Source: Cyanidioschyzon merolae (Eukaryota). Taken from it: a stretch of DNA of 64,000 nt. The position numbers and the translations under genes were made by a program. The stretch's first letter is position 1. Each line of letters begins with the position of its first letter. Below are positions 1-64,000 of the stretch, piece after piece. The notes under the pieces were generated by a model. The model did not search any database. It was not told the origin of the DNA and was given only the letters and a program-made list of their open reading frames with translations. The DNA lies in the NCBI GenBank assembly GCA_000091205.1, contig AP006495.2; one strand, written 5' to 3'.

Positions 1-1494
1 CCCCCCATTCCCCCCTCATTTCCCTCCTTTTTTCTCTCCGGTGGTATGATCTCTGCGCAAAGCATGTATCATTTCGATTTTTTTATTTCGGAGCCTTTAG
101 TGTATTCCATTCAGTCCCACGTTCGCTGCGCATACGAATCTCCATTTTGTGACGCCTAGAGCAGCATGCGCTTTATGGTATTCTCTCCGATGTTATGCTT
201 ATTTTGTTTGACAGGACGTTTCCACTCTCCATATTTTCCGTGTTTTCGGAATGATATTCGCTTTTTGGGAATGTGTCCGTCATGATTATCCTTTTTTTGT
301 ACTTTCTATCGCCAATACTTTCCCTCGGCTGTGCTGGTTGGTTCATAATTTCTGTTTTCCGGGGGTGCCTGCCGTGAGTCGTCTCTGTTGCGCCACTTTA
401 CCTGGTGTGGGTGCTGTTGGAGAAGAGAACAGCTTTTGCTTACCACTGAGCTCTTTGGGACAGGCTTGGTTTGTTTGACACCCAATCTGTGCTCTTTATA
501 TTTTGCGAGCCGCCAAGCTGTGCATGCACACCTTTAGCTCGCAATAGTGCGGAGCTGTATAATGGGTGTCCCCCGCGACCTAGTTGTCGCCCAGACGCTG
601 CAGGCTTGGTCCTAGTCCTAAAATCAAATGCGTTGCGACGATATGCTGAGGTTCGACCCATCACTCGCCACTGGAATGTCACACGTAAGACACGCCGGTG
701 GTTTTTCGCGGCCCGCGGACCTTCCGCCTAAACGGTATCTGTTTGACAATACGCAAAATCTTCCTGCTCTTATTGTCTACCGTAGTTGGGGATAGTATTT
801 TTTATCACGTTGTTAGAGATTGTTCTTTTTTTCGATATCGTTCGTCGCGGTTACGCACCACGAAATCTGGCCGTCCCTTCAAACGACGTGTGTTTTGTCG
901 AAGGAAAGAACCGCGATAATGACGTCTTCTGGAGCTACTGCTCTATTGGGGCAAGTTGTACTTCCGATCAAATCGGGGAATAATAAATTTTTGGCTTCAA
1001 TCGAGTCTCAGTCCTCATGTAGGATTATTTATGTTACTTTCGCCTCTGAAAGTAGAAGCGTCGAAAGTGTTATCGCCCAAAAAACTAGATTATTGTAATT
1101 GGAAGTGGAGAGTTTTAGATTGCCGATGTTGCCGTGTGTTTGAAGCAAACGAGAAAGAATGCCTTGTAATGGGTAAAAGGTAAAGAGGAAGATGCAATAC
1201 ATGGAAGCCTTTTCGAAGGCTGCCATATTGATATCTGTACGACAAGATTGTGGTAGCGTACTATCTTCTCCAACATATCGGTGGTTTGTACGACTGAATG
1301 TGGCCAGACGCTATCAGAAACATTGTCGATTCGTACACCAGGTATGTTTGGAACCTTTCTTGGGGACTGAAGCACTTGGAGTGTGAGCTGCATCGCGACG
1401 TATCGCGCATCGCAAAAGTTTTGTTTCTGGAAAATTTTTAAAAGTATTTTCATCAACCACCTGATTCTTTGCTATGCGGAACCATCGATGAGAA

Positions 1495-3124
1495 ATGCAC
1501 ATGTGCATGTCTTTCTCAAAAATGTACGCCAAATACCCCGTCAACGGTACTGGACACAGGGGTGACGCAGATAGTTACGAATACAGGGCAGTGAGGTACC
1601 TCACGAATGTGAGGAACCATAATATCGTTAACCCCGATTGTTGCGTAATACGCGCCGTCTTTGCGCTGTACCCCGGCCTGCTTCGCGAAAGGGTTTCGGC
1701 AATCATCCATTGTATCAAGAATAATCCCCAGTATGAACAAGAGATCAGATTCGTCGACGACAGGACATCACGCAGGAAAAAAAATGGGCTTCTATTACGC
1801 GCGCAAGTATTCCAAAACATCGTTCGGTCTTGGGGCATGTCAACCCAAGAGAAAAAAACTCAGATATTAGAACAGACTAAGAGATATGATACCTTTTTAT
1901 CCTACCCTCGTTCATATTTTTGGACCGAGAACTCGAAGGGAAGGGCGAAATGGAGCTGAGAGTGGATAAAATGAAGAGTTAGAGAAATGACATTCAATCC
2001 CTCCACCATATGCGCTTCAATGTCGTTTGGTTATGCAAGTTCATTTCACATTTTGTGAATATCGACCCTAGAGTCCTTTACGTATTCATGAATGAGATCA
2101 GTCCAGAGCTCGATGAAAGCAACAAAGAGGTAACCGGCGAAATCCGGGACACCTACTGGAAGAATAATTTCGATTTTAATCGTCCCAAACGGGGCAAAAA
2201 AAATGTTTTCACGGGGACATTCGGTTACGATGGGGTATACTTATGTGTACATTATCAGCGATTGCGGGTTCTTCGTCCTATCCCGTCTTCGGTAATGCGC
2301 TTTCCGAAGCACGAACACAAGAAGACAGGCGATGGAACGTATAATCCCCTCGGAAACCAGTTTCGTGTCGGCCTGAAACTCTCGAACACGAATATCATAA
2401 CCTTCGCTGTACCCAAGCGTGCGGAAGATGGCATTGATGGCAACTTACGCGAAAAAGACACGCGTCTGTTATAGCCCTCAAGAGCGAGATACTACCGAGA
2501 AACGGTAACCAAGGTTGCGAAAAAAATTTAGAAGTGGAACGAAGTAATTAAAGAGGACCTTGAAGCCTTGAGCGAAGTGACGAGCCGCAGAGCGGACTTT
2601 GAAGCTTTTCGGGAGTTTATGGAAGTTCGTGCTCGTCATTGGGATGCACTGCGGGGGGAGTATACCAAGCCCTGGTGGGCTCGTCTGCGTATGAATCTGT
2701 ATATTAGTAAGCAGCGGGCGGTCGCGAATTTTTTCAATCAGTTGAGCGCCCTCAAATAGGATGAAAGTCAGATGCTCGTAGTAGCGTATGGGGCAGGGCG
2801 ATGGAAGACCCAAAAACGGACTACGTCAGCGCCAACGACGAGAACGTACAAGGAGCGCGCACGGCTTTTCGCTACGATACCTGTAGATGTGTTCCGAAAG
2901 TCCTATACACAACATAATCTGGGTTGTGCACTTCAGAGGGTCCAAATGAAGAGTGCCAGCGGAGCCGTAAGGAAATAGCAAAGTACGGACCGCTCACGGA
3001 AGAGCAAATGGAATGGAGAGCGAAAGTGCGAGGGCTACTCGCATTAGTAAGCACAGCCTGTGATGGCAAGAAACGTATGGAGTTCGTGGACCGAGACTCT
3101 AACGCCGCTGTCAATATAACGTAA
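1495..3124 (+). pseudogene. Decayed TnpB/Fanzor-like (OMEGA-type) RuvC nuclease gene, split over at least three frames by stops and frameshifts
   Basis: Pieces in successive ORFs keep TnpB order and spacing. N-terminal 'YEYRAVRY...CCVIRAVFAL' resembles the TnpB start (YKYRxYP...GCCRFVYN). 'TGTFGYDGVYLCV' fits RuvC-I GxDxG. 'ISKQRAVANFFNQLS' resembles the helical linker. 'YKERARLFATIPVDVFRKSYT' resembles the YKAxxxGxxVxxVxPxYTSQ block. The C-terminus ends 'CDGKKRMEFVDRDSNAAVNIT', an exact DRDxNAAxNI RuvC-III motif. Total span ~520 codons, which is Fanzor size. It lies inside the AT-rich block 1-3300. Confidence 0.5.
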
Positions 3125-3379
3125 TGTGCGGTGCTGGAGAAAAGACCTCCAGAGCTGACAAGAGACAACTTTATTGGACAACCTCCCAAAAAGGAACCAT
3201 ATGAGAAAAAAATTGAAGCAGTAGTAGATGGCCGGTCCAAAAAGACGGGGACGCGTCTTCTCATCAGTTGGAGACGTTTTGTCTAGGGCAGGTCACTCGC
3301 CACTACTGTACACTGCTGCCGGCAGCAACGTTTTTCTTTTGAAAGGCGTTTGTTCTTGGCGCTGTGCGGCCGACCAGTT

Positions 3380-4786
3380 TTACTTCGCCCCCAGTTGCTT
3401 TAGGGCATCCTGTGTGAGGCGCTGTTTCCCATTCAATATCGCCTGTCGTGTTTCAGGCGGCAATCGTTGCACATCTTCCATTGATTTCCGTAAGAGCCGT
3501 ATCATGAGCATGATTTCTTGAGCTCTGCGGGCCTTTGGAAACAAGTCCGCTACAACAGACTCCAGCCACAGTGAAGTTTTCGCCGCTGCATCAGTTTGTG
3601 GTGATTGTCGGTTTTTCGCCTTCGAGACGATGTTTTCCGCAATGCGGACGGCATGGTTCACCCATAGATCCTCGGTCTTGTAGCGATCCATCTTGAAAAC
3701 AGATTCGGGTAGATATCGATTCTTAAACACGAGGAACTTGCCGAGCTGCCGCCGCCTTTGCCGCCGCACATCAGCCTCCAGTCTAGAGTGGAGTCCTTCC
3801 TCATACATCCGAACTTTCTCGACTGCGGCCGGACCCTCACGCTCCAGCAAACTCGAAGCGACGCGTGCTTGCTCCTCTCGAACAGAGGGTGGCAACAGCG
3901 AAACACTCAACTGCGGCGGTCGAATCTCCAGCAGACGCGACGCTCGCGCCATCCGACGTGGCGACACATCCATTGCTTCAGACTCTGAGTCTGCAACCTG
4001 CCTTTTGGTCCGCGGCGCGCGCCTCGCAGACTCCCTAGCATCTGAAACGGCCTCTAACAGACGGCTCTTTCGCTGCCGCCATGGACGCCGCACTTGTGTG
4101 GACGACTCGTCCAGATCCACGGACACTGCACTGGTGTCAGTAGCACTTCGTGCGGTCGAGCGCACTTTCTCAGCAACTTCAGCGAGACCGAGCAGCGATC
4201 GGGATACTCTCCTCTGGAGTGCGCCAGCCCCTTTGGCCGTGTACAACGCAGCATGGGAGGGTTCCGTCCGTGTCGTGTCGCGCCCCGTACCATTCAGAGG
4301 TAACCCAGTTTCTTTCGCAGTCGGTTGTGCGCGTTCACGCTGCTGCTGTTCAAGACCCGCAAGCAGGGTGCTGCGTCCAGCTCTTCGACGCGGCTCTCGT
4401 TCTTCAGACTGACTCCCCTGGCCGGTACCCGTAGAGCCTACACTTGCATCATCTGCGAAACCGCGACTCCGCAGACGCACCCATAGCGCGACACGTTGAG
4501 TCTTCGCGAGGGCACCGCGCAGGCCCAGACCCATGTCTACCGCACCCAGAAAGCGAGTTGGCAGCACCATGCCTCGTATGGCAGTGTAGGCACTGCGCGC
4601 CACTACCCCGGCGGAGACGTTAATCCCGTTGGTTTCGATAGTTGGTTTCGTCGGGACAGACTGTATAGCGCTAACAACGCGTTGAAAACAGAACAACGTC
4701 TGCGCTGCATACGAGTAGGGTGATTCTTGTATAAAGCGGACGCAGGGCACACCACGCGCTCGCGCTACGCCTGCGCTACAGTGCAT
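3380..4786 (-). CDS. Hypothetical Arg/Ser-rich protein, 468 aa, family not recognised
   Basis: Long uninterrupted ORF on the minus strand. The overlapping plus-strand ORF 3693..4412 looks like a GC artefact. The start lies 140 bp from the divergent EF-1 gamma gene. Confidence 0.35.
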   Translation of the reverse strand: MHCSAGVARARGVPCVRFIQESPYSYAAQTLFCFQRVVSAIQSVPTKPTIETNGINVSAGVVARSAYTAIRGMVLPTRFLGAVDMGLGLRGALAKTQRVALWVRLRSRGFADDASVGSTGTGQGSQSEEREPRRRAGRSTLLAGLEQQQRERAQPTAKETGLPLNGTGRDTTRTEPSHAALYTAKGAGALQRRVSRSLLGLAEVAEKVRSTARSATDTSAVSVDLDESSTQVRRPWRQRKSRLLEAVSDARESARRAPRTKRQVADSESEAMDVSPRRMARASRLLEIRPPQLSVSLLPPSVREEQARVASSLLEREGPAAVEKVRMYEEGLHSRLEADVRRQRRRQLGKFLVFKNRYLPESVFKMDRYKTEDLWVNHAVRIAENIVSKAKNRQSPQTDAAAKTSLWLESVVADLFPKARRAQEIMLMIRLLRKSMEDVQRLPPETRQAILNGKQRLTQDALKQLGAK

Positions 4787-4925
4787 TAGGGTAATTCATT
4801 ACCAAAAAGGACGTCAGCCACACGTCGCGCACGCCCCGCACCTGCGCCATGCCCCGTCTATACTACCGCGCTTGCTTTTGCACACTAGGGCACGGTGCGC
4901 GACTTGAAGTAACACCACCTTCGAA

Positions 4926-6206
4926 ATGAAACTTTATACATATCCGAACAATCCACGGGCATACAAAGCGTTGATCGCTGCGCAGTACTGCGGTGCTGAG
5001 GTCCAAGTACCTCCAGACTTCAAGTTTCTGGAAGATAACCGAAAGCCAGAGTTCCTGCGCCTTAACCCTTTCGGCCAAGTCCCGCTTCTAGATCTGGGCG
5101 ACGGCAAAGCAGTGTTCGAGTCAAATGCGATAGCGCGCTATATTCTTGAGTCTAGTAATCGTCAGGATATGCTGGGAGGTGACGATGCAGTTCAGCGGGC
5201 GCAGGTGGCTGCCTTTGGTGACGTCGCGCTTGGGCGGATCGACCCGCTGGGTCGGCCACTGGTGTACCCGACAATCTTCCCTGCATTCTTCAAGCCGGAC
5301 AAGACACGATTTGAAGAAGCGCTGGAGCAATTCCGTGCCGTTATCGGCGGGTTTGAGCGCCACCTCACAGACCACACGTTTCTCGTAGGGGAGCGTATCA
5401 CACTCGCGGATATCACCGTCAGCATGTCCCTCTTCTGGTTTTTCGAATACCTTTTGGATCCCGAACTTCTCATGGAATATCGAGCACTCAAGCGCTGGTT
5501 CTACACGTGTATCGGCCAACCAGAGTTTGTCAAAGTGATCGGCTCAGATTTCAAGCCCTGCCTGAAGCGCCCGGACCATCTGAAAATGGCGACCAGCACG
5601 AATGCAGACCTTGGAGGCCATGCGGGAAACCAAGGGCATGAGTCCAGCGATCATGCTGCTGAGGTCACTGAGGATGACCAAACGGCTCGAAAGCCTAAGA
5701 ATGCATTCGACCTTCTACCCAAATCCTCCTTCAATCTTGAAGCAGCGAAGCGGCTTTACTCCAACGCAGACAACACTCGGGAAGTAATGAACCAGATCTG
5801 GGATACGATGTTTGACCCGAGTGGCTACTCGGTCTGGGTTGTGCGATACCGCTACAACCATGAGCTCAGCAAGACCTTCATGTCTGCGAATCTGCTGAAC
5901 GGCTGGTTCCAGCGAATGGATCACCTTCGCAAGTACCTGTTTGGCTCAATGATTGTATTCGGTACGAGTGGGGAACCCGGATCTTGTGCAATTGGAGGGG
6001 CATTCATTGTACGAGGCACCGGAGATTCGTTACCAGAACCTCTAACCGAAGTCGAGGACACGGACCTGTACACGTGGACGAAAGCGGATGTCTTCGGCAA
6101 GGATCGCGATCTTGTTAATGATTTGTTTGCCTGGGAGGGCAAGTTCGAGGGCATGGGACCTGATTACGATGGCAAGCCTGTTGCAACTGGAAAGAACTTC
6201 AAGTAA
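4926..6206 (+). CDS. EF1G: Translation elongation factor 1-gamma (GST-like N-terminal domain plus EF1G C-terminal domain)
   Basis: 426-aa intronless ORF. The N-terminus has a GST fold. The C-terminus carries EF1G hallmarks ('KNAFDLLPKSSFNLEAAKRLYSN...WVVRYRYNHELSKTFMSANLLNGWFQRMDHLRKYLFGSMIVFG'). Confidence 0.9.
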   Translation: MKLYTYPNNPRAYKALIAAQYCGAEVQVPPDFKFLEDNRKPEFLRLNPFGQVPLLDLGDGKAVFESNAIARYILESSNRQDMLGGDDAVQRAQVAAFGDVALGRIDPLGRPLVYPTIFPAFFKPDKTRFEEALEQFRAVIGGFERHLTDHTFLVGERITLADITVSMSLFWFFEYLLDPELLMEYRALKRWFYTCIGQPEFVKVIGSDFKPCLKRPDHLKMATSTNADLGGHAGNQGHESSDHAAEVTEDDQTARKPKNAFDLLPKSSFNLEAAKRLYSNADNTREVMNQIWDTMFDPSGYSVWVVRYRYNHELSKTFMSANLLNGWFQRMDHLRKYLFGSMIVFGTSGEPGSCAIGGAFIVRGTGDSLPEPLTEVEDTDLYTWTKADVFGKDRDLVNDLFAWEGKFEGMGPDYDGKPVATGKNFK

Positions 6207-6746
6207 ATGTGCATATTTGGTTGTGCAATGTCCGCAAAAGCTTCTTGCCTGATGTCCACGTGTGCACATGCTTCGCGTTCGCTGCTCATAGATGCAGAGG
6301 GCTTTCGCCATGGACGCGCCTCTGACAGATATCCTTGGTCATCAGTATGTCGGGAAAGCGCTACCCGTGAAGCAAAAGCCGCACAGCACCATGCGCCGCA
6401 CACAACGCATCGACTTACAGACTATATGCTCGAAGTGCTCAGCACTGCCGCGCCATGCGCTCTATCATAGCATATCGATGCATGGAACGAATCACGCGAG
6501 TCCAATAGCGCTGTACAAACGGCAACACCGGCTAACGGAACGAGTTGCCGTTCTGTATCGAACGCAGCCGCGCAGATGTACAGGCAGCAGTCGACGGCGG
6601 ATACACGCAGCGCGGTTGTTACCTCGGCGTTTGCAACCCCTGGGTGCCGGTAGAAACGGAGGAAGCTGCTGCGTCGTGTTGGATCCCAGAAACCTGGGTG
6701 TTGGGGCTCGTGGGAAGCCTAGAGCTGTTGGCCCTGACTGACACGG

Positions 6747-8582
6747 GTGGTGGTGCTGTTCGAGGGCTCGAAACGGGTCTGGAGCGTTCCGCGTTCTGTT
6801 TGCGTAGAGTACTGCGCCTGCGAAGCAACAGTGCTACAGCAGCGTGCAGTGAGTCGGCTCCCCATGGCACCGCGTCAAAGTCTCGTTAGCAGATATGAAG
6901 CAATGCTCTGGGTGTTTATCGTGCTGAACGCTATACTGGTGCCGTACAACTCGGCGGAAGAGGCGCCATATGTCCAGATCCTACACGACAGCATTTATGA
7001 AGGCGATCGTTTCAGCACCAGCTGCGTGCACTGGAGAACCTGGTTGACCGGCCGCGAAAGCCTCAGAGACTGGTGCACTGTGTTTATGGAGACACTGGGC
7101 TGCGTGCCTGCCAGAGTTGTGGGCTGCCTGTGGCGTGCACGGAACTGGGCTCTGCAGCGTCCAATACCTTCGTTTTTCTTTCGTTTGCTGGGTTCATGGA
7201 TCGAACCAAAGTTACCCTGCCTCATCCTCGTACGCTGCATCATCGGCAGCATATCATGGATGTCGCTGGTACTTGGCCAGCGCGCCCTCTCCAACGACGA
7301 GGCTCGCACGTACAGTATGGAACTGCTCTGTGTTCAGTTCTCGGTAATCCTGGGTGCCAGTCGAATTTCGCCTGTGAGCCTCAGCATCGTCGTGTTCAGC
7401 TCCGTTCAAGCTCTGATCCTAAAGGGATATGCGAAGGCAGGTTTAGCGGTGTTGAGCTTTGTAGGCACAGCCTCGCTGATACAGACGGGCTTTCTGCAGG
7501 TTTGGTTCATACTAGCAGACCTAACCGGCTCTGCTGGTGGAAAAACTTTTCTCCTGGGCTTGCTTTCTCGATGTTCTGCACTGCTGATTGGAAGTCTCCT
7601 GGCATTTGGCATGTTGGGTACGACAATGATTCCTGCAATGCGCGGCGGATTCCTGCTTCAATATGAACCAGGTACCCTGCAAAGAATTCTGACGCATGCT
7701 CCGACCCGTGTGATGCTCCAGTACCTTACTGCACACAGCAAAGCGTTCATCTCTCGACTCGCTTTGGTAATCATAGCTTACGTGTTACTAGTCAAGCGCG
7801 CTCCATTCAAGGCGGGCACCGCCGGGAGAATGGCATTTCCCGCGCTCGCGTACATTGCATGCACTGCTTCGCCGTCGACGGTATTCCACTCGGCAGTTCC
7901 GGTGACTCCTCTCATTTGCGCTGCAGCTGCTACTATTCTAGGTCGTTTACATGATTTTGGCTTAACCGCCATTGAGTCACAGAAACTCCAGGAGGCAGCT
8001 ACAGCACTCAATGAGCTAGACTTGCGACCATACAGGCGGGTGATGAAAGAAGCAGAGCGCAAACGGCGCGTTCGCCGCCTGCTGCGGTTTTGTCGTCTGC
8101 TACTCGTTGGCGGGGCTATCATCCTTCAGGCCTTATTTTTGACTGTTTCCGTTTGGAATTCGCCAGGCGCAGAGGCGATGCGAGCTCTTCACCGTGCGTA
8201 TCTCTTGCCCGGCGACCCGCCGCGGGGCGCCGCTTGTCCGGATCCATACGTTCACATTGATGCGGCCTCGATCCAAACAGGCGCCTCTACGTTCCTTGAA
8301 GTACCCGCCTGGAAGTACGCCTGGGAATCCGAACCGCGTGAGGGCGCCTCTAAGAGTCTGGTGTTGACACATCTAGTCACGGAGCAAGTGACTGTCGCTG
8401 GTTTCGAACGCGTTTATGCCTCCCGTACCTTTGCTGGTCTAACCAGGTTCTACCCTTTTCTGAGATTCCAGGAGAGGATCTTTGTTCATCGGCGTCTATC
8501 TGGGTATGCAGGTGCAAATGATGGGCTCGAGCAGCACTTGCCACTGCCTGGCTGCTGGCCAGCGAGACTGCCTTGGAACTAG
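6747..8582 (+). CDS. Hypothetical polytopic membrane protein, 611 aa (many hydrophobic segments; true start may be the internal Met near 6864)
   Basis: Long ORF with more than 8 predicted transmembrane helices. No recognisable catalytic motif. Confidence 0.4.
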   Translation: MVVLFEGSKRVWSVPRSVCVEYCACEATVLQQRAVSRLPMAPRQSLVSRYEAMLWVFIVLNAILVPYNSAEEAPYVQILHDSIYEGDRFSTSCVHWRTWLTGRESLRDWCTVFMETLGCVPARVVGCLWRARNWALQRPIPSFFFRLLGSWIEPKLPCLILVRCIIGSISWMSLVLGQRALSNDEARTYSMELLCVQFSVILGASRISPVSLSIVVFSSVQALILKGYAKAGLAVLSFVGTASLIQTGFLQVWFILADLTGSAGGKTFLLGLLSRCSALLIGSLLAFGMLGTTMIPAMRGGFLLQYEPGTLQRILTHAPTRVMLQYLTAHSKAFISRLALVIIAYVLLVKRAPFKAGTAGRMAFPALAYIACTASPSTVFHSAVPVTPLICAAAATILGRLHDFGLTAIESQKLQEAATALNELDLRPYRRVMKEAERKRRVRRLLRFCRLLLVGGAIILQALFLTVSVWNSPGAEAMRALHRAYLLPGDPPRGAACPDPYVHIDAASIQTGASTFLEVPAWKYAWESEPREGASKSLVLTHLVTEQVTVAGFERVYASRTFAGLTRFYPFLRFQERIFVHRRLSGYAGANDGLEQHLPLPGCWPARLPWN

Positions 8583-9663
8583 CCGCTGGCGACTGATCGC
8601 TGCTTGATGATTCCAGAGGATCCTGGAAACGAACGCATTCTGTGCGGTTGTGAACGACTCCCTGAGAGCGACACAGCAGCGATTCTCCAGAGTATGCGCG
8701 TCACGAGCAGATGAAAATGAGCGCTATGAACTCGCATTGTATATGGGGCAGGAACCTCAGACAATGCAGGCATCGTCGTGTCTTCAGTATCTTTGCCGAC
8801 GATATCTGCCGCGGCAACCGTTTGTCCGAGGGTATTACTGTGCGAGGTGAGCGCGTTCGCCTCACATGTCGAAACGCTCGATGGTTAATATTCTCATGTT
8901 GGAACGAGGGTTTAATTGTAGGACAGCGGTCACCACGTTGCTCCAAACTGCCTTAGAATGTCAAGTACTGCAACACTGAGGCGCTACATGCTTTGCAGAT
9001 TAGAATGCGACACAGAACGGCACACTCTGCTGCACCGTTTCGATTTCTTACAGGCCTTTTTTCTGATGCACATCCTTGGCATTCGAACAGCCGCAGTAAA
9101 GATTCAATGATTTTTACGTTGGTTTCGTGCTCTCAGCTAACTTTCCGGAACGGCGCTGAAGATATTGCCACTGGAATTCGCCCTACCACGGGAATCAAGA
9201 TTACTCGCTGCGCGCTCAAAAAGCGGTTCGAAATATAATCGACATCATCATCCACTGCATACCTTCAAGCCTCATTTCCACCTCTTTCCTGAAATCTAGC
9301 ATGCCAAAATTATGCAATTTGCAAGATTTCAGTCTTTCTGTTCCAAGGCGGCTCGTTGTCGGATCGATGCGCTTTGCTTGGTTGATGAGAAAGCAAAAAT
9401 TCGAGGTCGCTGCTCGGCGACTTGTTCACACGCCTATCTCTAGAATTCGTTGATCGCCGCACGTCGGATATTTGGACCGCGCGAATGCTAAGCCAATTGC
9501 TCTTCGTGGGTATCAGTGAAACAGCGTTCTAGACTCGCACCGTGCCCTTCAGGGTATACGATCCCAGTTGCTCCCGCATCTTCATTTTCCGCGACGTGTG
9601 TGTTTGGCTTCGAATCCTACCATTGTAGCGAACGGTTAGCGGCGACTAGTTGTCGCCGCTCTG

Positions 9664-9900
9664 CACGAGCGGAGCGGAGAAGAATCGTTATTTCTGGATT
9701 CCTTCTTCATGCTGGATTTTCCTTCCGGAATTATTTTCATCATGAACAGTATCGCGTTCCACAAATCCTCTATCGAATTTAATTGCGTGCTCTTGAGCTT
9801 ACAGTGAACAAAGTACTCACCAACTAAATTGCCTAGGAGAATCTCAAGATCACAGAGTAAGCCATCCGCACGGAAACGGAAGAGCGCCTCGAAGTGAACC
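9664..9900 (+). repeat. Dispersed repeat, copy A (~230 bp), paired with copy B at 43490-43700
   Basis: A 65-bp core 'ggattttccttccggaattattttcatcatgaacagtatcgcgttccacaaatcctctatcgaat' matches 'ggattttcctcccggtacttatttcatcatgcaaaacatcgccttccacaattcttttatcgaat' at 43533-43598 at ~85% identity. Flanks are also alignable on both sides ('gagcggagaagaatcg' vs 'gagcgtagacgaattg'; 'gcacggaaacggaag' vs 'gacacggaagcggag'). Confidence 0.55.
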
Positions 9901-10668
9901 AGCTATGAACGACAATGACGTGCACCGTGCAAGAAACTATGTATCCAGACGCCACAGTGCAGCTCCCGAAGGAGGAGGTTTCTTGGGCTTTGAGAGCAGC
10001 TGACCCCAGTCAATTGTCACAGCTGCGATGGATGCACAGAAGCCGTATACGAAGAATCTTCTTAGATCGCATCTTCCGCCTTCACATGAAATGCGACGTT
10101 AATAGCAGTGAGCAGCGTAATCGACACTTGAACGCCGCCAAAAACCTCCTTCGACTAGTGGCTGCAAAGCCGAAGTGAAACGAGAGACCAGCGTTTCTAA
10201 AGTCGGAGATCGGAGCGTAGAAGACCGAGGAGTCGTTGAAAAAAACCTATAATAACTGATGTTCACGATATTGGAAAGAGACCCAAATTTTCGTATGAAC
10301 GCGCGAGATTGTGTTTTGCACCCGTCCCACATCAATCTCACATGAGTCTGGGCAAGTGGTACCGGTAGGCGACGTGGCGCATTCAAACGGCCGACTCGCT
10401 TCACGTGCTGGCTCTAGCGTTGAGCCTGCTGTGCTTGCCCTGCTCCAAACGCTAGTGCACGATAAACCAAAGAGGTAAACTTTACAAGACATTGGATACG
10501 TCGCAAAAAATAATACCATGGGCACTCAGCAGCACAGCTGTTGTAAGTCTGGAGTTCGAGATACTGCGAAGCGAGCCGCAGGGTGCTTTGCAGGTTCTCG
10601 CTCTCCCCGAACGGCCGCTGTGTGTCGCTTTCGTTGCACGCCCAGGTCATGTGCCGATCGCGCTTATA

Positions 10669-11706
10669 TCAAATCGCCGGTGAGCGATTATCTTGGTCAG
10701 GGTTTTGATGGATGAGGCCCAAGTTTCGCTGAACTTGCTTGCTCTTTTCGCTGACGCGGAAGCCGAAGATGCGCGGAACGTACCGACAGGGGTTCCTTTC
10801 CGGGACAAGCTCTGGATAGGTCTGCAGGAACAGGTGCGGGAATGTTGTTCCCCAGAAAGCCCCGTCAAGGTGACTATGCGCAGCGCTTCTTGGGACATAG
10901 ATATCCCAGCACTTGGGGCAGAAAAGTTTCACAACTGCAGTGCGCGGAAGATCGCTTTGTCCCACGGGTAGCACCGGTTGGCCGTTGCAGAATACACGCG
11001 GACATCGACCGAAATCGACATTGTTGTACTTCTCCAGCATATCGTGCAGCCCTCGGTTCGTCAGAATATACCTTGCATGAATGAGGCCGTATAGAAATTC
11101 TGCGTTCATCTCGATGATCTCTCGTTGTCGCTCATCGATACCGGGATCTGGCAATTCTATGTCAAGGATTGTGTCAAGCGCGTATTCATAGTATGATACC
11201 AAGGAAGACAAACCCGTGAGGTTGAAGTCGTCCTGGATGAACTCTTCATCGACTTCGCAGAAAAACTCGTTTCCACTCAGTGAGCAAAACCATGAGATCC
11301 ACGAGAGATCTTCCTCTGTGTCATCTCCCTCGGCTTCAGAATCTATTCCGGAGGAGTAAATCGAGTCCCCTCGTTGTGTCGCAGAGCGCCCATCTGCCCT
11401 TTCAGAGTTCCCCGGCTCTGGCCCTCTAGAGACCCTCTGCTCTGGCTGACGTGCCATAGCGGCTTCAGGCGAGGTAGCATCCAACCCCATTGCAACCTCG
11501 CCGTTCCTGCTATGCCACGACATTGAGAGCGGCTCGTCAGGGACAGTAAAGCTCTGCTCGCCTCCACTGTCTCCTGATGGTGCTCTTGTTCCCAAATCTG
11601 GAACGCAGTCGTTCATCCAGCTGGACGTGCCCCACTGTTGTCTAGGAGTGCGGGGCATAGTCTGATGCGTATTCGTCAACGGCGCTTGCTGTAGTAGGTC
11701 GTCCAC
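10669..11706 (-). CDS. CK2B: Casein kinase II regulatory (beta) subunit with ~120-aa N-terminal and a Pro-rich C-terminal extension
   Basis: '[32 protein letters not shown]...[23 protein letters not shown]...[21 protein letters not shown]...[14 protein letters not shown]' is the canonical CK2 beta zinc-finger core. Confidence 0.9.
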
Positions 11707-13978
11707 AGTGCCAGCGACGCTCGTGCCCAGAACTTGACGTTGGGGCAGGCCGTTCGCTGCTCACGAAAACTCTGCTTCAAGCCCGTTCCGGGAACTACCC
11801 TTGCACAGCAAAACTACTCAAGCCCTTTTGCTTCCTTACAAAGCGTTGAACTCTAAGGAACGCTTCCTGCAGGTCCGGCGTGAGAAGTCGAGTCGCGGGC
11901 GTAGATCGCTTCCCAACAGCGACCGCGGGCTGTAGGCGTGCAGGCGTAACCGTCACAAGCGATCAACGGTTACTCCAACAAGTCCCGCGCTTTTGGTTGT
12001 TGAACGCCACGCGGGGGAGGTTTTATTCGTAGTCAGCAAAACACCTGAAGAAGGGCTGAACCCAAGCGTGCACCGCTCGCGTGAAAAGGCAAAAGGCGGG
12101 GGGCGTACTTTCTCTGCTCTTCGTTGACAGTACCCAAGCCCTATGCTGCGTGGATGCCGCTGCTGGGCACGGAAGATTCCCTAAAGGCTTCCAGGGAATT
12201 CCATTAAATGCGGCCGCGGCCTTGATGAAATGTATTGTGTGCGTGCGTGTGTCTGGGTGGCGGAGGCATCCCCGCTGGCTGGGCTGCGATCGAAAGGCTC
12301 GTCACAAAGATCCAGATAAACTCGGACGGGACAGTATGCGAACACGGTAGTATGCAATAGAGATTGTTTCACTTCAAAATGCCATCAACTCCCGAGTTGC
12401 AGTGTTTTGATGTAGGTGCTTTCTTTTCCTCGCTCTCATATCCAACATGATATACGCTGATGGCTCTCTTCCAGTTACGCTGCCAGCATTGGAAGGATAT
12501 TAATGACGTGACCAAGTCGCAATAAAGCTGCATCCTGCTGTTGATGTCGGATTCCATGCACGGGTGGAGGATGCGATACACGAGGCTTCTTTGTATCCAG
12601 TGTCTGCGCTCCCTTCGCAGCGGGAACACTTTGCTTTGATCCAGTGTTTCCATGCATCCACCAAACCTCTTTCCTTTCCGAGGGCTATCCTTTGCTGCTC
12701 AAAAGCTGGCCTCATTGCTTCGCACGTGCTCGTGATGGATACAGGAGGCTCAAGTTGGTGCCCTCCTTCCGTTCCGCGCGCGGTGCTTTAGCCTACGATT
12801 ACGGGCTCCCTCTAAACGGTCGCCTCGGCGGGTACTACGTCTGATGCATGCGCGCAAGCGCACGCGGTTCCGTTCTGTGACTCACCCGCTGCTTCCCTCC
12901 ACGGCCCAAATGACGTTCCCAGGATGCCAAAGACATGAAGGAGAAAGCCTGGAGTTTATAAGATGACTCAATTTCTATCGCACAGTGTACTCCGCACACA
13001 AGATAATTTGAGGTGCGCGATGTTGTCCGTATTCAAAAAACGCCGAAAGGGAAATTCGGGTTGAAGACGACTTCAAGAGACTTCGATATATCTAAGTTCT
13101 CTTCGAGCGTAGCAGCGACGGATTCCCCTCTGGGAGCGGTCACAGCGATGATTACTCTCCGAATCCGATACCCTGTTGCATGGAGACACTAGAATCAGGA
13201 GCCTCTGGGAGCAAGTCCGTGAGCAGCAACTTGCTGATTTCCAACCATATTTCTTGGACGTCTACAAAAGAGAAAAATTTATGTTTCAAAAGGAATCGAG
13301 TATTTTTGACGTAACGAGTTCAAGGAACTTTAGATATGGGCATATGAGCCAGCCGTCAAGTGACGAGGTCGAACGATTTTTCGTCGCCCGTCGACCGCGC
13401 GCAGCGGCGCACATACGTACGCGCCCTCCATGGAACGACGCAGTGCGTCTCCGGTTAAGCGACATCGGTGCTGCGCAGGCGCTGCACCGCGTCAACAGCT
13501 TCGCTTTGGAACGCCGACGAAGGGTTTGAATTGAACCGCTCTGAAAGTTCCACTGAGCTTCTGTAACTGGAGGGAGCTATGGGCGGGGTGCACAACGGCG
13601 AACACTGGAGCTTTCCACCGCAGCCGAGTCTGCGGCAACGACGCCTCGTCTGGGCCTTCGGCACCGGCATGTGGCTCTACGTATTTTTCCGAGCACGGGC
13701 TGAGTTGCCGCATTTGCTTGGCTTCCACAAAGAGCTCATAGAAGAAGCTGATGAACACAAACAGAGTAAAAACGTCCAGAAAGAAGGCGACGCAGTGGAG
13801 CCGGCCGCCTGACAACAGTGCCGTAGGTGTAGTGGACGTATGTGCCGGCGCTGGTGCCTCTTCTGGATCTTGGCGTCAATCGGTTCGGCAAAGAAGCTTC
13901 ATTAGAACTGAGAGGTCCTTGATCCAGCTCCAGTGCGCACGTGAAAGCGCTTCCAAGTGGTGAACCAAAAGCGGGACG

Positions 13979-15682
13979 TTGTCGCAGAGCGGAGGCAACG
14001 GCCCCCAGGCACAGAGAGGAGCGGCTAGGCTCCGAATCGCGCATCCGTCGGGAACACCAAGGCACTGGCTGCGGCTGAGCGCTTGTGCAGCTACGCCGGT
14101 GTGTATGTGGCAGGGGGGCTCTGCTCTGCCACGTTTCCCGCGACTCTGGAGCTTTAACTGGAGGAGTTCGGGGCAATTTGTAGGTAAGAGAGATTGGACG
14201 CAACGCCTACAGTCGTTTCAGCCCGGACGTGTGGTCGGAAAAGCGGTACTGCGCACGGTGCTGCGCTGGAAAAGCGGCCGAGTCTCTCTCGCACAGAGCC
14301 GCGTACTTGGCCAAAACCACCTGGTCATGTTGTCGGAAAACGCTTCCTTAAAAAATGCTTCTGGAGACGGGTATCATCCGAACTATTTATCGTTCCCGCC
14401 TTTGAGTTTTCATCGGGAGCGGGCGCTTTCGAAGAGCGGTACGCACGCTTTGCAGACGCCGACGTCGACACCGTTTTCTCGAAAAATCTGGGTACTGCCG
14501 AGCGATTGGCGCCTCGGACACCTCGTACGAATACGACCTGATCCTCTGAACGGGACAGAGCTCGTAGCACTGGATGTGTTCTCGGATGAGGAACAGCTTG
14601 AGCGCCTTGTGCGTCGCGGCGTCTACGTCGGGTTCTTAGGAACAATGGACGACGAAATGTTGAGAAAGCTCTTTCCTTGCCTGGTGAAGCGAGGGTCCAG
14701 CGCTCAGCACTGTTTATCGACGGGGGACACCACGTTCCATGAACTGTTCGTAGCAGATGTGCACGATCACCTCGCTGCTGAGCGTGCACCGACTGCGGCC
14801 GAGCGTTCAGGAGAGCGGGGCACCGGCGCCTTGGGTGCCCACGGTGTGGCAGTGAGGACCCTGCGCGCGCTGCTCGAGGTAGCTGCCGACTCTGAGAACC
14901 GATTGGCCGCGGATCAATTGGAAAAACTGGGTATAGACACAGAGGATCTCGCCATGATTGCTCTCCGGGATCGCTCCGTAAGCGTTACAGATGCGCAGGC
15001 TGCCCTGCTGGCGCAAGCAAGAATCCTTACCGACTGGTATCATCGTAATCGCTTTTGTACCTCTTGCGGAAACCGTCTTTGTGCGCCAGCGATCACATCG
15101 AGCACCCGCATCGGCCGTCTGCTTCAATGCAGCGCCTGCGAGCATTCCGTCTACCCGCGCATCGATCCTGTGGTGATTGTGCTCGTTGTGGCCTCGCAGA
15201 GCGTAGACCATTCGAAACCAGAACATGCAATGTGCTTGCTCGGTCGCAAGCACCAGTGGCAACCGGGACGCTACTCTTGTATTGCCGGATTCGTCGAAGC
15301 CGGTGAAACGCTTGAGGAGGCGGTTGTGCGCGAGGTGGCCGAGGAGACGGGCATCCTGCTCCGGCCAGAGGCAGTGCGCTATGCAAGCTCACAGACGTGG
15401 CCGTTCCCATCACAACTGATGCTTGGTTTCTATGCTTCGGTGCCGCGTGATGAGGTGCTGCCTCAACCGCGGCCATCTGATGGAGAACTAGAGTCGGTGG
15501 CGTGGTTCTCTGCAGGTCAAGTGCGCGCGATGCTTGCGCCCGAGGCCAGGCCGCCGGCGCCGCACCTACCGCCCCGCGAAGCAATCGCTCACCGACTCAT
15601 TGTCGACTGGCTGCAGAGCCTCGAGAGCGGCGCTCATCAGGAGCGATTAGAAAGCGTCGATCGGACCCCGAAGGAAATTTGA
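13979..15682 (+). CDS. NADH pyrophosphatase-type Nudix hydrolase (NudC/NUDT12/13-like). The N-terminal ~250 aa of the ORF may be upstream read-through.
   Basis: Zinc ribbon 'CTSCGNRLC...CSACEHSVYPRIDPVVIVLV'. Nudix box 'GFVEAGETLEEAVVREVAEETGI' fits Gx5Ex7REVxEExGI. Confidence 0.75.
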   Translation: MSQSGGNGPQAQRGAARLRIAHPSGTPRHWLRLSACAATPVCMWQGGSALPRFPRLWSFNWRSSGQFVGKRDWTQRLQSFQPGRVVGKAVLRTVLRWKSGRVSLAQSRVLGQNHLVMLSENASLKNASGDGYHPNYLSFPPLSFHRERALSKSGTHALQTPTSTPFSRKIWVLPSDWRLGHLVRIRPDPLNGTELVALDVFSDEEQLERLVRRGVYVGFLGTMDDEMLRKLFPCLVKRGSSAQHCLSTGDTTFHELFVADVHDHLAAERAPTAAERSGERGTGALGAHGVAVRTLRALLEVAADSENRLAADQLEKLGIDTEDLAMIALRDRSVSVTDAQAALLAQARILTDWYHRNRFCTSCGNRLCAPAITSSTRIGRLLQCSACEHSVYPRIDPVVIVLVVASQSVDHSKPEHAMCLLGRKHQWQPGRYSCIAGFVEAGETLEEAVVREVAEETGILLRPEAVRYASSQTWPFPSQLMLGFYASVPRDEVLPQPRPSDGELESVAWFSAGQVRAMLAPEARPPAPHLPPREAIAHRLIVDWLQSLESGAHQERLESVDRTPKEI

Positions 15683-16751
15683 TTTTCTTTGACGAGACTG
15701 GTAGATCCATAAGTCTGGCGATCCATCCATGAATGCGCGATAGATATCGGCATCCAAGCACTAGGTTACGAGTCCGCTCCAGACCGTGGGCGCTGCATGG
15801 ATCGCATGCACCGTACGTTTCGTTGGATATCATGGTTTTTTCAAGCGATCCTCCGGATGCCGAGTGTGATGTGTGCACCTATAAGGGCGCTAGGAGGCAC
15901 ATGATGCCGCCCGTGTGGCAGCATACTCGCAGCAGTCACATTTGCAAGAGCATGTTCTTGAGCGTGAACGCGGTCTGTAACGCCGTGTACAAGCGTACGT
16001 TTGTGCATTCGATACAAGCTTCTTTTGAGCTTGTGTCCGAAAATCTGCTGCTCGTTGCAACCCGATACGGGATGATTCGTTTTTTTTCGCATTCGGTATA
16101 CGTTTTTTCCAAGCATGCGCCCGATATTCGGCAGACTATGTCGCCCCCTGGGGCAGAAAGCGGAACGCTCGTGAGGTATCGGCAGAGCTCTGCTACCGTG
16201 AAGCCGCCATCGCTCACTGGAGCGCGTCTACCCTCTTCTAGGAGGGCGCGCTCCAGTGACCCAGCTGATGATCTGATTTGCTTTATCTAAAAAGCACCTA
16301 CATTTGAAGATCCAGCTTCCTTCAATTCCAACAACACCATACACCGCACATTCAGGCGCACGAGCTGCGGCCAACAGCCTCGTGCATCTCATTTAACCAA
16401 TTGACCATGGAATTCTTTTCCCGAGTCAGATGGATGCATCAAGCCAGATGCAATCGCGTACGCAATTGCCGTGGAGAAACAGTGAAGCGCTCACGATACT
16501 CTCTGTTGCCCCCGTTCCTTCCACATGCTCCAGGCCTGTCTACCGGTGGGATTTAGAGCCTAGATCGATCTAGTACAGCCATCCATATGCCGAGCCAAAC
16601 GGTTTGCCTCATCATTTTTCAAAGCTATGACATCATCTGCTGGATGTCATCAAGGAGCCGGCGAGCATGCTTCGCCTCCAGCGGCCTCTTGACGGCAAAA
16701 TGCGCCGCTGTGCCGGATACGTGCTGCGTGCTAGAAATCGCCGACATTTCA

Positions 16752-17015
16752 GCACTTTTTCAGCGTCTATGGAGGAGGTGTCCGGTACCTAATGGATACG
16801 GGACCGCTACAACGCTGAAGCAGCGTTTCAGCGTCTATGGAGGAAGTGTCCGGTACCTAATGGATACGGGACCGCTACAACGCTGAAGCAGCGTTTCAGC
16901 GTCTGTGGAGGAGGTGTCCGGTACCTAATGGATACAGGACCCCTACAACGCTGAAGCAGCGTTTCAGCGTCTATGGAGGAAGTGTCCGGTACCTAATGGA
17001 TACAGGATCCCTTCA
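16752..17015. repeat. Minisatellite, about four copies of a 68-69-bp unit
   Basis: The unit 'cagcgtctatggaggaRgtgtccggtacctaatggatacRggacCgctacaacgctgaagcagcgttt' recurs starting at 16760, 16828, 16897 and 16965, with only a few substitutions between copies. Confidence 0.85.
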
Positions 17016-17309
17016 CTGCAGACGTACATGATTGTAGCTTCGCAGACGCGGTACGGCGGCCCGGAGACGGCATGTAACTCGTGGAGTCTATGGAGCGGGA
17101 CGGAGCAGGTTTGTTTAGGGCGCGCTGGAAGTGCGGACGCTCTAGCGTTCCTAGTCTGTTGAGCGCAGGACCCAATCGCCGAGTAACATGCAGCATTTTT
17201 CGATTGAAAAGCTTGCATATGTAGTGGTCGTCAGTGTGCCTTGGCCCATCATGTTTTCATAAGGCGATCAGCCAGGCGCGGGATGCTGAATCCCGCGCCG
17301 AGGTCATTC

Positions 17310-18806
17310 TCAAGCGGAGTCCAGTTGTGCGCGGACCCAATCCATAAAAATACGCGGCGGATAGGGTGTCTCTGAATGGCAGAAACGGTATGTACACTCG
17401 GGATCCGCCGACTCTGTCAACTGCTCCAGAAAGCGGCTGATCTCGCAGTAAATCTGGGTTTTGGTAGGTCGTCCGGAGCTGGTACCTTTCTCGACCGTCC
17501 AGCCTTGCTCAGCGGGATCCCAAATGTTCCGCACATTGTTTGCACTCTTTCCGTGTACCAGCATACTTCTACAACCGATACCGTAATCAGTGCGCCACGG
17601 TCGCCAGTCCGGCGCGTTCCCCATATTCAGAATTCGATCTGTTGCTCGAAACCGATGAAATACCTGGGTGACGTAGCGCCACTCGTCTCGATTCATCGGC
17701 AGGTCATACAGGTATCCTGTAAGGGATACATCATAGCCGCCATATGCAGTACCACTACATCCATCTGCAAAGGGTACACGTGCATTGCGTCGATAACGGC
17801 GCTGCACTCGATTGCGCAGATACTCGACGCGAAACGCCTTGTCTTTTAACGCGTACAAAGCGTTCCCGTTCATATGGTAATCGCGATAATCCATGGGGTT
17901 ATGCGAGATGCTTCCAATCACCCACGTGCCATCTACGGCTGCTATATGAGCAAGATCTTGGATGCCTTCAGACAACCAGCCTGCTTGGACCGGCTGTACG
18001 TCCGGTTCCATGAGCATGAAGTGTGTATAGGGGCCATATTTGGTGTCATTGATTTCCGCGAGGCGTTCCATTATCGAGTAAAACATATCACAAGTGACAT
18101 CGGGATGCACGTCGCTTTCGCGCATATCGATGACGTGCCCCCAGAAATGAATCTGTCGAAAGCAGGACACTTGAGATGCGTTCTGTAGAAGCGGTTGGGC
18201 GGCACCGAGCAAACGCGCCCGAAACCCCTCATCGTGCGCACGATGCTCCGACTCCGACGCGCTGTACACGAATATAAGGTCCACATCAGCGGTCATCAGG
18301 TTTTGCTCGTCATCCCTGCTGCGAAGACAAGGAATAGCGTGCGGCATCTGGATCCAGTCCTGCGTGCGACGTTCAAGCAAGTCAACATGCTTCGTGGAGA
18401 ACGGTCGGACGATAGCCAGATGCACTTGACTTCCCTGAACTCTGAGCCGTCGAGGAGCCGCTGACTTACAGTGCGTGCTGAGGTGCTCCAAAAAATTCCA
18501 GTAGGCGCTGTGCAGACGCACGAGGGCCGCCTCCGGTGCAAATGTTGCGCCCTCACTGAGATGAGCTCGGCTGCGATAAAAACGAACGGTTCCCTGCAGA
18601 CCTAATAAAAAACTCAAAAAAGCAAGAACCATCCAGTACCGGAATCCAAGAAACGAGCACTTCTTGGTCTTTTTCGGCCAGTCTAGTTCCAAGTCGGCTT
18701 GGTAGTGACCATTCAGCGGTTTACGCGTGGCGTCGGCACGTTGCCTGAAGTAGACACGCTCGCTCCAGGGCATCGCTCGGCTCAGTAAAGTTCGTGGAAG
18801 AAACAT
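17310..18806 (-). CDS. Hypothetical type-II membrane protein with a glycosyltransferase-like luminal domain; family not resolved
   Basis: 498-aa ORF. Signal-anchor 'WMVLAFLSFLLGL' near the N-terminus. Motifs 'HFMLMEPDVQPVQAGW' and 'MNGNALYALKD' are reminiscent of nucleotide-sugar transferase folds. Confidence 0.4.
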   Translation of the reverse strand: MFLPRTLLSRAMPWSERVYFRQRADATRKPLNGHYQADLELDWPKKTKKCSFLGFRYWMVLAFLSFLLGLQGTVRFYRSRAHLSEGATFAPEAALVRLHSAYWNFLEHLSTHCKSAAPRRLRVQGSQVHLAIVRPFSTKHVDLLERRTQDWIQMPHAIPCLRSRDDEQNLMTADVDLIFVYSASESEHRAHDEGFRARLLGAAQPLLQNASQVSCFRQIHFWGHVIDMRESDVHPDVTCDMFYSIMERLAEINDTKYGPYTHFMLMEPDVQPVQAGWLSEGIQDLAHIAAVDGTWVIGSISHNPMDYRDYHMNGNALYALKDKAFRVEYLRNRVQRRYRRNARVPFADGCSGTAYGGYDVSLTGYLYDLPMNRDEWRYVTQVFHRFRATDRILNMGNAPDWRPWRTDYGIGCRSMLVHGKSANNVRNIWDPAEQGWTVEKGTSSGRPTKTQIYCEISRFLEQLTESADPECTYRFCHSETPYPPRIFMDWVRAQLDSA

Positions 18807-19927
18807 AAAGCCATCTGCAAGGCCTCCACCCTTACGATGAACAAGTTAACGTCGCAATTGAAACGCTGGGCCACACCAAGTACCCAGCGGTTGCGCTTCA
18901 CACCTGCAGTCGCTCAGAAAGCAAGCACGAGGCATATACCGGCCGCAGTGCGCAGCCACGCTGTCAGCGCCATGCAGCGCGCGCCGGCCTCCATGCACGC
19001 CGTGGTCGCACCGATACCGGGTTTACGTGAGCGCAGCTCAGGAGTAGAAAACGATGCGCAAGCTGCAATTCGATAATAATTTCTTTCGACCTCCTTGTTA
19101 AGCGTTGAAAGAGGGAAAAATTTTCCGTATTGTCGAGCGTTTACCCTCTAGACGAAAGGCCAGCGAGCTGGACGAGTCAGCCGGGCGAGCGCTCCGTGCT
19201 CCCCCGGCGGCGTGTGGTGTGGCGAGACCTGCGCAACTCGTCCGTAAAACGCACTTCATTCTAGGAATAAGGACGGTAAGGCTGCATCTAGGCGTCGCCC
19301 TGGTCCCAATGGTCTCCTAGCATATCGCTTCGCGGTGCCGCGGGCAGTAGGTCTGTCTGTACAGCTTGCAGGCTCACAAAATGATTACGAATCCCGAACC
19401 TATGTCGGATGAACGACGACTCGAGACGACGCCCGCAGTGGTATGCCAAAGCCGATCTGTCTCTGTGATGCATCCGCTCCAGAGGTATCAGCGCTAAAAG
19501 GGGTTTTCACGGCTGACACTCGGCGTACGATAGCATGTACGAAACGACCAGGATATCCGAGAGGAATTCTAAGAAATGGAACTTGAAGGTAGGTGCTTCA
19601 TGATGGACGCTTTTTAGATTACCATTATTCATCCTGCTATCTGGGATCCATGGTCCATGGAAACGTTTTTTCATCAGAAGAAAAAATCTCCTCTTGTAAG
19701 CGCACAGCGCCCGCAGCAGGCGCATCGTGCAACGTCGATCGACGCTATCACGCCAGTCCGCGAGCGTGCGCCGTGAACCTCATCGACAATCTCCTCATGA
19801 AGCCGGTCAGCACGGCGCGCTCGCCGGGATACCTCGTTATACTGAATGAACCTACATGCCCTTGAAAACAACTCACTGGATACGGCTGGCGACGTGCTCG
19901 CCAGCAGCTGTTGCTGCGCGTGCTCTT

Positions 19928-21022
19928 TTATCGCGACTCTGAGGCTTCCTGCTGGTGGCCGGGTATCGATGTCGGCAACAGATGATCAATGCGCACAATA
20001 AGTTCCGAGTCTGTGTATGGAAGCGGCTCAAGTTGCATGGATTTTGCGAGCGCTGGTGGAACAAAACGCCCGCCAAGGTAATGGGCGCGCCCTTGCCAGA
20101 AAGCAGCGCAGCGTTTCGGGGCTGTCAGTGAAACCCAAACGTTCGCCATTACCGCCAGGCTCGAGGCTGGTGCACGCTGATCGCCGCTTGTCGAAGAGCG
20201 CGGGTCGGATGCGGTGCGCTCTGCGGGACGCATGGCCTCTGGCGGACCCCGCTCCACATCCCAGCCAGAGGGGATGTCCACCGCAAGCACCGTTGTCGCC
20301 CGGGGCGATGCGTTCATAAGACGGATCAGCGTGGCGAATGGATCGCGCATCGGTCGATCCGCTCGAAACGAGAAACCGAAAAGGGCATCGATCAGGACGT
20401 CTGCCTCGCAGATCGTCTGCTCATAGGCTGCAGCGTCTACGAAGCGCACACCGTGGCTCATTGCCTGTTTCACGAGGCGTTGGAAATGGGGATGCGATCC
20501 CGGTTTCGGATAAATGGCGAAGACATGTTCGTACCCCAGAATGCATATGTGGCGAGCGGCAACGAGACCGTCACCGCCATTGTTCCCGGGACCGCAGACT
20601 GCGACAATTCGCTGACTGCGTTTAGGATTCTCGCGAGCTGCTGCCAAGGCCACCGCAAGCCCGGCGAGTTCCATGAGCTGCTCTAGGCTGTAGCCGATAG
20701 TTTCTGACATGAGCGCTTCATCGACGCGTTGCGCCTCGGCCTGCGATAGCAAGCGAAGCGTGCTTTGATTAGCGATACTCGACATACAAAGCCAGCGCCC
20801 TGTATTAGACCTTGTAATCCTACGACCCAGATTGAAACGAGAGATTGCCAGTTGTCGAAAGGTCAGACAAGTCGTCAGCGGAGGACGCCAGTGCAAAATG
20901 AACATGAAGACGCTGCCGCCTGAAGCGTTGAGGCGTGCAACGGAGTCCTTTCTTTCTCGGCTTTCACGTTCAGAAGCTAACAGAGACCTCCCGTCCACCA
21001 ACCGCAGCTCTGACGCCCACAA
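19928..21022 (-). CDS. NAXE: NAD(P)H-hydrate epimerase (YjeF_N / NAXE / AIBP family). The conserved domain begins at the internal ATG at 20785; the upstream 79 codons could be a targeting peptide or read-through.
   Basis: 'LMELAGLAVALAAA...RIVAVCGPGNNGGDGLVAARHICILGY' is the YjeF_N signature GxGNNGGDG. The internal ATG at 20783-20785 (minus strand) was checked directly. Confidence 0.8.
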   Translation of the reverse strand: MWASELRLVDGRSLLASERESRERKDSVARLNASGGSVFMFILHWRPPLTTCLTFRQLAISRFNLGRRITRSNTGRWLCMSSIANQSTLRLLSQAEAQRVDEALMSETIGYSLEQLMELAGLAVALAAARENPKRSQRIVAVCGPGNNGGDGLVAARHICILGYEHVFAIYPKPGSHPHFQRLVKQAMSHGVRFVDAAAYEQTICEADVLIDALFGFSFRADRPMRDPFATLIRLMNASPRATTVLAVDIPSGWDVERGPPEAMRPAERTASDPRSSTSGDQRAPASSLAVMANVWVSLTAPKRCAAFWQGRAHYLGGRFVPPALAKSMQLEPLPYTDSELIVRIDHLLPTSIPGHQQEASESR

Positions 21023-23139
21023 GCGCCAAGACTATCACGACGTAAGACCAATATCAACGGGTTTCGCGAGCAGTTAGACCACTGGTCGAGAAGCTCCGCG
21101 ACGACCTTTCGTATATAACGGTGCTGGCTGGGCAGCGGTCTCGAGTGCCGGTACCTACGCGTTTCACGCCAAACAGTGACGTGGTAGAGTCTAGGAAACA
21201 CTGCTTTCAAACAGAAGATGCAATTGGAAAACGGAACGTGCGCTTGCGGACGTCGTGCTCGAAGACGCTCGCAGACTTTCGGTGTGTGGTCGTATCGTTC
21301 GTTGTACAGGTGCGCGCTGCGGTCGGTGACCTCGGACGCGAAGCGCAGTGCCCCGGAGCGGGAGCCAAAGCGACCTCTGTGAAGGTCCATGCATCGCAGG
21401 GTGCGCGCACGGCATGGAGTTGTATGAGAACAAAGCCCAAGCCTCGTCTAGGCGCTGGTATGGTTGAATATGTACACGATGCGTTACTCGACGTTCGCTC
21501 GGCGAACAGTCTTGCAGAGAGCGTGCTTCTCAGGTTGCCCAGCGCTCTCGATGCACAACGCGCTGGTAAAAGGTTTTCACGGAGAACAGATAAACAGGCG
21601 ATTTTGAACGCTGTTGCCATTGTGAAAGGTGTAAAAACGCTTTATATGACAGACTCATTCCGGATGCATGGTCGCTATCGGTAGCAGGTGAAGACACTGC
21701 CGCTTCTGTTTGAACCGTACCAGGCTCTGTGAGCTCCAGTTTTGTTCTCTCGTCGTGCATGGGGCATCGACGGATGCGGCGACCCTGCGGCTGCCGAGGA
21801 TGCGTCCGCGTCGATGCAGCTGTGATTGAAAGTCGTCGCAGCCGGTGATCGCTTGTGGAAGGCACACTATGGACGCTGGACCAGGCGAGCGGATACGGTC
21901 TGCACTCGAAACCGCTACCATGGTTTCTGCAGCTCGCGAGAAGGACCCGCTGAGCTTCCTCCATGGATGAATCATTTGCGACCGCTTAAAGCTGTTCTGC
22001 TTGTAAGATACGTACAACATGAATCGTGGCATGCGTCAACGAGGCCGTTGGGGTGTCGCTCACGGAACGTGCTCCAGAGGAGAGCAAGAGGCATCCTGCT
22101 CGAGCACAATTTTGAGCGAAGAATGCGTGCTGGCTCGGCGCCTGTCTTGCGTGCCCCAGAAGCTACCTCCAGAGTGTTGCCGGCCCCCTGATAGAGTAGG
22201 ACGAGCAAGTCAAACAGAACGATGACAAGCACGTGTTGTACCCGTCTTGATTTCTGCGACCCGAGAGATATCCAGGGTCTTGTAAGATGTAGGCAGAGCA
22301 TGGCTCCCTGACTCGATTGCAACTGAAGCATTCGGCATGCGCAACGCGCGCTTGCCCAACGCGGGCGCGAAAGCGTCCGAGCAGGGCGCGATGCTGCCAG
22401 TACAGGGCTCGCGCATTCCACATATCCTCTCGATGTGCTGCGTCCTGCATTCTGCGCTCCGCGTACACATCTCTTGCGCGCTGACGAATGAGGCTGTGAT
22501 CAGCATTCCCAATGAGACTCAGCACATCCCAGCGCACGAGCCGGCTCCACGCTACAGTCCCCAGCAGATCGACCCGAGCGCAGGCAGCTGACAATCGATC
22601 CGCAGTGCCACTCGAATCGATGATGCGATGATCGAGCGAAGCAGGTTATATTCAGGATTCAAGCCCTCTTCTGAAGAATGCGCCACCGCAAGCGCCTCCG
22701 AAGCACCCGGCATCCCGCGTGCTGCTGGATCGGATCGGTCCAGCCTCTATTCGCCACCGAAACACACTGATTAGGGATCAGTAAGGCACTGACGCCTCTT
22801 CATGGACAAGATGATCGCTACCGCTGGTACTGTGCACTTGAACGCACCTCGCCAGAGGCGTCGATCGAACGCACCAGCATACGCGATGCTGCCTCGCCTC
22901 TGTCGCCGCCCCTGCATGCGCGTCTGGATCTCATCGGGGCGCATTTGGGGGGCGCAGCGCGCACGCGCACGCAACCCGCGAATCTGCGCTGGTGCCGCAA
23001 CAGCCACAGCAGCAGCACACGAAGAAGAAGCAGCGATTCACGCGCGCTGGATTTTGGAGCGTCACCTATTGACCCGTGCCCTGGTTTCGCTGTGCGTTCG
23101 CCATTATCCAACATTCTCCTTTGAACGTTCTAGCTCAAT

Positions 23140-24069
23140 ATGCCGCGGAACGGTGGGATGCCAACCGACGCCGACGAACGGGCGCCTCGACAACGGAGCC
23201 CGCTGGGTGATGCAGGTACGCCTCGTCGGCGCGTAAAGGCGAAGGGCGCAGTCGTGACGACGCTTGCGGAGACACCGGAGTTTCTGCACTGTCCGGGTAT
23301 TGTCGGTCACTATCGAAGTTATGACGAGTACGCGCGGTCTGTAAAACGGATTTTGTTATCGTTTTTTGAGTTGCATAACGAGAGTATGAACGTGTGGACT
23401 CACTTTGTGGCTGCGCTGGTGTACCTGACGGGCATCGCGCCGTACATGTTCTGGATGCGTCTCAGAGACGCTCCACTCCTCGATAGATATACGATATCGC
23501 TGTACTATGTTGCCGCTGCAACGTGCTTTCTCTTGAGTGCAGTGTACCACCTGTTCCTCACGCATTCAGTGAAGGCGTATCGGGTGCTACGAATGGCGGA
23601 TCACCAGGGAATCCTGCTTTTGATCTGCGCGAGCTATATTCCTGCTATCGGTATTGGTTATCGATGCCACTGGCGCATAGCTATTCAGTTTCTATGGGTC
23701 AACGCCGCTTTCTACATGATGGCAGTGGTCGGGCTCTGGTACGCACACCGGCACGGTTACGTTGTATTCCGGAATATTACATTCCTTGGCTATACGAGCT
23801 GGGGTCTACTGCCGCTCGCAGTTGGTCTCACACTGCAGCTGGAACACGCAGCATGGTTATTGCGTCACGCTTTCGTCATGTGGTCAATTTATGGAATTGG
23901 ATTTGTACTCTACGTCACCCGTTTTCCCGAAAAAGTCTGGGTGGGAAAGTTCGACCTGTGGTTCTCCTCCCATCAACTCTTCCATATCGCGACAATAGCA
24001 GCGAGTGCAGTCTGGGGACGTTCGATGCTTCGCTTACATGATCATGTATCGGCAACGGGACTCTGTTGA
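23140..24069 (+). CDS. PAQR / haemolysin-III / adiponectin-receptor family 7-TM protein
   Basis: N-terminal 'HNESMNVWTHFVAALVYL' fits the PAQR HNETxNIWTHL motif. Seven hydrophobic helices follow. The C-terminal 'SSHQLFHIATIAAS' is the His-rich motif. Confidence 0.8.
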   Translation: MPRNGGMPTDADERAPRQRSPLGDAGTPRRRVKAKGAVVTTLAETPEFLHCPGIVGHYRSYDEYARSVKRILLSFFELHNESMNVWTHFVAALVYLTGIAPYMFWMRLRDAPLLDRYTISLYYVAAATCFLLSAVYHLFLTHSVKAYRVLRMADHQGILLLICASYIPAIGIGYRCHWRIAIQFLWVNAAFYMMAVVGLWYAHRHGYVVFRNITFLGYTSWGLLPLAVGLTLQLEHAAWLLRHAFVMWSIYGIGFVLYVTRFPEKVWVGKFDLWFSSHQLFHIATIAASAVWGRSMLRLHDHVSATGLC

Positions 24070-24077
24070 GGTTATTG

Positions 24078-24107
24078 CACACACATACAGACAAACACAC
24101 ACACACA
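24078..24107. repeat. CA-rich microsatellite in the 3' flank of the PAQR gene
   Basis: 'cacacatacagacaaacacacacacacgg'. Confidence 0.8.
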
Positions 24108-24248
24108 CGGGAAGCAGAGCTCATCTGGGGCTGCGCTGCAGCGGGGCTCGATACCCTGTACGACATTGGGACCGAGAGCTATGTGGCATGCTTCGCAGCC
24201 AGATGCGCAGAAAGGGAGGTTCACGGACCACGAGCACTCAGCGCGCTG

Positions 24249-25286
24249 TTAGCTGGAGACTCTGCCGGATGTCTTGGAGGCACGATCGAGTCGCTCCTGA
24301 ACCTTGAGCTCGATGAGAGGTCCAACGCGGTCCTGTTCCTCACGATCAACAACCGCCACAAGAGAGGACTCTGGCTCTGAGCGTCGACCAATGAGGAATA
24401 GTGGTTCGGTTGGAGCGCATACGTAGTAAACCCGCCCGTCCGTGTTCTGGAATGTCACCAGTACTTCGACTTCTTCTTCCTCCGAAGTGACGAGCTCCAA
24501 CTCATCGTCGATGTCGCTGACCGACTCGGCGTCATCATCAGCGGCTAATTCGTAGTGGTTGACACCAGCGCCGGCGGAACCGAGGTCGTCGAGCGCATCC
24601 CTTAGCAACGTATCGTCGACGCCATTGACGGCACTGGCCGCTGTCGCTGTTTCGTGATCCTTGAGGTCGTTCTCATCGTCTTCTTCTTCCTCATCGTCGT
24701 CGTCATCGTCGTCAAAAAATTGGCTCAAGTCTCCGTCCACGGTAAAAACTACCGCCGTCCGCACGAGGCACAGGTCTTCCTCCGCAAGAGCAAGGAACGC
24801 TTCCTTGAACAAGGACTCAACTTCAACCGGGTCTTCGATTGGTATTAAGGCAGATTCATCCTCACCGTCTTCAAAACGAGCGAATACAACCGGCTGCAGA
24901 CACGGCGACAAGACGAGGTACTCGACGCCTTCAATGGTGACGGCGTCTTCGACGAAACATGGAAGCGCCTCAAGCTTCGGCTCCCTTGGATCAACAACCT
25001 GTACGATTTCGACTCTGTCCTCATCAGGCAAGGACTGCACTTCGGGTCTCTTCTTATCGCTAGATCTGCTTTGTTTTGATTTTCTTGAGTCACTGCACGT
25101 CAAACGAGCCACGCCAGCGATTACGTCGCGCGCAGCGGCTCGCTGGCCTCCGTGACTCCTGTACCAGGCGAGCGCCCCCAGTCGAGCAGCTTCGTCTCGC
25201 CTGCCGTACGCTATCCTGGTCACACCACCAACATTCGATCGATGACGGTAGACCGACGCTCCCAGAAGTGAGCAGAAACCGAGCAT
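24249..25286 (-). CDS. Acidic protein with two DUF1292/DUF3727-like modules and an Arg/Ser-rich, transit-peptide-like N-terminus
   Basis: 345-aa ORF. Two modules 'EGVEYLVLSPC...VVFARFEDGEDESALIPIEDP' and 'DGRVYYVCAPTEPLFLIGRRSEPESSLVAVVDREEQ'. A poly-Asp/Glu tract lies between them. The antisense poly-Ser ORF 24661..25155 is an artefact. Confidence 0.45.
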   Translation of the reverse strand: MLGFCSLLGASVYRHRSNVGGVTRIAYGRRDEAARLGALAWYRSHGGQRAAARDVIAGVARLTCSDSRKSKQSRSSDKKRPEVQSLPDEDRVEIVQVVDPREPKLEALPCFVEDAVTIEGVEYLVLSPCLQPVVFARFEDGEDESALIPIEDPVEVESLFKEAFLALAEEDLCLVRTAVVFTVDGDLSQFFDDDDDDDEEEEDDENDLKDHETATAASAVNGVDDTLLRDALDDLGSAGAGVNHYELAADDDAESVSDIDDELELVTSEEEEVEVLVTFQNTDGRVYYVCAPTEPLFLIGRRSEPESSLVAVVDREEQDRVGPLIELKVQERLDRASKTSGRVSS

Positions 25287-25420
25287 CTTGTTCGAAGGAA
25301 CGCCGCCGAACGTCTACGACTTGAGGCTTTACACAGGCAGATTGCAGTGCGCTCAGCGAAGCTTTGGCAGGTGGCGGCACCGTCGCGTGCACGCGCCCCG
25401 TCGAGGACTGCCGCGCGCGT

Positions 25421-25452
25421 CCGATCGATCGATCGATCGCTCGATCGATGCA
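25421..25452. repeat. (CGAT)n self-complementary microsatellite
   Basis: 'cgatcgatcgatcgctcgatcgatgc'. Confidence 0.8.
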
Positions 25453-26286
25453 TTGCAGCAGGATTCTCGCGGCAGCAAAAATGATGCAGGGGAACGCAAT
25501 AGAGATCTGAGCGCCTCTAGATACGATCATGTATACCGGAAATCCCAGAGACATACGTCCATATGCAATAGAATCCAGATCTAATGAGCAGGTGGGCGCT
25601 GTGCCCATCGTGTTCGGCTTCTGCAACGCTGGACACACTGCTGTTACTGTAGGAAATGTGCGACGGCGGGACGGGTTTTGTATCGCCGTGGCGAACATCG
25701 GCTCGACAGAGAAGCAGCATGTGCCTGCGTGGCGTCCTATGTGCCCGAACGTGAAGGAGAACCGTCAAAGTCATCGCATCTACGCACGGGAAAACGCGAA
25801 TACGGGTCGCAGGTGCGGCGCTCTCGAGAAGTAACAGGGACGGAGAGGCAGCCTCCACAGCGTACACCCACATGTATGCGTGCGCACGAGGCAGGCACTG
25901 GACACAGAACGCGCGGCTTGCGGCAACACGGAGTACGATGTACAGGATTGATAAGCACGCGTCGTGCACTGCACGATTGCGTCGGATCGGATGCCGCGCT
26001 ACCGCTCGACCACACTGCGATGCCACGCATCAGCGTGGATGCCTTGCACCACTGAACGAGCTTCGGAGCCGCGTGTGGCAGGAATGCTGCACCCTGCGAG
26101 CCTCCGCAGCAGCACAGCGCGGAACGGGTAGAGGTAGCAGCGGCTCCAGGCGCCAGTCTCGTGCAAAGCTTCATCCCAATCATCTACTTTTATGTACTTC
26201 TATGGACATCCGTTTCGAGCGGGCGATTTCGCCGACATGTTGAACGCGCCCTAAAACCGTCTGCTCCCGCTGTGTCAGCGCTGCCT

Positions 26287-26319
26287 AGCAGCAGCAGCAG
26301 CAGCAGCAGCAGCGGCGGA
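26287..26319. repeat. (CAG)9 microsatellite upstream of the RING gene
   Basis: 'agcagcagcagcagcagcagcagcagcggcgg'. Confidence 0.9.
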
Positions 26320-26416
26320 AACACCCATCGACCGTACAGCGTCCGACTGGTTCACGTCTTGGAACAGTTTTCTGGAGCGGGTCTTCGAGCGAAAGGCAAA
26401 GCTTGGGTTTCAGTGC

Positions 26417-27610
26417 TTGGAACCTGCCCACATTTGCCTGAGTTTGGAAAAGACGAGCACTGGGAGCGTAGCAGCTTCCGCGGCATTGTCAGTGCTGTCG
26501 GCGCTTCACTGCATGGAGTTTAGGGAAACGATTAGGCAGCAGCTTCAGTACGGTGAAGCAACGCCGCTCGTTATGAGTTCCTCGATCGCTGCAGGATCCC
26601 AGAATGGGGGCATTGGTGCACGCCTTCTTCGATCAGACTCGCGGCAGGTTCGAACGCATGTTCACGAGCGTGTGCGGACGGACCTGATGCCGTGGACACG
26701 CAAGCTCAGCTTCGCGGCCTCTTTCCTCGAAGTGCTGGTAGAAGCAGCTGTGCTGCTGTTGACTCGGAATCAGCCCTGTGATGCGCCGCTTAAGCTCTGG
26801 ATTGGTGTGCTCATTGCGCTTCAGACGGCTTCGATCGTTCTGCGGCTGCTCGGTTCCGTGTACAGTCGAGTGGCGCTGTTAGAGCTCCAGCCCGCCGGTT
26901 CGGATGGCTCGGGCCTCATCACGCAGGAGGTTTTCCGGTCCGGGCAGCGCGGCGACTTGACCGCACTGGCCGCAAGCTCTGACTTTGACGCCCCCGGCGC
27001 CACGTTTGCGGCAGATGTGGAGGTACCGGCCTTTGCTGTGCAGCAGCCAACGCGCATTTTACATGCCCTGTACCTCGGTTGGATTATACTCGGCAGCATC
27101 TGGCTCTCTGAGTCGCGAACTTGTCCGGGTACTGCACCGCTCCTTTTCCGCATCTGCGTCATTCTCGTTCTCGTGTACTTTGCTTTTCTGATGCTGCCGC
27201 TGGTGCTGATTACCCTCATCATTTGCTGTCTGCCGCTGTTTATTCGCTTCCTGGTGAACTATGCGGAGCGTCTTCGTCGTCAGGAGCGCGCTGCCGCACC
27301 GGAGATTGTCGAGCAACTACCAGTTGTGCAGTTCGATGCGAGTCAGTGCGAGGACTTTGGATTCGAGGAAGACGGTGCGCCTATATGCACGATTTGTCTC
27401 TCTCAGTACGAACCAGCGGAGGAGATTCGCAAGCTACCGTGCGGTCACCATTTTCATCGCGCATGCGTCGATCAGTGGCTTCTCTTTTTTGACAAAAGTT
27501 GCCCACAGTGTCGGAGCGATGTAGACGCTTCGCAGACGACCCGTCATTGGCAGGGAAATCATCCGGAGCGAATCAATCCCGCGTCGTCCTCCGAAGAGGA
27601 ATACGTTTGA
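26417..27610 (+). CDS. Multi-pass membrane RING-H2 E3 ubiquitin ligase
   Basis: Several transmembrane helices. The C-terminal RING-H2 reads '[43 protein letters not shown]' (C3H2C3). Confidence 0.75.
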
Positions 27611-28611
27611 GCGTCGTGCACTCCAGTCCGTTTTCGGTGCATGCTCTTTGCAAATGCCTGGGCATGGGTCGAGATCGGGTCATCAGTTCATGTATACGAT
27701 TTTCAAGCCAGTTTACGGAATAGACGCACTTGCACCGGCTGCCAAGATGTTCTTGGCGCTGAGAACGTCAAACTTGCGACGCACGCAGCCTGCCTTGGCG
27801 TCGGCGTACCGTGAGCCTGGTATCAAGTTGATCGCCACACAGCGCTGCAGCATTGCTTTGAAGCAAAACCCCCTGGGGCCAATGGTGCATCGCATGCTGT
27901 GCCAAGGGCATAGTAAAGCACCAGCACAGATGCTTCCACCGCGTGCCCACATGTCTGTCGGTAAGACTTGTTTGTCTAGTGCAATGCTCTAGACTGGATG
28001 AGAGCATACCGAGCTATCCCAGAGCTGGATCTTCGATCGGCTGCCACATTGCGCCCACTGTTGCCCTGTGCCTCGGTGCATACCGGAAGGTACCTTGATC
28101 GGCATCCTCAATTGGAGCCGCAACGACGTCCGCAGCGCGCGAACGGCATTGTTCGGAGCTTTGGTCGAGGAATACGAGCTGTCCAGCGACATGATCGTAT
28201 CCAAAGAGACGCAGCATTTGCTGCGTTCCTAGCCGTCCAGCTGACACGTCCAGGCGAATGAACATAGAGTCACCCAGCTTCTGCGTCCATGTGCTATGCA
28301 GATCGCTGTAAGCGGAGAACGTTCGTGCAGGTCTAGCCCAGTCTGCTGACCGATGCAACATTCATACCATCGATTAGGGTGTGAGCGTTTCGGATACCAT
28401 AAGCGCGTCTTTCATGTAGGCCATGAGTGTACTGACAACGCTTGCGACCGCGCTGTTCCGAGTAAAATCTTACGCATGGGAGCGTTTCCTGCTGAGAGCC
28501 GTCTTCCTAGCGTCGTGTGCAGCCGCCATCGCTCGTAAACGCAAGAGTACGACCGCGCAACGGCTACTCTCTGGCGGGCTTTGAATGTTCTCCCCTGATG
28601 ATGTCTAAAGC

Positions 28612-29862
28612 TTAGAGCTCGTCGGCGAGAATCCGCGTCCGGATTTCGCGCATGACGTCACACATGTACTTGATGTTGTGTAAAGTCAACAGGGCTGCTG
28701 CTAGCGGCTCATGAGCGCGCCAAAGATGATGCAAGTAAGCTAAGGTATGGTTTTGACTCACGAAACCTTCACAAGTGGTGTCGACCGGCTCAAAGACGCG
28801 CTCCCATTTGCGGCTTTTGATCTGGATGCGGCCGTGTTGTCGAGTGAGCAACGTTCCATGCCGACCCGCTCGTGTAGGGTAACAAGAATCAAAGGTATCG
28901 ATGCCGTACGGAACCGCACGTCGGATACTCTCCTCATCCGCGATGCCTAGCAAGTGGACCGGACGATCCTTCGGCAGCAGGGTGTCCAGGAATGCGAGCA
29001 GGGCCAGGAGCTCCTCGCGATCTTTGCCCAGGCTGCCGCCTATGGCAATGCCGTCAAAAGGTAGAGCCGTCAGATACTCGACAGATTTTCGCCGCAGCTC
29101 CAGATCGATCCCACCGTGGATGACGGCATACATCGCTTGTTGGCGCATGTCATGCAGGTGCTCCCGCAAGGAACGCGCTTCCCAGCGATGGGAGAGCAAG
29201 ACGGATTGGTACAAGGCGTCTCGATCGATGTGATATGGAGGGAGCTCGTCCAGAGGAATGATAATGTCGGCGCCCAACATTTTCTGAGCTTGGACGGATT
29301 TCTCTGGAGTGAGCTCAATCTTCCGCCCATCGCGGTATGATCGGAACACCGGGCCATTCTCGGATACCGCGAGCAAGAGGTTCGGTGACCCGCGCTTTCT
29401 CGTTTTCATGTTCAACTCATCGAAGACAGATCCGTGTGCCAAAGAAAAAACCTGGAAGCCGCCAGAGTCAGTCATTATAGGACGTGAGCGCTGCATGAAG
29501 CGATGCAAACCTCCAGCCTGTGTGACGATTTCAGGTCCGGGTTGCAGCAGCAGATGATAGGTGTTGCAGAAGAGTAGCTCCAGCCCAGCCTCGTCTGCTC
29601 TGCGCTGGTCGACCATCTTCAAAGCGGCATTGGTACCGACCGCTACAAAAGCTGGCGTCTCCACGGTTCCATGTGGCGTATGGAGGCGACCTATGCGAGC
29701 GCTGGACCGTCGCGAGCGGTGGATGATCTCGAAGCGAAAGAACGGCTTGGGCTCGTACGCTGGGAACGTGCTCGGGCAAGGCGGGAGCGCCCACGGATCC
29801 GGAATGATTCTAGTTACTAGGGTGCGTTGAAAACTCCAACGCGCCGCAAAGATCGCTCTCAT
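28612..29862 (-). CDS. TGT: Queuine tRNA-ribosyltransferase (TGT catalytic-subunit type)
   Basis: 'HTPHGTVETPAFVAVGT', 'IMTDSGGFQVFSL', 'GGSLGKDREEL' and 'GIDTFDSCYPTRAGRHG' are all TGT blocks. Both catalytic Asp residues are present. The zinc-site region reads 'CEGFVSQNHTLAYLHHL'. Confidence 0.9.
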   Translation of the reverse strand: MRAIFAARWSFQRTLVTRIIPDPWALPPCPSTFPAYEPKPFFRFEIIHRSRRSSARIGRLHTPHGTVETPAFVAVGTNAALKMVDQRRADEAGLELLFCNTYHLLLQPGPEIVTQAGGLHRFMQRSRPIMTDSGGFQVFSLAHGSVFDELNMKTRKRGSPNLLLAVSENGPVFRSYRDGRKIELTPEKSVQAQKMLGADIIIPLDELPPYHIDRDALYQSVLLSHRWEARSLREHLHDMRQQAMYAVIHGGIDLELRRKSVEYLTALPFDGIAIGGSLGKDREELLALLAFLDTLLPKDRPVHLLGIADEESIRRAVPYGIDTFDSCYPTRAGRHGTLLTRQHGRIQIKSRKWERVFEPVDTTCEGFVSQNHTLAYLHHLWRAHEPLAAALLTLHNIKYMCDVMREIRTRILADEL

Positions 29863-30406
29863 GAGGTGGTTTCATTGGCGCGCAGACCCAGCACACAGGC
29901 CGACAAGCGAGCGTCCAAAAGTCCGGCAGCTTCAAAATCCGTGCCTTGTTTGCAACTCGGTCTACCACGCACGTACGGAAACCAAAAGCACAAATGGAAC
30001 TTGGAAAGCAGGAAAACTCGCGACTGCACTTTGTACTATCCGAGTCGAAAGCAACACTTCACTTGCTGAAGCGCAGTGTTGAGCGCTCTAGGCTGCTGCA
30101 GCTTGGATGCGTCCAAAAGCAATCAAAATGTCGTCTGATTCCGTAGCTTGAGCGCCAACTCGACTCGAACGCAAAGACGATCCCCAAATAATCTCCAGTG
30201 AACTTGTTGAACGTCGCCTAGTTGTCGACGGAAACGGCTGAGTCTCAGCAAACTGCTCGCACAGGCGTCGAAGGAACGCGGCGGCAGTTCGGCGGGTGCA
30301 CGCATTGGCTGCCCAGCGTCGGACAGGAGCCGGCAACTTGTCGCCCGGCGACGCAGCAGACATAACAGCGCCTGATTGGAAGACGCCACCAGAAGAGGCC
30401 TCACGC

Positions 30407-30474
30407 ACACACACAGATAGACAGACGGACAGACGGACAGACGGACAGACGGACAGACGGACAGACGGACAGAC
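30407..30474. repeat. (ACAGACGG)n octamer microsatellite, about 7 units
   Basis: 'acagacggacagacggacagacgg...'. Confidence 0.9.
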
Positions 30475-30995
30475 TTCTGGTTACCATGCTGACCAGCGCT
30501 ACATAGCGAGGCCTACCATGCACTCCGATTCCAGACAGTCATCGATTTCCGTGTAGGATTGTGTTCGAATCCGATTCCGGAACTCGGCATCACTGCGGGG
30601 TATGCTTGAACCCCCCTGGTCACCGAGCACAGGCAAATTCTTGACACCGTTGTTCATGAGGCTTCTCCGAAAACAACTTCGAAAGCGAAACGGGAAAGCA
30701 GCGTGTCCAAATATTCGACTCAGGCACCGACGCGCGCCTGGTGAAAACGAGCATCCGACAGCAGGCCTCGATAGCTTTACAACGTGTTCGTACAGGGAGC
30801 GCGTGGTATACCTATCCAGATCTACTAGGTACATTCGCATACTCGAACACGCGAATACAGGCAACGTGATTTTATGCCAAGTCCGTCCCATTGTCCCCAA
30901 AGCGACGTGCACGATTTCAAAGGCAATTCGAAGCGAATCCCAAGTGCCGAAATGCGACGCTAGCGTTGAGGCATCAGTGCCGCCCTGAGACGTAT

Positions 30996-31032
30996 CCTGG
31001 GCTGGGCTGGGCTGGGCTGGGCTGGGCTGGGG
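30996..31032. repeat. (GCTGG)7 pentamer microsatellite
   Basis: 'ctgggctgggctgggctgggctgggctgggctgggg'. Confidence 0.9.
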
Positions 31033-32058
31033 TGCGTCGAACGCTGTACCAAATGGTGTCAGCCAATCGGCTCCCGCCAGCAAGCATTTTGAGCACGATG
31101 ATCTCCGATTATGTAGTTGACTCTAGGTTTCGTTCAACAGAACGTTGGCCACAACAAGCGCACACAAGGCGGTGCTCAGGACGCGGAAACGCGCCGCCAG
31201 TCAAGGAAATGGCGTTTGGTGCACCATGTATCGAAACGCATCCTCAGCGCCGCTTCTCTGTAATCGACTGCTAATGGAAGCGCAGTAACCGTAATGCGAG
31301 CGCTCAGTCGTTGTGCAGCGATATGCGGCATTTTTGTCGGCACGCTTCCAAAGGCGCTTGCCCGCAGCACGGTATCCAGTGCGGGCTCTTGTGCATGACC
31401 GCGTGCTTCTACGTTCGTTAAAGCGCCAAGCACTTGTGCTTCCGCAAGACTTGCACGACAAGTAATAGAGAAAATGTCGCTTGGATGCTAGCGAGCGCCT
31501 CAAGGAGCTTTCGTTTTGACTACGCGTTCGCGCCCGTCTACAATGCGGCTCACGATTGCTTCATGCCTACAAAATTTCGCAAGACACTGACACTGGTTCT
31601 GTGTTCCGCTGGCAACGCCGTGCGTGAGGTATTGGAAGCGTTGACCGCGACAAAGCTGCCAACTCAAACAGTCATCGCCAGTATTGGACAATCCACCGGT
31701 GCGGTGTCGCTGGGCACCGCGCATCCACGGAAGCTAGCCAGCAGTAGACTTGGTGCCAGGTCGACGTGCTCACTGTTTTCGCGAATACTATTACTGGGTA
31801 TCTGCTGGACTCAGATCGCACTGATTCCAGCTCGGACGGGTGCTGTGGATCTAACTTTCCACTCAGGGCAGGTCCCAGCGTGCGAACGGGCCGTCGCTCC
31901 CGCCAGCGAACGCTTTTTCAGAACGACACGCCGCGCCTGGTACACCCTGTGTGCACGACCTCGTGCAACGAAAGAAAGGCTTTGGTTGCAAGATTCTACC
32001 CTTAACTACTGCTTAGACTGCAAAGCTGCTGCCCGATCACGTGGTCTTGGGCTGAAGC

Positions 32059-33750
32059 ATGACAAACGCAGCGGAAACAGATGCAAGAGACAGAACCCGT
32101 CGAGGCTCGTTTGCTGAGTTTCGCGTTGTGCTTCTCGCCGGGGATGTTGGGTCGCGCATGCGTCTCTTCACGGACGCTGTCCCAAAGTGTTTGCTACCCA
32201 TAGGCAATCGGCCGATGCTCTTCTACGCGCTGTACACGATCGAACGCAACAGCATTCCGGAGGTTACGCTAGTCACCACGGAGCGCGCACTCGAACGCGT
32301 CACGTCCTACGTGGAGGAACTCTACGGGAACGATCCAGCGGTTATGGCGCTTCGGAGCTCAAGGTCATCGCAGCCGGATCTGCATGTTTGCATTGAGGCG
32401 GTGCCGGCTGAACTGGGCAGCGGTGAAGCGCTTCTAAAGGTCACGAAATACCTTGACGCTGAGGACGTGCTCGTTGTCAGTGCCGACACGTTCGGACTCT
32501 GGGATTTAGCATCGCTGGCAACAACGCATCGGGTCACTGGGGCTACCTGGACAATGATGCTAGCCAACGCAAAGTTCGGAGCCAAGAGCGACCACAACAA
32601 GCGTTCTGCCAAGTCGCTGGGGCCTGCCCACGGCTCAAGCACGGCTGCCGATCAGATGGCCATCGGCACGCCTAGTCGAGACTGTATCGTCGTCGACGAA
32701 GTTACGCAGCGAATTCTGTACTTGAAACCGGATGTAGGCGCTTTCGGGAGCGCGGATAACATTCGCCTACCGGGGGATGCGCTGCAAGCGGTCGGCCCGA
32801 TGATGATCCACCGCGATCTGCTGGACCTGCACATCTACTTGTTTCGAAAAACGGCACTAGAGCTGCTTAGCGTGCGACCGCAATTGACAAGTTTGCGCGC
32901 AGACCTGTTACCATATCTGGCCCGCAACCAGTTTGTACTTGAGAGGAGGCTTGCGCGTGCCCTAGGATCCGAGATGACGGGTGGAAGGGAGTCGCCGCTG
33001 CGAACGGCGTGGCAGCGATACCGGAATGCGCCCGCTGGCAGCGCTTCTCGAGTCCGATCGGTATCACCACATCGAAAAAGTGGTGAGAAAGACAATTGCT
33101 GGCTGCCGAGCCTGGAGCCTCTGCCTCTGCACAGTATCATGATTGGTCAGAGCCAAACTGACTCAGTGCGCCACGGACCCGTAAGTATTCGATGCCAGGG
33201 GTGTTTCAGCGCTCCCGAGGCAGGTCGAATTATTCGAGTTAATACAATCAGCGCCTACATAGAGGCTAATCGCCTCGTAGCTGCGGGCGTGGTATACGGC
33301 GACCTCAGAGGCGCTAGCGCCGTCACGCCAAAACGATGGTGCAGCGAGGCGGCAACGCAAGGAGGTACAGTGCAGATCACTGGAAAGAACGAAGAGACAC
33401 AGGCCACGCGCGGGGAACAAGCTTCGGCGCGCGTTCATATCGCAAAGGATTGCTTGATAGCGGCGGAGGGTGTCGAAATATCTCCAGGATCTACGATCAA
33501 AAACCAAACCGTGGTGCATGTACACACGATCGTCGGTAGGCGGTGCAAGCTGAGTGCCTGCATTATTATGGATCATGTTAGGATCGGAAATGAATGCCTG
33601 CTCCAGAACTGCGTCGTCGGGAGTAACGCGCAGATCCACGACCGTTGCCAGCTACGCGACTGTCTCGTTGGACCCGACACGGAAGTGCCCGCTGGTACGA
33701 TCGAAACCGGTGAAGTGTTCACGCGCGCCGATATCCCTTTGGTGGATTGA
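32059..33750 (+). CDS. EIF2B3: Translation initiation factor eIF2B gamma-like (nucleotidyltransferase fold plus left-handed beta-helix hexapeptide repeats)
   Basis: 'VLLAGDVGSRMRLFTDAVPKCLLPIGNRPMLFYALYTIE' matches the eIF2B-gamma N-terminal motif GGSRM..L....PK.LLPVGN.P. C-terminal hexapeptide repeats are present. There is no W2 domain, hence gamma rather than epsilon. Confidence 0.7.
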   Translation: MTNAAETDARDRTRRGSFAEFRVVLLAGDVGSRMRLFTDAVPKCLLPIGNRPMLFYALYTIERNSIPEVTLVTTERALERVTSYVEELYGNDPAVMALRSSRSSQPDLHVCIEAVPAELGSGEALLKVTKYLDAEDVLVVSADTFGLWDLASLATTHRVTGATWTMMLANAKFGAKSDHNKRSAKSLGPAHGSSTAADQMAIGTPSRDCIVVDEVTQRILYLKPDVGAFGSADNIRLPGDALQAVGPMMIHRDLLDLHIYLFRKTALELLSVRPQLTSLRADLLPYLARNQFVLERRLARALGSEMTGGRESPLRTAWQRYRNAPAGSASRVRSVSPHRKSGEKDNCWLPSLEPLPLHSIMIGQSQTDSVRHGPVSIRCQGCFSAPEAGRIIRVNTISAYIEANRLVAAGVVYGDLRGASAVTPKRWCSEAATQGGTVQITGKNEETQATRGEQASARVHIAKDCLIAAEGVEISPGSTIKNQTVVHVHTIVGRRCKLSACIIMDHVRIGNECLLQNCVVGSNAQIHDRCQLRDCLVGPDTEVPAGTIETGEVFTRADIPLVD

Positions 33751-35211
33751 GGAAAAGCGACGTACTTCGTTTACGATTCGATCATGAAGGCGTTCATGAT
33801 ACCGAGGATCTTCAGGATCGCCACTGCGAACTAAAGAGCGTGGCATTGGATTTCGCCCGAGCTGGCATGCGGTACGCGGTACCTGAGCAGCGTGCCAGCG
33901 AGCGCTTCAAGCGAAGATGCAGCCAGTGGGATTGAAGGGCCCATTTCCACCGATGAACATGCCAATATTAGATGAACGCATCCCCCATGGATGCAGTAGC
34001 ATCGAAGTATAGAACCACATGACGGTTCACTCGTTCGCCCAGGGACATCGTTCTCGATGAATGGATGCGACGCTCGAGCCGTGCTGGAACGCTCAGCTGC
34101 ACGATGTCAGCGGCTGCGTCGGGGCGACCATCCAATGCCCTCTGTACCTGTCACTGACGTCAATTCATCGCAAGTGTTCAGCGTGCCCATACAATGCCCC
34201 AATGAGTACAAAATGGTGCGTTTGAAGGTGCGCTCGACACAGAGCCGCTTGACGATGAGGAAGCACAGTACGTTTTCGGGTATTGATCGAGACGTTCCAG
34301 TTTCGATATAGCGCGAGCCTTTAGCGGATGGGTGCTGGTTGCGTCACCGCGAACCATTGGTCTCGAATTCAGCTGCCTTACCATCTCGTGCATTCGGCTC
34401 CATTTCATGCTCATCTTTTGGATGTGTTTAAATGGGCACTTGTGCTCTTGATGCGAATATATGTCGTCCTGAACGCATTCATAGGAATTGCCCAGAATCG
34501 ATTCCTGTATGCAGTGTACGCTTTTGTCGGAAGCGCAAGATTGCAGACCTTTGCGAGCTACGGCACGTCCCGTGCAACAACCTACCTGCAAAAGATGCGA
34601 ACTTTAAGTAGTTTCCTCGTCCAGTTCATTGAACCAGTTGAAAAATGCACGCATCTTGCCTCCGCTCCACTGAAGCCGATCGCGACCCCAGCACTGCCTC
34701 ATATACGCCTGCCAGTGGTCGTCTACACGAGCCATCTGGACGCTCATGTGCTCTGTGGAACGTGGAATCCCCTCCATCAGACCCGCATTTTTCTGGGTCT
34801 GTGAGGTCAGGCTGAAACCGCTGGAGGAAGCGATCCTTGAAGCACGCAGTATTGACCTGCACACAGTTTCAGTATATGAGGTTGGTTGCATACGTATTGA
34901 CACCGCCGCTGCAGATGCTCCGGTTGCCGACACCGAGCGACGACGCGTCCGTGTATGCTCGGAGACGCGTGTGCAGAAGCAGATGCAACGATCAGGCCGT
35001 ACTGCATCTCCTGCTCCGAAAATCAGTAGTCGCACGAAGATTGGATCGAATACTTCCGAAGAATGCAGACTTTCCGCGACTATTCTCCAAATAAAACGAT
35101 ACATTCCTTTTGTTGAATAATTTTGATAACAAGATACAAAAACAGCGTGCTGGTGCAGACATTCCAGCATGCACTGCGCAGCGTACCACATCGAGCGGTG
35201 CGCGTGCGAAC

Positions 35212-36453
35212 CTAGTGGAAACCGAACATGTGCGGAATCGCACTGAGGTACCGGTCGCCGGTGTAACTCAGGCTCGGAGCCAATGGATACCGTCCCAGCG
35301 CGCGCCAACGAGCCACATTGGAAGATAAGGTCGACAGAGGGCTACCTACGAACAGGTGCGCCCCATAGACAGCAAGATACATTTCAGATACCACCGAAAC
35401 GATGTGATTCCGTCCAGGGGCCGGCAACGTCGGCGACAGCACCTGCCAGCTCTCTTGCACCAGCGCGGTTAGATCGTAGACTCGACTGGGAGCAGCACCA
35501 CAATCCCCTTGAGCCTCCACGAAAGTTTTCCACAGCGCCAGCGTCTGCAGTGATGCCCCATGCCCGTCGTGCATGACGTAGAAATGGAGCGGACGCGCGT
35601 CCGGATCGCGCCGCTGGATCGCGCACAACTGGCACAGGGCGCAGCGTGCACTCGAAGACACGCAGGCGCTCTCGTTTCCCGCCAAGACCCATGCGTGCAG
35701 CGCGTTTGCCGGGAAATCATCCGGACGTCGTGCGTGCGCGCGCGGCTCGAAGCCACTGCGACGCAGGTGAACGACAACGACGAGCGGCGGTGAGGCGGGC
35801 GCTCCCTCGAGGGCCCCCCAGTGCTGCATCCATAACTTGGCAACAGGGGTTTCGCGCAACGTAATGCGCTGCCAGAGACGCAAGAATGACGCTTCGCTGC
35901 GCGTAAAACATCGCATTAGGCCGTATAGATGGGCGAGCTGGAGCAGGAGCGGCCCTGCGCGTGCCGAGGCATCTCGCAGGCTGCCGAGTGCATCGCCGCA
36001 GGCCGCGTCGCGATGGAGGCGTAGGCTGATGTTGCGGGCGTCGAAGACTGTGGACATGCTGCCACGGCGCCTGCATCGGGCTGCTGTCGATTCTGGTAGG
36101 ATCCATCTACGCAGCAGAGCGGCATCGATATCGAGAACATCGAACCAGGTGTTCGAAGTGGTAGGGCGGGCGCGTTCTACCAGTGCGGGCACCACAAGAC
36201 GGCGGCCTAGCAGCTGTGCTAGATGAATACCGACGAATAGTGCCATGAGCTGGTTATTCCAAGCACCGTATGACGGATCATAGGATAGGAGGTATGTGCA
36301 ATGACTTGAAACCCGGCTCCTCCAGTGGCAAAGCACGAGGCCGCCTAGCCAAGCGAGCAGTACGATGAGCGCCCTACGGCCGAGGAGCTTTAGCGTACCC
36401 GCTGACCAAGCTCTTTGTTGTTGATGGTTGTACTTCGAGACTGTTCTCGGCAT
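35212..36453 (-). CDS. GDP-fucose protein O-fucosyltransferase-family (plant O-FucT/DUF246-like) type-II membrane glycosyltransferase
   Basis: N-terminal signal anchor. 'SYGAWNNQLMALFVGIHLAQLLGRRLVVPAL' resembles the O-FucT GGLNQ..........LVIPEL block. The C-terminal 'VYGAHLFVGSPLSTLSSNVARWRALG' resembles the family C-terminus. Confidence 0.55.
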   Translation of the reverse strand: MPRTVSKYNHQQQRAWSAGTLKLLGRRALIVLLAWLGGLVLCHWRSRVSSHCTYLLSYDPSYGAWNNQLMALFVGIHLAQLLGRRLVVPALVERARPTTSNTWFDVLDIDAALLRRWILPESTAARCRRRGSMSTVFDARNISLRLHRDAACGDALGSLRDASARAGPLLLQLAHLYGLMRCFTRSEASFLRLWQRITLRETPVAKLWMQHWGALEGAPASPPLVVVVHLRRSGFEPRAHARRPDDFPANALHAWVLAGNESACVSSSARCALCQLCAIQRRDPDARPLHFYVMHDGHGASLQTLALWKTFVEAQGDCGAAPSRVYDLTALVQESWQVLSPTLPAPGRNHIVSVVSEMYLAVYGAHLFVGSPLSTLSSNVARWRALGRYPLAPSLSYTGDRYLSAIPHMFGFH

Positions 36454-37287
36454 TAGCGTATAAAGTTGACAAGAGTGCTACAGAGTTCATGGAGCAACAC
36501 CTGCAAAGGGAGGGAGCTCTCCCGGGGCGAGCTCGCTTCGTCGCCCGGCGCTGGCGTCTACCCTGTCGCCAGCTGTGCGCTGATGGGGCAGGTACCCGCA
36601 CTCCCGTAGCGCTAAGCGCTCGGTGTGGCTTTCTAGCTGCTATAAATATCAGAAATGGGAGCAGCCGCTTTGGTACCCGAGCAAAAACGCTCCGATCCTT
36701 CTGTGCACGTGTTGCAACAGAGCCTGTACTTAGCCGTGCCAGGGGGCGCGCGGGCTGCGCATTGCCCGCTGACCCCCAGAGCGAGTCGCAGCCGCTCCTG
36801 CATGTGCCTACTGGTCGAGTGCCGGTTTCGCTGCAGGAATCCAGAACGGTGTGGTGGTAGTTTTGCGCGTCGCTGGTGACAACTGGGTATCTGGGGACGC
36901 TGTCTCGTGTCAACGGTTTGTGCAACATAAAACATTAGTAGAGCAGGAGCGGTCCCAGGAGCCGTACCGAGTTCCCGCACGACCTGGACCCGAGCCGCAG
37001 TGCGAGCTCTTCAGACCGCTACCCGGAGCCCGGGCTACGGATGCCTCGTGTGCATAGCTTGCAGTTGTGGACGCTGCGTATCGGCTGCACGCTCGAGGCG
37101 GTTACCGAAGCCGCACACCGATCCAACCTTCGTTCGACCGGGTGTACCTCGTGCAGTGGCGCTGCCAGCGGACGAGTTACTCGACAGCGAGGCATCGCCC
37201 GCCGGGAACCGTCCCGTCGGTTGCACGCCTCTTGAGCGCCCAATCGCAGGTGCTGGTGAGGCAGTTATTGTTGTCTAGGCTGGCAAT

Positions 37288-39432
37288 ATGGCTCAAACTG
37301 CAACACTGGTCGAGCGAGACCTGCGTTCTCTGCTATGCTCAACGCGAGCAGGTTGCTGCTTTGCTGCCGCCGTGGCACCGGAGCGCCTCCGGCGCCGAGC
37401 TCTAACAGGCGCAGCCGCGCATCCTCCAAGGCGGAGCGGTTACCATCGTGGGTGTCCTTGTGGGGATGTTCGCATGCCTGGACTCCATGCAGGGAAGCAG
37501 GCATTGCTATGGCGATACCAGAGATCACTGCCTCGACGACAGCAGCAGTATTGGGGTCGGCACGCGTGCCGATCTGGCGTGCTGATGTCCATTAGAAGCG
37601 CACTGAGCGAGCAGCAGGCAGCTGCTTCAACGGATCTCCTGATTCTCAGCAACGGCCCCGGCGAGCTTTATACTTGGGTTCGACCGCTCCTCATGCATCT
37701 CGGCGAGGAGTTTCGCATTTCCATCGCGTTGACGCCTTGTCCACACGCTAGCGGTAGAGAAATGGACGCAGTGCTGCGCTTTCCGCATGTGGCACGGGTT
37801 TTGCCACCAGCCCATTTCTGGCGACTGCTCCTCGGAATCGAGTCGCATGGGTTGTGGGAACCGGGCGACTCAAACGCAGGTTCTTCGTCTGCCGACATGG
37901 AAACGTTCTGGCGTCGACAGGGGGTCGTTCTATTTCTTGGCGGTGACCAGTTTTTTGCAGGCCTTATTGCGAGAAGGCTCGGGTACCCATGCGTAGCCTA
38001 TGCTGAATGGGATGCCATGTGGCCCGGATGGATTTCCTGTTATGCAGTGCGGAGGCAAGCGATCCGCCAACGGGCCCGCAGGCACCTGCTTTATCGGCTT
38101 TTTGTGGCTTGGGCATGGATCCTCGGACTCTGGGGGGTCACTCTCCAGCAGCGACGGCGAGCAGTTCCCAGAATCGTGGTGATCGGCGACCTGACAACGG
38201 ATGCAGTTTGGCAGTACGACAATGTTCGGGAAAAAGCGAAGACGCTACGCGATTTGTACGTTGCGGCCTACGCGGAGACGCATCTGGGCGACTCGACCGC
38301 GCACGAGACGAAGCTTAGCCCCCAAAACCAACATTCCAGTGAGGTGCGCTCGACAGCTGCAGCCCATCAGAATCGAGTGCCTCGTACGTCGGTGTTGCAG
38401 GCCGGCTCCTCGCGGGAAAAGCATATTCTCGTTGGCCTGCTACCGGGATCGAAACCGAGCAAGCTGGCAATCATGGTTCCATTCTTGCTGCTGTGCGCGT
38501 ATCATATACACATGCGCGCAATGCGCTTGGGTGTTGGCCCCGTGGTGTTCGTGCTCCCAGTGGCACCGGGCTTGGATACAGCAACAGTACAGCGCTTTGC
38601 GGATCCCGCTCACAACTCAATGTTTCAGTTCATCCCGGGCGCCTCTGCTCATTCGTCGCTCTGCACCAAATTCACAGCTGCAGACGAGCCAAGCGTAGCC
38701 ACGGAACAAAGTAAGCGACCCGCTCCACATGCGCAAGTCGCACAGGCCATGCCCTCAGCGCTGGACCCAGACGAGCGCAATATGGAGGCCGGCCCTGGCC
38801 CGCTGGCCCCGTGCCTGCTTATTGATCGCGTGCACGCCCCAGCAGCGGGTGCAAGCGGCGTAGGACGTCTCGAAGCTAGCGCTGTTCAAGTGCCGATTTT
38901 TTTACACGAAGAATCCCCCGCGTATGCGTTGCTTGCTGCTACAGACATATGCCTGACAACCGTTGGTGCAAATACGGCGGAACTGGCCTCGCTTTGGACG
39001 CCCGCCCTGGTACTCGTTCCCACGCATCGATTGGATGTAATGCGCGCATGGGACGGAATCTTGGGTATTCTGTGTCGTTTGCCTCTGATCGGTACGATCA
39101 TTACGATCCTGACAAACCGCATCATATTGTGGATGTATGCGACTCGCCGCTGGGGCTACTTTGCGCTCCCTAATCGCTGGGCAGGGAACCGCGAACTACT
39201 TCCAGAGCTGGTTGGTAATTTGGATGCTCAGCAAGTTGCGGCCCGGGCGCTCGGCCTGGCACTCGATCAGGATAGGTTGCAGCTCATTCGACATGCGTTA
39301 CGGAACCATGCGCAGCCAAGTGGTGCAGTGCGTCGCCTTGCGGTGCTTGTGCGGCATGCACAACGCACTGCAGCAGTAGCTGCACCGAGAGAGGCAGTTG
39401 CTGATGCACACGACTCGTTGCGTACCGCATGA
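37288..39432 (+). CDS. LPXB: Lipid-A-disaccharide synthase-like protein (LpxB, GT19) with an inserted segment. The conserved domain starts at Met100 (37585); the upstream 99 codons may be a targeting peptide.
   Basis: Collinear LpxB blocks: 'ILSNGPGELYTWVRPLL' (AGExSGD-like), 'VLFLGGDQFFAGLIARRLGYPCVAYAEWDAMWPGW' (LpxB VFVGIDAPDF...YVSPSVWAWR), 'VGLLPGSKPSKL' (LLPGSR), 'ALLAATDICLTTVGANTAELASLWTPALVLV' and 'ALPNRWAGNRELLPELVGN' (SLPNLLAGRELVKEL). Confidence 0.6.
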   Translation: MAQTATLVERDLRSLLCSTRAGCCFAAAVAPERLRRRALTGAAAHPPRRSGYHRGCPCGDVRMPGLHAGKQALLWRYQRSLPRRQQQYWGRHACRSGVLMSIRSALSEQQAAASTDLLILSNGPGELYTWVRPLLMHLGEEFRISIALTPCPHASGREMDAVLRFPHVARVLPPAHFWRLLLGIESHGLWEPGDSNAGSSSADMETFWRRQGVVLFLGGDQFFAGLIARRLGYPCVAYAEWDAMWPGWISCYAVRRQAIRQRARRHLLYRLFVAWAWILGLWGVTLQQRRRAVPRIVVIGDLTTDAVWQYDNVREKAKTLRDLYVAAYAETHLGDSTAHETKLSPQNQHSSEVRSTAAAHQNRVPRTSVLQAGSSREKHILVGLLPGSKPSKLAIMVPFLLLCAYHIHMRAMRLGVGPVVFVLPVAPGLDTATVQRFADPAHNSMFQFIPGASAHSSLCTKFTAADEPSVATEQSKRPAPHAQVAQAMPSALDPDERNMEAGPGPLAPCLLIDRVHAPAAGASGVGRLEASAVQVPIFLHEESPAYALLAATDICLTTVGANTAELASLWTPALVLVPTHRLDVMRAWDGILGILCRLPLIGTIITILTNRIILWMYATRRWGYFALPNRWAGNRELLPELVGNLDAQQVAARALGLALDQDRLQLIRHALRNHAQPSGAVRRLAVLVRHAQRTAAVAAPREAVADAHDSLRTA

Positions 39433-40933
39433 TCCAGGGAAGCACTGCAACAACTGCAGCGTGAGAAGGGAAAGCCGCGGATCTACGCAACAACCAACGC
39501 ACTGCATCCTACCAAAGTTCACCATGACGGCTTCTTCGTTGACAGAACACCACCTTCGACGCTCCCGCGCCGGCCGCAGAGGCTCGAAAACAACGCGCTC
39601 CTGACGTATCCATGCCCAGGGCCGACGTTCCCGCGCAACGCACGCATATCGCCAGTGCGTGTCACTGCGCCTCGTAGATGCGTGTCGGATCGGTGCTGGC
39701 TGCTGCGTACCCGCAGTGAGGCACCGCCTGGCTGACGTGATCATCCGTGGACGGTTTAAGGCCAGGTACCGGCTACGAAGCCGTCGTCGCGACTCTTCTG
39801 GTGCGGCACGACGGTTCTGGTGTACCGATAAACTTCCTGTGTGCTGTCCGGGAACCAGTGATACGTGTGTGGATCGAAAAGTGTCCCAGGTATGAAAATT
39901 ATATTTTCTTTTCTGTTGACGGGCGACGACAATTGCTAAGAACTGTGTTTATACGAAATTCTGTGGATCGAAATGTAGCGGAACACTGGTGCACGTCGTG
40001 CGGCAGCCGGAGGTGCCGCCTACGTGTCCAAGCTTGGGTCAGTTTTTTTACTTGACAAACGTATCGTCGTGTCGAGAAAAGAAACCTGGTTCCAATGCGT
40101 TCGATTGAGGTACTAGTCAATCACACAGTACCCAGATCTGACGAAAGTTTTCTTTTCAGCTTCAAAGCGACAGCTCCAAGCTCTCTTCACACTAGCTCGC
40201 ACTAGCCGCAGTGGCCACTCGCGCAACTTGACGCGCCTTCCGACCGCTTGAGGTCACTCAGCGTGCGAAACCGCGGGTTCGCTCGCGTCCCTGGAGACGG
40301 CGTTTTCTCCTTGCCGGTTTTCGTAGCCGCGCTCGATGATGCGCTTGGGCGTGACTGCTTCTGCGCGGACCACGTCGGCTGCACCAGCGACAGAAAGAAC
40401 GCTACTAGGAGTCCGTACAGCCACTGGAAGAGCTTGCCAGTGGCGTGCAGCGGGTTCGCCACTAACGAGCGCCAGCCGCGCACAACCTGTCCGTCTTTGC
40501 GTACGTACATAAGCGTTTAGAAACTAGATGCCGTTGTGTCCAAGTGAGTACAAGTCCCGTATACGCTGCGTCTTGCGCTACGTGAGCTAAACGAAACGTT
40601 GCGGAAGAACGTCGCCAACGAACAATCGCGCAGTAAGGGTGCGCTCCGGATTGCACCCGAAAAATGCCCAACGGCAGCGGCCTCGAGCGGAGCACCGATC
40701 GCCATGCAGCAGCCTGCGGACGTTTGCCAGCGCGATGCGTGCGCGGTGGCGGCGCTGCAGCCGCCATCATCGGTCGCATACCTGGGACACGTTTCTCGCT
40801 AGAAATGGATCCTGTCGAAATAGAAACGCGCGCTACGATCGTGGCGTTTACCGTCCGTGCAGGCAGAGCGCGGAAGTAGCCGGTGCGTGTGGTTGTGTGT
40901 GTCCGAGTCGAAAGGCGCACGCTGCCGCGATAA

Positions 40934-42064
40934 ATGTCCTCGCAGAGCACGGCGCTTTCGAACGGTGCCAAGTCGGTAACCAGTGGGCAGCCCGACGGGA
41001 ACTCGGACGCGCGGGTCGTCTACGGCGACCGTCTGCGCTTCGTGCCGCGGAATATCCTTGTGACTGGCGGTGCCGGCTTTATTGCCTCGCACGTAGTCGA
41101 ACGGCTCGTGAGTCGATATCCCCACTACCGCGTGACGGTACTGGACAAGCTCGACTACTGCTCGTCGCTGAGCAACCTCGCGCAGGTGGCAAACCGACCA
41201 AACTTCAAGTTTATTCGCGGCGATATCCGCTCGCATGACCTGGTGCTTTACGTGCTCCAGGAGGAGTGCATCGATACAGTGCTCCACTTTGCGGCGTGCA
41301 CGCATGTCGACAACTCGTTCACGTCCTCGATCCTGTTTACGGAGAACAACGTGCTGGGAACGCACGTCCTCCTGGAGTGCGCACGCCAGTACGGCAAAGT
41401 GCGGCGCTTCATTCACGTCAGCACCGATGAAGTGTACGGCGGCGAGAGCAACATGGAGACAGAGTCATCGATCCTGGCACCCACGAACCCGTACGCATGT
41501 AGCAAGGCCGCCGCCGAATTCATTTGCCGCGGCTACGTCAAGTCGTTCGGATTGCCGGTGATCATCACACGCGGCAACAACGTGTACGGGCCGCACCAGT
41601 TCCCCGACAAGCTCATTCCCAAGAGTATCTGTCTGCTGGCGCAACGCCGGCCCTGCTTTGTACACGGCTCTGGTGAGCATGCACGCAACTTTTTGTACGT
41701 CGAGGACGCTGCGAGCGCCTTTGACACCATCCTGCATTGTGGCGAGACCGATGAGGTCTACAACGTAGGCTCTGAGATCGAGAAACGCAACATTGACGTT
41801 GTGCACGACATTATCGATCTCTTCGGCCTGTCTGCCGAGGCGAACCGCCACATCGAGTTTGTCAAAGATCGCACCCTCAACGATATGCGCTACAGGATCG
41901 ACTCGTCGAAGCTGCATGCGCTGGGCTGGAGGCCGCAGGTGTCCTGGGAAGAGGGCCTGCGCCGAACCAAGACCTGGTACTGTGATCCGAATAACCTGAA
42001 GCGCTGGCCGAATTATCTCAGTGGCCTCGTACCGCATCCGAGTCTCACCGAGGAGAAGCACTAG
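40934..42064 (+). CDS. UGD: UDP-glucose 4,6-dehydratase (RHM/UGD-type NDP-sugar dehydratase of the UDP-rhamnose pathway)
   Basis: Near-collinear with the plant RHM N-domain: 'NILVTGGAGFIASHVVERLVSRYPHYRVTVLDKLDYCSSLSNL', 'NFKFIRGDI', 'IDTVLHFAACTHVDNSF', 'RRFIHVSTDEVYG' and 'YACSKAAAE' (the YxxxK). Confidence 0.85.
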   Translation: MSSQSTALSNGAKSVTSGQPDGNSDARVVYGDRLRFVPRNILVTGGAGFIASHVVERLVSRYPHYRVTVLDKLDYCSSLSNLAQVANRPNFKFIRGDIRSHDLVLYVLQEECIDTVLHFAACTHVDNSFTSSILFTENNVLGTHVLLECARQYGKVRRFIHVSTDEVYGGESNMETESSILAPTNPYACSKAAAEFICRGYVKSFGLPVIITRGNNVYGPHQFPDKLIPKSICLLAQRRPCFVHGSGEHARNFLYVEDAASAFDTILHCGETDEVYNVGSEIEKRNIDVVHDIIDLFGLSAEANRHIEFVKDRTLNDMRYRIDSSKLHALGWRPQVSWEEGLRRTKTWYCDPNNLKRWPNYLSGLVPHPSLTEEKH

Positions 42065-42561
42065 GACGGCATTCATCGCGTACGCATTGAGCATGCAGCA
42101 GGCGAGAATTCGAGCGACACTGCCGCTGGTCTGTGCATCGCAGACGGCGATCCGCAGAGCAGCGTGGCATAGGATCGCCAGCGGATGCGCCTTTTGTACA
42201 TGTATGACGGTTCCAAGCGTGTCTCAGGTGCGCCTCTCTCGACAAGTCTGTAATACGAGGCGCTTTCGTGTCGCCTGCAACACAGGACGCATCTGAAGCG
42301 ATGCGCACCGACGAAAGCGCGTGAACTCTATCGACCGAGGGTCGTGGGCTTGCGACCTCATGATCTTGTGCCGGTTGCAGAGCGTATGTTACAACACACG
42401 ACAGCAGCAGGGCAGTTGACGCGGCACAGGTTCGCGCGCGGCAGGTACAGCGAGCTCTGGGCGGCCTCGGTTGCACCGATACGCTCTACGCTCGACGCGC
42501 TTCTGTTGCATAAACGTGTACTGAGGCTGTGCTCCAATAACCTGCAAGACGCCCATGTTCT

Positions 42562-43206
42562 ATGCAACGCGGTTTGCAGAGGTATGCTTTCGTCGAGTTT
42601 GCGTCTGGAGGCGCGTTGTTACGGGTGCGGCGGGTGAAGCATTCGGCGTCAAGAACTAGCCGCACACCGGCACGCTGTGCTGTGTCAGAGCCGTCACCAG
42701 CGTCACCGTCCAGTGGCGACCAGCCGACCCAGACAGTGCGTGTACGACCTGGTGAGCGGTCGCTGCGGCTGAATGCGCTACAGCGCTGGTTGCTCGGCCG
42801 ACTGAGGCGAAGCCTCGAGCGTCTCTCCCCCGGCAACGTGCCCAACCTGCTTAGGAGCGCCGTCGCGCGGGCGCGTGGTGCCCCCGCGGACCCACCGCCC
42901 TTGGACGATGACTACCTCGACAGTGTGCTGCTCCCAGAGTCAGATGAGCGGCCCTTTATATCGCCGGCACTCCGACGCGTCCTGCGCGACGCGCCTGTGC
43001 AGCCTGCCAAGGGCGTTTACACAAGCGACCCGTCGCGGACGTTCTGGGAGCAACTGATCCTCTGGGCAGGCGTGGTGCTCGTCGCTCTCGCCGTCCTGCG
43101 CGTCCTTTGGCTCTTTATCAGTGCTATCCTGGGAATTTCGCTGAGTCTCATCGTCATCGCCGTCGTCACCGTGTTCGTTTTCGTGGCGTTCACAGTACTC
43201 GGCTAG
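42562..43206 (+). CDS. Hypothetical small protein with a C-terminal double transmembrane / tail-anchor segment
   Basis: 214-aa ORF. The C-terminus 'LILWAGVVLVALAVLRVLWLFISAILGISLSLIVIAVVTVFVFVAFTVLG' is strongly hydrophobic. No known motif. Confidence 0.3.
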   Translation: MQRGLQRYAFVEFASGGALLRVRRVKHSASRTSRTPARCAVSEPSPASPSSGDQPTQTVRVRPGERSLRLNALQRWLLGRLRRSLERLSPGNVPNLLRSAVARARGAPADPPPLDDDYLDSVLLPESDERPFISPALRRVLRDAPVQPAKGVYTSDPSRTFWEQLILWAGVVLVALAVLRVLWLFISAILGISLSLIVIAVVTVFVFVAFTVLG

Positions 43207-43489
43207 AGAATCGGGAACTATCAGGGAACCGTACCGCTCCCAAATACATCCACGGGCTCATCGCAGAGCTGCCGACGAAGCAGGTGCAGCTGCGTACGCT
43301 GCCGGTAACCCCGCGGCTCGGGCACCGTACGCGCAACCTGCGTCCAAGCGGCAAGCACCATCCTACCTGTTCCGAAATATGCTCCCAGAGGCGTCGGTCT
43401 CGTCTGTTTGCATCGTAAAGTGTCTTGAGCACGGAGATCAGTCATCGCGGCAATCACTTCCAATAGAGACTGCGTCACCGTTGTGCGTA

Positions 43490-43700
43490 AAGGGAGCGTA
43501 GACGAATTGGGACCAGTCGCACTGTTCTCCGGCGTGGATTTTCCTCCCGGTACTTATTTCATCATGCAAAACATCGCCTTCCACAATTCTTTTATCGAAT
43601 GAGATAGAGAACTCTCCGAACGATCGCCCACAATCAGCATGCGATCATCTGATGACGCACCGGACACGGAAGCGGAGGATGGCATCGGGACCTGAACTCG
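43490..43700 (+). repeat. Dispersed repeat, copy B (paired with copy A at 9664-9900), ~500 bp upstream of the S1 gene
   Basis: See copy A. Both copies are in the same orientation and both lie in intergenic DNA. Confidence 0.55.
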
Positions 43701-44079
43701 GACACCACCGCCCTCCGACTACTTGCACAGGAGCTGGAGGCTCAATTCGCACCATCAACCTCAAGCAGGAAATCGCATTGAGTACTTGGAAGCATTCCTG
43801 GCAACAACACAACGTTCACTGGTGCTGATGACACTGCAAAGAGATGCAGTCTTCAAGATCCATCCAGTGATGAATCTGGTGAACCTGTTTCGTTCAACTG
43901 CCTGACACAAGGGCAGCGCCTCGCGCACCCCGGCCTGCTGCGTACTCTGACCACATCCAGCGCGCAGCTGGAGCGCTCGCTGCTGGATCGCGCAGGCGAG
44001 CACGACCCGCCACCGCCGCCGCCGCCGCAGTAGCCGTCGTCGACGGCGGCACCACAGCGCGCACACCCTGCACTGCCCC

Positions 44080-45558
44080 GTGTCCGTAACATCTGCGCTG
44101 CGCTGCGTTACACGACATATCCGCCACACCGTTCCCACATCGTCGTCGCCGTCGACGTCGTCGTCGTCCTCGTACGTTCGCGTGTGTTTATCCCACCTGG
44201 TTCGTGAACGAGCAATGTGGGCGTTTCTTGCGAGTCTTCCATTGCGCAGTCGCAGTGACTTTGTGTCCCGCTCGGTGCGGTTGGGGACGCCTCGTTCACT
44301 CCTCTCTGCTCGGACGACGCGACCCCTGAGCGCAAGCCCCGCAGCGTCGCTGGTAGCAGCAGAGGAGCGCGCAGCGGCTCCTGGCAACGATGCAATTAAG
44401 GTCATAACAGATGCCAGTACTTCTTCGGACACGAAGACCCGCGCGCCGAGTCGCTTCGAGCGAATGAGAGCCAAGTACGGTCTCAGTGACGTTTCTGAGC
44501 CCGAGGCAGCCCCGGCCTACAAGGAGCTCGACCAGGCTGTGCAAAATCTGAGCTACAAATATGAGCTGAACATGATAGTGAAAGGACGAGTGGTGCACTT
44601 TGAGCCGCGCGGCGCCCTGATCGACGTCGGCGCTAAAACTGCGGCGTATCTGCCGCTGAGCGAAGTGGCCATGGACCGAGTCAGCTCTCCCGAGGAGGTG
44701 CTGAAGATTGGCGAGGAGCGCGACTTTCAGATAATCGCCACGGAGGACACCGAGGGTCAGTTGCGAGTATCCATCAAACGGATTGAGTTTACGCGCACCT
44801 GGGAGAAGCTGCAGCAGGCGCTCGCCAACGACGAAGTTGTCCAGTGCGAGGTTGTTGCGGTGAACCGCGGCGGTGCCAGCGTCCGTATCGACTGTCTGCG
44901 CGGCTTTCTGCCGGCATCGCATATCGTGCTGGTACCAGGGTTCATTCCGGGCCTGCCGTCAGACCCGCGTTTGGAGGATCTCATGGGTAAGGAGCTGCCC
45001 GTTAAGCTGTTGGAAGTGGATCCCGAGAAGAGCCGTTTGGTCGTCTCACACCGGAGGGCGCTCGCTGAGAAAAGCCTCAAGAATGTCGAAACCGGGACCA
45101 TACTCGAGGGCACCGTACGCGGAATCAAGCCCTATGGTGTCTTTATCGAGTCGGGCGGTGTGTCGGGCTTGTTGCATATTAGCCAAATCTCCCACGAGCA
45201 CGTCGAAGATCTGACTAGTGTGTTTACGCTCGGCGACAAAGTGAAAGCGCTTGTAGTCTCGCAAGATCGCGAGAAAGGGCGTGTTTCGCTATCGACAAAA
45301 GTTCTGGAGCCAGAGCCTGGCGATATGCTGCGCTCGCCCCAAACAGTCTTCGAGCGTGCAGAGGAGATGGCGGCACGGTATCGCGAGCGGATCGCCGAGG
45401 AAGAACGCGCCCGAGCGGAGTATGCAAGCGATATTGTCGCAGGACTAGACGTTGCTTCTTTGGGCGTTGATGCGGAGGTGAATGGCGACGCAGGAGCGGG
45501 AGCGCAACGAGAGCATCCACGTCCAGATCAGGAAGAATCCTCTCCGGCATCTTCCTAA
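44080..45558 (+). CDS. PRPS1: Plastid-type ribosomal protein S1 (three S1 domains) with a Ser/Arg-rich, transit-peptide-like N-terminal extension
   Basis: The ~130-aa N-terminus is hydroxylated and basic ('SSSPSTSSSSS...RSRSDFVSRSVRLGTPRSLLSARTTRPLSASPAASL'). Three S1 folds follow (e.g. 'GTILEGTVRGIKPYGVFIESGGVSGLLHISQISHEHVED...GDKVKALVVSQDREKGRVSLS'). Confidence 0.75.
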   Translation: MSVTSALRCVTRHIRHTVPTSSSPSTSSSSSYVRVCLSHLVRERAMWAFLASLPLRSRSDFVSRSVRLGTPRSLLSARTTRPLSASPAASLVAAEERAAAPGNDAIKVITDASTSSDTKTRAPSRFERMRAKYGLSDVSEPEAAPAYKELDQAVQNLSYKYELNMIVKGRVVHFEPRGALIDVGAKTAAYLPLSEVAMDRVSSPEEVLKIGEERDFQIIATEDTEGQLRVSIKRIEFTRTWEKLQQALANDEVVQCEVVAVNRGGASVRIDCLRGFLPASHIVLVPGFIPGLPSDPRLEDLMGKELPVKLLEVDPEKSRLVVSHRRALAEKSLKNVETGTILEGTVRGIKPYGVFIESGGVSGLLHISQISHEHVEDLTSVFTLGDKVKALVVSQDREKGRVSLSTKVLEPEPGDMLRSPQTVFERAEEMAARYRERIAEEERARAEYASDIVAGLDVASLGVDAEVNGDAGAGAQREHPRPDQEESSPASS

Positions 45559-45635
45559 TAGCCGATAATGACTTGCGCAGAGCGCCGACGCCCGGGTATG
45601 GACGGATGCAGCCCCATGGCGGCGTCAGCGAGGCG

Positions 45636-46355
45636 CTAGCTAAGTTTCGCAGGCCCGAAATCAAAACGACAGGCCTGCCGTTTGGTGGCATATGCTAGCC
45701 CTGGTTCTAACGTAAACTGTGACAAGTCGACGAAGTTGGCGCGATCCATGGCACAAAATAAGGATAACAGTTTGGGCACGCCCTCGAGGCGAAAGATTTC
45801 CTCGTAAAGACAGCGATGGATGAGGAGCACGTCGTGCGCTTCGGGATGCCGCGTCGGGGCCCAGCGCGCCTCAAACAATGGACCTAGGTCGGCAACGAAA
45901 CGCTCAGCAAGCATCAGACGAGCACGGCGCGGGTCTCGTGCGAGAAACAAGCGGAAGCGCACCATCAAGCGCTGCAGCAGTGATACGCTTTGCGGTGTGC
46001 TGTCACCCTGGACGCCGAACCCCTGTCGAACGACTCGGAGGGTGCGCTCTTCGTCGTTACTGAGCAGAGGGTAGAGCGTGCGATAGGCACCCAGCGCCCA
46101 TGAGGCCAAACGCACGTGCGTCTGGGAGCGTTCATCGAGCGTGGTCGTCTCGGGTACGGAAGCGGACGGTGTTCCAGCGGACGGTGCTAAGCGGCTACGT
46201 TCCAGACGCTCCAGGTGGTGCGTGTAGCGATCTTGTGCAGTTGAGGTTATCTGCTTTGCTATGTCAGCGAGCTCGGTTGCAGATGCGGAACGTAGCTCTG
46301 GTTGTTGCACGAGCGGTAGAGCTCGCAAAAATACGAAACGAAATAGCGTGTTCAT
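45636..46355 (-). CDS. Hypothetical protein, 239 aa, family not recognised
   Basis: Uninterrupted minus-strand ORF in a gene-dense GC-rich stretch. No diagnostic motif. Confidence 0.3.
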   Translation of the reverse strand: MNTLFRFVFLRALPLVQQPELRSASATELADIAKQITSTAQDRYTHHLERLERSRLAPSAGTPSASVPETTTLDERSQTHVRLASWALGAYRTLYPLLSNDEERTLRVVRQGFGVQGDSTPQSVSLLQRLMVRFRLFLARDPRRARLMLAERFVADLGPLFEARWAPTRHPEAHDVLLIHRCLYEEIFRLEGVPKLLSLFCAMDRANFVDLSQFTLEPGLAYATKRQACRFDFGPAKLS

Positions 46356-46980
46356 TGAAGAAAACGAGCAAGAAAAAGTGCCAGGGACGGGAGCGCTAGG
46401 GGCGTCACCGGTGCGGCGACGGCAGCCGGAGCAGCGTCCGCGTAAAAACGTACGCTGCCTGGCGTCACGAAGAGGCTGCTAGAGCAGCGAGATGGCAGTA
46501 CTGCGAAATGCGACCTGGCTCGTTGTTAGGGTAGCACGAACGCTATGCAGGCAGATGACTATCGCCAAACGGACGTCCTGATCAGGCTCGTCTACCGGGC
46601 TGCGACTCGCAAGCAACGGGAACCCAGAAACGCGCTGGTAGAACTGGCCTCGCCTCGTCACGAACGCGTAAAACAGCACGAACGAATACGAGTGAAAGCC
46701 CACATGTCGTCTGGAAGATCAACAGGGCTTACACTTTGTCAGGAGCCGATAATCGTGGCATAGCTGGGATCCCCCGGTTCCTGTGAAAGATCCTAGACTC
46801 CGAGAGACGCACGGCTTTGCAGAGAATGTGCGTAGTGAGACGTGAGACGCGGTTCCGGCGTGCGAGTAGCGGCGTTTGTCGACCTCAAACGCCTTATCCG
46901 GGATGAGCGTGCGTATGCGCAGAAACATGTCTGTGAATCAAACAGTGTCCCATGTCCGTATGGAGTAAATGCATACCCAC

Positions 46981-48097
46981 TCATAGAAGCCTCCCGGTCT
47001 TTTTTGACCGGCCGCATACGATCTGTTTCAGTTTATCCGGGCGCTGTCCGAGCGCGAGAGACTGCCCCACGAAGGCAGAACGCCGCATCTCCTCGGGCCA
47101 CGTCTTCAACGTCGCACATTGTCTGATACTGATGGCGGCATTGAAGCCTCGGTTCACGAACTCCATGCGTTCATTGCCTCGGATGAGACGCAACCACGCA
47201 AGAATTGCGAGAACTCGAGCTCTCTATGCCATTTGGTGCTGTGCCAGCTTTCCGTGCTTTGCTATCGCCGAGGCGCTCTGCTGGCCTTTCTCAATCTCGA
47301 TCTTCTGAAGTGTGTGCATCCCAGTTCATCCCCTGGATTTTGAAAATGGCCGCAGTGCTTTATGCACTCGGAAGAGGACACTCCGTGAGAAGGAAGGACT
47401 TGCACAAGAAAGACGTTATGTGCCCCTTTTTCACCATTAGCTGCAAGCTGCAGCGATTCTTCCGATGCAGCGATCATTATGTTCCACGATAGAACACACC
47501 TCTTCGATGGGACTCAACTACGGAGCGTACGAAGGAATGAAAAGCAGCCCTTCACTGGTAGAATCCGCAAAAGCACAAACGCGAACGGTAATGGTGAAAT
47601 GCCACGTTGTACAGTGGAAGGACGTCGAGAAACGTCAGGGGAAAAGTCTTCATTTATTCGACAAAGTGATTGGTGCAGTTGTGTGAGCATTTTCTACGAA
47701 AAATCTGAAAACGCCAAACGATTCCACAGCAGTCAGAACAGATGATGATGCGGTCATTCTCTTCGAGATCGATCGTACATACAACGGGCCCCCTGCGCCG
47801 CGAATACCCATAAACTCTCCGACTTTTTCATCCGAACCAGATCTCATCTACCGAAAAAAAAACAAATTGGTGTCAATCTGTTTTATACCGATCGCAACGT
47901 TCCAGGAATTCTCTTGATGCGATTTCGTTGGAAGAGAGCCGTGCCTGAACGAGGACTGTTTTTTTGCGGCTGTATCCAAGTGTTTTCAGGACCACACGAA
48001 CAAGCTGATGAGAAACGGAGACGCCCGAGGTTGATACGATCGCCGCTTTTGCTTTCCGTACGGCGACCAACATGCCCTTCTCTACCATTGACCGCAA
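46981..48097 (-). mobile_element. Degenerate Tc1/mariner-superfamily transposase relic (frameshifted pieces)
   Basis: Minus-strand ORF 47873..48097 reads 'GVSVSHQLVRVVLKTLGYSRKKTVLVQARLSSNEIASREF', matching the Tc1 HTH/linker ('KLSVSTRTVRRRLNEAGLHARSPVKKPFISKKNRMARVAWAK'). The next ORF 47650..47847 reads 'RSGSDEKVGEFMGIRGAGGPLYVRSI', matching Tc1 'WSDESKFNLFGSDG..WVRR'. The catalytic DDE core downstream is only weakly recognisable ('HFQNPGDELG', 'KTWPEEM'). The local sequence is AT-richer than its flanks. Confidence 0.45.
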
Positions 48098-48747
48098 GCG
48101 TGCTTTGAAAACACCATGTTTGGCGCGGAGCGCGTATACTTGTACATTTCAGTGTTCCGCAACCGTCCGCGTCCTGTTTTATGACTGACCGGAAGGAGGA
48201 ATACAGTTCTCCTTACACTCTTCAGTAAAGAATATGTATCCTACATACAATTCGTCTACGATCTATTCGATAGATTGCATCGTGATGTCGATTGCCTGCT
48301 ATACACCGCATCAAGGGCGAAACAACATGAAATTGAATGGCGACAGTTACCGAGCCGCTCGCTCGGATTCGTATTCCTCTTCCAGCGGCATTGGCTGAAC
48401 GCCGCTTTACCACGAGGGGTGTCCCATAAAGCGAGTGCTTGTTCAGTGCGCGCCCACAGTGAACACGAAACCTTCTCTGACTGTTTCGTGTTGCCAGTGC
48501 TCGTGGTGCGCCTCGCGTCTACCACGAAAGCGTCCCTCTTCTCAAACGCGTTGCCTCGTGCTGCGCACCGTGCACTCCGCGACGCTGCACCAGCACCGTA
48601 TCGAGCAGCTTTTCTCACACTCAAGCGAGTCTTCTCGTACGGAAAAACGCTCTCGTTTCCATCGGAAAAGAGCTGTAGGTAGCGGGTGCCGCTCGAGTTT
48701 CTGCGGCCAGTCGGCCGGCTGTCGCTCGCGTTTGGTAAACCCTATCC

Positions 48748-49659
48748 ATGGGTAAACGCGTCGCTGACGCCGTTCATGGCTCATTTACCCCGTTCAATCT
48801 TCTGTGCCTTTGCATTCTGGCTTTCGCGGGTTGCTTCACGCCTGCTATTGCGGTAACGACGTTTCCCGGAGCCGGCCAAGTCGTTCAGGCTGGCGAGAGG
48901 CGGCTCGCTCAGCTCGCGCTGAAGGCAACCGACTCGATGCACCCGTGCTGGACGCGCCTCTATGAGCAGTTTGCATACGATACGGAGACGGAGATCGGAT
49001 GCCGTGGTGGTGTCGAACGCCCAGCTATGCTGATGCTAACCTGCCACCTTTCGAGCTCAGGGCGCCTGTCGAACGCGTCGCAACCGCTCCAGCAACTCTA
49101 TACAGATTTCATCAAGTTGACGCGCTACCTCAACACGACGCAATCATCACTGCAGGCAACAAATGAAGCGAACCGCGTCAGTCGCGCTTCCCCGCTATCA
49201 TCGGAGCGCTTCGAGTTTGACGTGTCGGGTATTGCGGCAGAGCTGAGCCCTCATGAGTTCCAGCTGTACTCGCTGTTCTTCGCCCACTGCGCCTCGATCT
49301 GTTACTTCCTGCTGGCATATAGACATACCGCTCAGGTGAAAGAGGCCGTTCAACAGATGCAGGCGGACGCAACGGCTGCAATGCATGCCATGCAGGTGGC
49401 TCTCGAGAGGCAGCCGCCCGGTCACCCGGTACGCGAAGTTTTTCTCGGCTCGCCGCTTCTTTTCGTGGTGACGATCGGATGGTTACTGCACATTCGTTTC
49501 GGTCGCTGGATGCTATTAGTTCTCATTGCTATTTATGCTGCAGGTGGATGGGTCGCGATTGCCGGTATGCCGGTACCGCTCGTGTTCATCCGATTGCTGT
49601 TTTGGCTGCGCCGTCGCTTCGACGAGCCGCTCGCGTTAGCACATTACGCTGGAAGTTGA
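48748..49659 (+). CDS. Hypothetical secreted/membrane protein with a signal peptide and C-terminal transmembrane helices
   Basis: 303-aa ORF. Hydrophobic N-terminus 'FNLLCLCILAFAGCFTPAIA'. Hydrophobic C-terminal helices. Confidence 0.35.
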   Translation: MGKRVADAVHGSFTPFNLLCLCILAFAGCFTPAIAVTTFPGAGQVVQAGERRLAQLALKATDSMHPCWTRLYEQFAYDTETEIGCRGGVERPAMLMLTCHLSSSGRLSNASQPLQQLYTDFIKLTRYLNTTQSSLQATNEANRVSRASPLSSERFEFDVSGIAAELSPHEFQLYSLFFAHCASICYFLLAYRHTAQVKEAVQQMQADATAAMHAMQVALERQPPGHPVREVFLGSPLLFVVTIGWLLHIRFGRWMLLVLIAIYAAGGWVAIAGMPVPLVFIRLLFWLRRRFDEPLALAHYAGS

Positions 49660-50516
49660 AGCTTCTTGGGACGTATGGCAAAACGCGACGCGCTCTCGAT
49701 ATGTGTCGCTGGGGCAGCGACCTGCGTCCGTAATGATGCCCTCAAGCAGACGACGACGGCGATGACGTTAGCAGCGGCGACGCGAGCGTTCCTCTAGCAC
49801 TCGCCCACGACGGGAGGTGCTTCGGGCGTTCTTCTTCAGAGAGGTAGATCTGGCTCCGAGAAGAGAGCCTCGCCTCCTCTGTCTGTAAAGAACTCGGCTC
49901 CGTCCCAGTCCTGAATGCGTCACAGCGCTTCGCCGCTACTGATTCGGAGCACTGCATCCAACGCTCGCTTGGTCAGCTTTGGTAGCCTCTTGCATGTGTG
50001 GTGCGCAACGCTCACCTGTGCGCTCTGCGTTCTCGGCGGCTCGCGCATTGGATGCATGAGCCGGGATAACGCCCGACTACGGGAGGCACTACGTACCGCA
50101 CAGACGACTCGAGTCATCAATCGATCCGTCGGATCAAAGGATGTGCAGGAACCGAGGCGCAAACATGTTCATTTGTGAGACTGCATCCACAAGAAATCGC
50201 CCATATCCAGCCACAATGTTCCCGATCATCAGGCGACGCCAGCGACGCTACCGCCGTCAACAGCGAAGAGCGATCCACCAGAACACAGGATATTCAAACA
50301 CCCGTCAGGGCACGGTGCTTCAGGCGGGCGTCGACTCCCCGCTCCCGTCAGCGGCATCGCGTCTGCGTTGTGCCAGCCAGTCAGCCAGTCAGTCGGAACG
50401 CAGCACTGGAATCAACAGGCCTGCGCCTCGTGGTGACCAGCGATTGCACATCCTGCAGATCAGGCCAAAAAAGACATCTGGATTATGAAATAAAGAGCGC
50501 GGTACATGGCAGCGCT

Positions 50517-51908
50517 TCAGGATTCCGACACCATCATTGGTGCTTGCGCGTTATCCATTTCCGCGTCGCTGCTCGGGGTGGTAACCGATTCACCTCGGGA
50601 TCTGTTTGCATCGGCCTGCTCGGAAGATTCGGTACCGGATTCTTGTGCAGGATGCGCGAACGTACAACCGGGTCGCGTGCACGACCAACCGTAGCGGCAC
50701 AAGGGAGCGTGGCTGAAGGCGCACGTTCCCAGGGCTATCTTACGACAATCTTTTCCGTAGCGGCAGGCAAGCAGCGGGTGCGCATACGGACAGGAACGAT
50801 CCTTCCGGCGTCGTTCACAGGCGAATCCATACTTGCACGGAATGGGGATGCCGTGATGCAGTGGCATGCCCATCGCTTTCCGCATGAGTGCCAGAGTCGC
50901 CGAGCTGCCAGAGCGACTTGTCGGATGAATAAAGCGACAGCGGTCTCCCGATCGACAGTTTGGATAGAAACGACACAACTCGGTAGGATGGTGGAACTTG
51001 CAGGCGCTCGCATTCCGACAATTTGGCCAAAACTGACACCTCGGAGGCAAGTCGCTTGCCGTTGACGCGCTACCGGGGTCCGAGTCGCACGCGTTGCTGT
51101 CCTGCGGACCCGTGGTCTGCTTCTCGGCTGGTGTGGATTGTGTAGGCGCCTCGTCTCGCGTCTGGACTGGCTCGTCCATAAGCTCACCCCGCTGCTGCGA
51201 TGCGTTCTCGTTCTCCATGCGCCGCTTTTTCCAGGTTTCGCCCGTGTGACTTACCTGCCGTTGTGATGTTCGCGCTTCACGTGAGGTCCTCTGCTGCTGT
51301 CGTTTTCCAGTGGCGCTTGTTGATCTTTTGTCCAGTTGTGGTTCCCTATTATGCACCGACTCTGAGTCAGAAGCTGGTCTAGCTGCTAGGTTTTCCGCGC
51401 CGTTCAACGCTGCCGGCGACTGCTCGACTGGTAGCGCTTGACGTCCCTCGGAAGTCGCCGTTGTCTGAGCCTCCTGGTTCAACGCGCAGGCGTCGCGTTT
51501 TCCATCTACATCTCCCTTAGAGGCGTTGGCGTTCTGGGTTTCGTGCACATCATGATCATTCTCAAGTGACTTCCCGGGACGACTGCGCTTTTGCTCGCGC
51601 TGCGAGGCGGCGTCTGTCGACAGTTGCCTCAGTTCTCCCGAGACCAACTGGATAATTTCATCACCTAGGCCTGCTCGCTCACCCGCAAGAAGAGAGTTAA
51701 GCTCTCCGGCCATAAATTCTGCGCTGCGTCGGTTCTCAACCATGGTCAAGATGTACTCGGGAAGCATTTCCTCCACGGGGTGCGGCCCCGCTCCGAAGAG
51801 TGCACGCAGACGCTCCTGAAGTTTGCCGAGCAACGCAGTCCGTTCTTCATGGTTGAGTTTTCGCTCTAACAGAACCCCGCCTTGCGCACCCTGTGCTGCA
51901 GTGTTCAT
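50517..51908 (-). CDS. ZC3H14: Nab2/ZC3H14-type nuclear poly(A) RNA-binding protein with five tandem CX5CX4-6CX3H zinc fingers
   Basis: N-terminal Nab2-like helical domain ('LPEYILTMVENRRSAEFMAGELNSLL'). C-terminal fingers 'CQFWPNCRNASACKFHH', 'CRFYPNCRSGDRCRFIH', 'CKYGFACERRRKDRSCPYAH', 'CRYGKDCRKIALGTCAFSH' and 'CRYGWSCTRPGCTFAH'. Confidence 0.8.
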   Translation of the reverse strand: MNTAAQGAQGGVLLERKLNHEERTALLGKLQERLRALFGAGPHPVEEMLPEYILTMVENRRSAEFMAGELNSLLAGERAGLGDEIIQLVSGELRQLSTDAASQREQKRSRPGKSLENDHDVHETQNANASKGDVDGKRDACALNQEAQTTATSEGRQALPVEQSPAALNGAENLAARPASDSESVHNREPQLDKRSTSATGKRQQQRTSREARTSQRQVSHTGETWKKRRMENENASQQRGELMDEPVQTRDEAPTQSTPAEKQTTGPQDSNACDSDPGSASTASDLPPRCQFWPNCRNASACKFHHPTELCRFYPNCRSGDRCRFIHPTSRSGSSATLALMRKAMGMPLHHGIPIPCKYGFACERRRKDRSCPYAHPLLACRYGKDCRKIALGTCAFSHAPLCRYGWSCTRPGCTFAHPAQESGTESSEQADANRSRGESVTTPSSDAEMDNAQAPMMVSES

Positions 51909-54586
51909 AATACAAACGAAAACTTAGCCGTGAGGTCTGAAACCCCGCCAAAGCGTGTCTCGAGAAGCCTTGTGGATAAAAACGCACGTGGCAGAGTCGG
52001 CTTCGACGCACACCGTTATGCTCATTTGTATAGACTTGTACAGTTCTCGGTTTGAGCGCTGTGTGGCGTACGCGTTTCAACTCCTGCCTCAGCAACCTGA
52101 AAATCGTTCGTCTTTTTGGCACGACTCGCGAGTCAAAGGTCTCTATCGCAGACGCTGCGGTGCCTGGGAAGCGTCAAGATATAGAGGCGCCTTTGCGGCA
52201 CGGTTGGGTTCAGCTCCAGGGTTCAGGGACGTGTACGGTATGCGAGTCCGCTGGCGCTCGTCGAAGAGTGCCGCTGCTGTGCGTGTCTGGTAAGGGCGCC
52301 GTCGACGTTTGGCACCAGCGTTGGGAGTGCAGCCAGCCCTTGTGGACTCGAAGAGCTATTCACAAACATCAAACGGTCTTTCAGTGAAGGTGGCAAGCTG
52401 CGAACTAAAATCGAGCAAGCTATGCTTGACACTAGGACGTGGAGGGCGCTATCCTGGTTTAGAGGCCGCTGCGATGCGCGCCTCGTTCTCGAGTTTCACG
52501 TGGTTGCTGCCGGGCCAGCTTGGGGAGAGCAAATACATTGGGAGCGCATTGGCATAGCGACGGCTTCGGGATAGGGATCAGGCAGGAGCAGACGAATACG
52601 CCCGTGTGGAACGTCGGACAGGTGTCGGCAAACGCATCGTGTCGCCCAAAACGCTCAGCAAGTCACCAATATTCTGTGTATTTGCATCGGTTGCTGGAAG
52701 ACGGCTCATATGTTGTGAAATGCTATATATCGTTCATGAGCATATACAGCGCGTAATGTGTGCTGACGAACGTCTAGAGATCAGTGGGCAACATCCTTGC
52801 AGGTCTGCCGGCCTGATATGGTTAACGTCATTCATTGACGAGAGCGCGCTTTCCTTGAGGGTACCAGGGTGCTTATTGAACGCAGTATGGTGCAAGCTGG
52901 CCAGGGAAATGGAGAATTTTCGCATGTGCCCCGCATTCCCCGCGTCGCCTTTTAGGAGCTCTGTGGATAATCAGCATGGCACGCAGCTGATGAGGTGCTC
53001 CTGCTGCCCTAGTCTCCGTTTATGCCTGAAACAGATGATTGCCATTCAAGTGAATGCAGGATGTGCCAGTAACTCGCATGGAGACGGTTTCGTGCCGTAA
53101 CGCACAGTGGCCCACTGACCACATGCGCGATGAGACTTCTACGCACTCGCACAGTTCGGTAATAGACGCCTGCTGATAAAGGTATCCGCACGCACCTGAT
53201 ATGCTTTGAGAGAGTCCACTGCACAACCAAGTTGTAGCAGAGTAGCACGACCGCTTTGCTCGTTGCTTGGCAACCAGCGGGGTGACAGCCGTGCACGCGC
53301 CACGGCATCCGGCGCGGCTCGTTCCCAAGTGGACGGCATTAGAAGAAGAAGCTCTCCGTTGCTGCATGTAGAGAGTGCCCAATGCATCGAGGCGCTTGAT
53401 CCGACGTGAATTAGAGACGCTTTCGGAGTCAGAGATCGTCCGCAAGACGCCGTGTCCAAGGTCTGCGTAGGAGCTGGCGCACTTGCTGATGGCCGTCTTG
53501 CACCATTCGAGGATACACGAGCGCACTACGGGATATCGTTGCGCAGCGTCTGAAACTCCCTTGTCGTAAACGTTGTCCAAGAGGTCGATCATAATGTCTG
53601 ACGATGTTGGCACCGACAACGAGTCGCAGGATCTAGTGTACGCACGGAACAAGGTGCGCAGCGCCCACACTGCTCATTCAGGACGCTTCGAACGGACTTG
53701 CGCAAGAAAGTCGCTACCGAGGCATCGTTCTGACCCAAATGCGCCTGCTTCGCCGTTTCTGGTCCGCGCTGCTGTGTGCACAATGAGGCAAACGGGCAGG
53801 ATACGGAAGAGCCTTTCATCGTCATGTAGGACATCATGGCGCTGGCCTTGTGGGATCCTCGACACGGACTTGAGGCCGTCCGAGCATGTGCTGGGGCAGT
53901 CCTTCAGCCAACACGTATGTCCGCAGGCGCATGCTCCCCTGCAAGGCATCCTTTAGGGTTTTTGTAAAGGTCTAGGATGTCGCTGGGCCGTCGCTCGCCC
54001 CCGCACCGCTTTGGACGAAGACTCACCAGACCAGACCCGCCTCATTCAGTCACCACCACCAGTACATGGACCGACAGCATTCGTGGCAGAAGGCGCTGGA
54101 ATTCCGTAGCTGCTCGAAAACCGGGGAAGCGTACAAGCATCGCACGCTACGCAAACGTTCGTCTGTGCTGTACGTTGCACCTGGATGCAACTAGAGCAAG
54201 TTACACCACAGAGCACACTGTGCAATGCCCCGGATTCGACTCGAGCCGCAACCGGCAGGCTCAAATTGACAAACCGCCTCTATGCATCAACTGGAGCGTC
54301 CGGAAAAGAGCTGCCTGCTTTTCGCCGGTAATCGACTGTGTCCGTTCATCAAGCGCATGTAGATCAACATGTCATCGATCGCACATGATCTGCGGGCGCG
54401 CGCGCCCGTGCTGACGCATCGCCTGATGAACTACAGGATGGCACTTTTGGGGAATTCCCTGATTTCACGGAGGGAATTCCCTAATCGTAGCGGCATCATC
54501 GGAGCCACTCGATCCCGGCCTGTCGTCATGTGCACGAATCGTTCAACTGAATCTTTGCTTGAAGCGATACGATGGAAGCATCGTAG

Positions 54587-54676
54587 ATGCGGTGTTGTGA
54601 GCTGGGACCGAATACCGGGGCTGATCAACCAGAGCGCACCGAGCCTCCGTCCGAGACCAGCGAAAGTGATGAGGTC

Positions 54677-54708
<32 letters not shown>

Positions 54709-57700
54709 TGGGGATCTCGCCGACCGTCTAACGCGCAGCGTAGACGAACAGAGTCGATCCGCCGGGTGCGCGGCTAGCGGCGCCCAGGACAAGCCGCAGA
54801 CATTGTGCTCGGTGCAAGACGTCACCGCGTCCACTGCACAACGTTTTGACGTGCGCCAAAGCAAGGAGTGCGGCGAAGCTGTCCAGAACTTCAGCGAGCT
54901 TGGCGTGGGGAAGCAGCAAGAGCACGCTGATCCACGAACGGTCTGGCTTCCAGGGTCACCTGAGCCGACCGCGTTTCCCCAAGTCCGACTGGTTGGCAAC
55001 TGGGACCTACCGATGGTGCCCATGAACGAAGAACCCAGCGAATACACATCCTCTGTCAGGGAAGGCGCTGTGCCTGACCTGTGTGAAGAGGGTTCGGTTA
55101 CACGTGCGTCCAGAATAGGAGCTTGCGTGGTGCAAGCCGCGAGCCATTCCCGAGAAGCAGTCGCAGGCGACGCGCAGTCTACCGATGACCAGGAGAGCGA
55201 GATGCACACCGCAAGCGCGTCGACGACGACTGCTAGCTCGTTGAAGCAGTGCACAGCAGACGGGAAAAGCGGCGAATCCACCCAGAGGCTGCATACAGAC
55301 TCGAGAGCGTCCTCTGGCATCGCGTTTGTGCCCTACAAAAGTGAAGAAGAGGTACTGGCGGATTTAGAACTCGAGGATTCGATGGACGATCATACCTACA
55401 CACTGCTTGATCTTAGAAAATCCTTGCCAGAGCAGATGCAGCGCCGGTCCTACGCTTGCCCAACGGTGCGAGACGGCAGCAGGTCAGATCGTCACCTGGA
55501 TAGGCGGGCATTCCGTGGCGAAAACGAAGAAGAACACGACGACGATAGCTCCAGCGGACCAGATCGGGATGTCTGGACGCCACCGGCTACGCCTTTGGAT
55601 AGCGAGATGCCGCTCATCGTGTGTCCACCGGAGCCCGTCTGGCCATGCGAGGAAGATCTGCGGGATCTCACACCCGCTGAACTTGCACGCTCTACGGATG
55701 TATTCATGCAGGTTGCGGAGGAGCTGCATTTCCACTGGCGTGTGCTCAAGCTCGGTACCGATCCGGTAACGCCAACCCCTCTGCTTGAGCGTCTTAAGTT
55801 TCTCTGTATCGTATCGAGCAACCTCGATGAGTACTTTTCCAAAAACATGTACGATGTGTCAAAAACAATGCGCCCACTCTACGAACGGATTTCAGCTGCG
55901 ATACGCGACATCACTGCTCAGCAGGAGTCCTGTTTCACGGACGTTATTCTACCAGCGCTCGCTCGATATGATATGCGCATTCTACGTTACGCAGATCTCA
56001 GTATGACGCAGCGAGCGCAGATGAACGCGTTCTTCCATGCTCGTCTGTTTCCACTGCTTACCCCGCTGACCCTGGATCCGACGCATCCGTTTCCGCTTCT
56101 GCGCAGTCACTCGCTGTACCTGGCGGTGCTGCTGAAAGGCGCTCAGCTGATGCCGCCTTCGGAACACGACGCCCACGACGGCGACGAAAGTCCGATTCCG
56201 GCGCTGAGTCCACCGAACGCCTCCCTGGACCGCTCGATAGCCACTGCGCTGCCCTCTGATACCCACGTCGCCTGGGTCCGAGTCCCGTCGTCGTGTAGTC
56301 GCTTCATTACCGTGGACAATGAGAAGCGTTTTTTGCCGGTCGAGGAGATTATCATCCAGAACTTGGATGCGCTTTTCGAAAACGTGCGCGTCATTGCAGC
56401 GTACCCGTTCCGCGTGACCCGTAATACCAAACTTGAACTGGACAAGATCGAACTCAACGAAAGTGAGGATTTTTTGAAAATTGTCGAAGAGAACCTATAT
56501 AGTCGACAGCGACGAGCCGCAGTGCGGCTGGAGGTTTCGCGCGATATGCCCGACGTGCTGACAACGCTGTTGCGCGAGCAACTGAACCTGGAACCCTTGG
56601 CTATGTATCGCTCAAGGGCTCCGATTATTGGCCTCAACGACTGTTTCATGCTGACGAACGTCAACATCCCTGCTTTGCGATACCCCCCGTGGCGTTTCAA
56701 GACGCACTCTATTCTGGCCGGCTACAAATACGGCGTCCAGAGCGGGCACACGGCCCATATGTTTGAGCTCATTCGACACAACGACGTGCTGTTCTCGTTT
56801 CCGATTCATTCTTTTGATGAGACCACTCTGCGTTTCCTCGAAAGCGCAGTTCGGGACCCCGCAGTGCGCCTGATGAAAATGGTGCTGTATCGATGTGGGA
56901 ACAATTCACCTGTCGTGAAGCTGCTCATGGAGGCGGCTCGGCGTGGCATTGATGTCAATGTGCTGGTTGAACTCAAAGCTTCCTTTGATGAGGATCAGAA
57001 TGTCCTCTACGCTCGCATGCTCCAAGAGGCGGGCTGTAACGTCGCGTACGGGGTCAAGGGCTACAAGACCCACGCGAAACTTATTCTCGTGGTTCGCGAG
57101 GAGAATCATGCCCTGGTCTCGTATTGTAACGTCGCCACTGGCAACTACAATGCAACGACGGCGAAAATCTATACGGATTTTTCGCTGTTCACCAGTCGGG
57201 AGGATATCTGCGCCGATGTCACCGATTTGTTCAATGTGTTTACGGGGTATAGTGCGAAGCGATCGTTTCGCAAACTCCTCGTTTCACCGGTGAACATGCG
57301 CGATCGTTTCCTCGAACTCATTCAGCGCGAGATAGATAACGCTCGTGCGGGCTACCCGGCGAGAATCATCTGCCAGTGCAACGGTATCACTGAGGTGCTT
57401 ATCACCCAGCGACTCTACGAGGCGAGCATGGCCGGCGTTCGTGTCGACCTCATCGTACGCGGTATCTGCCGTGTTCGACCCGGCATCACCGGCATCAGCG
57501 AGAATATTCGCGTGGTGAGCATCCTCGGGCGTTTTTTGCTTCACGCTCGAGTGTTTTATTTTGCGAACGCCCGTGAGGCTAAACCCGAGTACTATATCGG
57601 GTCTGCGGACTGGCGTACACGAAATTTGCTCGCTCGTCTGGAGGCTGTCGCCCCGGTTGAAGACAAGTACCTGCAGCAGACACTCTGGCGACACCTGAAT

Positions 57701-58495
57701 CGGCTGTTGAGTGATTCTGTGAACGGTTGGGAGATGCTCCCCGACGGTCGCTACGTGAAAGGCGAAAGCGAAGCGCTCGGGCATCTCCGAGATGCGATCA
57801 TGGCTGCGCGTCGGGAGGCCGAAGCCGAGGCCCTCAAACCGCCAGCACAAGCACCGGTGTCGGCGGACGAGGTGACACCGGGCTCGTCGGAGGCCGAACA
57901 CTTGCCCGTCGTGCGTAAAGCTGGTTGTGTTCCGGTTCGGTTGAACCGGCGACACAACACGCGTCGAGACGATATTGGCACGCGGTACGAGGTGCTTCTG
58001 ATCACCTCTACCTCGTCGTCGTTTATTGCGCGGCATCCGAATGATTCGCGCGTCTCGGAAATACCGGACGGTGGCATCACGTGGGTCTTCCCCAAAGGCA
58101 GCATGGCGTACGGTGAAGATGGCCGCAGTGCTGCGCTGCGCGAGGCCCTCGAGGAGGCCGGAGTCAGCGGCGAACTCGGGCCGCTCCTCAGTGTCAGCAC
58201 GAAACGCAAACGGAGAACGGTGGTCATGACCGAGTTTTATTTGCTGCATGTGAAACAGCAGCTGTCCCAATGGGGCGAAAGCAGCCAGCGACACCGGCGC
58301 TGGTTTACACTAGACGAGGCAGCGAATGTGATCACCAAAGAGTATCTCTTGGAAGCGCTGATGAAGGCTCGTCAAGCGCTCGGCGAAACGCCTACCAGCC
58401 AACCGACATCGCCACCAGCACCACCAGCACCACCACCAGCAGCAGCAGCAGCAGCAGCATTCGAATCGACTACCAATGGCGGAAAAAAGCACTGA
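54587..58495 (+). CDS. PPK1: Polyphosphate kinase 1 (PPK1, full N/H/C1/C2 architecture) fused to a C-terminal DIPP-type Nudix hydrolase domain, preceded by a ~360-aa low-complexity N-terminal extension
   Basis: PPK1 blocks: 'LLERLKFLCIVSSNLDEYF', 'FRVTRNTKLELDKIELNESEDFLKIVEENLYSRQRRAAVRLEV', HKD-1 'YKTHAKLILVVREENHALVSYCNVATGNYN' and HKD-2 'RFLLHARVFYFANAREAKPEYYIGSADWRTRNL'. The Nudix region 'RHPNDSRVSEIPDGGITWVFPKGSMAYGEDGRSAALREALEEAGVSGELGPL...RHRRWFTLDEAANVI' parallels human DIPP 'RHPDRWIVPGGG...REVCEEAGVKGTLGRL...RKREWFKIEDAIKVL'. It is one continuous ORF of 1302 aa. Confidence 0.9.
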
Positions 58496-58987
58496 GACGC
58501 ATCACCGCAACGTTTACGCGCTTACGCGACGCGCAGTGCGGGGTGCACTCGACAGCACCTCCGAGACTTGCCCCAGAGGCGACATGCGCGGTCTCTGCGT
58601 GCGAGGTGCAGACGAGTGAGCAGCGGGTATGGAGATCCTGTTTAGGTCGCGCTACCGATATTCGGGAATCGTTGTTCTAAAGCAGTGGTTGTGCGCGTAA
58701 CACCAAAGGAGACTATCGCGAGATGCGGATGGTATGTTCGTGATCGCAAGAGGCATCCTCTTCGCCAAACCGCAAACGCTGCGCGCTTGAATCATGCGCA
58801 TAGAAGCGCGTGCTCCATGCTGAATCCCCAGCAAAGCAGCACTTGGAAGCTGATGGAGCCTTCGCTGCGGCTCTTGTAGCAGCCTCGCAGCAGAGGCTCG
58901 AGGTCAAAAGTTGTTAGCACGGATAGATGGATATGTATGTTACTCGACATATAGAAAATGCACCAAGATCCGTGCTTGCCGCGCAGG

Positions 58988-59215
58988 TGTGCGCACGATC
59001 AGCACTCCGTGATCCATAGGTACATATTCATACATCTTTGGCACTGTTCACCTGGTATCGCTATCAGCGCGCACGATCAGCACTCCGTGATCCATAGGTA
59101 CATATTCATACATCTTTGGCACTGTTCACCTGGTATTCCTATCAGCGCGCACGATCAGCACTCCTTGATCCATAGGTACATATTCATACATCTTTGGCAC
59201 TGTTCATCCATCTCG
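58988..59215. repeat. Minisatellite, three copies of a 78-79-bp unit, between the convergent PPK1 and OSCA genes
   Basis: The unit 'cgcacgatcagcactccgtgatccataggtacatattcatacatctttggcactgttcacctggtatcgctatcagcg' recurs starting at 58991, 59070 and 59148. The listed ORF 58958..59332 is its translation artefact. Confidence 0.85.
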
Positions 59216-59255
59216 CTGTGCGCGCTGCGCGCATGTTCTTCGATGTACGCGGCGT

Positions 59256-62159
59256 TCAGGGCGGCGCTGCACGTACCAGCTGCAGTGCGTAGGTTCCGAA
59301 CAGCACGAAACGCTGCCGTATCCGATGCGTAAAACCTACAAGACGATCAGGATGCCACCGCAGCTCAAGCAAAAGTCCCCATAAGTACGCCACGCTCAAG
59401 AGAAGCACCAACAGGAGCCCGGTATTCCCGTATATCCATGACAAGAGCACCAGAAGAACGATCGCAGTGGTCAGCACCACAGCGCCGGCGTTGGTCGCGG
59501 TCCGCGCCATTCGCGTATCCGTTGGATGCGGTGGATGCACTTTGCTCAAATTGTACCGATCTGTAAAATACTTGGTGACAAGATACAGTCCAATAAAAAG
59601 CCACAAAAACGGTACGAATGGACCGAGGAAGAACCCAATCGCGAGCACTTTGATGACCTGGGCGTAGGCGTACGGGTAGTCAAACGGTGCAGCCTGGCCG
59701 GCTTGGGCGAGCACCAGTGGCGTGTAAGCGTGCTGGCGACGCCAAAGAAAGCGTAGCCAGTGCATAGGGTGTAAAAGCGCCAAGCTATTCCCCGTAAGCG
59801 CCAGCTGGATGAGAAAGTTCGTGTAGAAAAAGGCATTATCGCCACGGAAGATCCGCTCGACCACTTGAAGCACTCGTTGGGGTGTCTTTCCGCTCGCCGC
59901 CCGGCGATAAGCCAATAATACAACCTCAGCGGCAGTGTTGATAGCGAGCGACGGTAGAACCAGCGTGTTCAGCAGATAATATGCGATGCTCTTTCGCAGA
60001 ATCGATGCCTCTTCTGCAGAGCGCGTCATATGACTCTCGTGCTTCGCCAATTGTCGCAGCATCCACGGGACGGCACTGTTGATCAACATCAGCAGACCAA
60101 CGGGTAAGTACGAGAATACAAAGGCCGTTGGCCAGGAGCTTCGTCCCGTTCGCATGCCAGTCGCCTCGTCGATCCGGATCAGCGTTCGACGAATCTGCTT
60201 GGACCATGGACTCGAAGCGCGCAGGACATGTTGTATGGCACCATGCATCTCAAAGCGCCTGGAAAGTGTCTTGAAACAGCTCAACATATCGATTCCTCTG
60301 ATGTGAGGATTCCCTACAACACTACCAACTGGACCGTGTTGATGATCGCTGGACTGCCTCCAAAACAGACACCAACGGCTTGCGTTGGGCGCTGTAAACG
60401 CTTGCAGCGAGCTGAGCGGCGCATTCGTCGTTGCGCTCGCCAGCACCTGAAGAACAGACAGAATCGCTACGGGCGAGCTCAGAAACAAGAGACCAAGTGC
60501 GAAGAGCACATTCAATACGACTTCACGTAGCCATCGCTCCCAAGCCGGTATGCCCAGATGGGACCACTGCACGTCCGATAAAGATTCAACAGCCTCGGCG
60601 TGCAGTGGGCGAAAAAACGCCTCGTTCACGTTCTCGTTAGAGGAGGCATCTCGCGTGGGAATCGCCTCCCTTAATTGCAGGCCAGAAGTCGCACTGTCCG
60701 CTACCAGAGGCTGTTGGAATGCATCGTCTACGGAAGCGCACAAGCGACGGCACGCGCTCATGAGCCGTGGCAGCAACCGCCGCTGACGACGATGCCGTTC
60801 GCAATCGACAAGACACTGGTGGAACCACCAAGGCTCCCGGAAAGCGACCAGAATCCAGCCAGTAAAGCGCTCGGCATGCTCGCTGCCCGCAGTCCGTCCA
60901 TCATCATCATCATCATGCTGGTCAAGTTGGGCGAGCTGCTGTGCTAGCCGCGCGAGCTCAGCTTGTCGCCAGAGCTCGCGCTGTTCCAGTTGTGCCGACG
61001 GTGATGTGGTCCACAACCGCAACCCCAGAGGTATGTGGATTTCTTCACTAGGCAGCGAGGCCAAGTACTCGTAGAAGGCTTGCAGGTAGCGACGCCGGCG
61101 CTGGCGCTCTGCAGCTACCAGTTGTCCACGGTAGATGAGCTCTACTTTCTGAATCGATAACTGCGGGTACCTTCTGTAGAGCGCTGCTTCAATACGAGCT
61201 GCATCCCAGCCTTGACGAGGCCAGCCGCCGAGCAACAAATACAGCGGCCTCTGCTTTCGCCTCGAGGCCTGCCCTGCTTCCATCGAGCTCGTTCGTGCAA
61301 GGCTATCGTAGCGGGCCGGTAGATGACTCGCTGCATCCGGTGGCGTCGAACGTTCGTCGGCTGGAGACTCGACAGCACCCACGGAATCGTGCCGCATCGT
61401 TGGACTCAGCGCGAGTCGCCACAGGACAATGGTGGTTACACACGCCATCCAGACTGGAAGCTGCATGAGTACAGCGGCTCGGGCACCAGACTCGAAGCCG
61501 GCAGACAATGTGTAGGCGGTGTGCATTCTTTCCCACCAGGTGCGCCAACCAGAAGCACTTGACGTACTCCTGGTGAACCATAGCATCAATGGCAGTTGGA
61601 CAACAAGCCCATACAGACTAAGCACGCCCGCCAACAAGAGCGCAATCCAGACAAAACTCATGTACAGGTTGCGCTCTAGCGAGATATCCGCCGCAGGGCT
61701 TCTCGATGAGACTGTTGGAGTAGCAGCAGCAGCAGCAGCAGTGATAATCGTAGATGGAACATCTTTCTTGAGCTGCTCGACCGGCACACCTGTTAGCGTT
61801 TGCTGAACCCGTGCCGGTGCTCCCGCAAGCGCATCATCAATGGTATCATCCGCATCTTCCGCTACGATGCGCTGGAAATTGATCAGAATGCGCCGTTGCT
61901 CCGGTGTTAGGTGCGATGCGGGATTACCAACTGCTGCAAATAGCAACAGATTCAGCCCCGCGGTGATTAGGTTGATGCGAATGATCCATCCGACATTGCC
62001 GGTGATCACGAGACCTTCCACGATTTTTGGATCCTCCATGGGTGTTCTCCTAGGCGCGAAGCAGGACAAATCGTATGACTGGTGTTGCGCGGGTTTTGTA
62101 CGGCGATCCAGGCGTTTCGGAAATGCGGCGGACTGCCCCAAGCGCCTCGGCAAGAGCAA
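59256..62159 (-). CDS. OSCA/CSC1/TMEM63-family (DUF221) calcium-permeable stress-gated cation channel
   Basis: 967-aa polytopic ORF. The C-terminal 'PFDYPYAYAQVIKVLAIGFFLGPFVPFLWLFIGLYLVTKYFTDRYNLSKVHPP' matches the DUF221 signature (PL.LPF....YF..KY..DKYNL..VY). It also has a cytosolic linker domain and eleven hydrophobic segments. Confidence 0.7.
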   Translation of the reverse strand: MLLPRRLGQSAAFPKRLDRRTKPAQHQSYDLSCFAPRRTPMEDPKIVEGLVITGNVGWIIRINLITAGLNLLLFAAVGNPASHLTPEQRRILINFQRIVAEDADDTIDDALAGAPARVQQTLTGVPVEQLKKDVPSTIITAAAAAATPTVSSRSPAADISLERNLYMSFVWIALLLAGVLSLYGLVVQLPLMLWFTRSTSSASGWRTWWERMHTAYTLSAGFESGARAAVLMQLPVWMACVTTIVLWRLALSPTMRHDSVGAVESPADERSTPPDAASHLPARYDSLARTSSMEAGQASRRKQRPLYLLLGGWPRQGWDAARIEAALYRRYPQLSIQKVELIYRGQLVAAERQRRRRYLQAFYEYLASLPSEEIHIPLGLRLWTTSPSAQLEQRELWRQAELARLAQQLAQLDQHDDDDDGRTAGSEHAERFTGWILVAFREPWWFHQCLVDCERHRRQRRLLPRLMSACRRLCASVDDAFQQPLVADSATSGLQLREAIPTRDASSNENVNEAFFRPLHAEAVESLSDVQWSHLGIPAWERWLREVVLNVLFALGLLFLSSPVAILSVLQVLASATTNAPLSSLQAFTAPNASRWCLFWRQSSDHQHGPVGSVVGNPHIRGIDMLSCFKTLSRRFEMHGAIQHVLRASSPWSKQIRRTLIRIDEATGMRTGRSSWPTAFVFSYLPVGLLMLINSAVPWMLRQLAKHESHMTRSAEEASILRKSIAYYLLNTLVLPSLAINTAAEVVLLAYRRAASGKTPQRVLQVVERIFRGDNAFFYTNFLIQLALTGNSLALLHPMHWLRFLWRRQHAYTPLVLAQAGQAAPFDYPYAYAQVIKVLAIGFFLGPFVPFLWLFIGLYLVTKYFTDRYNLSKVHPPHPTDTRMARTATNAGAVVLTTAIVLLVLLSWIYGNTGLLLVLLLSVAYLWGLLLELRWHPDRLVGFTHRIRQRFVLFGTYALQLVRAAPP

Positions 62160-62195
62160 CGCACTTATGATGCTCCCGTTCTACGTTCGAGACGA

Positions 62196-62220
62196 AACAC
62201 ACACACACAAACATACACAC
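62196..62220. repeat. CA-rich microsatellite immediately upstream of the OSCA start codon
   Basis: 'acacacacacacaaacatacacac'. Further CA tracts lie at 62506-62532 and 62951-62965. Confidence 0.8.
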
Positions 62221-63449
62221 TGATCAGGTCTCTGGAAAAGGCCTGCAGGTCACACTGCCCGCTGCGATGCACCCACAGTCACTGATGACGCGAACAGCTT
62301 TCCACGGCAATACGAAGCAGCGCAGAAGGGTCTCAGACGCTGCCTCCGATGCAGCAGTGAGGAAACTAGCTGTCCAATGAGACAGCGCTGGCAGCTCGAC
62401 GGCTATGTGCGGCTTACGACCGTCGTTCTCGTCGATAACCTCGGAAAGAAACTGCACTTGCCTCGTGATACAAGAAGCTCGAGGCCAAAGGGCTGGTGCA
62501 GGCCGCACGCACACACACACGCACACACACAGAGACCCCTCTGCGGTACGACAAGCGCCAGCTCGGTGAAGACGTAAACAACGTTCACGGTACTGGTGAG
62601 GATGGTGTTAAAAATGTGCACCTCTGTACCAGCACCAACTCGACTGATCCTGCGATCGCCTATGGTTCGATTACCTGAGAAACCGTTCTTCGCTGATAAA
62701 ATTCCACAGCAGCAGCACTGCTGAAGTATATATTTTCCAGGAAATGACCCACCGGAGGTTGCGTTCCTCTTCGCGACTACCGTTACCGCGACCAGCAGGG
62801 TTTCACTGGTGTCGTTCGCTGGCAGTAGGGCGTAACTTGACCACCGCAAGAACAGGCAACCTGCTCCACTAAACCGATAACTCCGCTCGACTGCCTCCGC
62901 TCAGGTACGCGTAGGCTAATCACAGAAACCGTCAGGTCTATGCACTTTGGCAGACGTCCACTGGTGAGCACACACACAAGTACCAGCAGAGAGAAAGAAA
63001 GAGCACGTGAGCGTGAGATACACCCAGCCTAAAGTTCGGAAACGCCCTGCAACTAGTCAGCGCGCAGCTTCGAAGTGCTTTACCCACCGATCATATGCCT
63101 CCTTCAAGCACTCCCAGCGGAGACTGTGTGATCAATCCCGTTTGACTAGGAAACTCGGTACAGGGCTAAAGCCTATGCAATCGTTTCCCGAGTACGATTC
63201 CACGGAACGCTTCGTCCTCCGCGGACGCCGTGTGCCTCTCCTGGGCGGTATAGAGCTTTCGCGCTGGTGAGCAAAGCCCCGTGCCGGTGCTGAGCGCTTC
63301 GGGGTAACGGAGCAGCGGTGTTCCGTCTTCCTCGTGCTCAGGTTCAGAGAGAATCGTTGCGCTGGAACTAACGAACCGTTCCGGTTTCAGAGCGAGGCTA
63401 CGGGTACAGCGGGCTGCACACCCCCTCTCGCTGCGACGGGACCTCGTCC

Positions 63450-64000
63450 ATGGTACTCAGTTGCTTTGTGCCGCCGGACTATGAGAGAGGTCAACCGACC
63501 GACCGAGTGTGCATCGGGCCACCAGTGGACTTGCCGCTGACAACAACGTCCTTACAGCTGGCCCAGTTGCTGTTGAGTTTTCTCGCACAGGAGCGAGAGC
63601 GAGCCTCCAAAGAGCGATGGGCTAACCTGCGAACGCTCGCTGCAGCCAGCCGCAACCGCAAACGAGACAACTCCCGGAACGCTAGTGACGCCGATCAGCT
63701 CACTGAGAGCCAGATCCTAGCTGATCAGGAACGTCTGGCTGTTCTCCAAGCAGAGCACTGGGAGGCCTCGGAGAAAGAGCGTGCCGAAGCAGAGCTCTAC
63801 GCCGACTGGTCGAAACGACTAGAGCACTTGGCGCGTGAACTAGAAGCCAGCACCACGCCCGATGACACGAATAGTGCTGGTGCTGCTGGTATCGCTTTGC
63901 AGCAACTAGCGGCATTGCCGTTCGCATTCGTTGTCCTGGAGACCGGTCGCGAAGTCCGACAAACCTTGGCGGACGCACTATCTACTACGCAGATGACCAG
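63450..64000 (+). CDS. 5' part of a hypothetical coiled-coil protein; the ORF runs off the window end
   Basis: The frame is open from the in-frame stop at 63369-63371 to the window end. The first ATG is at 63450. The translation is heptad-like and charged ('QERERASKERWANLRTLAAASRNRKRD...ERLAVLQAEHWEASEKERAEAELYADWSKRLEHLARELE'). Confidence 0.3.
   Translation, partial: MVLSCFVPPDYERGQPTDRVCIGPPVDLPLTTTSLQLAQLLLSFLAQERERASKERWANLRTLAAASRNRKRDNSRNASDADQLTESQILADQERLAVLQAEHWEASEKERAEAELYADWSKRLEHLARELEASTTPDDTNSAGAAGIALQQLAALPFAFVVLETGREVRQTLADALSTTQMT

Follow-up and report, generated by a model that had tools for sequence, protein, structure and literature searches.

Near the left end of the stretch of Cyanidioschyzon merolae DNA analysed here (the window; 64,000 nucleotides of C. 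merolae 10D chromosome 13), a succession of open reading frames in three frames raises the question of whether they are the remains of a single gene for a TnpB- or Fanzor-like RNA-guided nuclease and, if so, what kind of element carried that gene. A first-pass annotation had proposed a decayed gene of this sort at 1495-3124 and had attributed it to the past insertion of a transposon or a virus-derived element. The window has about 56% G+C and few or no introns, annotated host genes within it are listed in Table 1, and a further gene at 3380-4786 is convergent with the relic, its stop codon (3380) lying about 20 nt from the 3' end of the element described below.

The open reading frame fragments at 1495-3124 are real and collinear, and their similarity to other proteins is far above chance. 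In tblastn comparisons of intact relatives with the window, P0008 and P0002 gave E-values of 3e-142 and 5e-142, the matches passing in succession through frames 2, 1, 0 and 2 (1214-1420, 1513-1881, 1788-2957 and 2948-3313), and the relic protein stitched from its fragments has 57 matches among hot-spring metagenome proteins, the best with an E-value of 1e-168. Intact relatives are 580-750 aa long; several of them are near full length (582-593 aa, with 52% identity over 92% of the stitched query), and longer ones include P0001 (752 aa) and P0051 (676 aa, with a Met start). The frame-aware alignment that had been suggested as a check was carried out by dynamic programming against P0001, and everything from residue 27 of that protein to the ancestral C-terminus is collinear with nucleotides 1235-3283, with 56% identity over 684 aligned residues. 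It contains about seven frameshifts (near 1420, 1437, 1516, 1788, 1970, 2001 and 2948) and eight in-frame stops (at 1295, 1878, 1887, 1988, 2472, 2529, 2757 and 3122). The C-terminal DRDxNAAxNI match is not isolated, the collinear similarity upstream of it being extensive, and two of the blocks singled out at first pass, 'YEYRAVRYLTNVRNH' and 'YKERARLF..VDVFRKSYT', correspond to the conserved family blocks DIYTYRPMKYITNLKNH and YKECARRF..VDEFRTSYT.

The gene is longer than was first supposed. Its aligned part occupies 1235-3286 on the + strand, with the original start probably near 1157, in place of the span 1495-3124, and the ancestral protein was about 680-750 aa long rather than ~520 aa. 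The last open reading frame of the first-pass annotation ends at a nonsense codon private to the window copy; the codon at this position is AGA or AAA in 45 of 54 aligned copies. Among copies, the codon periodicity of conservation, with position 3 the lowest, reaches 3283 and is absent beyond, next to the ancestral stop listed in Table 1. The same broken open reading frames are carried by an independent metagenome contig (L001) that is >95% identical. Over 2400-3352 the window copy has 84% DNA identity to the majority consensus, below the median of 89% seen in the other copies, and just 3 of 68 related copies retain a frame of 650 codons or more that is free of stops.

Three motifs locate the catalytic core. 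The metal-coordinating residues of the Fanzor SpuFz1 are D383, E541 and D606 (PMC10432273), and in an HMM alignment these fall on the Asp of the family's 'DPG', the Glu of 'DEFRT' and the Asp of 'NRD', a D-E-D triad that is invariant across a 52-member family alignment. In the window copy the RuvC-I catalytic Asp codon is replaced by AAA (Lys; 2376-2378) and the RuvC-II catalytic Glu codon by GTG (Val; 2889-2891), and two of the three RuvC carboxylates are gone; the RuvC-III catalytic Asp is kept (GAC; 3095-3097). With about seven frameshifts, eight stops and these Asp-to-Lys and Glu-to-Val replacements, the window copy is incapable of the nuclease and RNA functions considered below. The assignment of 'DRDSNAAVNI' to RuvC-III holds, its family counterpart being NRDFNAAINI, which aligns to SpuFz1 D606. 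The 'GYDG' motif had been taken for RuvC-I and is something else: it corresponds to ETDG ('TTDG' in SpuFz1), about 55 residues before the catalytic D383. In the 52-member alignment compared with SpuFz1, the Cyanidiales clade shows no conservation of the C4 zinc-finger cysteines; the positions of the SpuFz1 CPRC and CTNPNC motifs are occupied in the family by 'THHE..' and by 'WCxST', the latter being 'ALVSTT' in the Cyanidioschyzon copies. The D-x174-[TS][TS] and RD parts of the published Bao and Jurka motif are present in the family and the C4 part is absent.

Table 1. Positions of the element, its parts and neighbouring features in the window.
Feature	Position	Strand	Remarks
Whole decayed Fanzor1 element, ~3.15-3.19 kb	173-3358	+	blastn against 80 metagenomic copies covers 173-3367
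5' non-coding module	173-1156	+	Core 270-771 homologous to solo 620-bp repeat
'GYDG', remnant of invariant ETDG	2223-2234	+	Aligns to family 'IETDGV' and SpuFz1 'ITTDGAS'
RuvC-I remnant 'GLKLSNTNI' (family 'GADPGNTNI')	2370-2396	+	Aligns to SpuFz1 D383
RuvC-II remnant 'VDVFRKS' (family 'VDEFRTS')	2883-2903	+	Aligns to SpuFz1 E541
RuvC-III 'VDRDSNAAVNI'	3086-3118	+	Aligns to family 'FVNRDFNAAINI' and SpuFz1 D606
Private nonsense codon TAA	3122-3124	+	Ends last open reading frame of first-pass annotation; TAA in window copy alone
Candidate omega-RNA (fRNA) scaffold remnant	3130-3358	+	ORF 3' end and conserved non-coding tail 3287-3358
Ancestral Fanzor1 stop TAG	3284-3286	+	TAG in 33/54 copies, TAA in 5/54 (38/54 together)
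EF-1 gamma	4926-6206		Identical to annotated C. merolae 10D protein
Solo 5' module, 620 bp	19065-19688	-	Homologous to 270-771
Older relic	34207-34753	-	Visible at protein level alone
714-aa protein	37288-39432		Identical to annotated C. merolae 10D protein
ORF 3' end of second copy	46965-47329	-	Joined to 47398-48306
5' region of second copy	47398-48306	-	With 46965-47329, an internally deleted derivative
Polyphosphate kinase	54587-58495		Identical to annotated C. merolae 10D protein

The family to which the gene belongs emerges from deep comparisons. An exhaustive profile search collected 1839 cluster representatives at E<=1e-3, and a profile built from 52 diverse full-length members, compared with the sequences of the PDB at E<=1, gave exactly three matches, all of them to Fanzor1 proteins: PpFz1 of Parasitella parasitica (9cf0; E 1.9e-21), SpuFz1 of Spizellomyces punctatus (8gkh; E 1.4e-13) and GtFz1 of Guillardia theta (9cer; E 1.1e-8). 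The relic alone has SpuFz1 as its top PDB match, at an E-value of just 0.3, and a 10-sequence profile of close relatives has no Fanzor match among PDB sequences. The Pfam-type HMM comparison proposed at first pass was similarly uninformative, with no useful Pfam-A match for the relic pieces or the close intact relatives and DUF5098 at the level of chance; PF07282 (Cas12f1-like TNB) matches P0001 with an E-value of 0.23 and reaches E<=0.01 in 12 of the 52 members. As an aside, the only precomputed family present on the relatives is PF26935, which is DUF8286. Because Pfam and the shallow profile are blank, the Fanzor1 link rests on the deeper profile together with the fold.

An AlphaFold2 model of the intact member P0051, made with the 52-sequence alignment, has a pLDDT of 89.1 and a pTM of 0.86; an earlier model made with 14 sequences (pLDDT 33) was left unused. 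In a Foldseek comparison the best match of the P0051 model, along its entire length, is SpuFz1 (E 7.6e-18, TM 0.65/0.72, 671 columns), followed by PpFz1 and GtFz1, and then by Cas12f at 3e-5. The model speaks for the fold of the family, with WED, REC, RuvC and TNB/NUC domains, and not for the broken copy in the window. These observations support the identification of the relic as what is left of a eukaryotic, Fanzor-type gene of the TnpB superfamily, as had been proposed, and an element from the same genome has been published as Fanzor1 (PMC3627910). The relic is a pseudogene of the Fanzor1 family, without the status of an active member.

We then consider the unit in which the pseudogene is embedded. 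Hot-spring metagenomes hold at least 328 related stretches, along with near-identical C. merolae contigs, and 80 of these loci were compared. In a blastn comparison of positions 1-5000 of the window with the 80 copies, similarity runs from 173 to about 3367 and the flanks are blank; L074 and L075 align in one piece to 173-3321 with 70% identity. Identity between copies is about 0.7-0.8 and drops to 0.30 at 3353-3360. At the other side, many copies begin at a common 5' end that lies 965-990 bp before the start of the ORF, and this terminus ('TTTGTTTGACA..') maps to about 198-211; the motif TTTGTTTGACA is found at 203, 470 and 738, and nowhere else in the window. From the mapped 5' and 3' limits the element is thus about 3.15-3.19 kb long. 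It contains a single gene, and no TnpA-like ORF is present in 173-3358. The search for terminal repeats that had been suggested gave no terminal inverted repeats in the element, and neither these nor target-site duplications nor tandem repeats were found in 100-3450; the ends are placed only to within about 5-30 nt.

Parts of the element also occur apart from it. A self-blastn of the window aligns 270-771 with 19613-19109 at 61% identity (E 5e-31), and the solo 620-bp repeat matches the 5' region of the element in 38 loci. The other pieces of the family in the window, which include an internally deleted derivative and an older relic, are placed in Table 1.

An element of this description has been reported from C. 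merolae before. Nozaki in 2007 described a 'WSV repeat' with 253 copies averaging 3.2 kb. Every chromosome carries it, it accounts for about 5% of the genome, and it is transcribed; the ORF in each copy is truncated and has a weak similarity to WSSV wsv486, the sole BLASTX similarity reported (PMC1955436). Bao and Jurka, who defined Fanzor in 2013, listed one C. merolae family, Fanzor1 CMe-1A, with about 150 copies of about 3 kb and about 80% identity to the consensus; it has no TIRs, its TSDs were left undetermined by the authors, its 5' 635 bp are common to a separate repeat, TE-N2_CMe, and some copies are said still to encode intact proteins (PMC3627910). The histone mark H3K27me3 has been reported on about half of the repeats of C. 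merolae (PMC5405695).

The element in the window agrees with these descriptions: it is in the same genome, is about 3.2 kb long, holds a lone, mostly truncated Fanzor1 ORF without TIRs, has a 5' module, about 0.6 kb long, of which solo copies occur, is about 80-85% identical to the consensus, and belongs to a family of many dispersed copies, four pieces of which, counting the main element, lie in the 64-kb window. There is no difference in kind, and the window copy is among the more decayed ones. Organism, size, structure and copy number are the grounds for equating it with CMe-1A, and on this basis 173-3358 (+ strand) is almost certainly a dead copy of the C. merolae Fanzor1 interspersed element, the 'WSV repeat' or CMe-1A. 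The match to both means, therefore, that the element was already known; it is an ordinary one, catalogued as the 'WSV repeat' in 2007 and classed as Fanzor1 in 2013.

An alternative explanation for the element is that it is a remnant of integrated viral DNA related to WSSV wsv486, and not a cellular transposon. The similarity to wsv486 reported in 2007 would fit this (PMC1955436), as would the occurrence of Fanzors in large dsDNA viruses; however, the published list of Fanzors includes the WSSV protein, as one borne on an element that sits within the virus (PMC3627910). Moreover, the unit is compact (3.2 kb, with a single gene), is dispersed in hundreds of copies with defined common ends, has solo 5' modules and internally deleted derivatives, and has no other viral genes in its flanks within the window. 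We consider a viral remnant very improbable. Of the first-pass proposal, the past insertion of a transposon stands, in the form of a multicopy element with defined limits; a virus-derived origin is unneeded, because the element is a multicopy genomic one.

A bacterial-type TnpB of the IS200/IS605 or IS607 kind, gained by horizontal transfer, would share the same RuvC motifs, and eight C. merolae transposase-like elements are closest to bacterial transposases (PMC1955436). This reading is opposed by the PDB comparison at E<=1, in which the profile matches Fanzor1 chains only and no TnpB chain, by the size of the proteins (580-750 aa, as against about 350-450 aa for TnpB, with a large N-terminal half matching Fanzor1), by the lack of a TnpA-like ORF in the element, and by the lack of a Pfam OrfB_IS605 or OrfB_Zn_ribbon match; we give it practically no credence. 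The chance that the gene is still functional, its lesions being assembly errors or bypassed by recoding, appears equally negligible. Transcription of the repeats (PMC1955436) and the statement that some CMe-1A copies encode intact proteins (PMC3627910) could be cited in its favour, but the eight stops, about seven frameshifts, lost catalytic Asp and Glu and 84% identity to the consensus argue otherwise, as do the recurrence of the same fragments in the independently assembled metagenome contig and the finishing of the C. merolae genome to 100% (PMC1955436). On this counter-evidence viral origin, bacterial TnpB and recoding were all rejected, and the reading of 173-3358 as a dead copy of the Fanzor1 element is retained.

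Fanzor1 systems that have been characterised carry the sequence of the guide RNA in the element's 3' end, where it extends into the last part of the ORF; we examined the 3' tail of the relic with this arrangement in mind. The non-coding tail of about 70 nt (3287-3358) has an inter-copy identity of 0.70-0.76 over 3287-3352, about that of the coding part, and conservation ends abruptly by 3353-3360. Possible helices include CGTCT/AGACG at about 3255-3278, a GC helix at about 3290-3305 and a 10-bp terminal hairpin at about 3324-3354, the last with two sequence variants among copies. The predicted RNA fold of the window copy is -44.3 kcal/mol (z -1.7) for the + strand versus -31.6 (z -0.3) for the - strand, and 41 of 44 copies likewise fold more stably on the + strand, a bias to which G+T richness and shared ancestry contribute.

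Structure-aware comparisons of the kind proposed at first pass added little. When 44 aligned 3' tails were folded with RNAalifold, virtually no consensus structure resulted; a hand-built three-helix structure was 81.5% paired, as against 81.4% in column shuffles, with no covariation signal; and Rfam models run over 1-4000 matched nothing beyond one lncRNA at the level of chance. As the pairing equals that of the shuffles, we make no claim of covariation, and the difficulty arises in part because the register of pairing in the terminal hairpin differs between its two sequence variants. For want of a consensus structure, pairing above the shuffles and an Rfam match, we therefore regard an omega-RNA remnant at about 3130-3358 as a plausible but weakly supported and unproven candidate. 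The suggestion that such a remnant overlaps the 3' end agrees with a conserved tail that can form hairpins; its position is shifted from the ~3000-3300 originally given, and covariation does not speak for it.

The intact element encoded one protein of about 680-750 aa, a Fanzor1, on the eukaryotic side of the TnpB/Cas12 RuvC nucleases. Its N-terminus was rich in Lys and Arg, it had WED and REC domains, and its RuvC domain was split and carried the D-E-D triad. By analogy with SpuFz1, GtFz1 and PpFz1, this protein would have bound an omega-RNA whose transcription template was the element's 3' end, overlapping the end of the ORF and running to the right end of the element, and the guide at the 3' end of that RNA would have directed DNA cutting beside a short target-adjacent motif. 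Guided cutting of this type is thought to favour the retention or spread of the element. The analysis establishes homology, fold, decay, the limits of the element and its multicopy nature; RNA-guided activity of the ancestral protein, an omega-RNA role for the 3' tail and any mechanism of transposition are inferences. The window copy itself is an old insertion decaying neutrally beside the convergent gene.

The main value of the locus is in showing that a sequence-only reader is able to recognise a badly decayed Fanzor; a modest practical value comes from the share of these repeats, about 5%, in the very compact genome of a model organism. The RNA-guided nuclease activity of Fanzors was demonstrated in 2023, and a full-text search of literature naming Fanzor with Cyanidioschyzon, which yielded just the 2013 paper and one unrelated preprint, showed no apparent test of a Cyanidiales Fanzor1 or its RNA since then. 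Near-intact relatives in hot-spring metagenomes, the 676-aa P0051 and the L006 copy, together with the mapped 3' tail, could serve as a starting point for a thermophile-derived Fanzor.

A more far-reaching reading, which we consider unlikely, is that the Cyanidiales Fanzor1 is a functionally distinct variant, that the few copies of it left intact still work, and that RNA from the conserved 3' modules of dead copies is transcribed and loaded in trans. If this were true, RNAs from dead copies would direct cleavage to matches of their own 3' flanks, which here would be the 3' end of the gene at 3380-4786. The features behind this idea are the missing zinc-ribbon cysteines, the variable acidic repeat before RuvC-I and the habitat of the host, an alga of acid springs at 45 C.

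Compared with bacterial TnpB/OMEGA systems such as ISDra2, the family has the same RuvC fold and order of motifs and would be expected to follow the same logic of a 3'-encoded guide RNA. It has no significant sequence match to them, and the bacterial systems differ in having a protein of about 400 aa, a companion TnpA and defined LE and RE hairpins.

A further comparison is with SpuFz1, PpFz1 and GtFz1, from which the Cyanidiales family differs in several ways. Sequence identity is just 11-16%; the clade has no conserved zinc-ribbon cysteines; an acidic tandem repeat of variable number precedes RuvC-I; and Spu-1 has 30-nt IRs, whereas the C. merolae elements are without inverted repeats. The three are characterised both structurally and biochemically, whereas the Cyanidiales family is known here from sequence and predicted fold, and the window copy is catalytically dead. 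The likeness nonetheless extends over the profile (E 1e-8 to 2e-21) and the fold (P0051 model on SpuFz1, TM 0.65/0.72), the D-E-D RuvC triad of the family aligns with theirs, and a conserved 3' non-coding stretch lies where their omega-RNAs are encoded.

Beyond the main element, a decayed Fanzor1 copy at window 173-3358 (+), the window carries further sequences related to this family. In the second copy, the last ~110 codons of the ORF, up to 'GRSKKTG', adjoin ~900 bp of the 5' region, and the ORF end (46965-47329) has no non-coding tail. G+C content drops locally in this region. The third, older relic is visible at the protein level only, where it aligns with residues 490-667 of P0051, a metagenomic relative of the Fanzor1 protein, with an E value of 3e-15 (tblastn).

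Fanzor1-related features in the window outside the coding region of the main element
Feature	Position	Strand	Remark
Second element copy, most of ORF deleted	46965-47329 + 47398-48306	-	
Third Fanzor1 relic, older, intergenic	34207-34753	-	tblastn with P0051
Solo repeat, ~620 bp	19065-19688	-	homologous to the element's non-coding 5' module
Motif TTTGTTTGACA, three occurrences	203-213, 470-480, 738-748	+	inside 5' module

The solo repeat shares 61% identity with the core of the main element's 5' module (window 270-771) and is matched by 38 related loci, each of them at the 5' region of its own element; it is probably TE-N2_CMe, the short repeat described by Bao and Jurka. Within the 5' module itself, the TTTGTTTGACA copies are spaced ~267 nt apart and are absent from the rest of the 64-kb window, and the first falls on the 5' terminus common to the element copies. 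At least three occurrences were also seen in 7 of 100 shuffles, so that the number of matches alone does not reach significance. The triplet could represent a set of subterminal binding sites.

Only ~20 nt separate the right end of the main element (3358) from the stop codon that ends a convergent 468-aa ORF (3380-4786, -), and if the 3' tail of the element is transcribed, the transcript would enter the 3' end of this gene. Elsewhere in the window, a short segment of ~200 bp (43382-43584) has similar counterparts in three metagenome loci (L061, L081 and L085), where they lie downstream of Fanzor1 elements at a distance of 2.7-5 kb.

Proteins of the family (P0001, P0008, P0011 and P0048, all metagenomic) contain, directly before the RuvC-I strand, an acidic ~24-aa repeat (KHEEKKEA..ATQKVQDNDLVVD) that is present in one to five tandem copies, and the main element retains the leftover of a single repeat, 'KHEHKKTGDGTYNPLGNQFRV', at ~2304-2360. 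Whereas the characterised Fanzor1 proteins SpuFz1 and PpFz1 have four zinc-ribbon cysteines, these are not conserved in the Cyanidiales Fanzor1 clade, in which 'THHELGC...' and 'RGLLALVSTT' stand in their place (window ~2900-3085). The internally deleted second copy is similar to the 'ghost' elements described for Spu-1, the element of SpuFz1.

Follow-up and report, generated by a model that had tools for sequence, protein, structure and literature searches.

The window analysed here, a 64,000-nucleotide stretch of DNA from Cyanidioschyzon merolae strain 10D, contains three consecutive long ORFs that span 6.85 kb: a FucT-like gene at 35212..36453 on the minus strand (413 aa), an LpxB-like gene at 37288..39432 on the plus strand (714 aa) and a dehydratase gene at 40934..42064, also on the plus strand (376 aa). 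The initial annotation had placed three consecutive carbohydrate-active genes within 7 kb; its coordinates are right, and its three family assignments hold at the superfamily level, as a fucosyltransferase fold, a GT19-like GT-B fold and a 4,6-dehydratase. The FucT-like and LpxB-like genes lie head to head across a divergent intergenic region (36454..37287, unstranded) that is a putative shared promoter. An eIF2B gamma-like translation factor subunit is encoded at 32059..33750 on the plus strand (PDB matches 5b04_E, E=7e-29, and 6caj_J, E=7e-25). The remaining genes of the window are unrelated housekeeping genes, several of which share their order with Cyanidiococcus.

The FucT-like gene encodes a cyanidiophyte-specific type-II membrane protein with a fucosyltransferase fold (GT65/GT68-like). 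Its hydrophobic N-terminal signal anchor (aa 23-44; 36322..36387, minus strand) has a 19-aa Kyte-Doolittle mean of 1.88, is preceded by basic residues and has an equivalent hydrophobic stretch in the orthologues P0125 and P0126. Three minus-strand motifs, YDPSYGAWNNQ (36250-36282), HLRRSGFE (35746-35772) and the C-terminal FVGSPLSTLSSNVARWR (35302..35352), fall in columns that vary little or not at all among six orthologues and, on our own unscored reading, resemble O-FucT peptide motifs. The protein may be a cyanidiophyte-specific type-II glycosyltransferase of the fucosyltransferase (GT65/68/23/37) fold, presumably residing in the ER or Golgi.

The dehydratase is a single-domain UDP/dTDP-glucose 4,6-dehydratase of the extended SDR type, as initially called from the sequence, with profile matches to PF16363 (E=1e-68) and PF01370 (E=2.6e-58). 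The sequence matches the C. merolae protein annotated as 'dTDP-glucose 4,6-dehydratase' with 100% identity and scores 346 bits against TIGR01181, the bacterial dTDP type, slightly below the cutoff of 365; its red-algal orthologues bear the name UDP-glucose 4,6-dehydratase. The enzyme is an ordinary eukaryotic one, presumably cytosolic, for the first step to UDP-rhamnose, and is conserved in red algae and many other eukaryotes.

A comparison of cyanidiophyte loci separates the dehydratase from the other two genes. The head-to-head FucT-like/LpxB-like pair also occurs in Cyanidiococcus (L001), in Cyanidium (L002), where the spacer is 135 bp, and on a high-GC cyanidiophyte contig (L089), and is kept in four cyanidiophyte lineages whose proteins are just 31-42% identical. 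The eIF2B gamma gene adjoins the FucT-like gene in these three loci too, so that the conserved synteny block comprises eIF2B gamma, FucT-like and LpxB-like. The orthologous loci of Cyanidiococcus and the high-GC contig lack an adjacent dehydratase gene, and in Cyanidium caldarium the dehydratase is tagged to a different contig (CDCA14G3750 vs CDCA07G2250); among the loci compared, its adjacency is found in C. merolae alone. If ~3-5% of the ~4,800 genes are assumed to be carbohydrate-active, each genome should contain 0.1-0.6 triplets of this kind; the triplet is also not conserved, and the clustering is not clearly beyond chance.

The initial annotation had seen in the three genes a glycolipid or lipid-A-like biosynthetic module. 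A version of this proposal has the FucT-like and LpxB-like genes driven by one bidirectional promoter and serving one glycoconjugate, with the dehydratase supplying a deoxy-sugar donor. The retained head-to-head order, with spacers down to 135 bp, and the fact that each of the three products acts on nucleotide sugars or in glycosyl transfer are consistent with it. However, the dehydratase joins the pair only in C. merolae, and since the conserved block also includes eIF2B gamma, an unrelated gene, the pair looks like retained gene order, which accounts for the observations just as well. The transferases also differ in origin, one being a cyanidiophyte orphan and the other cyanobacterial, and in their N-termini, a signal anchor in the FucT-like protein and a basic extension in the LpxB-like protein. 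Moreover, fucosyltransferase-fold enzymes use GDP-fucose, a donor that is no product of this dehydratase. The wider module is not supported by the data, and a functional pair appears quite unlikely. The survival of the pair in four lineages, with so short a spacer in Cyanidium, could still reflect co-regulation from a shared promoter.

The LpxB-like product (BAM80916.1 / XP_005536952.1 / UniProt M1UT57) is annotated 'hypothetical protein, conserved'. It has zero matches in Pfam, even at E<=10, zero in NCBIfam at E<=0.01 and zero among PDB sequences; the 37288-39432 product therefore lacks a GT19/LpxB score in Pfam and NCBIfam, an outcome that the initial annotation itself had set against its LpxB call. 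The link to LpxB emerges only via cyanobacterial homologues. The best matches are cyanidiophyte-type orthologues at 58-42% identity, after which every organism-named match is a cyanobacterial protein of ~420 aa (E ~1e-70), a family to which the C. merolae protein is ~43% identical. The peptide TTVGANTAEL, scanned against bacteria and archaea at one genome per species, recovers at least 592 relatives, and among the best 80 of these all taxon-named ones are cyanobacteria, including Prochlorococcus and Thermostichales. No plant protein stands among the best 120 matches. Because all named non-algal members are cyanobacterial, the gene most likely descends, via endosymbiotic gene transfer, from the cyanobacterium that gave rise to the chloroplast.

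The cyanobacterial members place the family at a distance from canonical LpxB. They score 15-25 bits against TIGR00215 (cutoff 190), 16-30 bits against TIGR03492 (cutoff 219) and 21-26 bits against Pfam LpxB, vs 531 for E. coli LpxB. A family profile searched against PDB sequences nevertheless returns LpxB as its sole match (E=8e-7), and alignment to 5w8s and E. coli LpxB (HMMER, MAFFT) is collinear across the whole catalytic core. In LpxB, D98 is the proposed catalytic base, L197-R201 form the UDP-pyrophosphate loop and E281 binds ribose (PMC5785501). The corresponding plus-strand motifs of the C. merolae protein are FLGGDQFF (37933..37956), whose D220 is invariant in 67/67 family sequences and aligns with E. 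coli D98, and three that are invariant in the same 67/67: LLPGSK (38437..38466), the equivalent of the L197-P198-G199-S200-R201 loop, in which Lys389 invariably replaces R201; TTVGANTAEL (38956..38985), whose E565 aligns with E281; and LPNRWAG (39166..39186), whose P628-N629 match P315-N316. Further substitutions relative to LpxB are T277 to Ala, E15 to Asn and S17 to Pro. Judged by its sequence, the family is a divergent, distant GT19 relative and an uncharacterised cousin of LpxB, given the sole PDB match, the collinear alignment and the invariant D98, PGS(R to K), E281 and PN316 equivalents.

The genomic setting of the family differs from that of canonical cyanobacterial lpxB, which sits in an lpxD-lpxC-fabZ-lpxA-lpxB cluster (PMC3087551). 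Neither lpxA nor fabZ lies within ~8 kb of the LpxB-like gene in 82 cyanobacterial loci, and this absence, together with the literature, suggests that canonical lpxB coexists with the LpxB-like gene in cyanobacterial genomes. The LpxB call thus survives as GT19-like at the superfamily level, whereas orthology to E. coli or plant LpxB is rejected for a separate clade that scores 15-25 bits where 190 are required and lies outside the lpx cluster.

The retained catalytic and UDP-binding residues, and the recovery of LpxB alone from the PDB, would also suit a relic plastid lipid-A-type pathway, in which the enzyme acts on acylated glucosamine lipids of the cyanidiophyte plastid envelope, serving as another kind of disaccharide synthase or, alternatively, as a UDP-2,3-diacylglucosamine hydrolase of the GT-B type. 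The spread of the family over at least 592 species, cyanobacterial wherever the best 80 carry a taxon name, and the presence of the GT-B UDP-sugar hydrolases PseG and NeuC among the structural neighbours point the same way. Cyanidiophyte plastid genomes reportedly carry lpxA/lpxC-like genes, which would count in favour of this pathway, but the red-algal plastid genome papers examined do not bear this out. Further support comes from cyanobacteria, whose lpx set is limited to lpxA, lpxC, lpxD and lpxB, with no LpxH, and whose LPS contains no phosphate (PMC3087551); a hydrolase would supply the cyanobacterial step that proceeds without LpxH and would explain phosphate-free lipid A. Against this, lpxA and fabZ never adjoin the gene in the 82 loci, E15 and S17 of the N-terminal part of LpxB have been replaced, and no report of red-algal lipid A was found in the literature searched. 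We consider such a pathway unlikely.

The 82 loci bear on function in another way, as chlH lies divergently upstream of the LpxB-like gene in 32 of them. This neighbour could hint that the protein belongs to a membrane complex as a non-catalytic subunit, structural or for assembly, for which the precedent would be an LpxB-annotated subunit within Tetrahymena mitochondrial complex I. However, the 67 sequences, which range from Prochlorococcus-type to red-algal members, keep the putative catalytic Asp, the ribose-binding Glu and the UDP loop without exception; this points to what is probably a working active site and makes a purely structural role very unlikely.

Around this core, the C. merolae protein carries additions of two kinds. 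Ahead of it lie 115 aa (37288..37632, plus strand; ~100 aa by the first estimate) that are basic, with 19 R/K vs 5 D/E, not conserved, missing from the cyanobacterial homologues and modelled with pLDDT <50 at aa 1-67; they are a candidate organelle transit peptide. Similar unconserved extensions are possible in the Cyanidium and Cyanidiococcus proteins. In-frame alternatives start at Met62 (37471) and Met101 (37588), and gene callers disagree on a product of 714, 652 or 615 aa, so the true start codon is uncertain; both this and the lack of sequence conservation temper the case for plastid targeting.

The internal insertion relative to E. coli LpxB that had been suspected resolves into one family-wide insert and four cyanidiophyte-specific ones (aa 191-207, 266-290, 307-379 and 456-532). 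The hydrophobic-rich aa 266-290 (38083..38157, plus strand) occur only in C. merolae, Cyanidiococcus and Cyanidium-type sequences and are modelled as helical (267-281 and 286-292, pLDDT 86-93). The insert at aa 307-379 (38206..38424, plus strand), a gap in cyanobacteria, is part helical and part disordered (pLDDT <50 at aa 355-373), and that at aa 456-532 (38653..38883, plus strand) is largely disordered (pLDDT <50 at aa 468-492). The family-specific insert at aa 578-602 (PTxxLDxMRAWDG...LP; 39019..39093, plus strand), which has no counterpart in E. coli LpxB when the two are aligned with MAFFT, has invariant M585, W588 and G590 and continues into the stretch where the protein is most hydrophobic (Kyte-Doolittle mean 2.09, aa 589-610). 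It may act as a membrane element or in acceptor binding.

Our preferred reading, to which we give a probability of about 60%, is that the three genes, neighbours in a nuclear genome that is compact and largely intron-free, are independent of one another rather than parts of a biosynthetic module, and that the LpxB-like gene encodes a cyanobacterial-derived GT19-like paralogue. Homology, fold, residue conservation, taxonomic distribution and synteny are observed here, whereas compartments, donor, chemistry and the absence of functional coupling are inferred. Each product is predicted to act in a compartment of its own: the FucT-like protein in the secretory pathway, the LpxB-like protein probably in the plastid and the dehydratase in the cytosol. 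After endosymbiotic transfer to the algal nucleus, the LpxB-like gene would have gained its basic N-terminal targeting extension, and its product would work in the plastid, being paralogous to the canonical lipid A disaccharide synthase rather than identical with it. The C-terminal domain of the protein may bind a UDP-sugar via the PGSK loop and Glu565, with Asp220 as general base for an inverting transfer of that sugar to an acceptor embedded in the membrane, which the conserved hydrophobic segment at aa 578-610 could reach.

Comparison with known systems sets each product apart from its nearest model. The FucT-like protein differs from POFUT1/POFUT2 and the GT23/GT37/NodZ superfamily in that its Pfam scores stay under the gathering threshold and its relatives are confined to cyanidiophyte-type algae. 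The dehydratase matches UDP-glucose 4,6-dehydratases (RHM N-terminal domain / UGD type) over its full length, with 6vlo_A as the closest solved chain (E=1.6e-87), which we take to be the mimivirus enzyme; unlike plant RHM, it lacks the C-terminal epimerase/reductase half and is therefore not trifunctional. The signature motifs of the LpxB-like protein are those of LpxB and not of the GT28 enzymes MGD1 (monogalactosyldiacylglycerol synthase) and MurG, to which it has no sequence-level match. The 'lipid-A-disaccharide synthase-related protein' family TIGR03492 is likewise LpxB-related and weakly similar to the cyanobacterial members, but scores far under its cutoff make the LpxB-like family a third clade. 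Like the plant nuclear LpxB of the Arabidopsis lipid A precursor pathway, whose enzymes are reportedly mitochondrial (Li et al. 2011), the C. merolae protein is encoded in a eukaryotic nucleus, is related to an envelope enzyme of bacteria and carries an extension for organelle targeting, here a candidate one. Its named non-algal relatives are all cyanobacterial, whereas plant lpx genes are thought to derive from non-cyanobacterial bacteria (PMC3087551). With LpxB itself (CAZy GT19; PF02684, TIGR00215; 5W8S/5W8X), it has in common the GT-B fold and the D220, LPGS, E565 and P628-N629 equivalents; it differs in its lack of a significant profile score, in the position of its family outside the lpx gene cluster, and in architecture, the family adding a conserved 25-aa insert and the alga four inserts and a 115-aa N-terminal extension.

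The single interesting element of the neighbourhood at 35212-42064 is a divergent clade of GT19-like proteins, cyanobacterial in origin, to which the product of the middle gene belongs; the gene neighbourhood itself is ordinary. An ORF scan of the interval finds three long ORFs and no others of similar size: a fucosyltransferase-like (FucT-like) ORF of 413 aa on the minus strand (35212-36453), an LpxB-like ORF of 714 aa on the plus strand (37288-39432), and a dehydratase ORF of 376 aa, also on the plus strand (40934-42064). The three consecutive ORFs of the initial annotation are thus real, while their products are in part not as described there. Exact sequence matches place the window in Cyanidioschyzon merolae strain 10D. 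The ORFs are long and unbroken, with wide spacers, in a window of ~57% G+C, and scans of the window for tRNAs and Rfam families return no tRNA and no Rfam family. The remaining large ORFs of the window are unrelated housekeeping genes for EF1-gamma, CK2-beta, NUDIX, YjeF_N, HlyIII and RING proteins, a tRNA-guanine transglycosylase, an S1-domain protein, a CCCH zinc-finger protein, a PPK1-NUDIX fusion and an RSN1_7TM channel. The fusion (54587-58495, plus strand) is unusual among eukaryotes, its 1302-aa ORF placing the full bacterial set of four polyphosphate kinase 1 domains (PP_kinase N, middle, C1 and C2) between an N-terminal extension of ~370 aa and a C-terminal NUDIX domain. A 214-aa ORF (42562-43206, plus strand) separates the dehydratase from the S1 gene; its C-terminal 55 residues are extremely hydrophobic (Kyte-Doolittle 2.96), it matches DUF6594 only weakly, and tblastn finds no counterpart to it in the Cyanidiococcus locus. 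It may encode a small membrane protein or be no gene at all. The products of 24249-25286 (minus strand, a DUF3727 protein) and 44080-45558 (plus strand, three S1 domains) may be plastid-related, which is our own reading and not a tool result.

The 714-aa LpxB-like protein (BAM80916.1, XP_005536952.1, UniProt M1UT57) is annotated only as "hypothetical protein, conserved". It finds zero matches in Pfam (E<=10), NCBIfam (E<=0.01) and the PDB sequences, and the initial assignment to LpxB, the lipid A disaccharide synthase of family GT19, therefore fails by profile score; hhalign against the single E. coli LpxB sequence aligns no more than 56 columns at the C-terminus, with a probability of 26%. 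Orthologues occur in Cyanidiococcus (58% identity) and Cyanidium caldarium (42%), together with metagenomic relatives, followed by hundreds of ~420-aa proteins at E ~1e-70 with ~43% identity over the alignable core, and those of them with an organism name are without exception cyanobacterial. Scanning bacterial and archaeal species by one genome each confirms relatives in at least 592 species; among the best 80, all with a taxon name are cyanobacteria, ranging from Nostocales to Prochlorococcus and Thermostichales, and the gene is found even in a streamlined 1.6-Mb Prochlorococcus genome. Among eukaryotes, cyanidiophyte-type red algae are the only ones in this analysis to carry the clade.

At the level of the family, sequence comparison indicates that the clade is still a GT19 relative. 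Searched against all PDB sequences, the family profile has E. coli LpxB as its sole match (E=8e-7), tblastn with E. coli LpxB reaches several family members (down to E=5e-6), and a MAFFT alignment of the family with E. coli LpxB is collinear over the entire enzyme. On the LpxB equivalog TIGR00215, whose cutoff is 190, cyanobacterial members score 15-25 bits. They reach 16-30 bits on TIGR03492 (cutoff 219), and on Pfam LpxB (PF02684; cutoff 22.6), where E. coli LpxB scores 531, they reach 21-26 bits; the Cyanidium orthologue has 15.3 bits in the LpxB/GT19 profile test. The database name 'lipid-A-disaccharide synthase' borne by cyanobacterial homologues such as WP_105219571.1 and WP_099703805.1 is probably over-specific, because the Pfam LpxB scores hover at the threshold and the TIGR00215 scores lie far below the cutoff; a name that depends on such borderline Pfam matches calls for caution. 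Canonical cyanobacterial lpxB sits in a conserved lpxD-lpxC-fabZ-lpxA-lpxB cluster (PMC3087551). With the E. coli LpxA and FabZ proteins as tblastn queries, 0/82 cyanobacterial loci, each taken with ~8 kb either side of the LpxB-like gene, show an lpxA or fabZ neighbour. The low LpxB profile scores and the lack of lpx-cluster linkage therefore argue for a separate, non-clustered GT19-like paralogue, distinct by these measures from canonical lpxB. A literature search returned no paper on the clade, and a Porphyridium transcriptome paper names a 'GT19 (lpxB)' gene without analysis; the clade is well conserved and, as far as could be found, unstudied.

Two recurrent neighbours of the gene in the 82 cyanobacterial loci serve as hints only. 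The first is chlH (Mg-chelatase H subunit, ~1328 aa), which lies upstream, always divergent, at a distance of 0.2-6.6 kb in 32 loci from phylogenetically clustered species (Nostocales, Oscillatoriales, Coleofasciculaceae, Elainellaceae and Aliterella; loci L007, L023, L039, L064, L069 and L083 among them), and which is absent in the picocyanobacterial and Thermostichales loci inspected. The second is a conserved membrane protein of ~128 aa that has hydrophobic segments and belongs to no Pfam family, convergent and just downstream in 29/82 loci, as in L064 (9388-9774, minus strand) and L007 (9403-9786, minus strand).

The LpxB-like protein adopts a GT-B fold with two Rossmann-like domains, and AlphaFold models its core well (pLDDT 77.8, pTM 0.75, 352 residues at 90 or above). 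An N-terminal extension of 115 aa is basic (19 R/K vs 5 D/E), alga-specific and unconserved in sequence; aa 1-67 have pLDDT <50, and the ORF offers alternative starts at Met62 and Met101 that different gene callers use. Four inserts are likewise alga-specific (aa 191-207, 266-290, 307-379 and 456-532), of which 266-290 is hydrophobic and confidently helical in the model and two are largely disordered. A further insert at aa 578-602 (PTxxLDxMRAWDG...LP), which E. coli LpxB does not have, is strongly conserved family-wide and merges into the protein's most hydrophobic segment (aa 589-610, Kyte-Doolittle 2.09). With the roles of E. coli LpxB residues taken from PMC5785501 and conservation counted in 67 family sequences, D98, the proposed catalytic base of LpxB, corresponds to D220, L197-P198-G199-S200 of the UDP pyrophosphate loop to L385-P386-G387-S388, the ribose-binding E281 to E565, and P315-N316, which includes the structural Asn, to P628-N629, all aligned and each conserved in 67/67.

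For the FucT-like protein (35212-36453), the claim of O-fucosyltransferase family membership stands at fold level, since a fucosyltransferase-type GT-B fold is found, and lapses at the level of the Pfam family, as O-FucT (PF10250) gives 11.3 bits (E=0.26) against a cutoff of 31.5 bits. Two orthologues score 15.6 and 15.7 bits, likewise under the cutoff, and the sub-threshold matches in all three span the N-terminal motif only. A single hydrophobic segment near the N-terminus (aa 23-44), preceded by basic residues, fits a type-II signal anchor and a predicted type-II membrane topology. Homologues number 4 in a word-indexed search of 5.8 billion proteins and 5 clear matches in an exhaustive profile search of 1.84 billion representatives, all from cyanidiophyte-type algae; the family profile left out the N-terminal 88 residues, so its sensitivity to O-FucT is lower. 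Within the O-fucosyltransferase superfamily (GT65, GT68 and relatives) it stands as an outlier confined to one lineage, and it would be an ER/Golgi-type fucosyltransferase-fold enzyme.

The FucT-like and LpxB-like genes form a head-to-head pair that is kept in four cyanidiophyte lineages, across which the proteins are just 31-42% identical and the spacer is down to 135 bp. An eIF2B gamma-like gene directly adjoins the pair in all four (32059-33750, plus strand, in the window; 5993-7699 in the Cyanidiococcus locus L001; 6945-8654 in the Cyanidium caldarium locus L002; 3-2003 in the high-GC contig L089), and this three-gene block has survived rearrangement of all its surroundings. This 563-aa upstream gene has NTP-transferase and hexapeptide domains, and a sugar-nucleotide pyrophosphorylase in this place would have made a conserved three-gene glyco-cluster; that identity is ruled out by its best matches, which are to eIF2B gamma (E=7e-29 and 7e-25). 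L089, a Logan contig (SRR31152685) of 5870 bp and 71% G+C with the same block, encodes strongly diverged proteins (31-38% identity), including a short LpxB-like protein of 472 aa without the large inserts, and suggests an unsampled, high-GC cyanidiophyte-like lineage.

Gene order at these loci does not support the three-gene glycolipid or lipid-A-like module that had been proposed, as adjacency of the triplet is unconserved and the conserved pair travels with eIF2B gamma. No dehydratase lies near the LpxB-like gene in L001, L002 or L089, and in Cyanidium the two genes have locus tags of different contigs (CDCA07G2250 for the LpxB-like gene, CDCA14G3750 for the dehydratase). Functional coupling could account for the enduring FucT-like/LpxB-like pair, yet mere retention of gene order accounts for it equally well, given that the same conserved block takes in an unrelated translation factor. 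The two genes also differ in origin, the FucT-like gene being a lineage orphan and the LpxB-like gene cyanobacterial, and in their N-termini, a signal anchor in the one and a basic extension in the other. The donor of fucosyltransferase-fold enzymes is GDP-fucose, and this is not what a UDP-glucose 4,6-dehydratase provides. By a rough estimate that assumes, without a measured figure, 3-5% of genes to be carbohydrate-active, 0.1-0.6 chance occurrences of three consecutive carbohydrate-related genes are expected in a genome of this size.

The gene at 40934-42064 encodes an NDP-glucose 4,6-dehydratase of the extended SDR type. Its product has full-length matches to GDP_Man_Dehyd (PF16363, E=1e-68) and Epimerase (E=2.6e-58), scores 346 bits against the bacterial dTDP model TIGR01181 (E=1.8e-103), slightly below the 365-bit cutoff, and has 6vlo_A as its nearest solved relative (E=1.6e-87). 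The database entry "dTDP-glucose 4,6-dehydratase [C. merolae 10D]" matches it at 100% identity. Orthologues of 55-82% identity are spread across the red algae and many other eukaryotes, commonly under the name UDP-glucose 4,6-dehydratase. The enzyme would be cytosolic and the first toward UDP-rhamnose.

We favour, at a probability of roughly 0.6, the reading that the LpxB-like gene is endosymbiont-derived and encodes a UDP-sugar-dependent inverting glycosyltransferase, probably plastid-targeted. What the analysis shows is homology, fold, the conservation of residues and the distribution of the family; donor, acceptor, chemistry and compartment are inferred. In such an enzyme Asp220 would serve as base, Glu565 and the PGSK loop would bind UDP, and the conserved hydrophobic insert would touch a membrane acceptor. 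The breadth of the clade across cyanobacteria, the 1.6-Mb Prochlorococcus genome included, suggests a core role there. A bolder and, in our estimate, improbable proposal is that the clade serves as a core enzyme, so far unrecognised, in making glycolipids of the cyanobacterial envelope or thylakoid, kept in Cyanidiophyceae by endosymbiotic gene transfer, for example as a GT19-derived replacement of the LpxH step that releases or transfers 2,3-diacylglucosamine without phosphate. Cyanobacteria synthesize lipid A without a known UDP-diacylglucosamine hydrolase (no LpxH), and their LPS product is phosphate-free (PMC3087551). One may speculate that a GT19-derived enzyme hydrolysing or otherwise processing UDP-2,3-diacylglucosamine would fit this gap, and the GT-B UDP-sugar hydrolases PseG and NeuC are among the structural neighbours of the LpxB-like protein. 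A second GT19-like enzyme is a concrete candidate to consider for this hydrolase step; if true, LpxH replacement would account for phosphate-free cyanobacterial lipid A, and cyanidiophyte retention would point to a remnant lipid-A-like glycolipid, or one of some other unknown kind, in a red-algal plastid. Cyanidiophyte plastid genomes may carry lpxA and lpxC, for which the plastid-genome papers examined give no confirmation, and literature searches likewise yield no report of the substrate-supplying enzymes LpxA, LpxC, LpxD and LpxH/I in C. merolae.

The useful outcome is that "hypothetical protein" M1UT57 now has a place in this LpxB-like clade. Genetic manipulation is practicable in C. merolae as well as in model cyanobacteria. 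The neighbourhood as presented is of moderate-to-low interest, which would be greater if a link to lipid A were shown.

Plant RHM joins a dehydratase to an epimerase/reductase, whereas the C. merolae dehydratase is a single-domain protein in which one SDR domain spans aa 40-354 and the ORF ends at 376 aa, without the second, C-terminal NRS/ER domain of trifunctional RHM; the RHM-type label thus keeps its 4,6-dehydratase part, by profiles, and loses the epimerase/reductase half. E. coli LpxB differs from the LpxB-like clade at four of its functionally important residues. Its E15 and S17, in the N-terminal AGETSGD motif, align to N122 and P124 of an invariant SNGPGE motif in the C. merolae protein, in a loop of uncertain alignment, and T277 is A561. 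The Arg201 that follows the LPGS loop is essential in LpxB, R201A abolishing activity (PMC5785501), whereas the clade has in its place an invariant lysine (K389, 67/67), a conservative change.

Follow-up and report, generated by a model that had tools for sequence, protein, structure and literature searches.

The open reading frame (ORF) at 54587-58495 on the + strand of the window, the 64,000-nucleotide stretch of Cyanidioschyzon merolae DNA analysed here, is very probably the C. merolae PPK1 gene (CMM026C), joining a polyphosphate (polyP)-making PPK1 and a tethered, putatively hydrolytic Nudix domain in one polypeptide. The PPK1-Nudix fusion of C. merolae is already known. A sequence-only reading of this stretch had taken the architecture to be uncharacterised; it is contradicted by Yagisawa et al. 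2024 (doi 10.1007/s11103-024-01539-5), whose title describes a PPK1-Nudix fusion involved in C. merolae polyP accumulation, by a 2025 review, according to which the majority of eukaryotic PPK homologues carry a fused Nudix hydrolase of the DIPP family, and by a 2013 survey that lists CMM026C as the C. merolae PPK1. The architecture is also already common in databases, with the fusion present in every cyanidiophycean genome matched in the protein database. The gene keeps some interest: red algae reportedly lack VTC and rely on a bacterial PPK1 gained by horizontal transfer, which is joined here to a Nudix domain of eukaryotic type, from a hydrolase family that in yeast counteracts toxic polyP outside the vacuole.

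54587..58495, + strand: whole PPK1-Nudix ORF, 1302 aa plus stop, with domains from Pfam and NCBIfam

The ORF contains no internal stop and no change of frame, in line with the earlier claim that nothing interrupts the sequence between PPK1 and Nudix, and an in-frame TAG lies immediately 5' of its ATG. Five other ORFs in the window showed residue-for-residue identity to C. merolae 10D proteins (BAM80904.1, BAM80910.1, BAM80914.1, BAM80916.1 and BAM80917.1), all of them encoded on one contig of 866,983 bp. From these neighbours and from the survey's listing of CMM026C, we infer that the ORF is the nuclear, single-exon PPK1 gene of C. merolae 10D, CMM026C, called CmPPK1 here. Because the NCBI protein record for CMM026C was absent among the database matches to the ORF, this equation is an indirect one and the annotated start may differ. 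In protein database searches, the only match to the exact 1302-aa sequence came from a JGI metagenome.

The gene lies close to the left end of the chromosome (866,983 bp), and a telomere-like repeat is present at the start of the window. The flanking genes are eukaryotic and encode a Nab2-type CCCH zinc finger protein, eIF2B-gamma, EF1-gamma and an RSN1_7TM channel. A prokaryotic origin or bacterial contamination of the window was ruled out by the identity of the neighbouring ORFs to C. merolae 10D nuclear proteins. Two minus-strand ORFs within the gene (57284-58294 and 54625-55320) were treated as chance ORFs, since both lie across a conserved coding frame and the DNA is GC-rich, and Rfam and tRNA scans of the entire window returned no matches.

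The PPK1 module and its flanking segments

The following features were assigned to the PPK1 module:

55724..55981, + strand: PP_kinase_N, residues 380-465 (Pfam E 7e-14)
56009..56647, + strand: PP_kinase middle (head) domain, residues 475-687 (Pfam E 9e-46)
56147-56236, + strand: lineage-specific, low-confidence insertion in the head domain, residues 521-550
56759..57256, + strand: PP_kinase_C_1 (PLD-like), residues 725-890 (Pfam E 1e-61)
57071-57073, + strand: His829 codon, aligned with the E. coli phospho-histidine His435
57128-57130, + strand: Asn848 codon, aligned with E. coli His454
57275..57769, + strand: PP_kinase_C (second PLD-like), residues 897-1061 (Pfam E 3e-56)
57542-57544, + strand: His986 codon, aligned with E. 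coli His592

All four PPK1 Pfam domains scored above their cut-offs and together spanned residues 380-1061. The NCBIfam model TIGR03705 (polyphosphate kinase 1, equivalog) scored 629.8 bits against a cut-off of 465.85, and the ORF product matched E. coli PPK1 (1xdo) with an E-value of 4.6e-84. The Pfam E-values for the PPK1 and NUDIX domains are far beyond chance. The sequence-only reading had claimed a complete PPK1 with both catalytic boxes and the N-domain motif LERLKFL..SSNLDE. Both claims held, the boxes being located as KTHAKL (residues 827-832) and FLLHARV (residues 983-989) and the motif being found as quoted (LERLKFL, residues 400-406; SSNLDE, residues 410-415). The second box carries HxR rather than the classic HxK, as do the prokaryotic PPK1s aligned with it.

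At the position of E. coli His454, a residue reportedly important for the E. coli enzyme, His was present in 7/7 aligned prokaryotic PPK1s and the algal protein has Asn848. Its PP_kinase_N domain is also without a 14-residue loop found in all aligned prokaryotic PPK1s. His829 and His986 were invariant across the 14 aligned sequences, and H435A/H592A have been used elsewhere as catalytic-dead mutations of E. coli PPK1. The predicted PPK1 module is complete and bacterial-type, with its catalytic residues intact.

Outside the catalytic domains, the protein carries an N-terminal extension, a linker and a tail:

54587..55606, + strand: N-terminal extension, residues 1-340, acidic and Ala/Ser-rich, no Pfam match
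54677-54708, + strand: GCA (poly-Ala) tract in the N-terminal extension, a tandem repeat
55325..55369, + strand: short conserved acidic motif FVPYKSEEEVLADLE, residues 247-261, within the N-terminal extension
55610..55723, + strand: pre-domain segment PLIVCPPEPVWPCEEDLRDLTPAELARSTDVFMQ..., residues 342-379, directly N-terminal to the PPK N domain
57848..57916, + strand: flexible linker from the last PPK1 helix to Nudix, residues 1088-1110 (~23 aa)
58388..58492, + strand: low-complexity Pro/Ala-rich C-terminal tail, residues 1268-1302, pLDDT <50

The N-terminal extension (~340 aa) is probably disordered, with a predicted pLDDT below 50 over residues 103-334 except for residues 259-261 in a short helix. 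Its first 255 residues are acidic (net charge -20), share only 12-27% identity with orthologues and suggest no N-terminal targeting signal. The motif FVPYKSEEEVLADLE is common to both Cyanidiococcus-type sequences and overlaps the sole predicted helix of the extension (model residues 151-160, corresponding to residues 253-262 of the protein). In the full-length model, confidence climbed from about residue 342, and the pre-domain segment PLIVCPPEPVWPCEEDLRDLTPAELARSTDVFMQ... is kept from Cyanidioschyzon to Galdieria (PPEPVWQCPYD...). On the other side of PPK1, the linker had a pLDDT below 50 (model residues 986-1008). The segment covering residues 1063-1110 was 85-88% identical to Cyanidiococcus compared with only 12-19% to Galdieria, and its length differs between genera. 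The DNA coding for the C-terminal tail consists partly of CAG and CACCAGCAG repeats, and the Pro/Ala tail is missing from Galdieria.

The Nudix module and its possible substrates

The C-terminal part of the protein contains two features:

57908..58387, + strand: predicted DIPP-type Nudix hydrolase domain, residues ~1108-1267
58097-58165, + strand: Nudix box GSMAYGEDGRSAALREALEEAGV, residues 1171-1193

Pfam NUDIX matched residues 1159-1245 with an E-value of 1e-10 and a score of 42.1 bits (cut-off 21.1), so that the PPK1 domains and NUDIX were all recovered by the Pfam search. Against the consensus GX5EX7REUXEEXGU, the box reads G1171-SMAYG-E1177-DGRSAAL-R1185-E1186-A-L-E1189-E1190-A-G-V1193, with Ala instead of Ile/Leu/Val at the first 'U' position; the catalytic Glu residues are Glu1186, Glu1189 and Glu1190. 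The AlphaFold2 model of the domain reached a pLDDT of 86.8 and a pTM of 0.80. A Foldseek search of the PDB with this model gave 487 matches at E<=0.001, which were Nudix enzymes throughout among the matches listed; the top 17 were all DIPP1/2/3 or Ddp1, and the target-normalised TM-scores against human DIPPs were 0.73-0.80. Among solved relatives found by sequence, DIPP1/2/3 scored 42-49 bits, Ddp1 28 bits and Ap4A hydrolases at most 27 bits. For P0207, the nearest of the free-standing eukaryotic relatives tested, DIPPs were likewise the first matches. As judged from the sequence scores and the predicted structure, the domain resembles DIPPs more than any other characterised Nudix subfamily and its fold is DIPP-like, which bears out the resemblance to DIPP/Ddp1 noticed in the sequence-only reading. 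The function suggested there, with a polyP synthase linked to a candidate polyP/PP-InsP/ApnA hydrolase, is a reasonable one.

The substrate pocket was compared with DIPP and Ddp1 comparator sequences, with a numbering consistent with the solved-structure matches and the literature. In this alignment, Arg1207 corresponds to DIPP1 Arg89 and Arg1235, invariant in 47 sequences, to DIPP1 Arg115; DIPP Arg89 has been described as critical. The domain also retains the Ser-rich strand and the RHP motif, and a residue other than His aligns with DIPP1 His91.

These assignments lead to a proposed mechanism in which the PPK1 module would convert ATP to polyP through a phospho-His829 intermediate, probably outside the vacuole, in a lineage reportedly without the VTC polymerase. 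The tethered Nudix would cleave the phosphoanhydride bonds of polyP (as an endopolyphosphatase), of inositol pyrophosphates or of Ap5A/Ap6A. With synthesis by PPK1 and hydrolysis by Nudix in one chain, polyP would therefore be both made and restrained, or tuned, by a single polypeptide. Such restraint could limit the toxicity or the chain length of non-vacuolar polyP; alternatively, polyP synthesis could be coupled to PP-InsP phosphate signalling. Ddp1 and DIPPs cleave PP-InsPs, ApnA and polyP, and yeast cells in which an ectopic bacterial PPK makes polyP outside the vacuole are protected from its toxicity by Ddp1 and Ppx1 acting together. Asn848 at the His454 position of PPK1 and the departures of the Nudix domain from human DIPPs weigh against the proposed mechanism. 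We tentatively propose, as an idea that is rather doubtful in this specific form, that the Nudix domain is a built-in governor, trimming or ending the polyP chain on its way out of the PPK1 tunnel, or a local destroyer of PP-InsP. If true, this would let a VTC-less eukaryote make cytosolic polyP without toxicity. The red-alga-specific changes of PPK1 (Asn at the His454 position, the lost 14-aa loop and the 340-aa disordered extension) might adapt the enzyme to the governor role.

Possible, although on balance unlikely, is that inositol pyrophosphates, rather than polyP, are the main substrate of the Nudix domain. In that case the fusion would work in signalling, tying the synthesis of polyP to the phosphate status signalled by PP-InsP in a lineage that has no SPX-regulated VTC; this is compatible with the main explanation of a PPK1 with a tethered hydrolase. 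The nearest characterised relatives of the domain are PP-InsP phosphohydrolases, it retains the Ser-rich strand as well as the arginines that align with DIPP Arg89 and Arg115, and the reported absence of VTC from red algae fits as well. Ddp1, however, has a higher affinity for polyP than for PP-InsPs and, when offered both, degrades polyP first, which argues against a preference for PP-InsPs.

We regard it as improbable that the domain clears nucleotide side products of PPK1 (Ap5A/Ap6A and nucleoside tetra-/pentaphosphates) without controlling polyP. DIPP/Ddp1 enzymes do hydrolyse Ap5A and Ap6A, Ap4A hydrolases are the next-best solved relatives, and PPK1 also forms nucleoside tetraphosphate, according to a review. 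However, the Ap4A hydrolases score about 20 bits below the DIPPs, and the basic pocket residues suit polyanionic ligands generally, not nucleotides particularly.

It is very improbable that the Nudix domain is catalytically inactive and has no role beyond binding polyP or PP-InsP or mediating regulation by them. Three departures from the DIPPs speak for inactivity: KGS before the Nudix box, compared with GGG in human DIPPs; an 18-residue insertion N-terminal to Trp1166; and Val1109, by simple register, at the Ddp1 Arg32 / DIPP1 Lys18 position. Yet the box Arg and its three Glu residues are kept in all red-algal orthologues across the Cyanidioschyzon-Galdieria split (REx2EE intact in 7/7), and Lys1170, within the WxxPKG motif, is the equivalent of Ddp1 Lys63 and nearly invariant among homologues, so that the Lys of PKG represents the Ddp1 state.

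Distribution of the fusion

The same collinear PPK1-Nudix architecture was found in Cyanidiococcus, Cyanidium and Galdieria partita, phlegrea, sulphuraria and yellowstonensis. Proteins that combine PF13089, PF02503, PF17941, PF13090 and PF00293 made up seven database clusters, which come from four genera of Cyanidiophyceae. Metagenomes contributed at least 8 full-length variants (1300-1304 aa), and many hot-spring contigs carry the fusion. No other eukaryotic PPK1 appeared within the best 120 matches of the full-length search. With the Nudix domain as query, an exhaustive search of representatives placed 2 long fusions in the best 150 matches (one from the Cyanidioschyzon group and one from Galdieria); a word-indexed search for homologues of the isolated Nudix domain yielded nothing but distant free-standing Nudix proteins and missed even the query. 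Identity to Galdieria was 59% in PPK1 and 39-40% in Nudix, higher than in the linker (12-19%), which argues that both modules are under constraint.

An artefactual fusion, through an assembly or sequencing error or read-through of two adjacent genes, is extremely improbable and was rejected: prokaryotic gene callers do split some metagenome copies into 'PPK' and 'NUDIX' proteins, but the continuous architecture recurs in independent genomes from four genera as well as in numerous metagenome copies of 1300-1304 aa, no stop or frame change separates the domains, members of the Cyanidioschyzon/Cyanidiococcus group have a conserved linker, and the fusion protein has been studied experimentally, to judge by the title of the 2024 paper.

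Comparison with known systems

The PPK1-Nudix protein of the 2024 paper is presumably the product of the same gene, as its title describes the same fusion in the same organism. The cyanidiophycean orthologues, including Cyanidiococcus yangmingshanensis KAK4531663.1 and Cyanidium caldarium, share the domain order, the catalytic residues and the PPEPxW pre-domain motif, and all have Asn at the E. coli His454 position. Their overall identity is 47-75%, and the extension, linker and tail vary in length and sequence. The Galdieria orthologues have RGT before the Nudix box, in contrast to KGS in C. merolae, and are without the Pro/Ala tail.

Bacterial PPK1 (E. coli, 1xdo/1xdp) has the four-domain layout and the His435/His592-aligned residues in common with the algal protein. 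The algal enzyme differs from it by an added N-terminal extension of 375 aa, the C-terminal Nudix and the 30-aa head-domain insertion, as well as by Asn at the His454 position and the lack of the 14-aa N-domain loop.

The DIPP family (human DIPP1/2/3 = NUDT3/4/10/11, yeast Ddp1 and S. pombe Aps1) shares the Nudix box and the predicted fold with the algal domain, which keeps the Arg89/Arg115-aligned residues, the Ser-rich strand, RHP and the PKG Lys, the last as in Ddp1. DIPP1 His91 and the DIPP1 Lys18 / Ddp1 Arg32 position are not conserved, and the algal domain has no equivalent of the Ddp1 'nose'. The DIPP enzymes are free-standing, whereas the algal Nudix is fused to PPK1 and its hydrolase activity is putative.

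The VTC complex (Vtc4), the polyP polymerase found in most eukaryotes, has the same cellular role as the algal PPK1, the making of the cell's polyP store, but an unrelated fold (TTM tunnel); it is membrane-embedded, couples synthesis to vacuolar import, and is activated by PP-InsPs via its SPX domains. VTC is reported to be absent from red algae, which reportedly use a horizontally acquired bacterial PPK1 instead.

Domain content and PPK1 module

The PPK1-Nudix gene is preceded immediately 5' of its ATG by an in-frame TAG. The Pfam search of the 1302-aa translation suggested by the sequence-only reading recovered four PPK1 domains and NUDIX. The translation also scored 629.8 bits against TIGR03705, the NCBIfam PPK1 equivalog (cut-off 465.85), and matched E. 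coli PPK1 (1xdo) with an E value of 4.6e-84. These results bore out one ORF with a complete PPK1 and a C-terminal Nudix fold, and the motifs quoted in that reading were all in place: LERLKFL/SSNLDE (residues 400-415), KTHAKL (827-832), FLLHARV (983-989) and the Nudix box GSMAYGEDGRSAALREALEEAGV (1171-1193).

Features of the PPK1-Nudix gene and protein (AlphaFold2 model, residues 103-1302)
54587..58495, plus strand: PPK1-Nudix ORF, single frame, 1302 codons
Residues 103-334: N-terminal extension, pLDDT < 50 save 3 residues in one short helix (AlphaFold2)
Residues ~342 to ~1087: PPK1 core, confident (AlphaFold2)
Residues 380-465: PP_kinase_N (Pfam)
Residues 475-687: PP_kinase (Pfam)
Residues 521-550 (56147-56236): head-domain insertion of ~30 residues, low confidence (AlphaFold2)
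Residues 725-890: PP_kinase_C_1 (Pfam)
Residues 897-1061: PP_kinase_C (Pfam)
Residues 1088-1110: linker, low confidence (AlphaFold2)
Residues 1159-1245: NUDIX (Pfam, E 1e-10, 42.1 bits, cut-off 21.1)
From ~residue 1270, after the Nudix domain: Pro/Ala tail, disordered (AlphaFold2)

The N-terminal extension is acidic and Ala- and Ser-rich, and its short helix overlaps a conserved acidic motif, FVPYKSEEEVLADLE (247-261). The PPK1 core opens with a conserved PPEPVWPC segment common to Galdieria, and the head-domain insertion is present in the window protein and close relatives. Trinucleotide repeats (10.7 copies of GCA at 54677-54708; CAG and CACCAGCAG at 58413-58459) encode poly-Ala and Pro/Ala tracts at both disordered protein ends, and the metagenome variants of this protein, at 1300-1304 aa, suggest small length differences.

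We aligned 7 cyanidiophycean and 7 prokaryotic PPK1s. His829 and His986 (E. coli His435 and His592) were invariant in 14/14 sequences; catalytic-dead E. coli PPK1 is made with H435A/H592A. The position of E. coli His454 was His in all 7 prokaryotic sequences, whereas all 7 cyanidiophycean sequences carried Asn (Asn848 in the window, 57128-57130). A 14-residue N-domain loop of the prokaryotic PPK1s (near 55880) was likewise absent from 7/7 cyanidiophycean sequences.

Conservation of the fusion and genomic setting

The full-length search yielded, among the matches listed, 7 clusters with all PPK1 domains plus PF00293: the query's own cluster (37 members, including 8 listed full-length metagenome variants), a Cyanidiococcus-type cluster (76% identical), and clusters of Cyanidiococcus yangmingshanensis, Cyanidium caldarium, Galdieria partita, G. 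phlegrea and G. sulphuraria. A G. yellowstonensis protein (1073 aa) fell in a separate further cluster. Against Galdieria, the PPK1 core was 59% identical and the Nudix domain 39-40%, but the linker and residues 1-255 just 12-19%. Both enzymatic modules are thus constrained, with drift in the connecting and terminal segments. A genuine protein of two domains would be expected to show this pattern. The cross-species conservation of the architecture and the segment-wise identity exclude a sequencing error, named in the sequence-only reading as a possible source of the fusion, and likewise an annotation artefact.

Five other window ORFs were residue-for-residue identical to C. merolae 10D NCBI proteins, all on an 866,983-bp contig: EF1-gamma (BAM80904.1), BAM80910.1, eIF2B-gamma (BAM80914.1), BAM80916.1 and dTDP-glucose 4,6-dehydratase (BAM80917.1). 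Further eukaryotic neighbours encode a Nab2-type CCCH zinc finger protein, an S1-domain protein and an RSN1_7TM channel. According to a 2013 survey, the C. merolae PPK1 is CMM026C, and we infer that the PPK1-Nudix ORF is this gene. The NCBI protein for CMM026C was absent among the database matches of the full-length search, and the sole match to the exact 1302-aa translation was in a JGI metagenome; the start codon annotated for CMM026C may therefore differ.

Other features of the window
40934-42064: dTDP-glucose 4,6-dehydratase ORF
51909-54586: 2.7 kb upstream of the PPK1 gene, largest ORF at most 216 aa
58991-59224: tandem repeat, 3 copies of a 78-nt unit (100%, 97% and 78% identity to the reference copy)
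58958-59332: ORF across the 78-nt repeat, encoding a repeated peptide
59256-62159, minus strand: RSN1_7TM/CSC1-like channel gene, 3' end convergent with the PPK1-Nudix gene

Window positions 1-20 open with CCCCCCATT, and a degenerate copy comes next. CCCCCCATT is taken to be the C. merolae telomere repeat AATGGGGGG in reverse complement. Given this match and the lower GC (0.455) over the first 2 kb, the window appears to begin at a chromosome end. The dehydratase ORF clusters with sequence under three more C. merolae accessions (BAM80401, BAM80649 and BAM81944), of which one is on a 1.23-Mb contig. This points to a gene family with several copies, possibly subtelomeric. The convergent 3' ends stand 760 bp apart with the tandem repeat between them, and the ORF across the repeat is unlikely to be a real gene. 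Of the ORFs upstream of the PPK1 gene, the one searched (53020-53670, minus strand) had zero Pfam matches; a metagenome contig of the same sequence has two called genes there, of 264 aa and 145 aa. This stretch may be a promoter region or the site of small lineage-specific genes.

Relatives of the Nudix domain

By sequence, the Nudix domain best matched DIPP2, DIPP1 and DIPP3 among solved structures (42-49 bits), against 28 bits for Ddp1 and at most 27 bits for Ap4A hydrolases. With a domain-only model (pLDDT 86.8, pTM 0.80), the top 17 Foldseek matches in the PDB were DIPP1/2/3 or yeast Ddp1 (17/17). BLASTP against human DIPP1, with a DIPP1 sequence consistent with the alignment to solved structures, gave 36% identity (E 9e-17). 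The proposed DIPP/Ddp1 likeness therefore held.

The REx2EE glutamates were kept in every red-algal orthologue of the 14-sequence alignment. The Nudix domain of the window protein shares a Ser-rich strand and an RHP motif with human DIPP1 and differs by an 18-residue insertion ahead of Trp1166. Arg1207 and Arg1235 sit at the positions of DIPP1 Arg89, termed critical in the literature, and Arg115; Arg1235 was invariant in a 47-sequence alignment. Ahead of the box, Lys1170 in WxxPKG matches the yeast state (Ddp1 Lys63, a phosphate-binding residue), whereas human DIPPs have GGG. The DIPP1 His91 position is unconserved, as is the Ddp1 Arg32/DIPP1 Lys18 position, which by simple register holds Val1109.

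The Nudix domain was searched exhaustively against 1.84 billion representatives. Near relatives among the matches listed were the two representatives of the red-algal fusion, small eukaryotic Nudix proteins that stand free (Physarum, Ceratiomyxa, Lapot), and bacterial proteins that pair a CAP12/Pycsar-type TIR domain with two stretches matching Nudix. The one free-standing protein tested (P0207) best matched DIPPs. Four apparently bacterial TIR-Nudix proteins (P0203, P0204, P0227 and P0260; 440-540 aa) were among the best-scoring relatives. This looks like a defence-system architecture unrelated to the PPK1-Nudix finding, and we know of no characterisation of it.

Proposed function and comparison with known systems

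The catalytic centres of both modules are intact and conserved, and a short flexible tether links the modules. The PPK1 module, presumably the alga's polyP synthase, would polymerise polyP from ATP via phospho-His829, and by analogy the Nudix module would cut phosphoanhydride bonds of polyP and/or inositol pyrophosphates. This proposal draws on the substrates cleaved by Ddp1 and DIPPs (PP-InsPs, Ap5A/Ap6A and polyP), on polyP being the tightest-bound of these for Ddp1, and on yeast, in which Ddp1 with Ppx1 counters the toxicity of non-vacuolar polyP from ectopically expressed bacterial PPK. A hydrolase on the same polypeptide could plausibly benefit a eukaryote adopting a soluble bacterial PPK1. 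The Nudix domain might instead serve PP-InsP-specific signalling or nucleotide polyphosphate clean-up; a binding-only role is unlikely because the catalytic glutamates are conserved. Sequence alone cannot tell these alternatives apart.

The domain interpretation of the sequence-only reading was right, but its view of the architecture as uncharacterised was not. The fusion is already known: it is annotated across cyanidiophycean genomes and, judging by the title and citations of a 2024 functional paper, which ties a PPK1-Nudix fusion protein to polyP accumulation in C. merolae, this ORF is probably the gene treated there. According to a 2025 review, red algae are without VTC genes, and PPK homologues in eukaryotic genomes are mostly fused to DIPP-family Nudix hydrolases.
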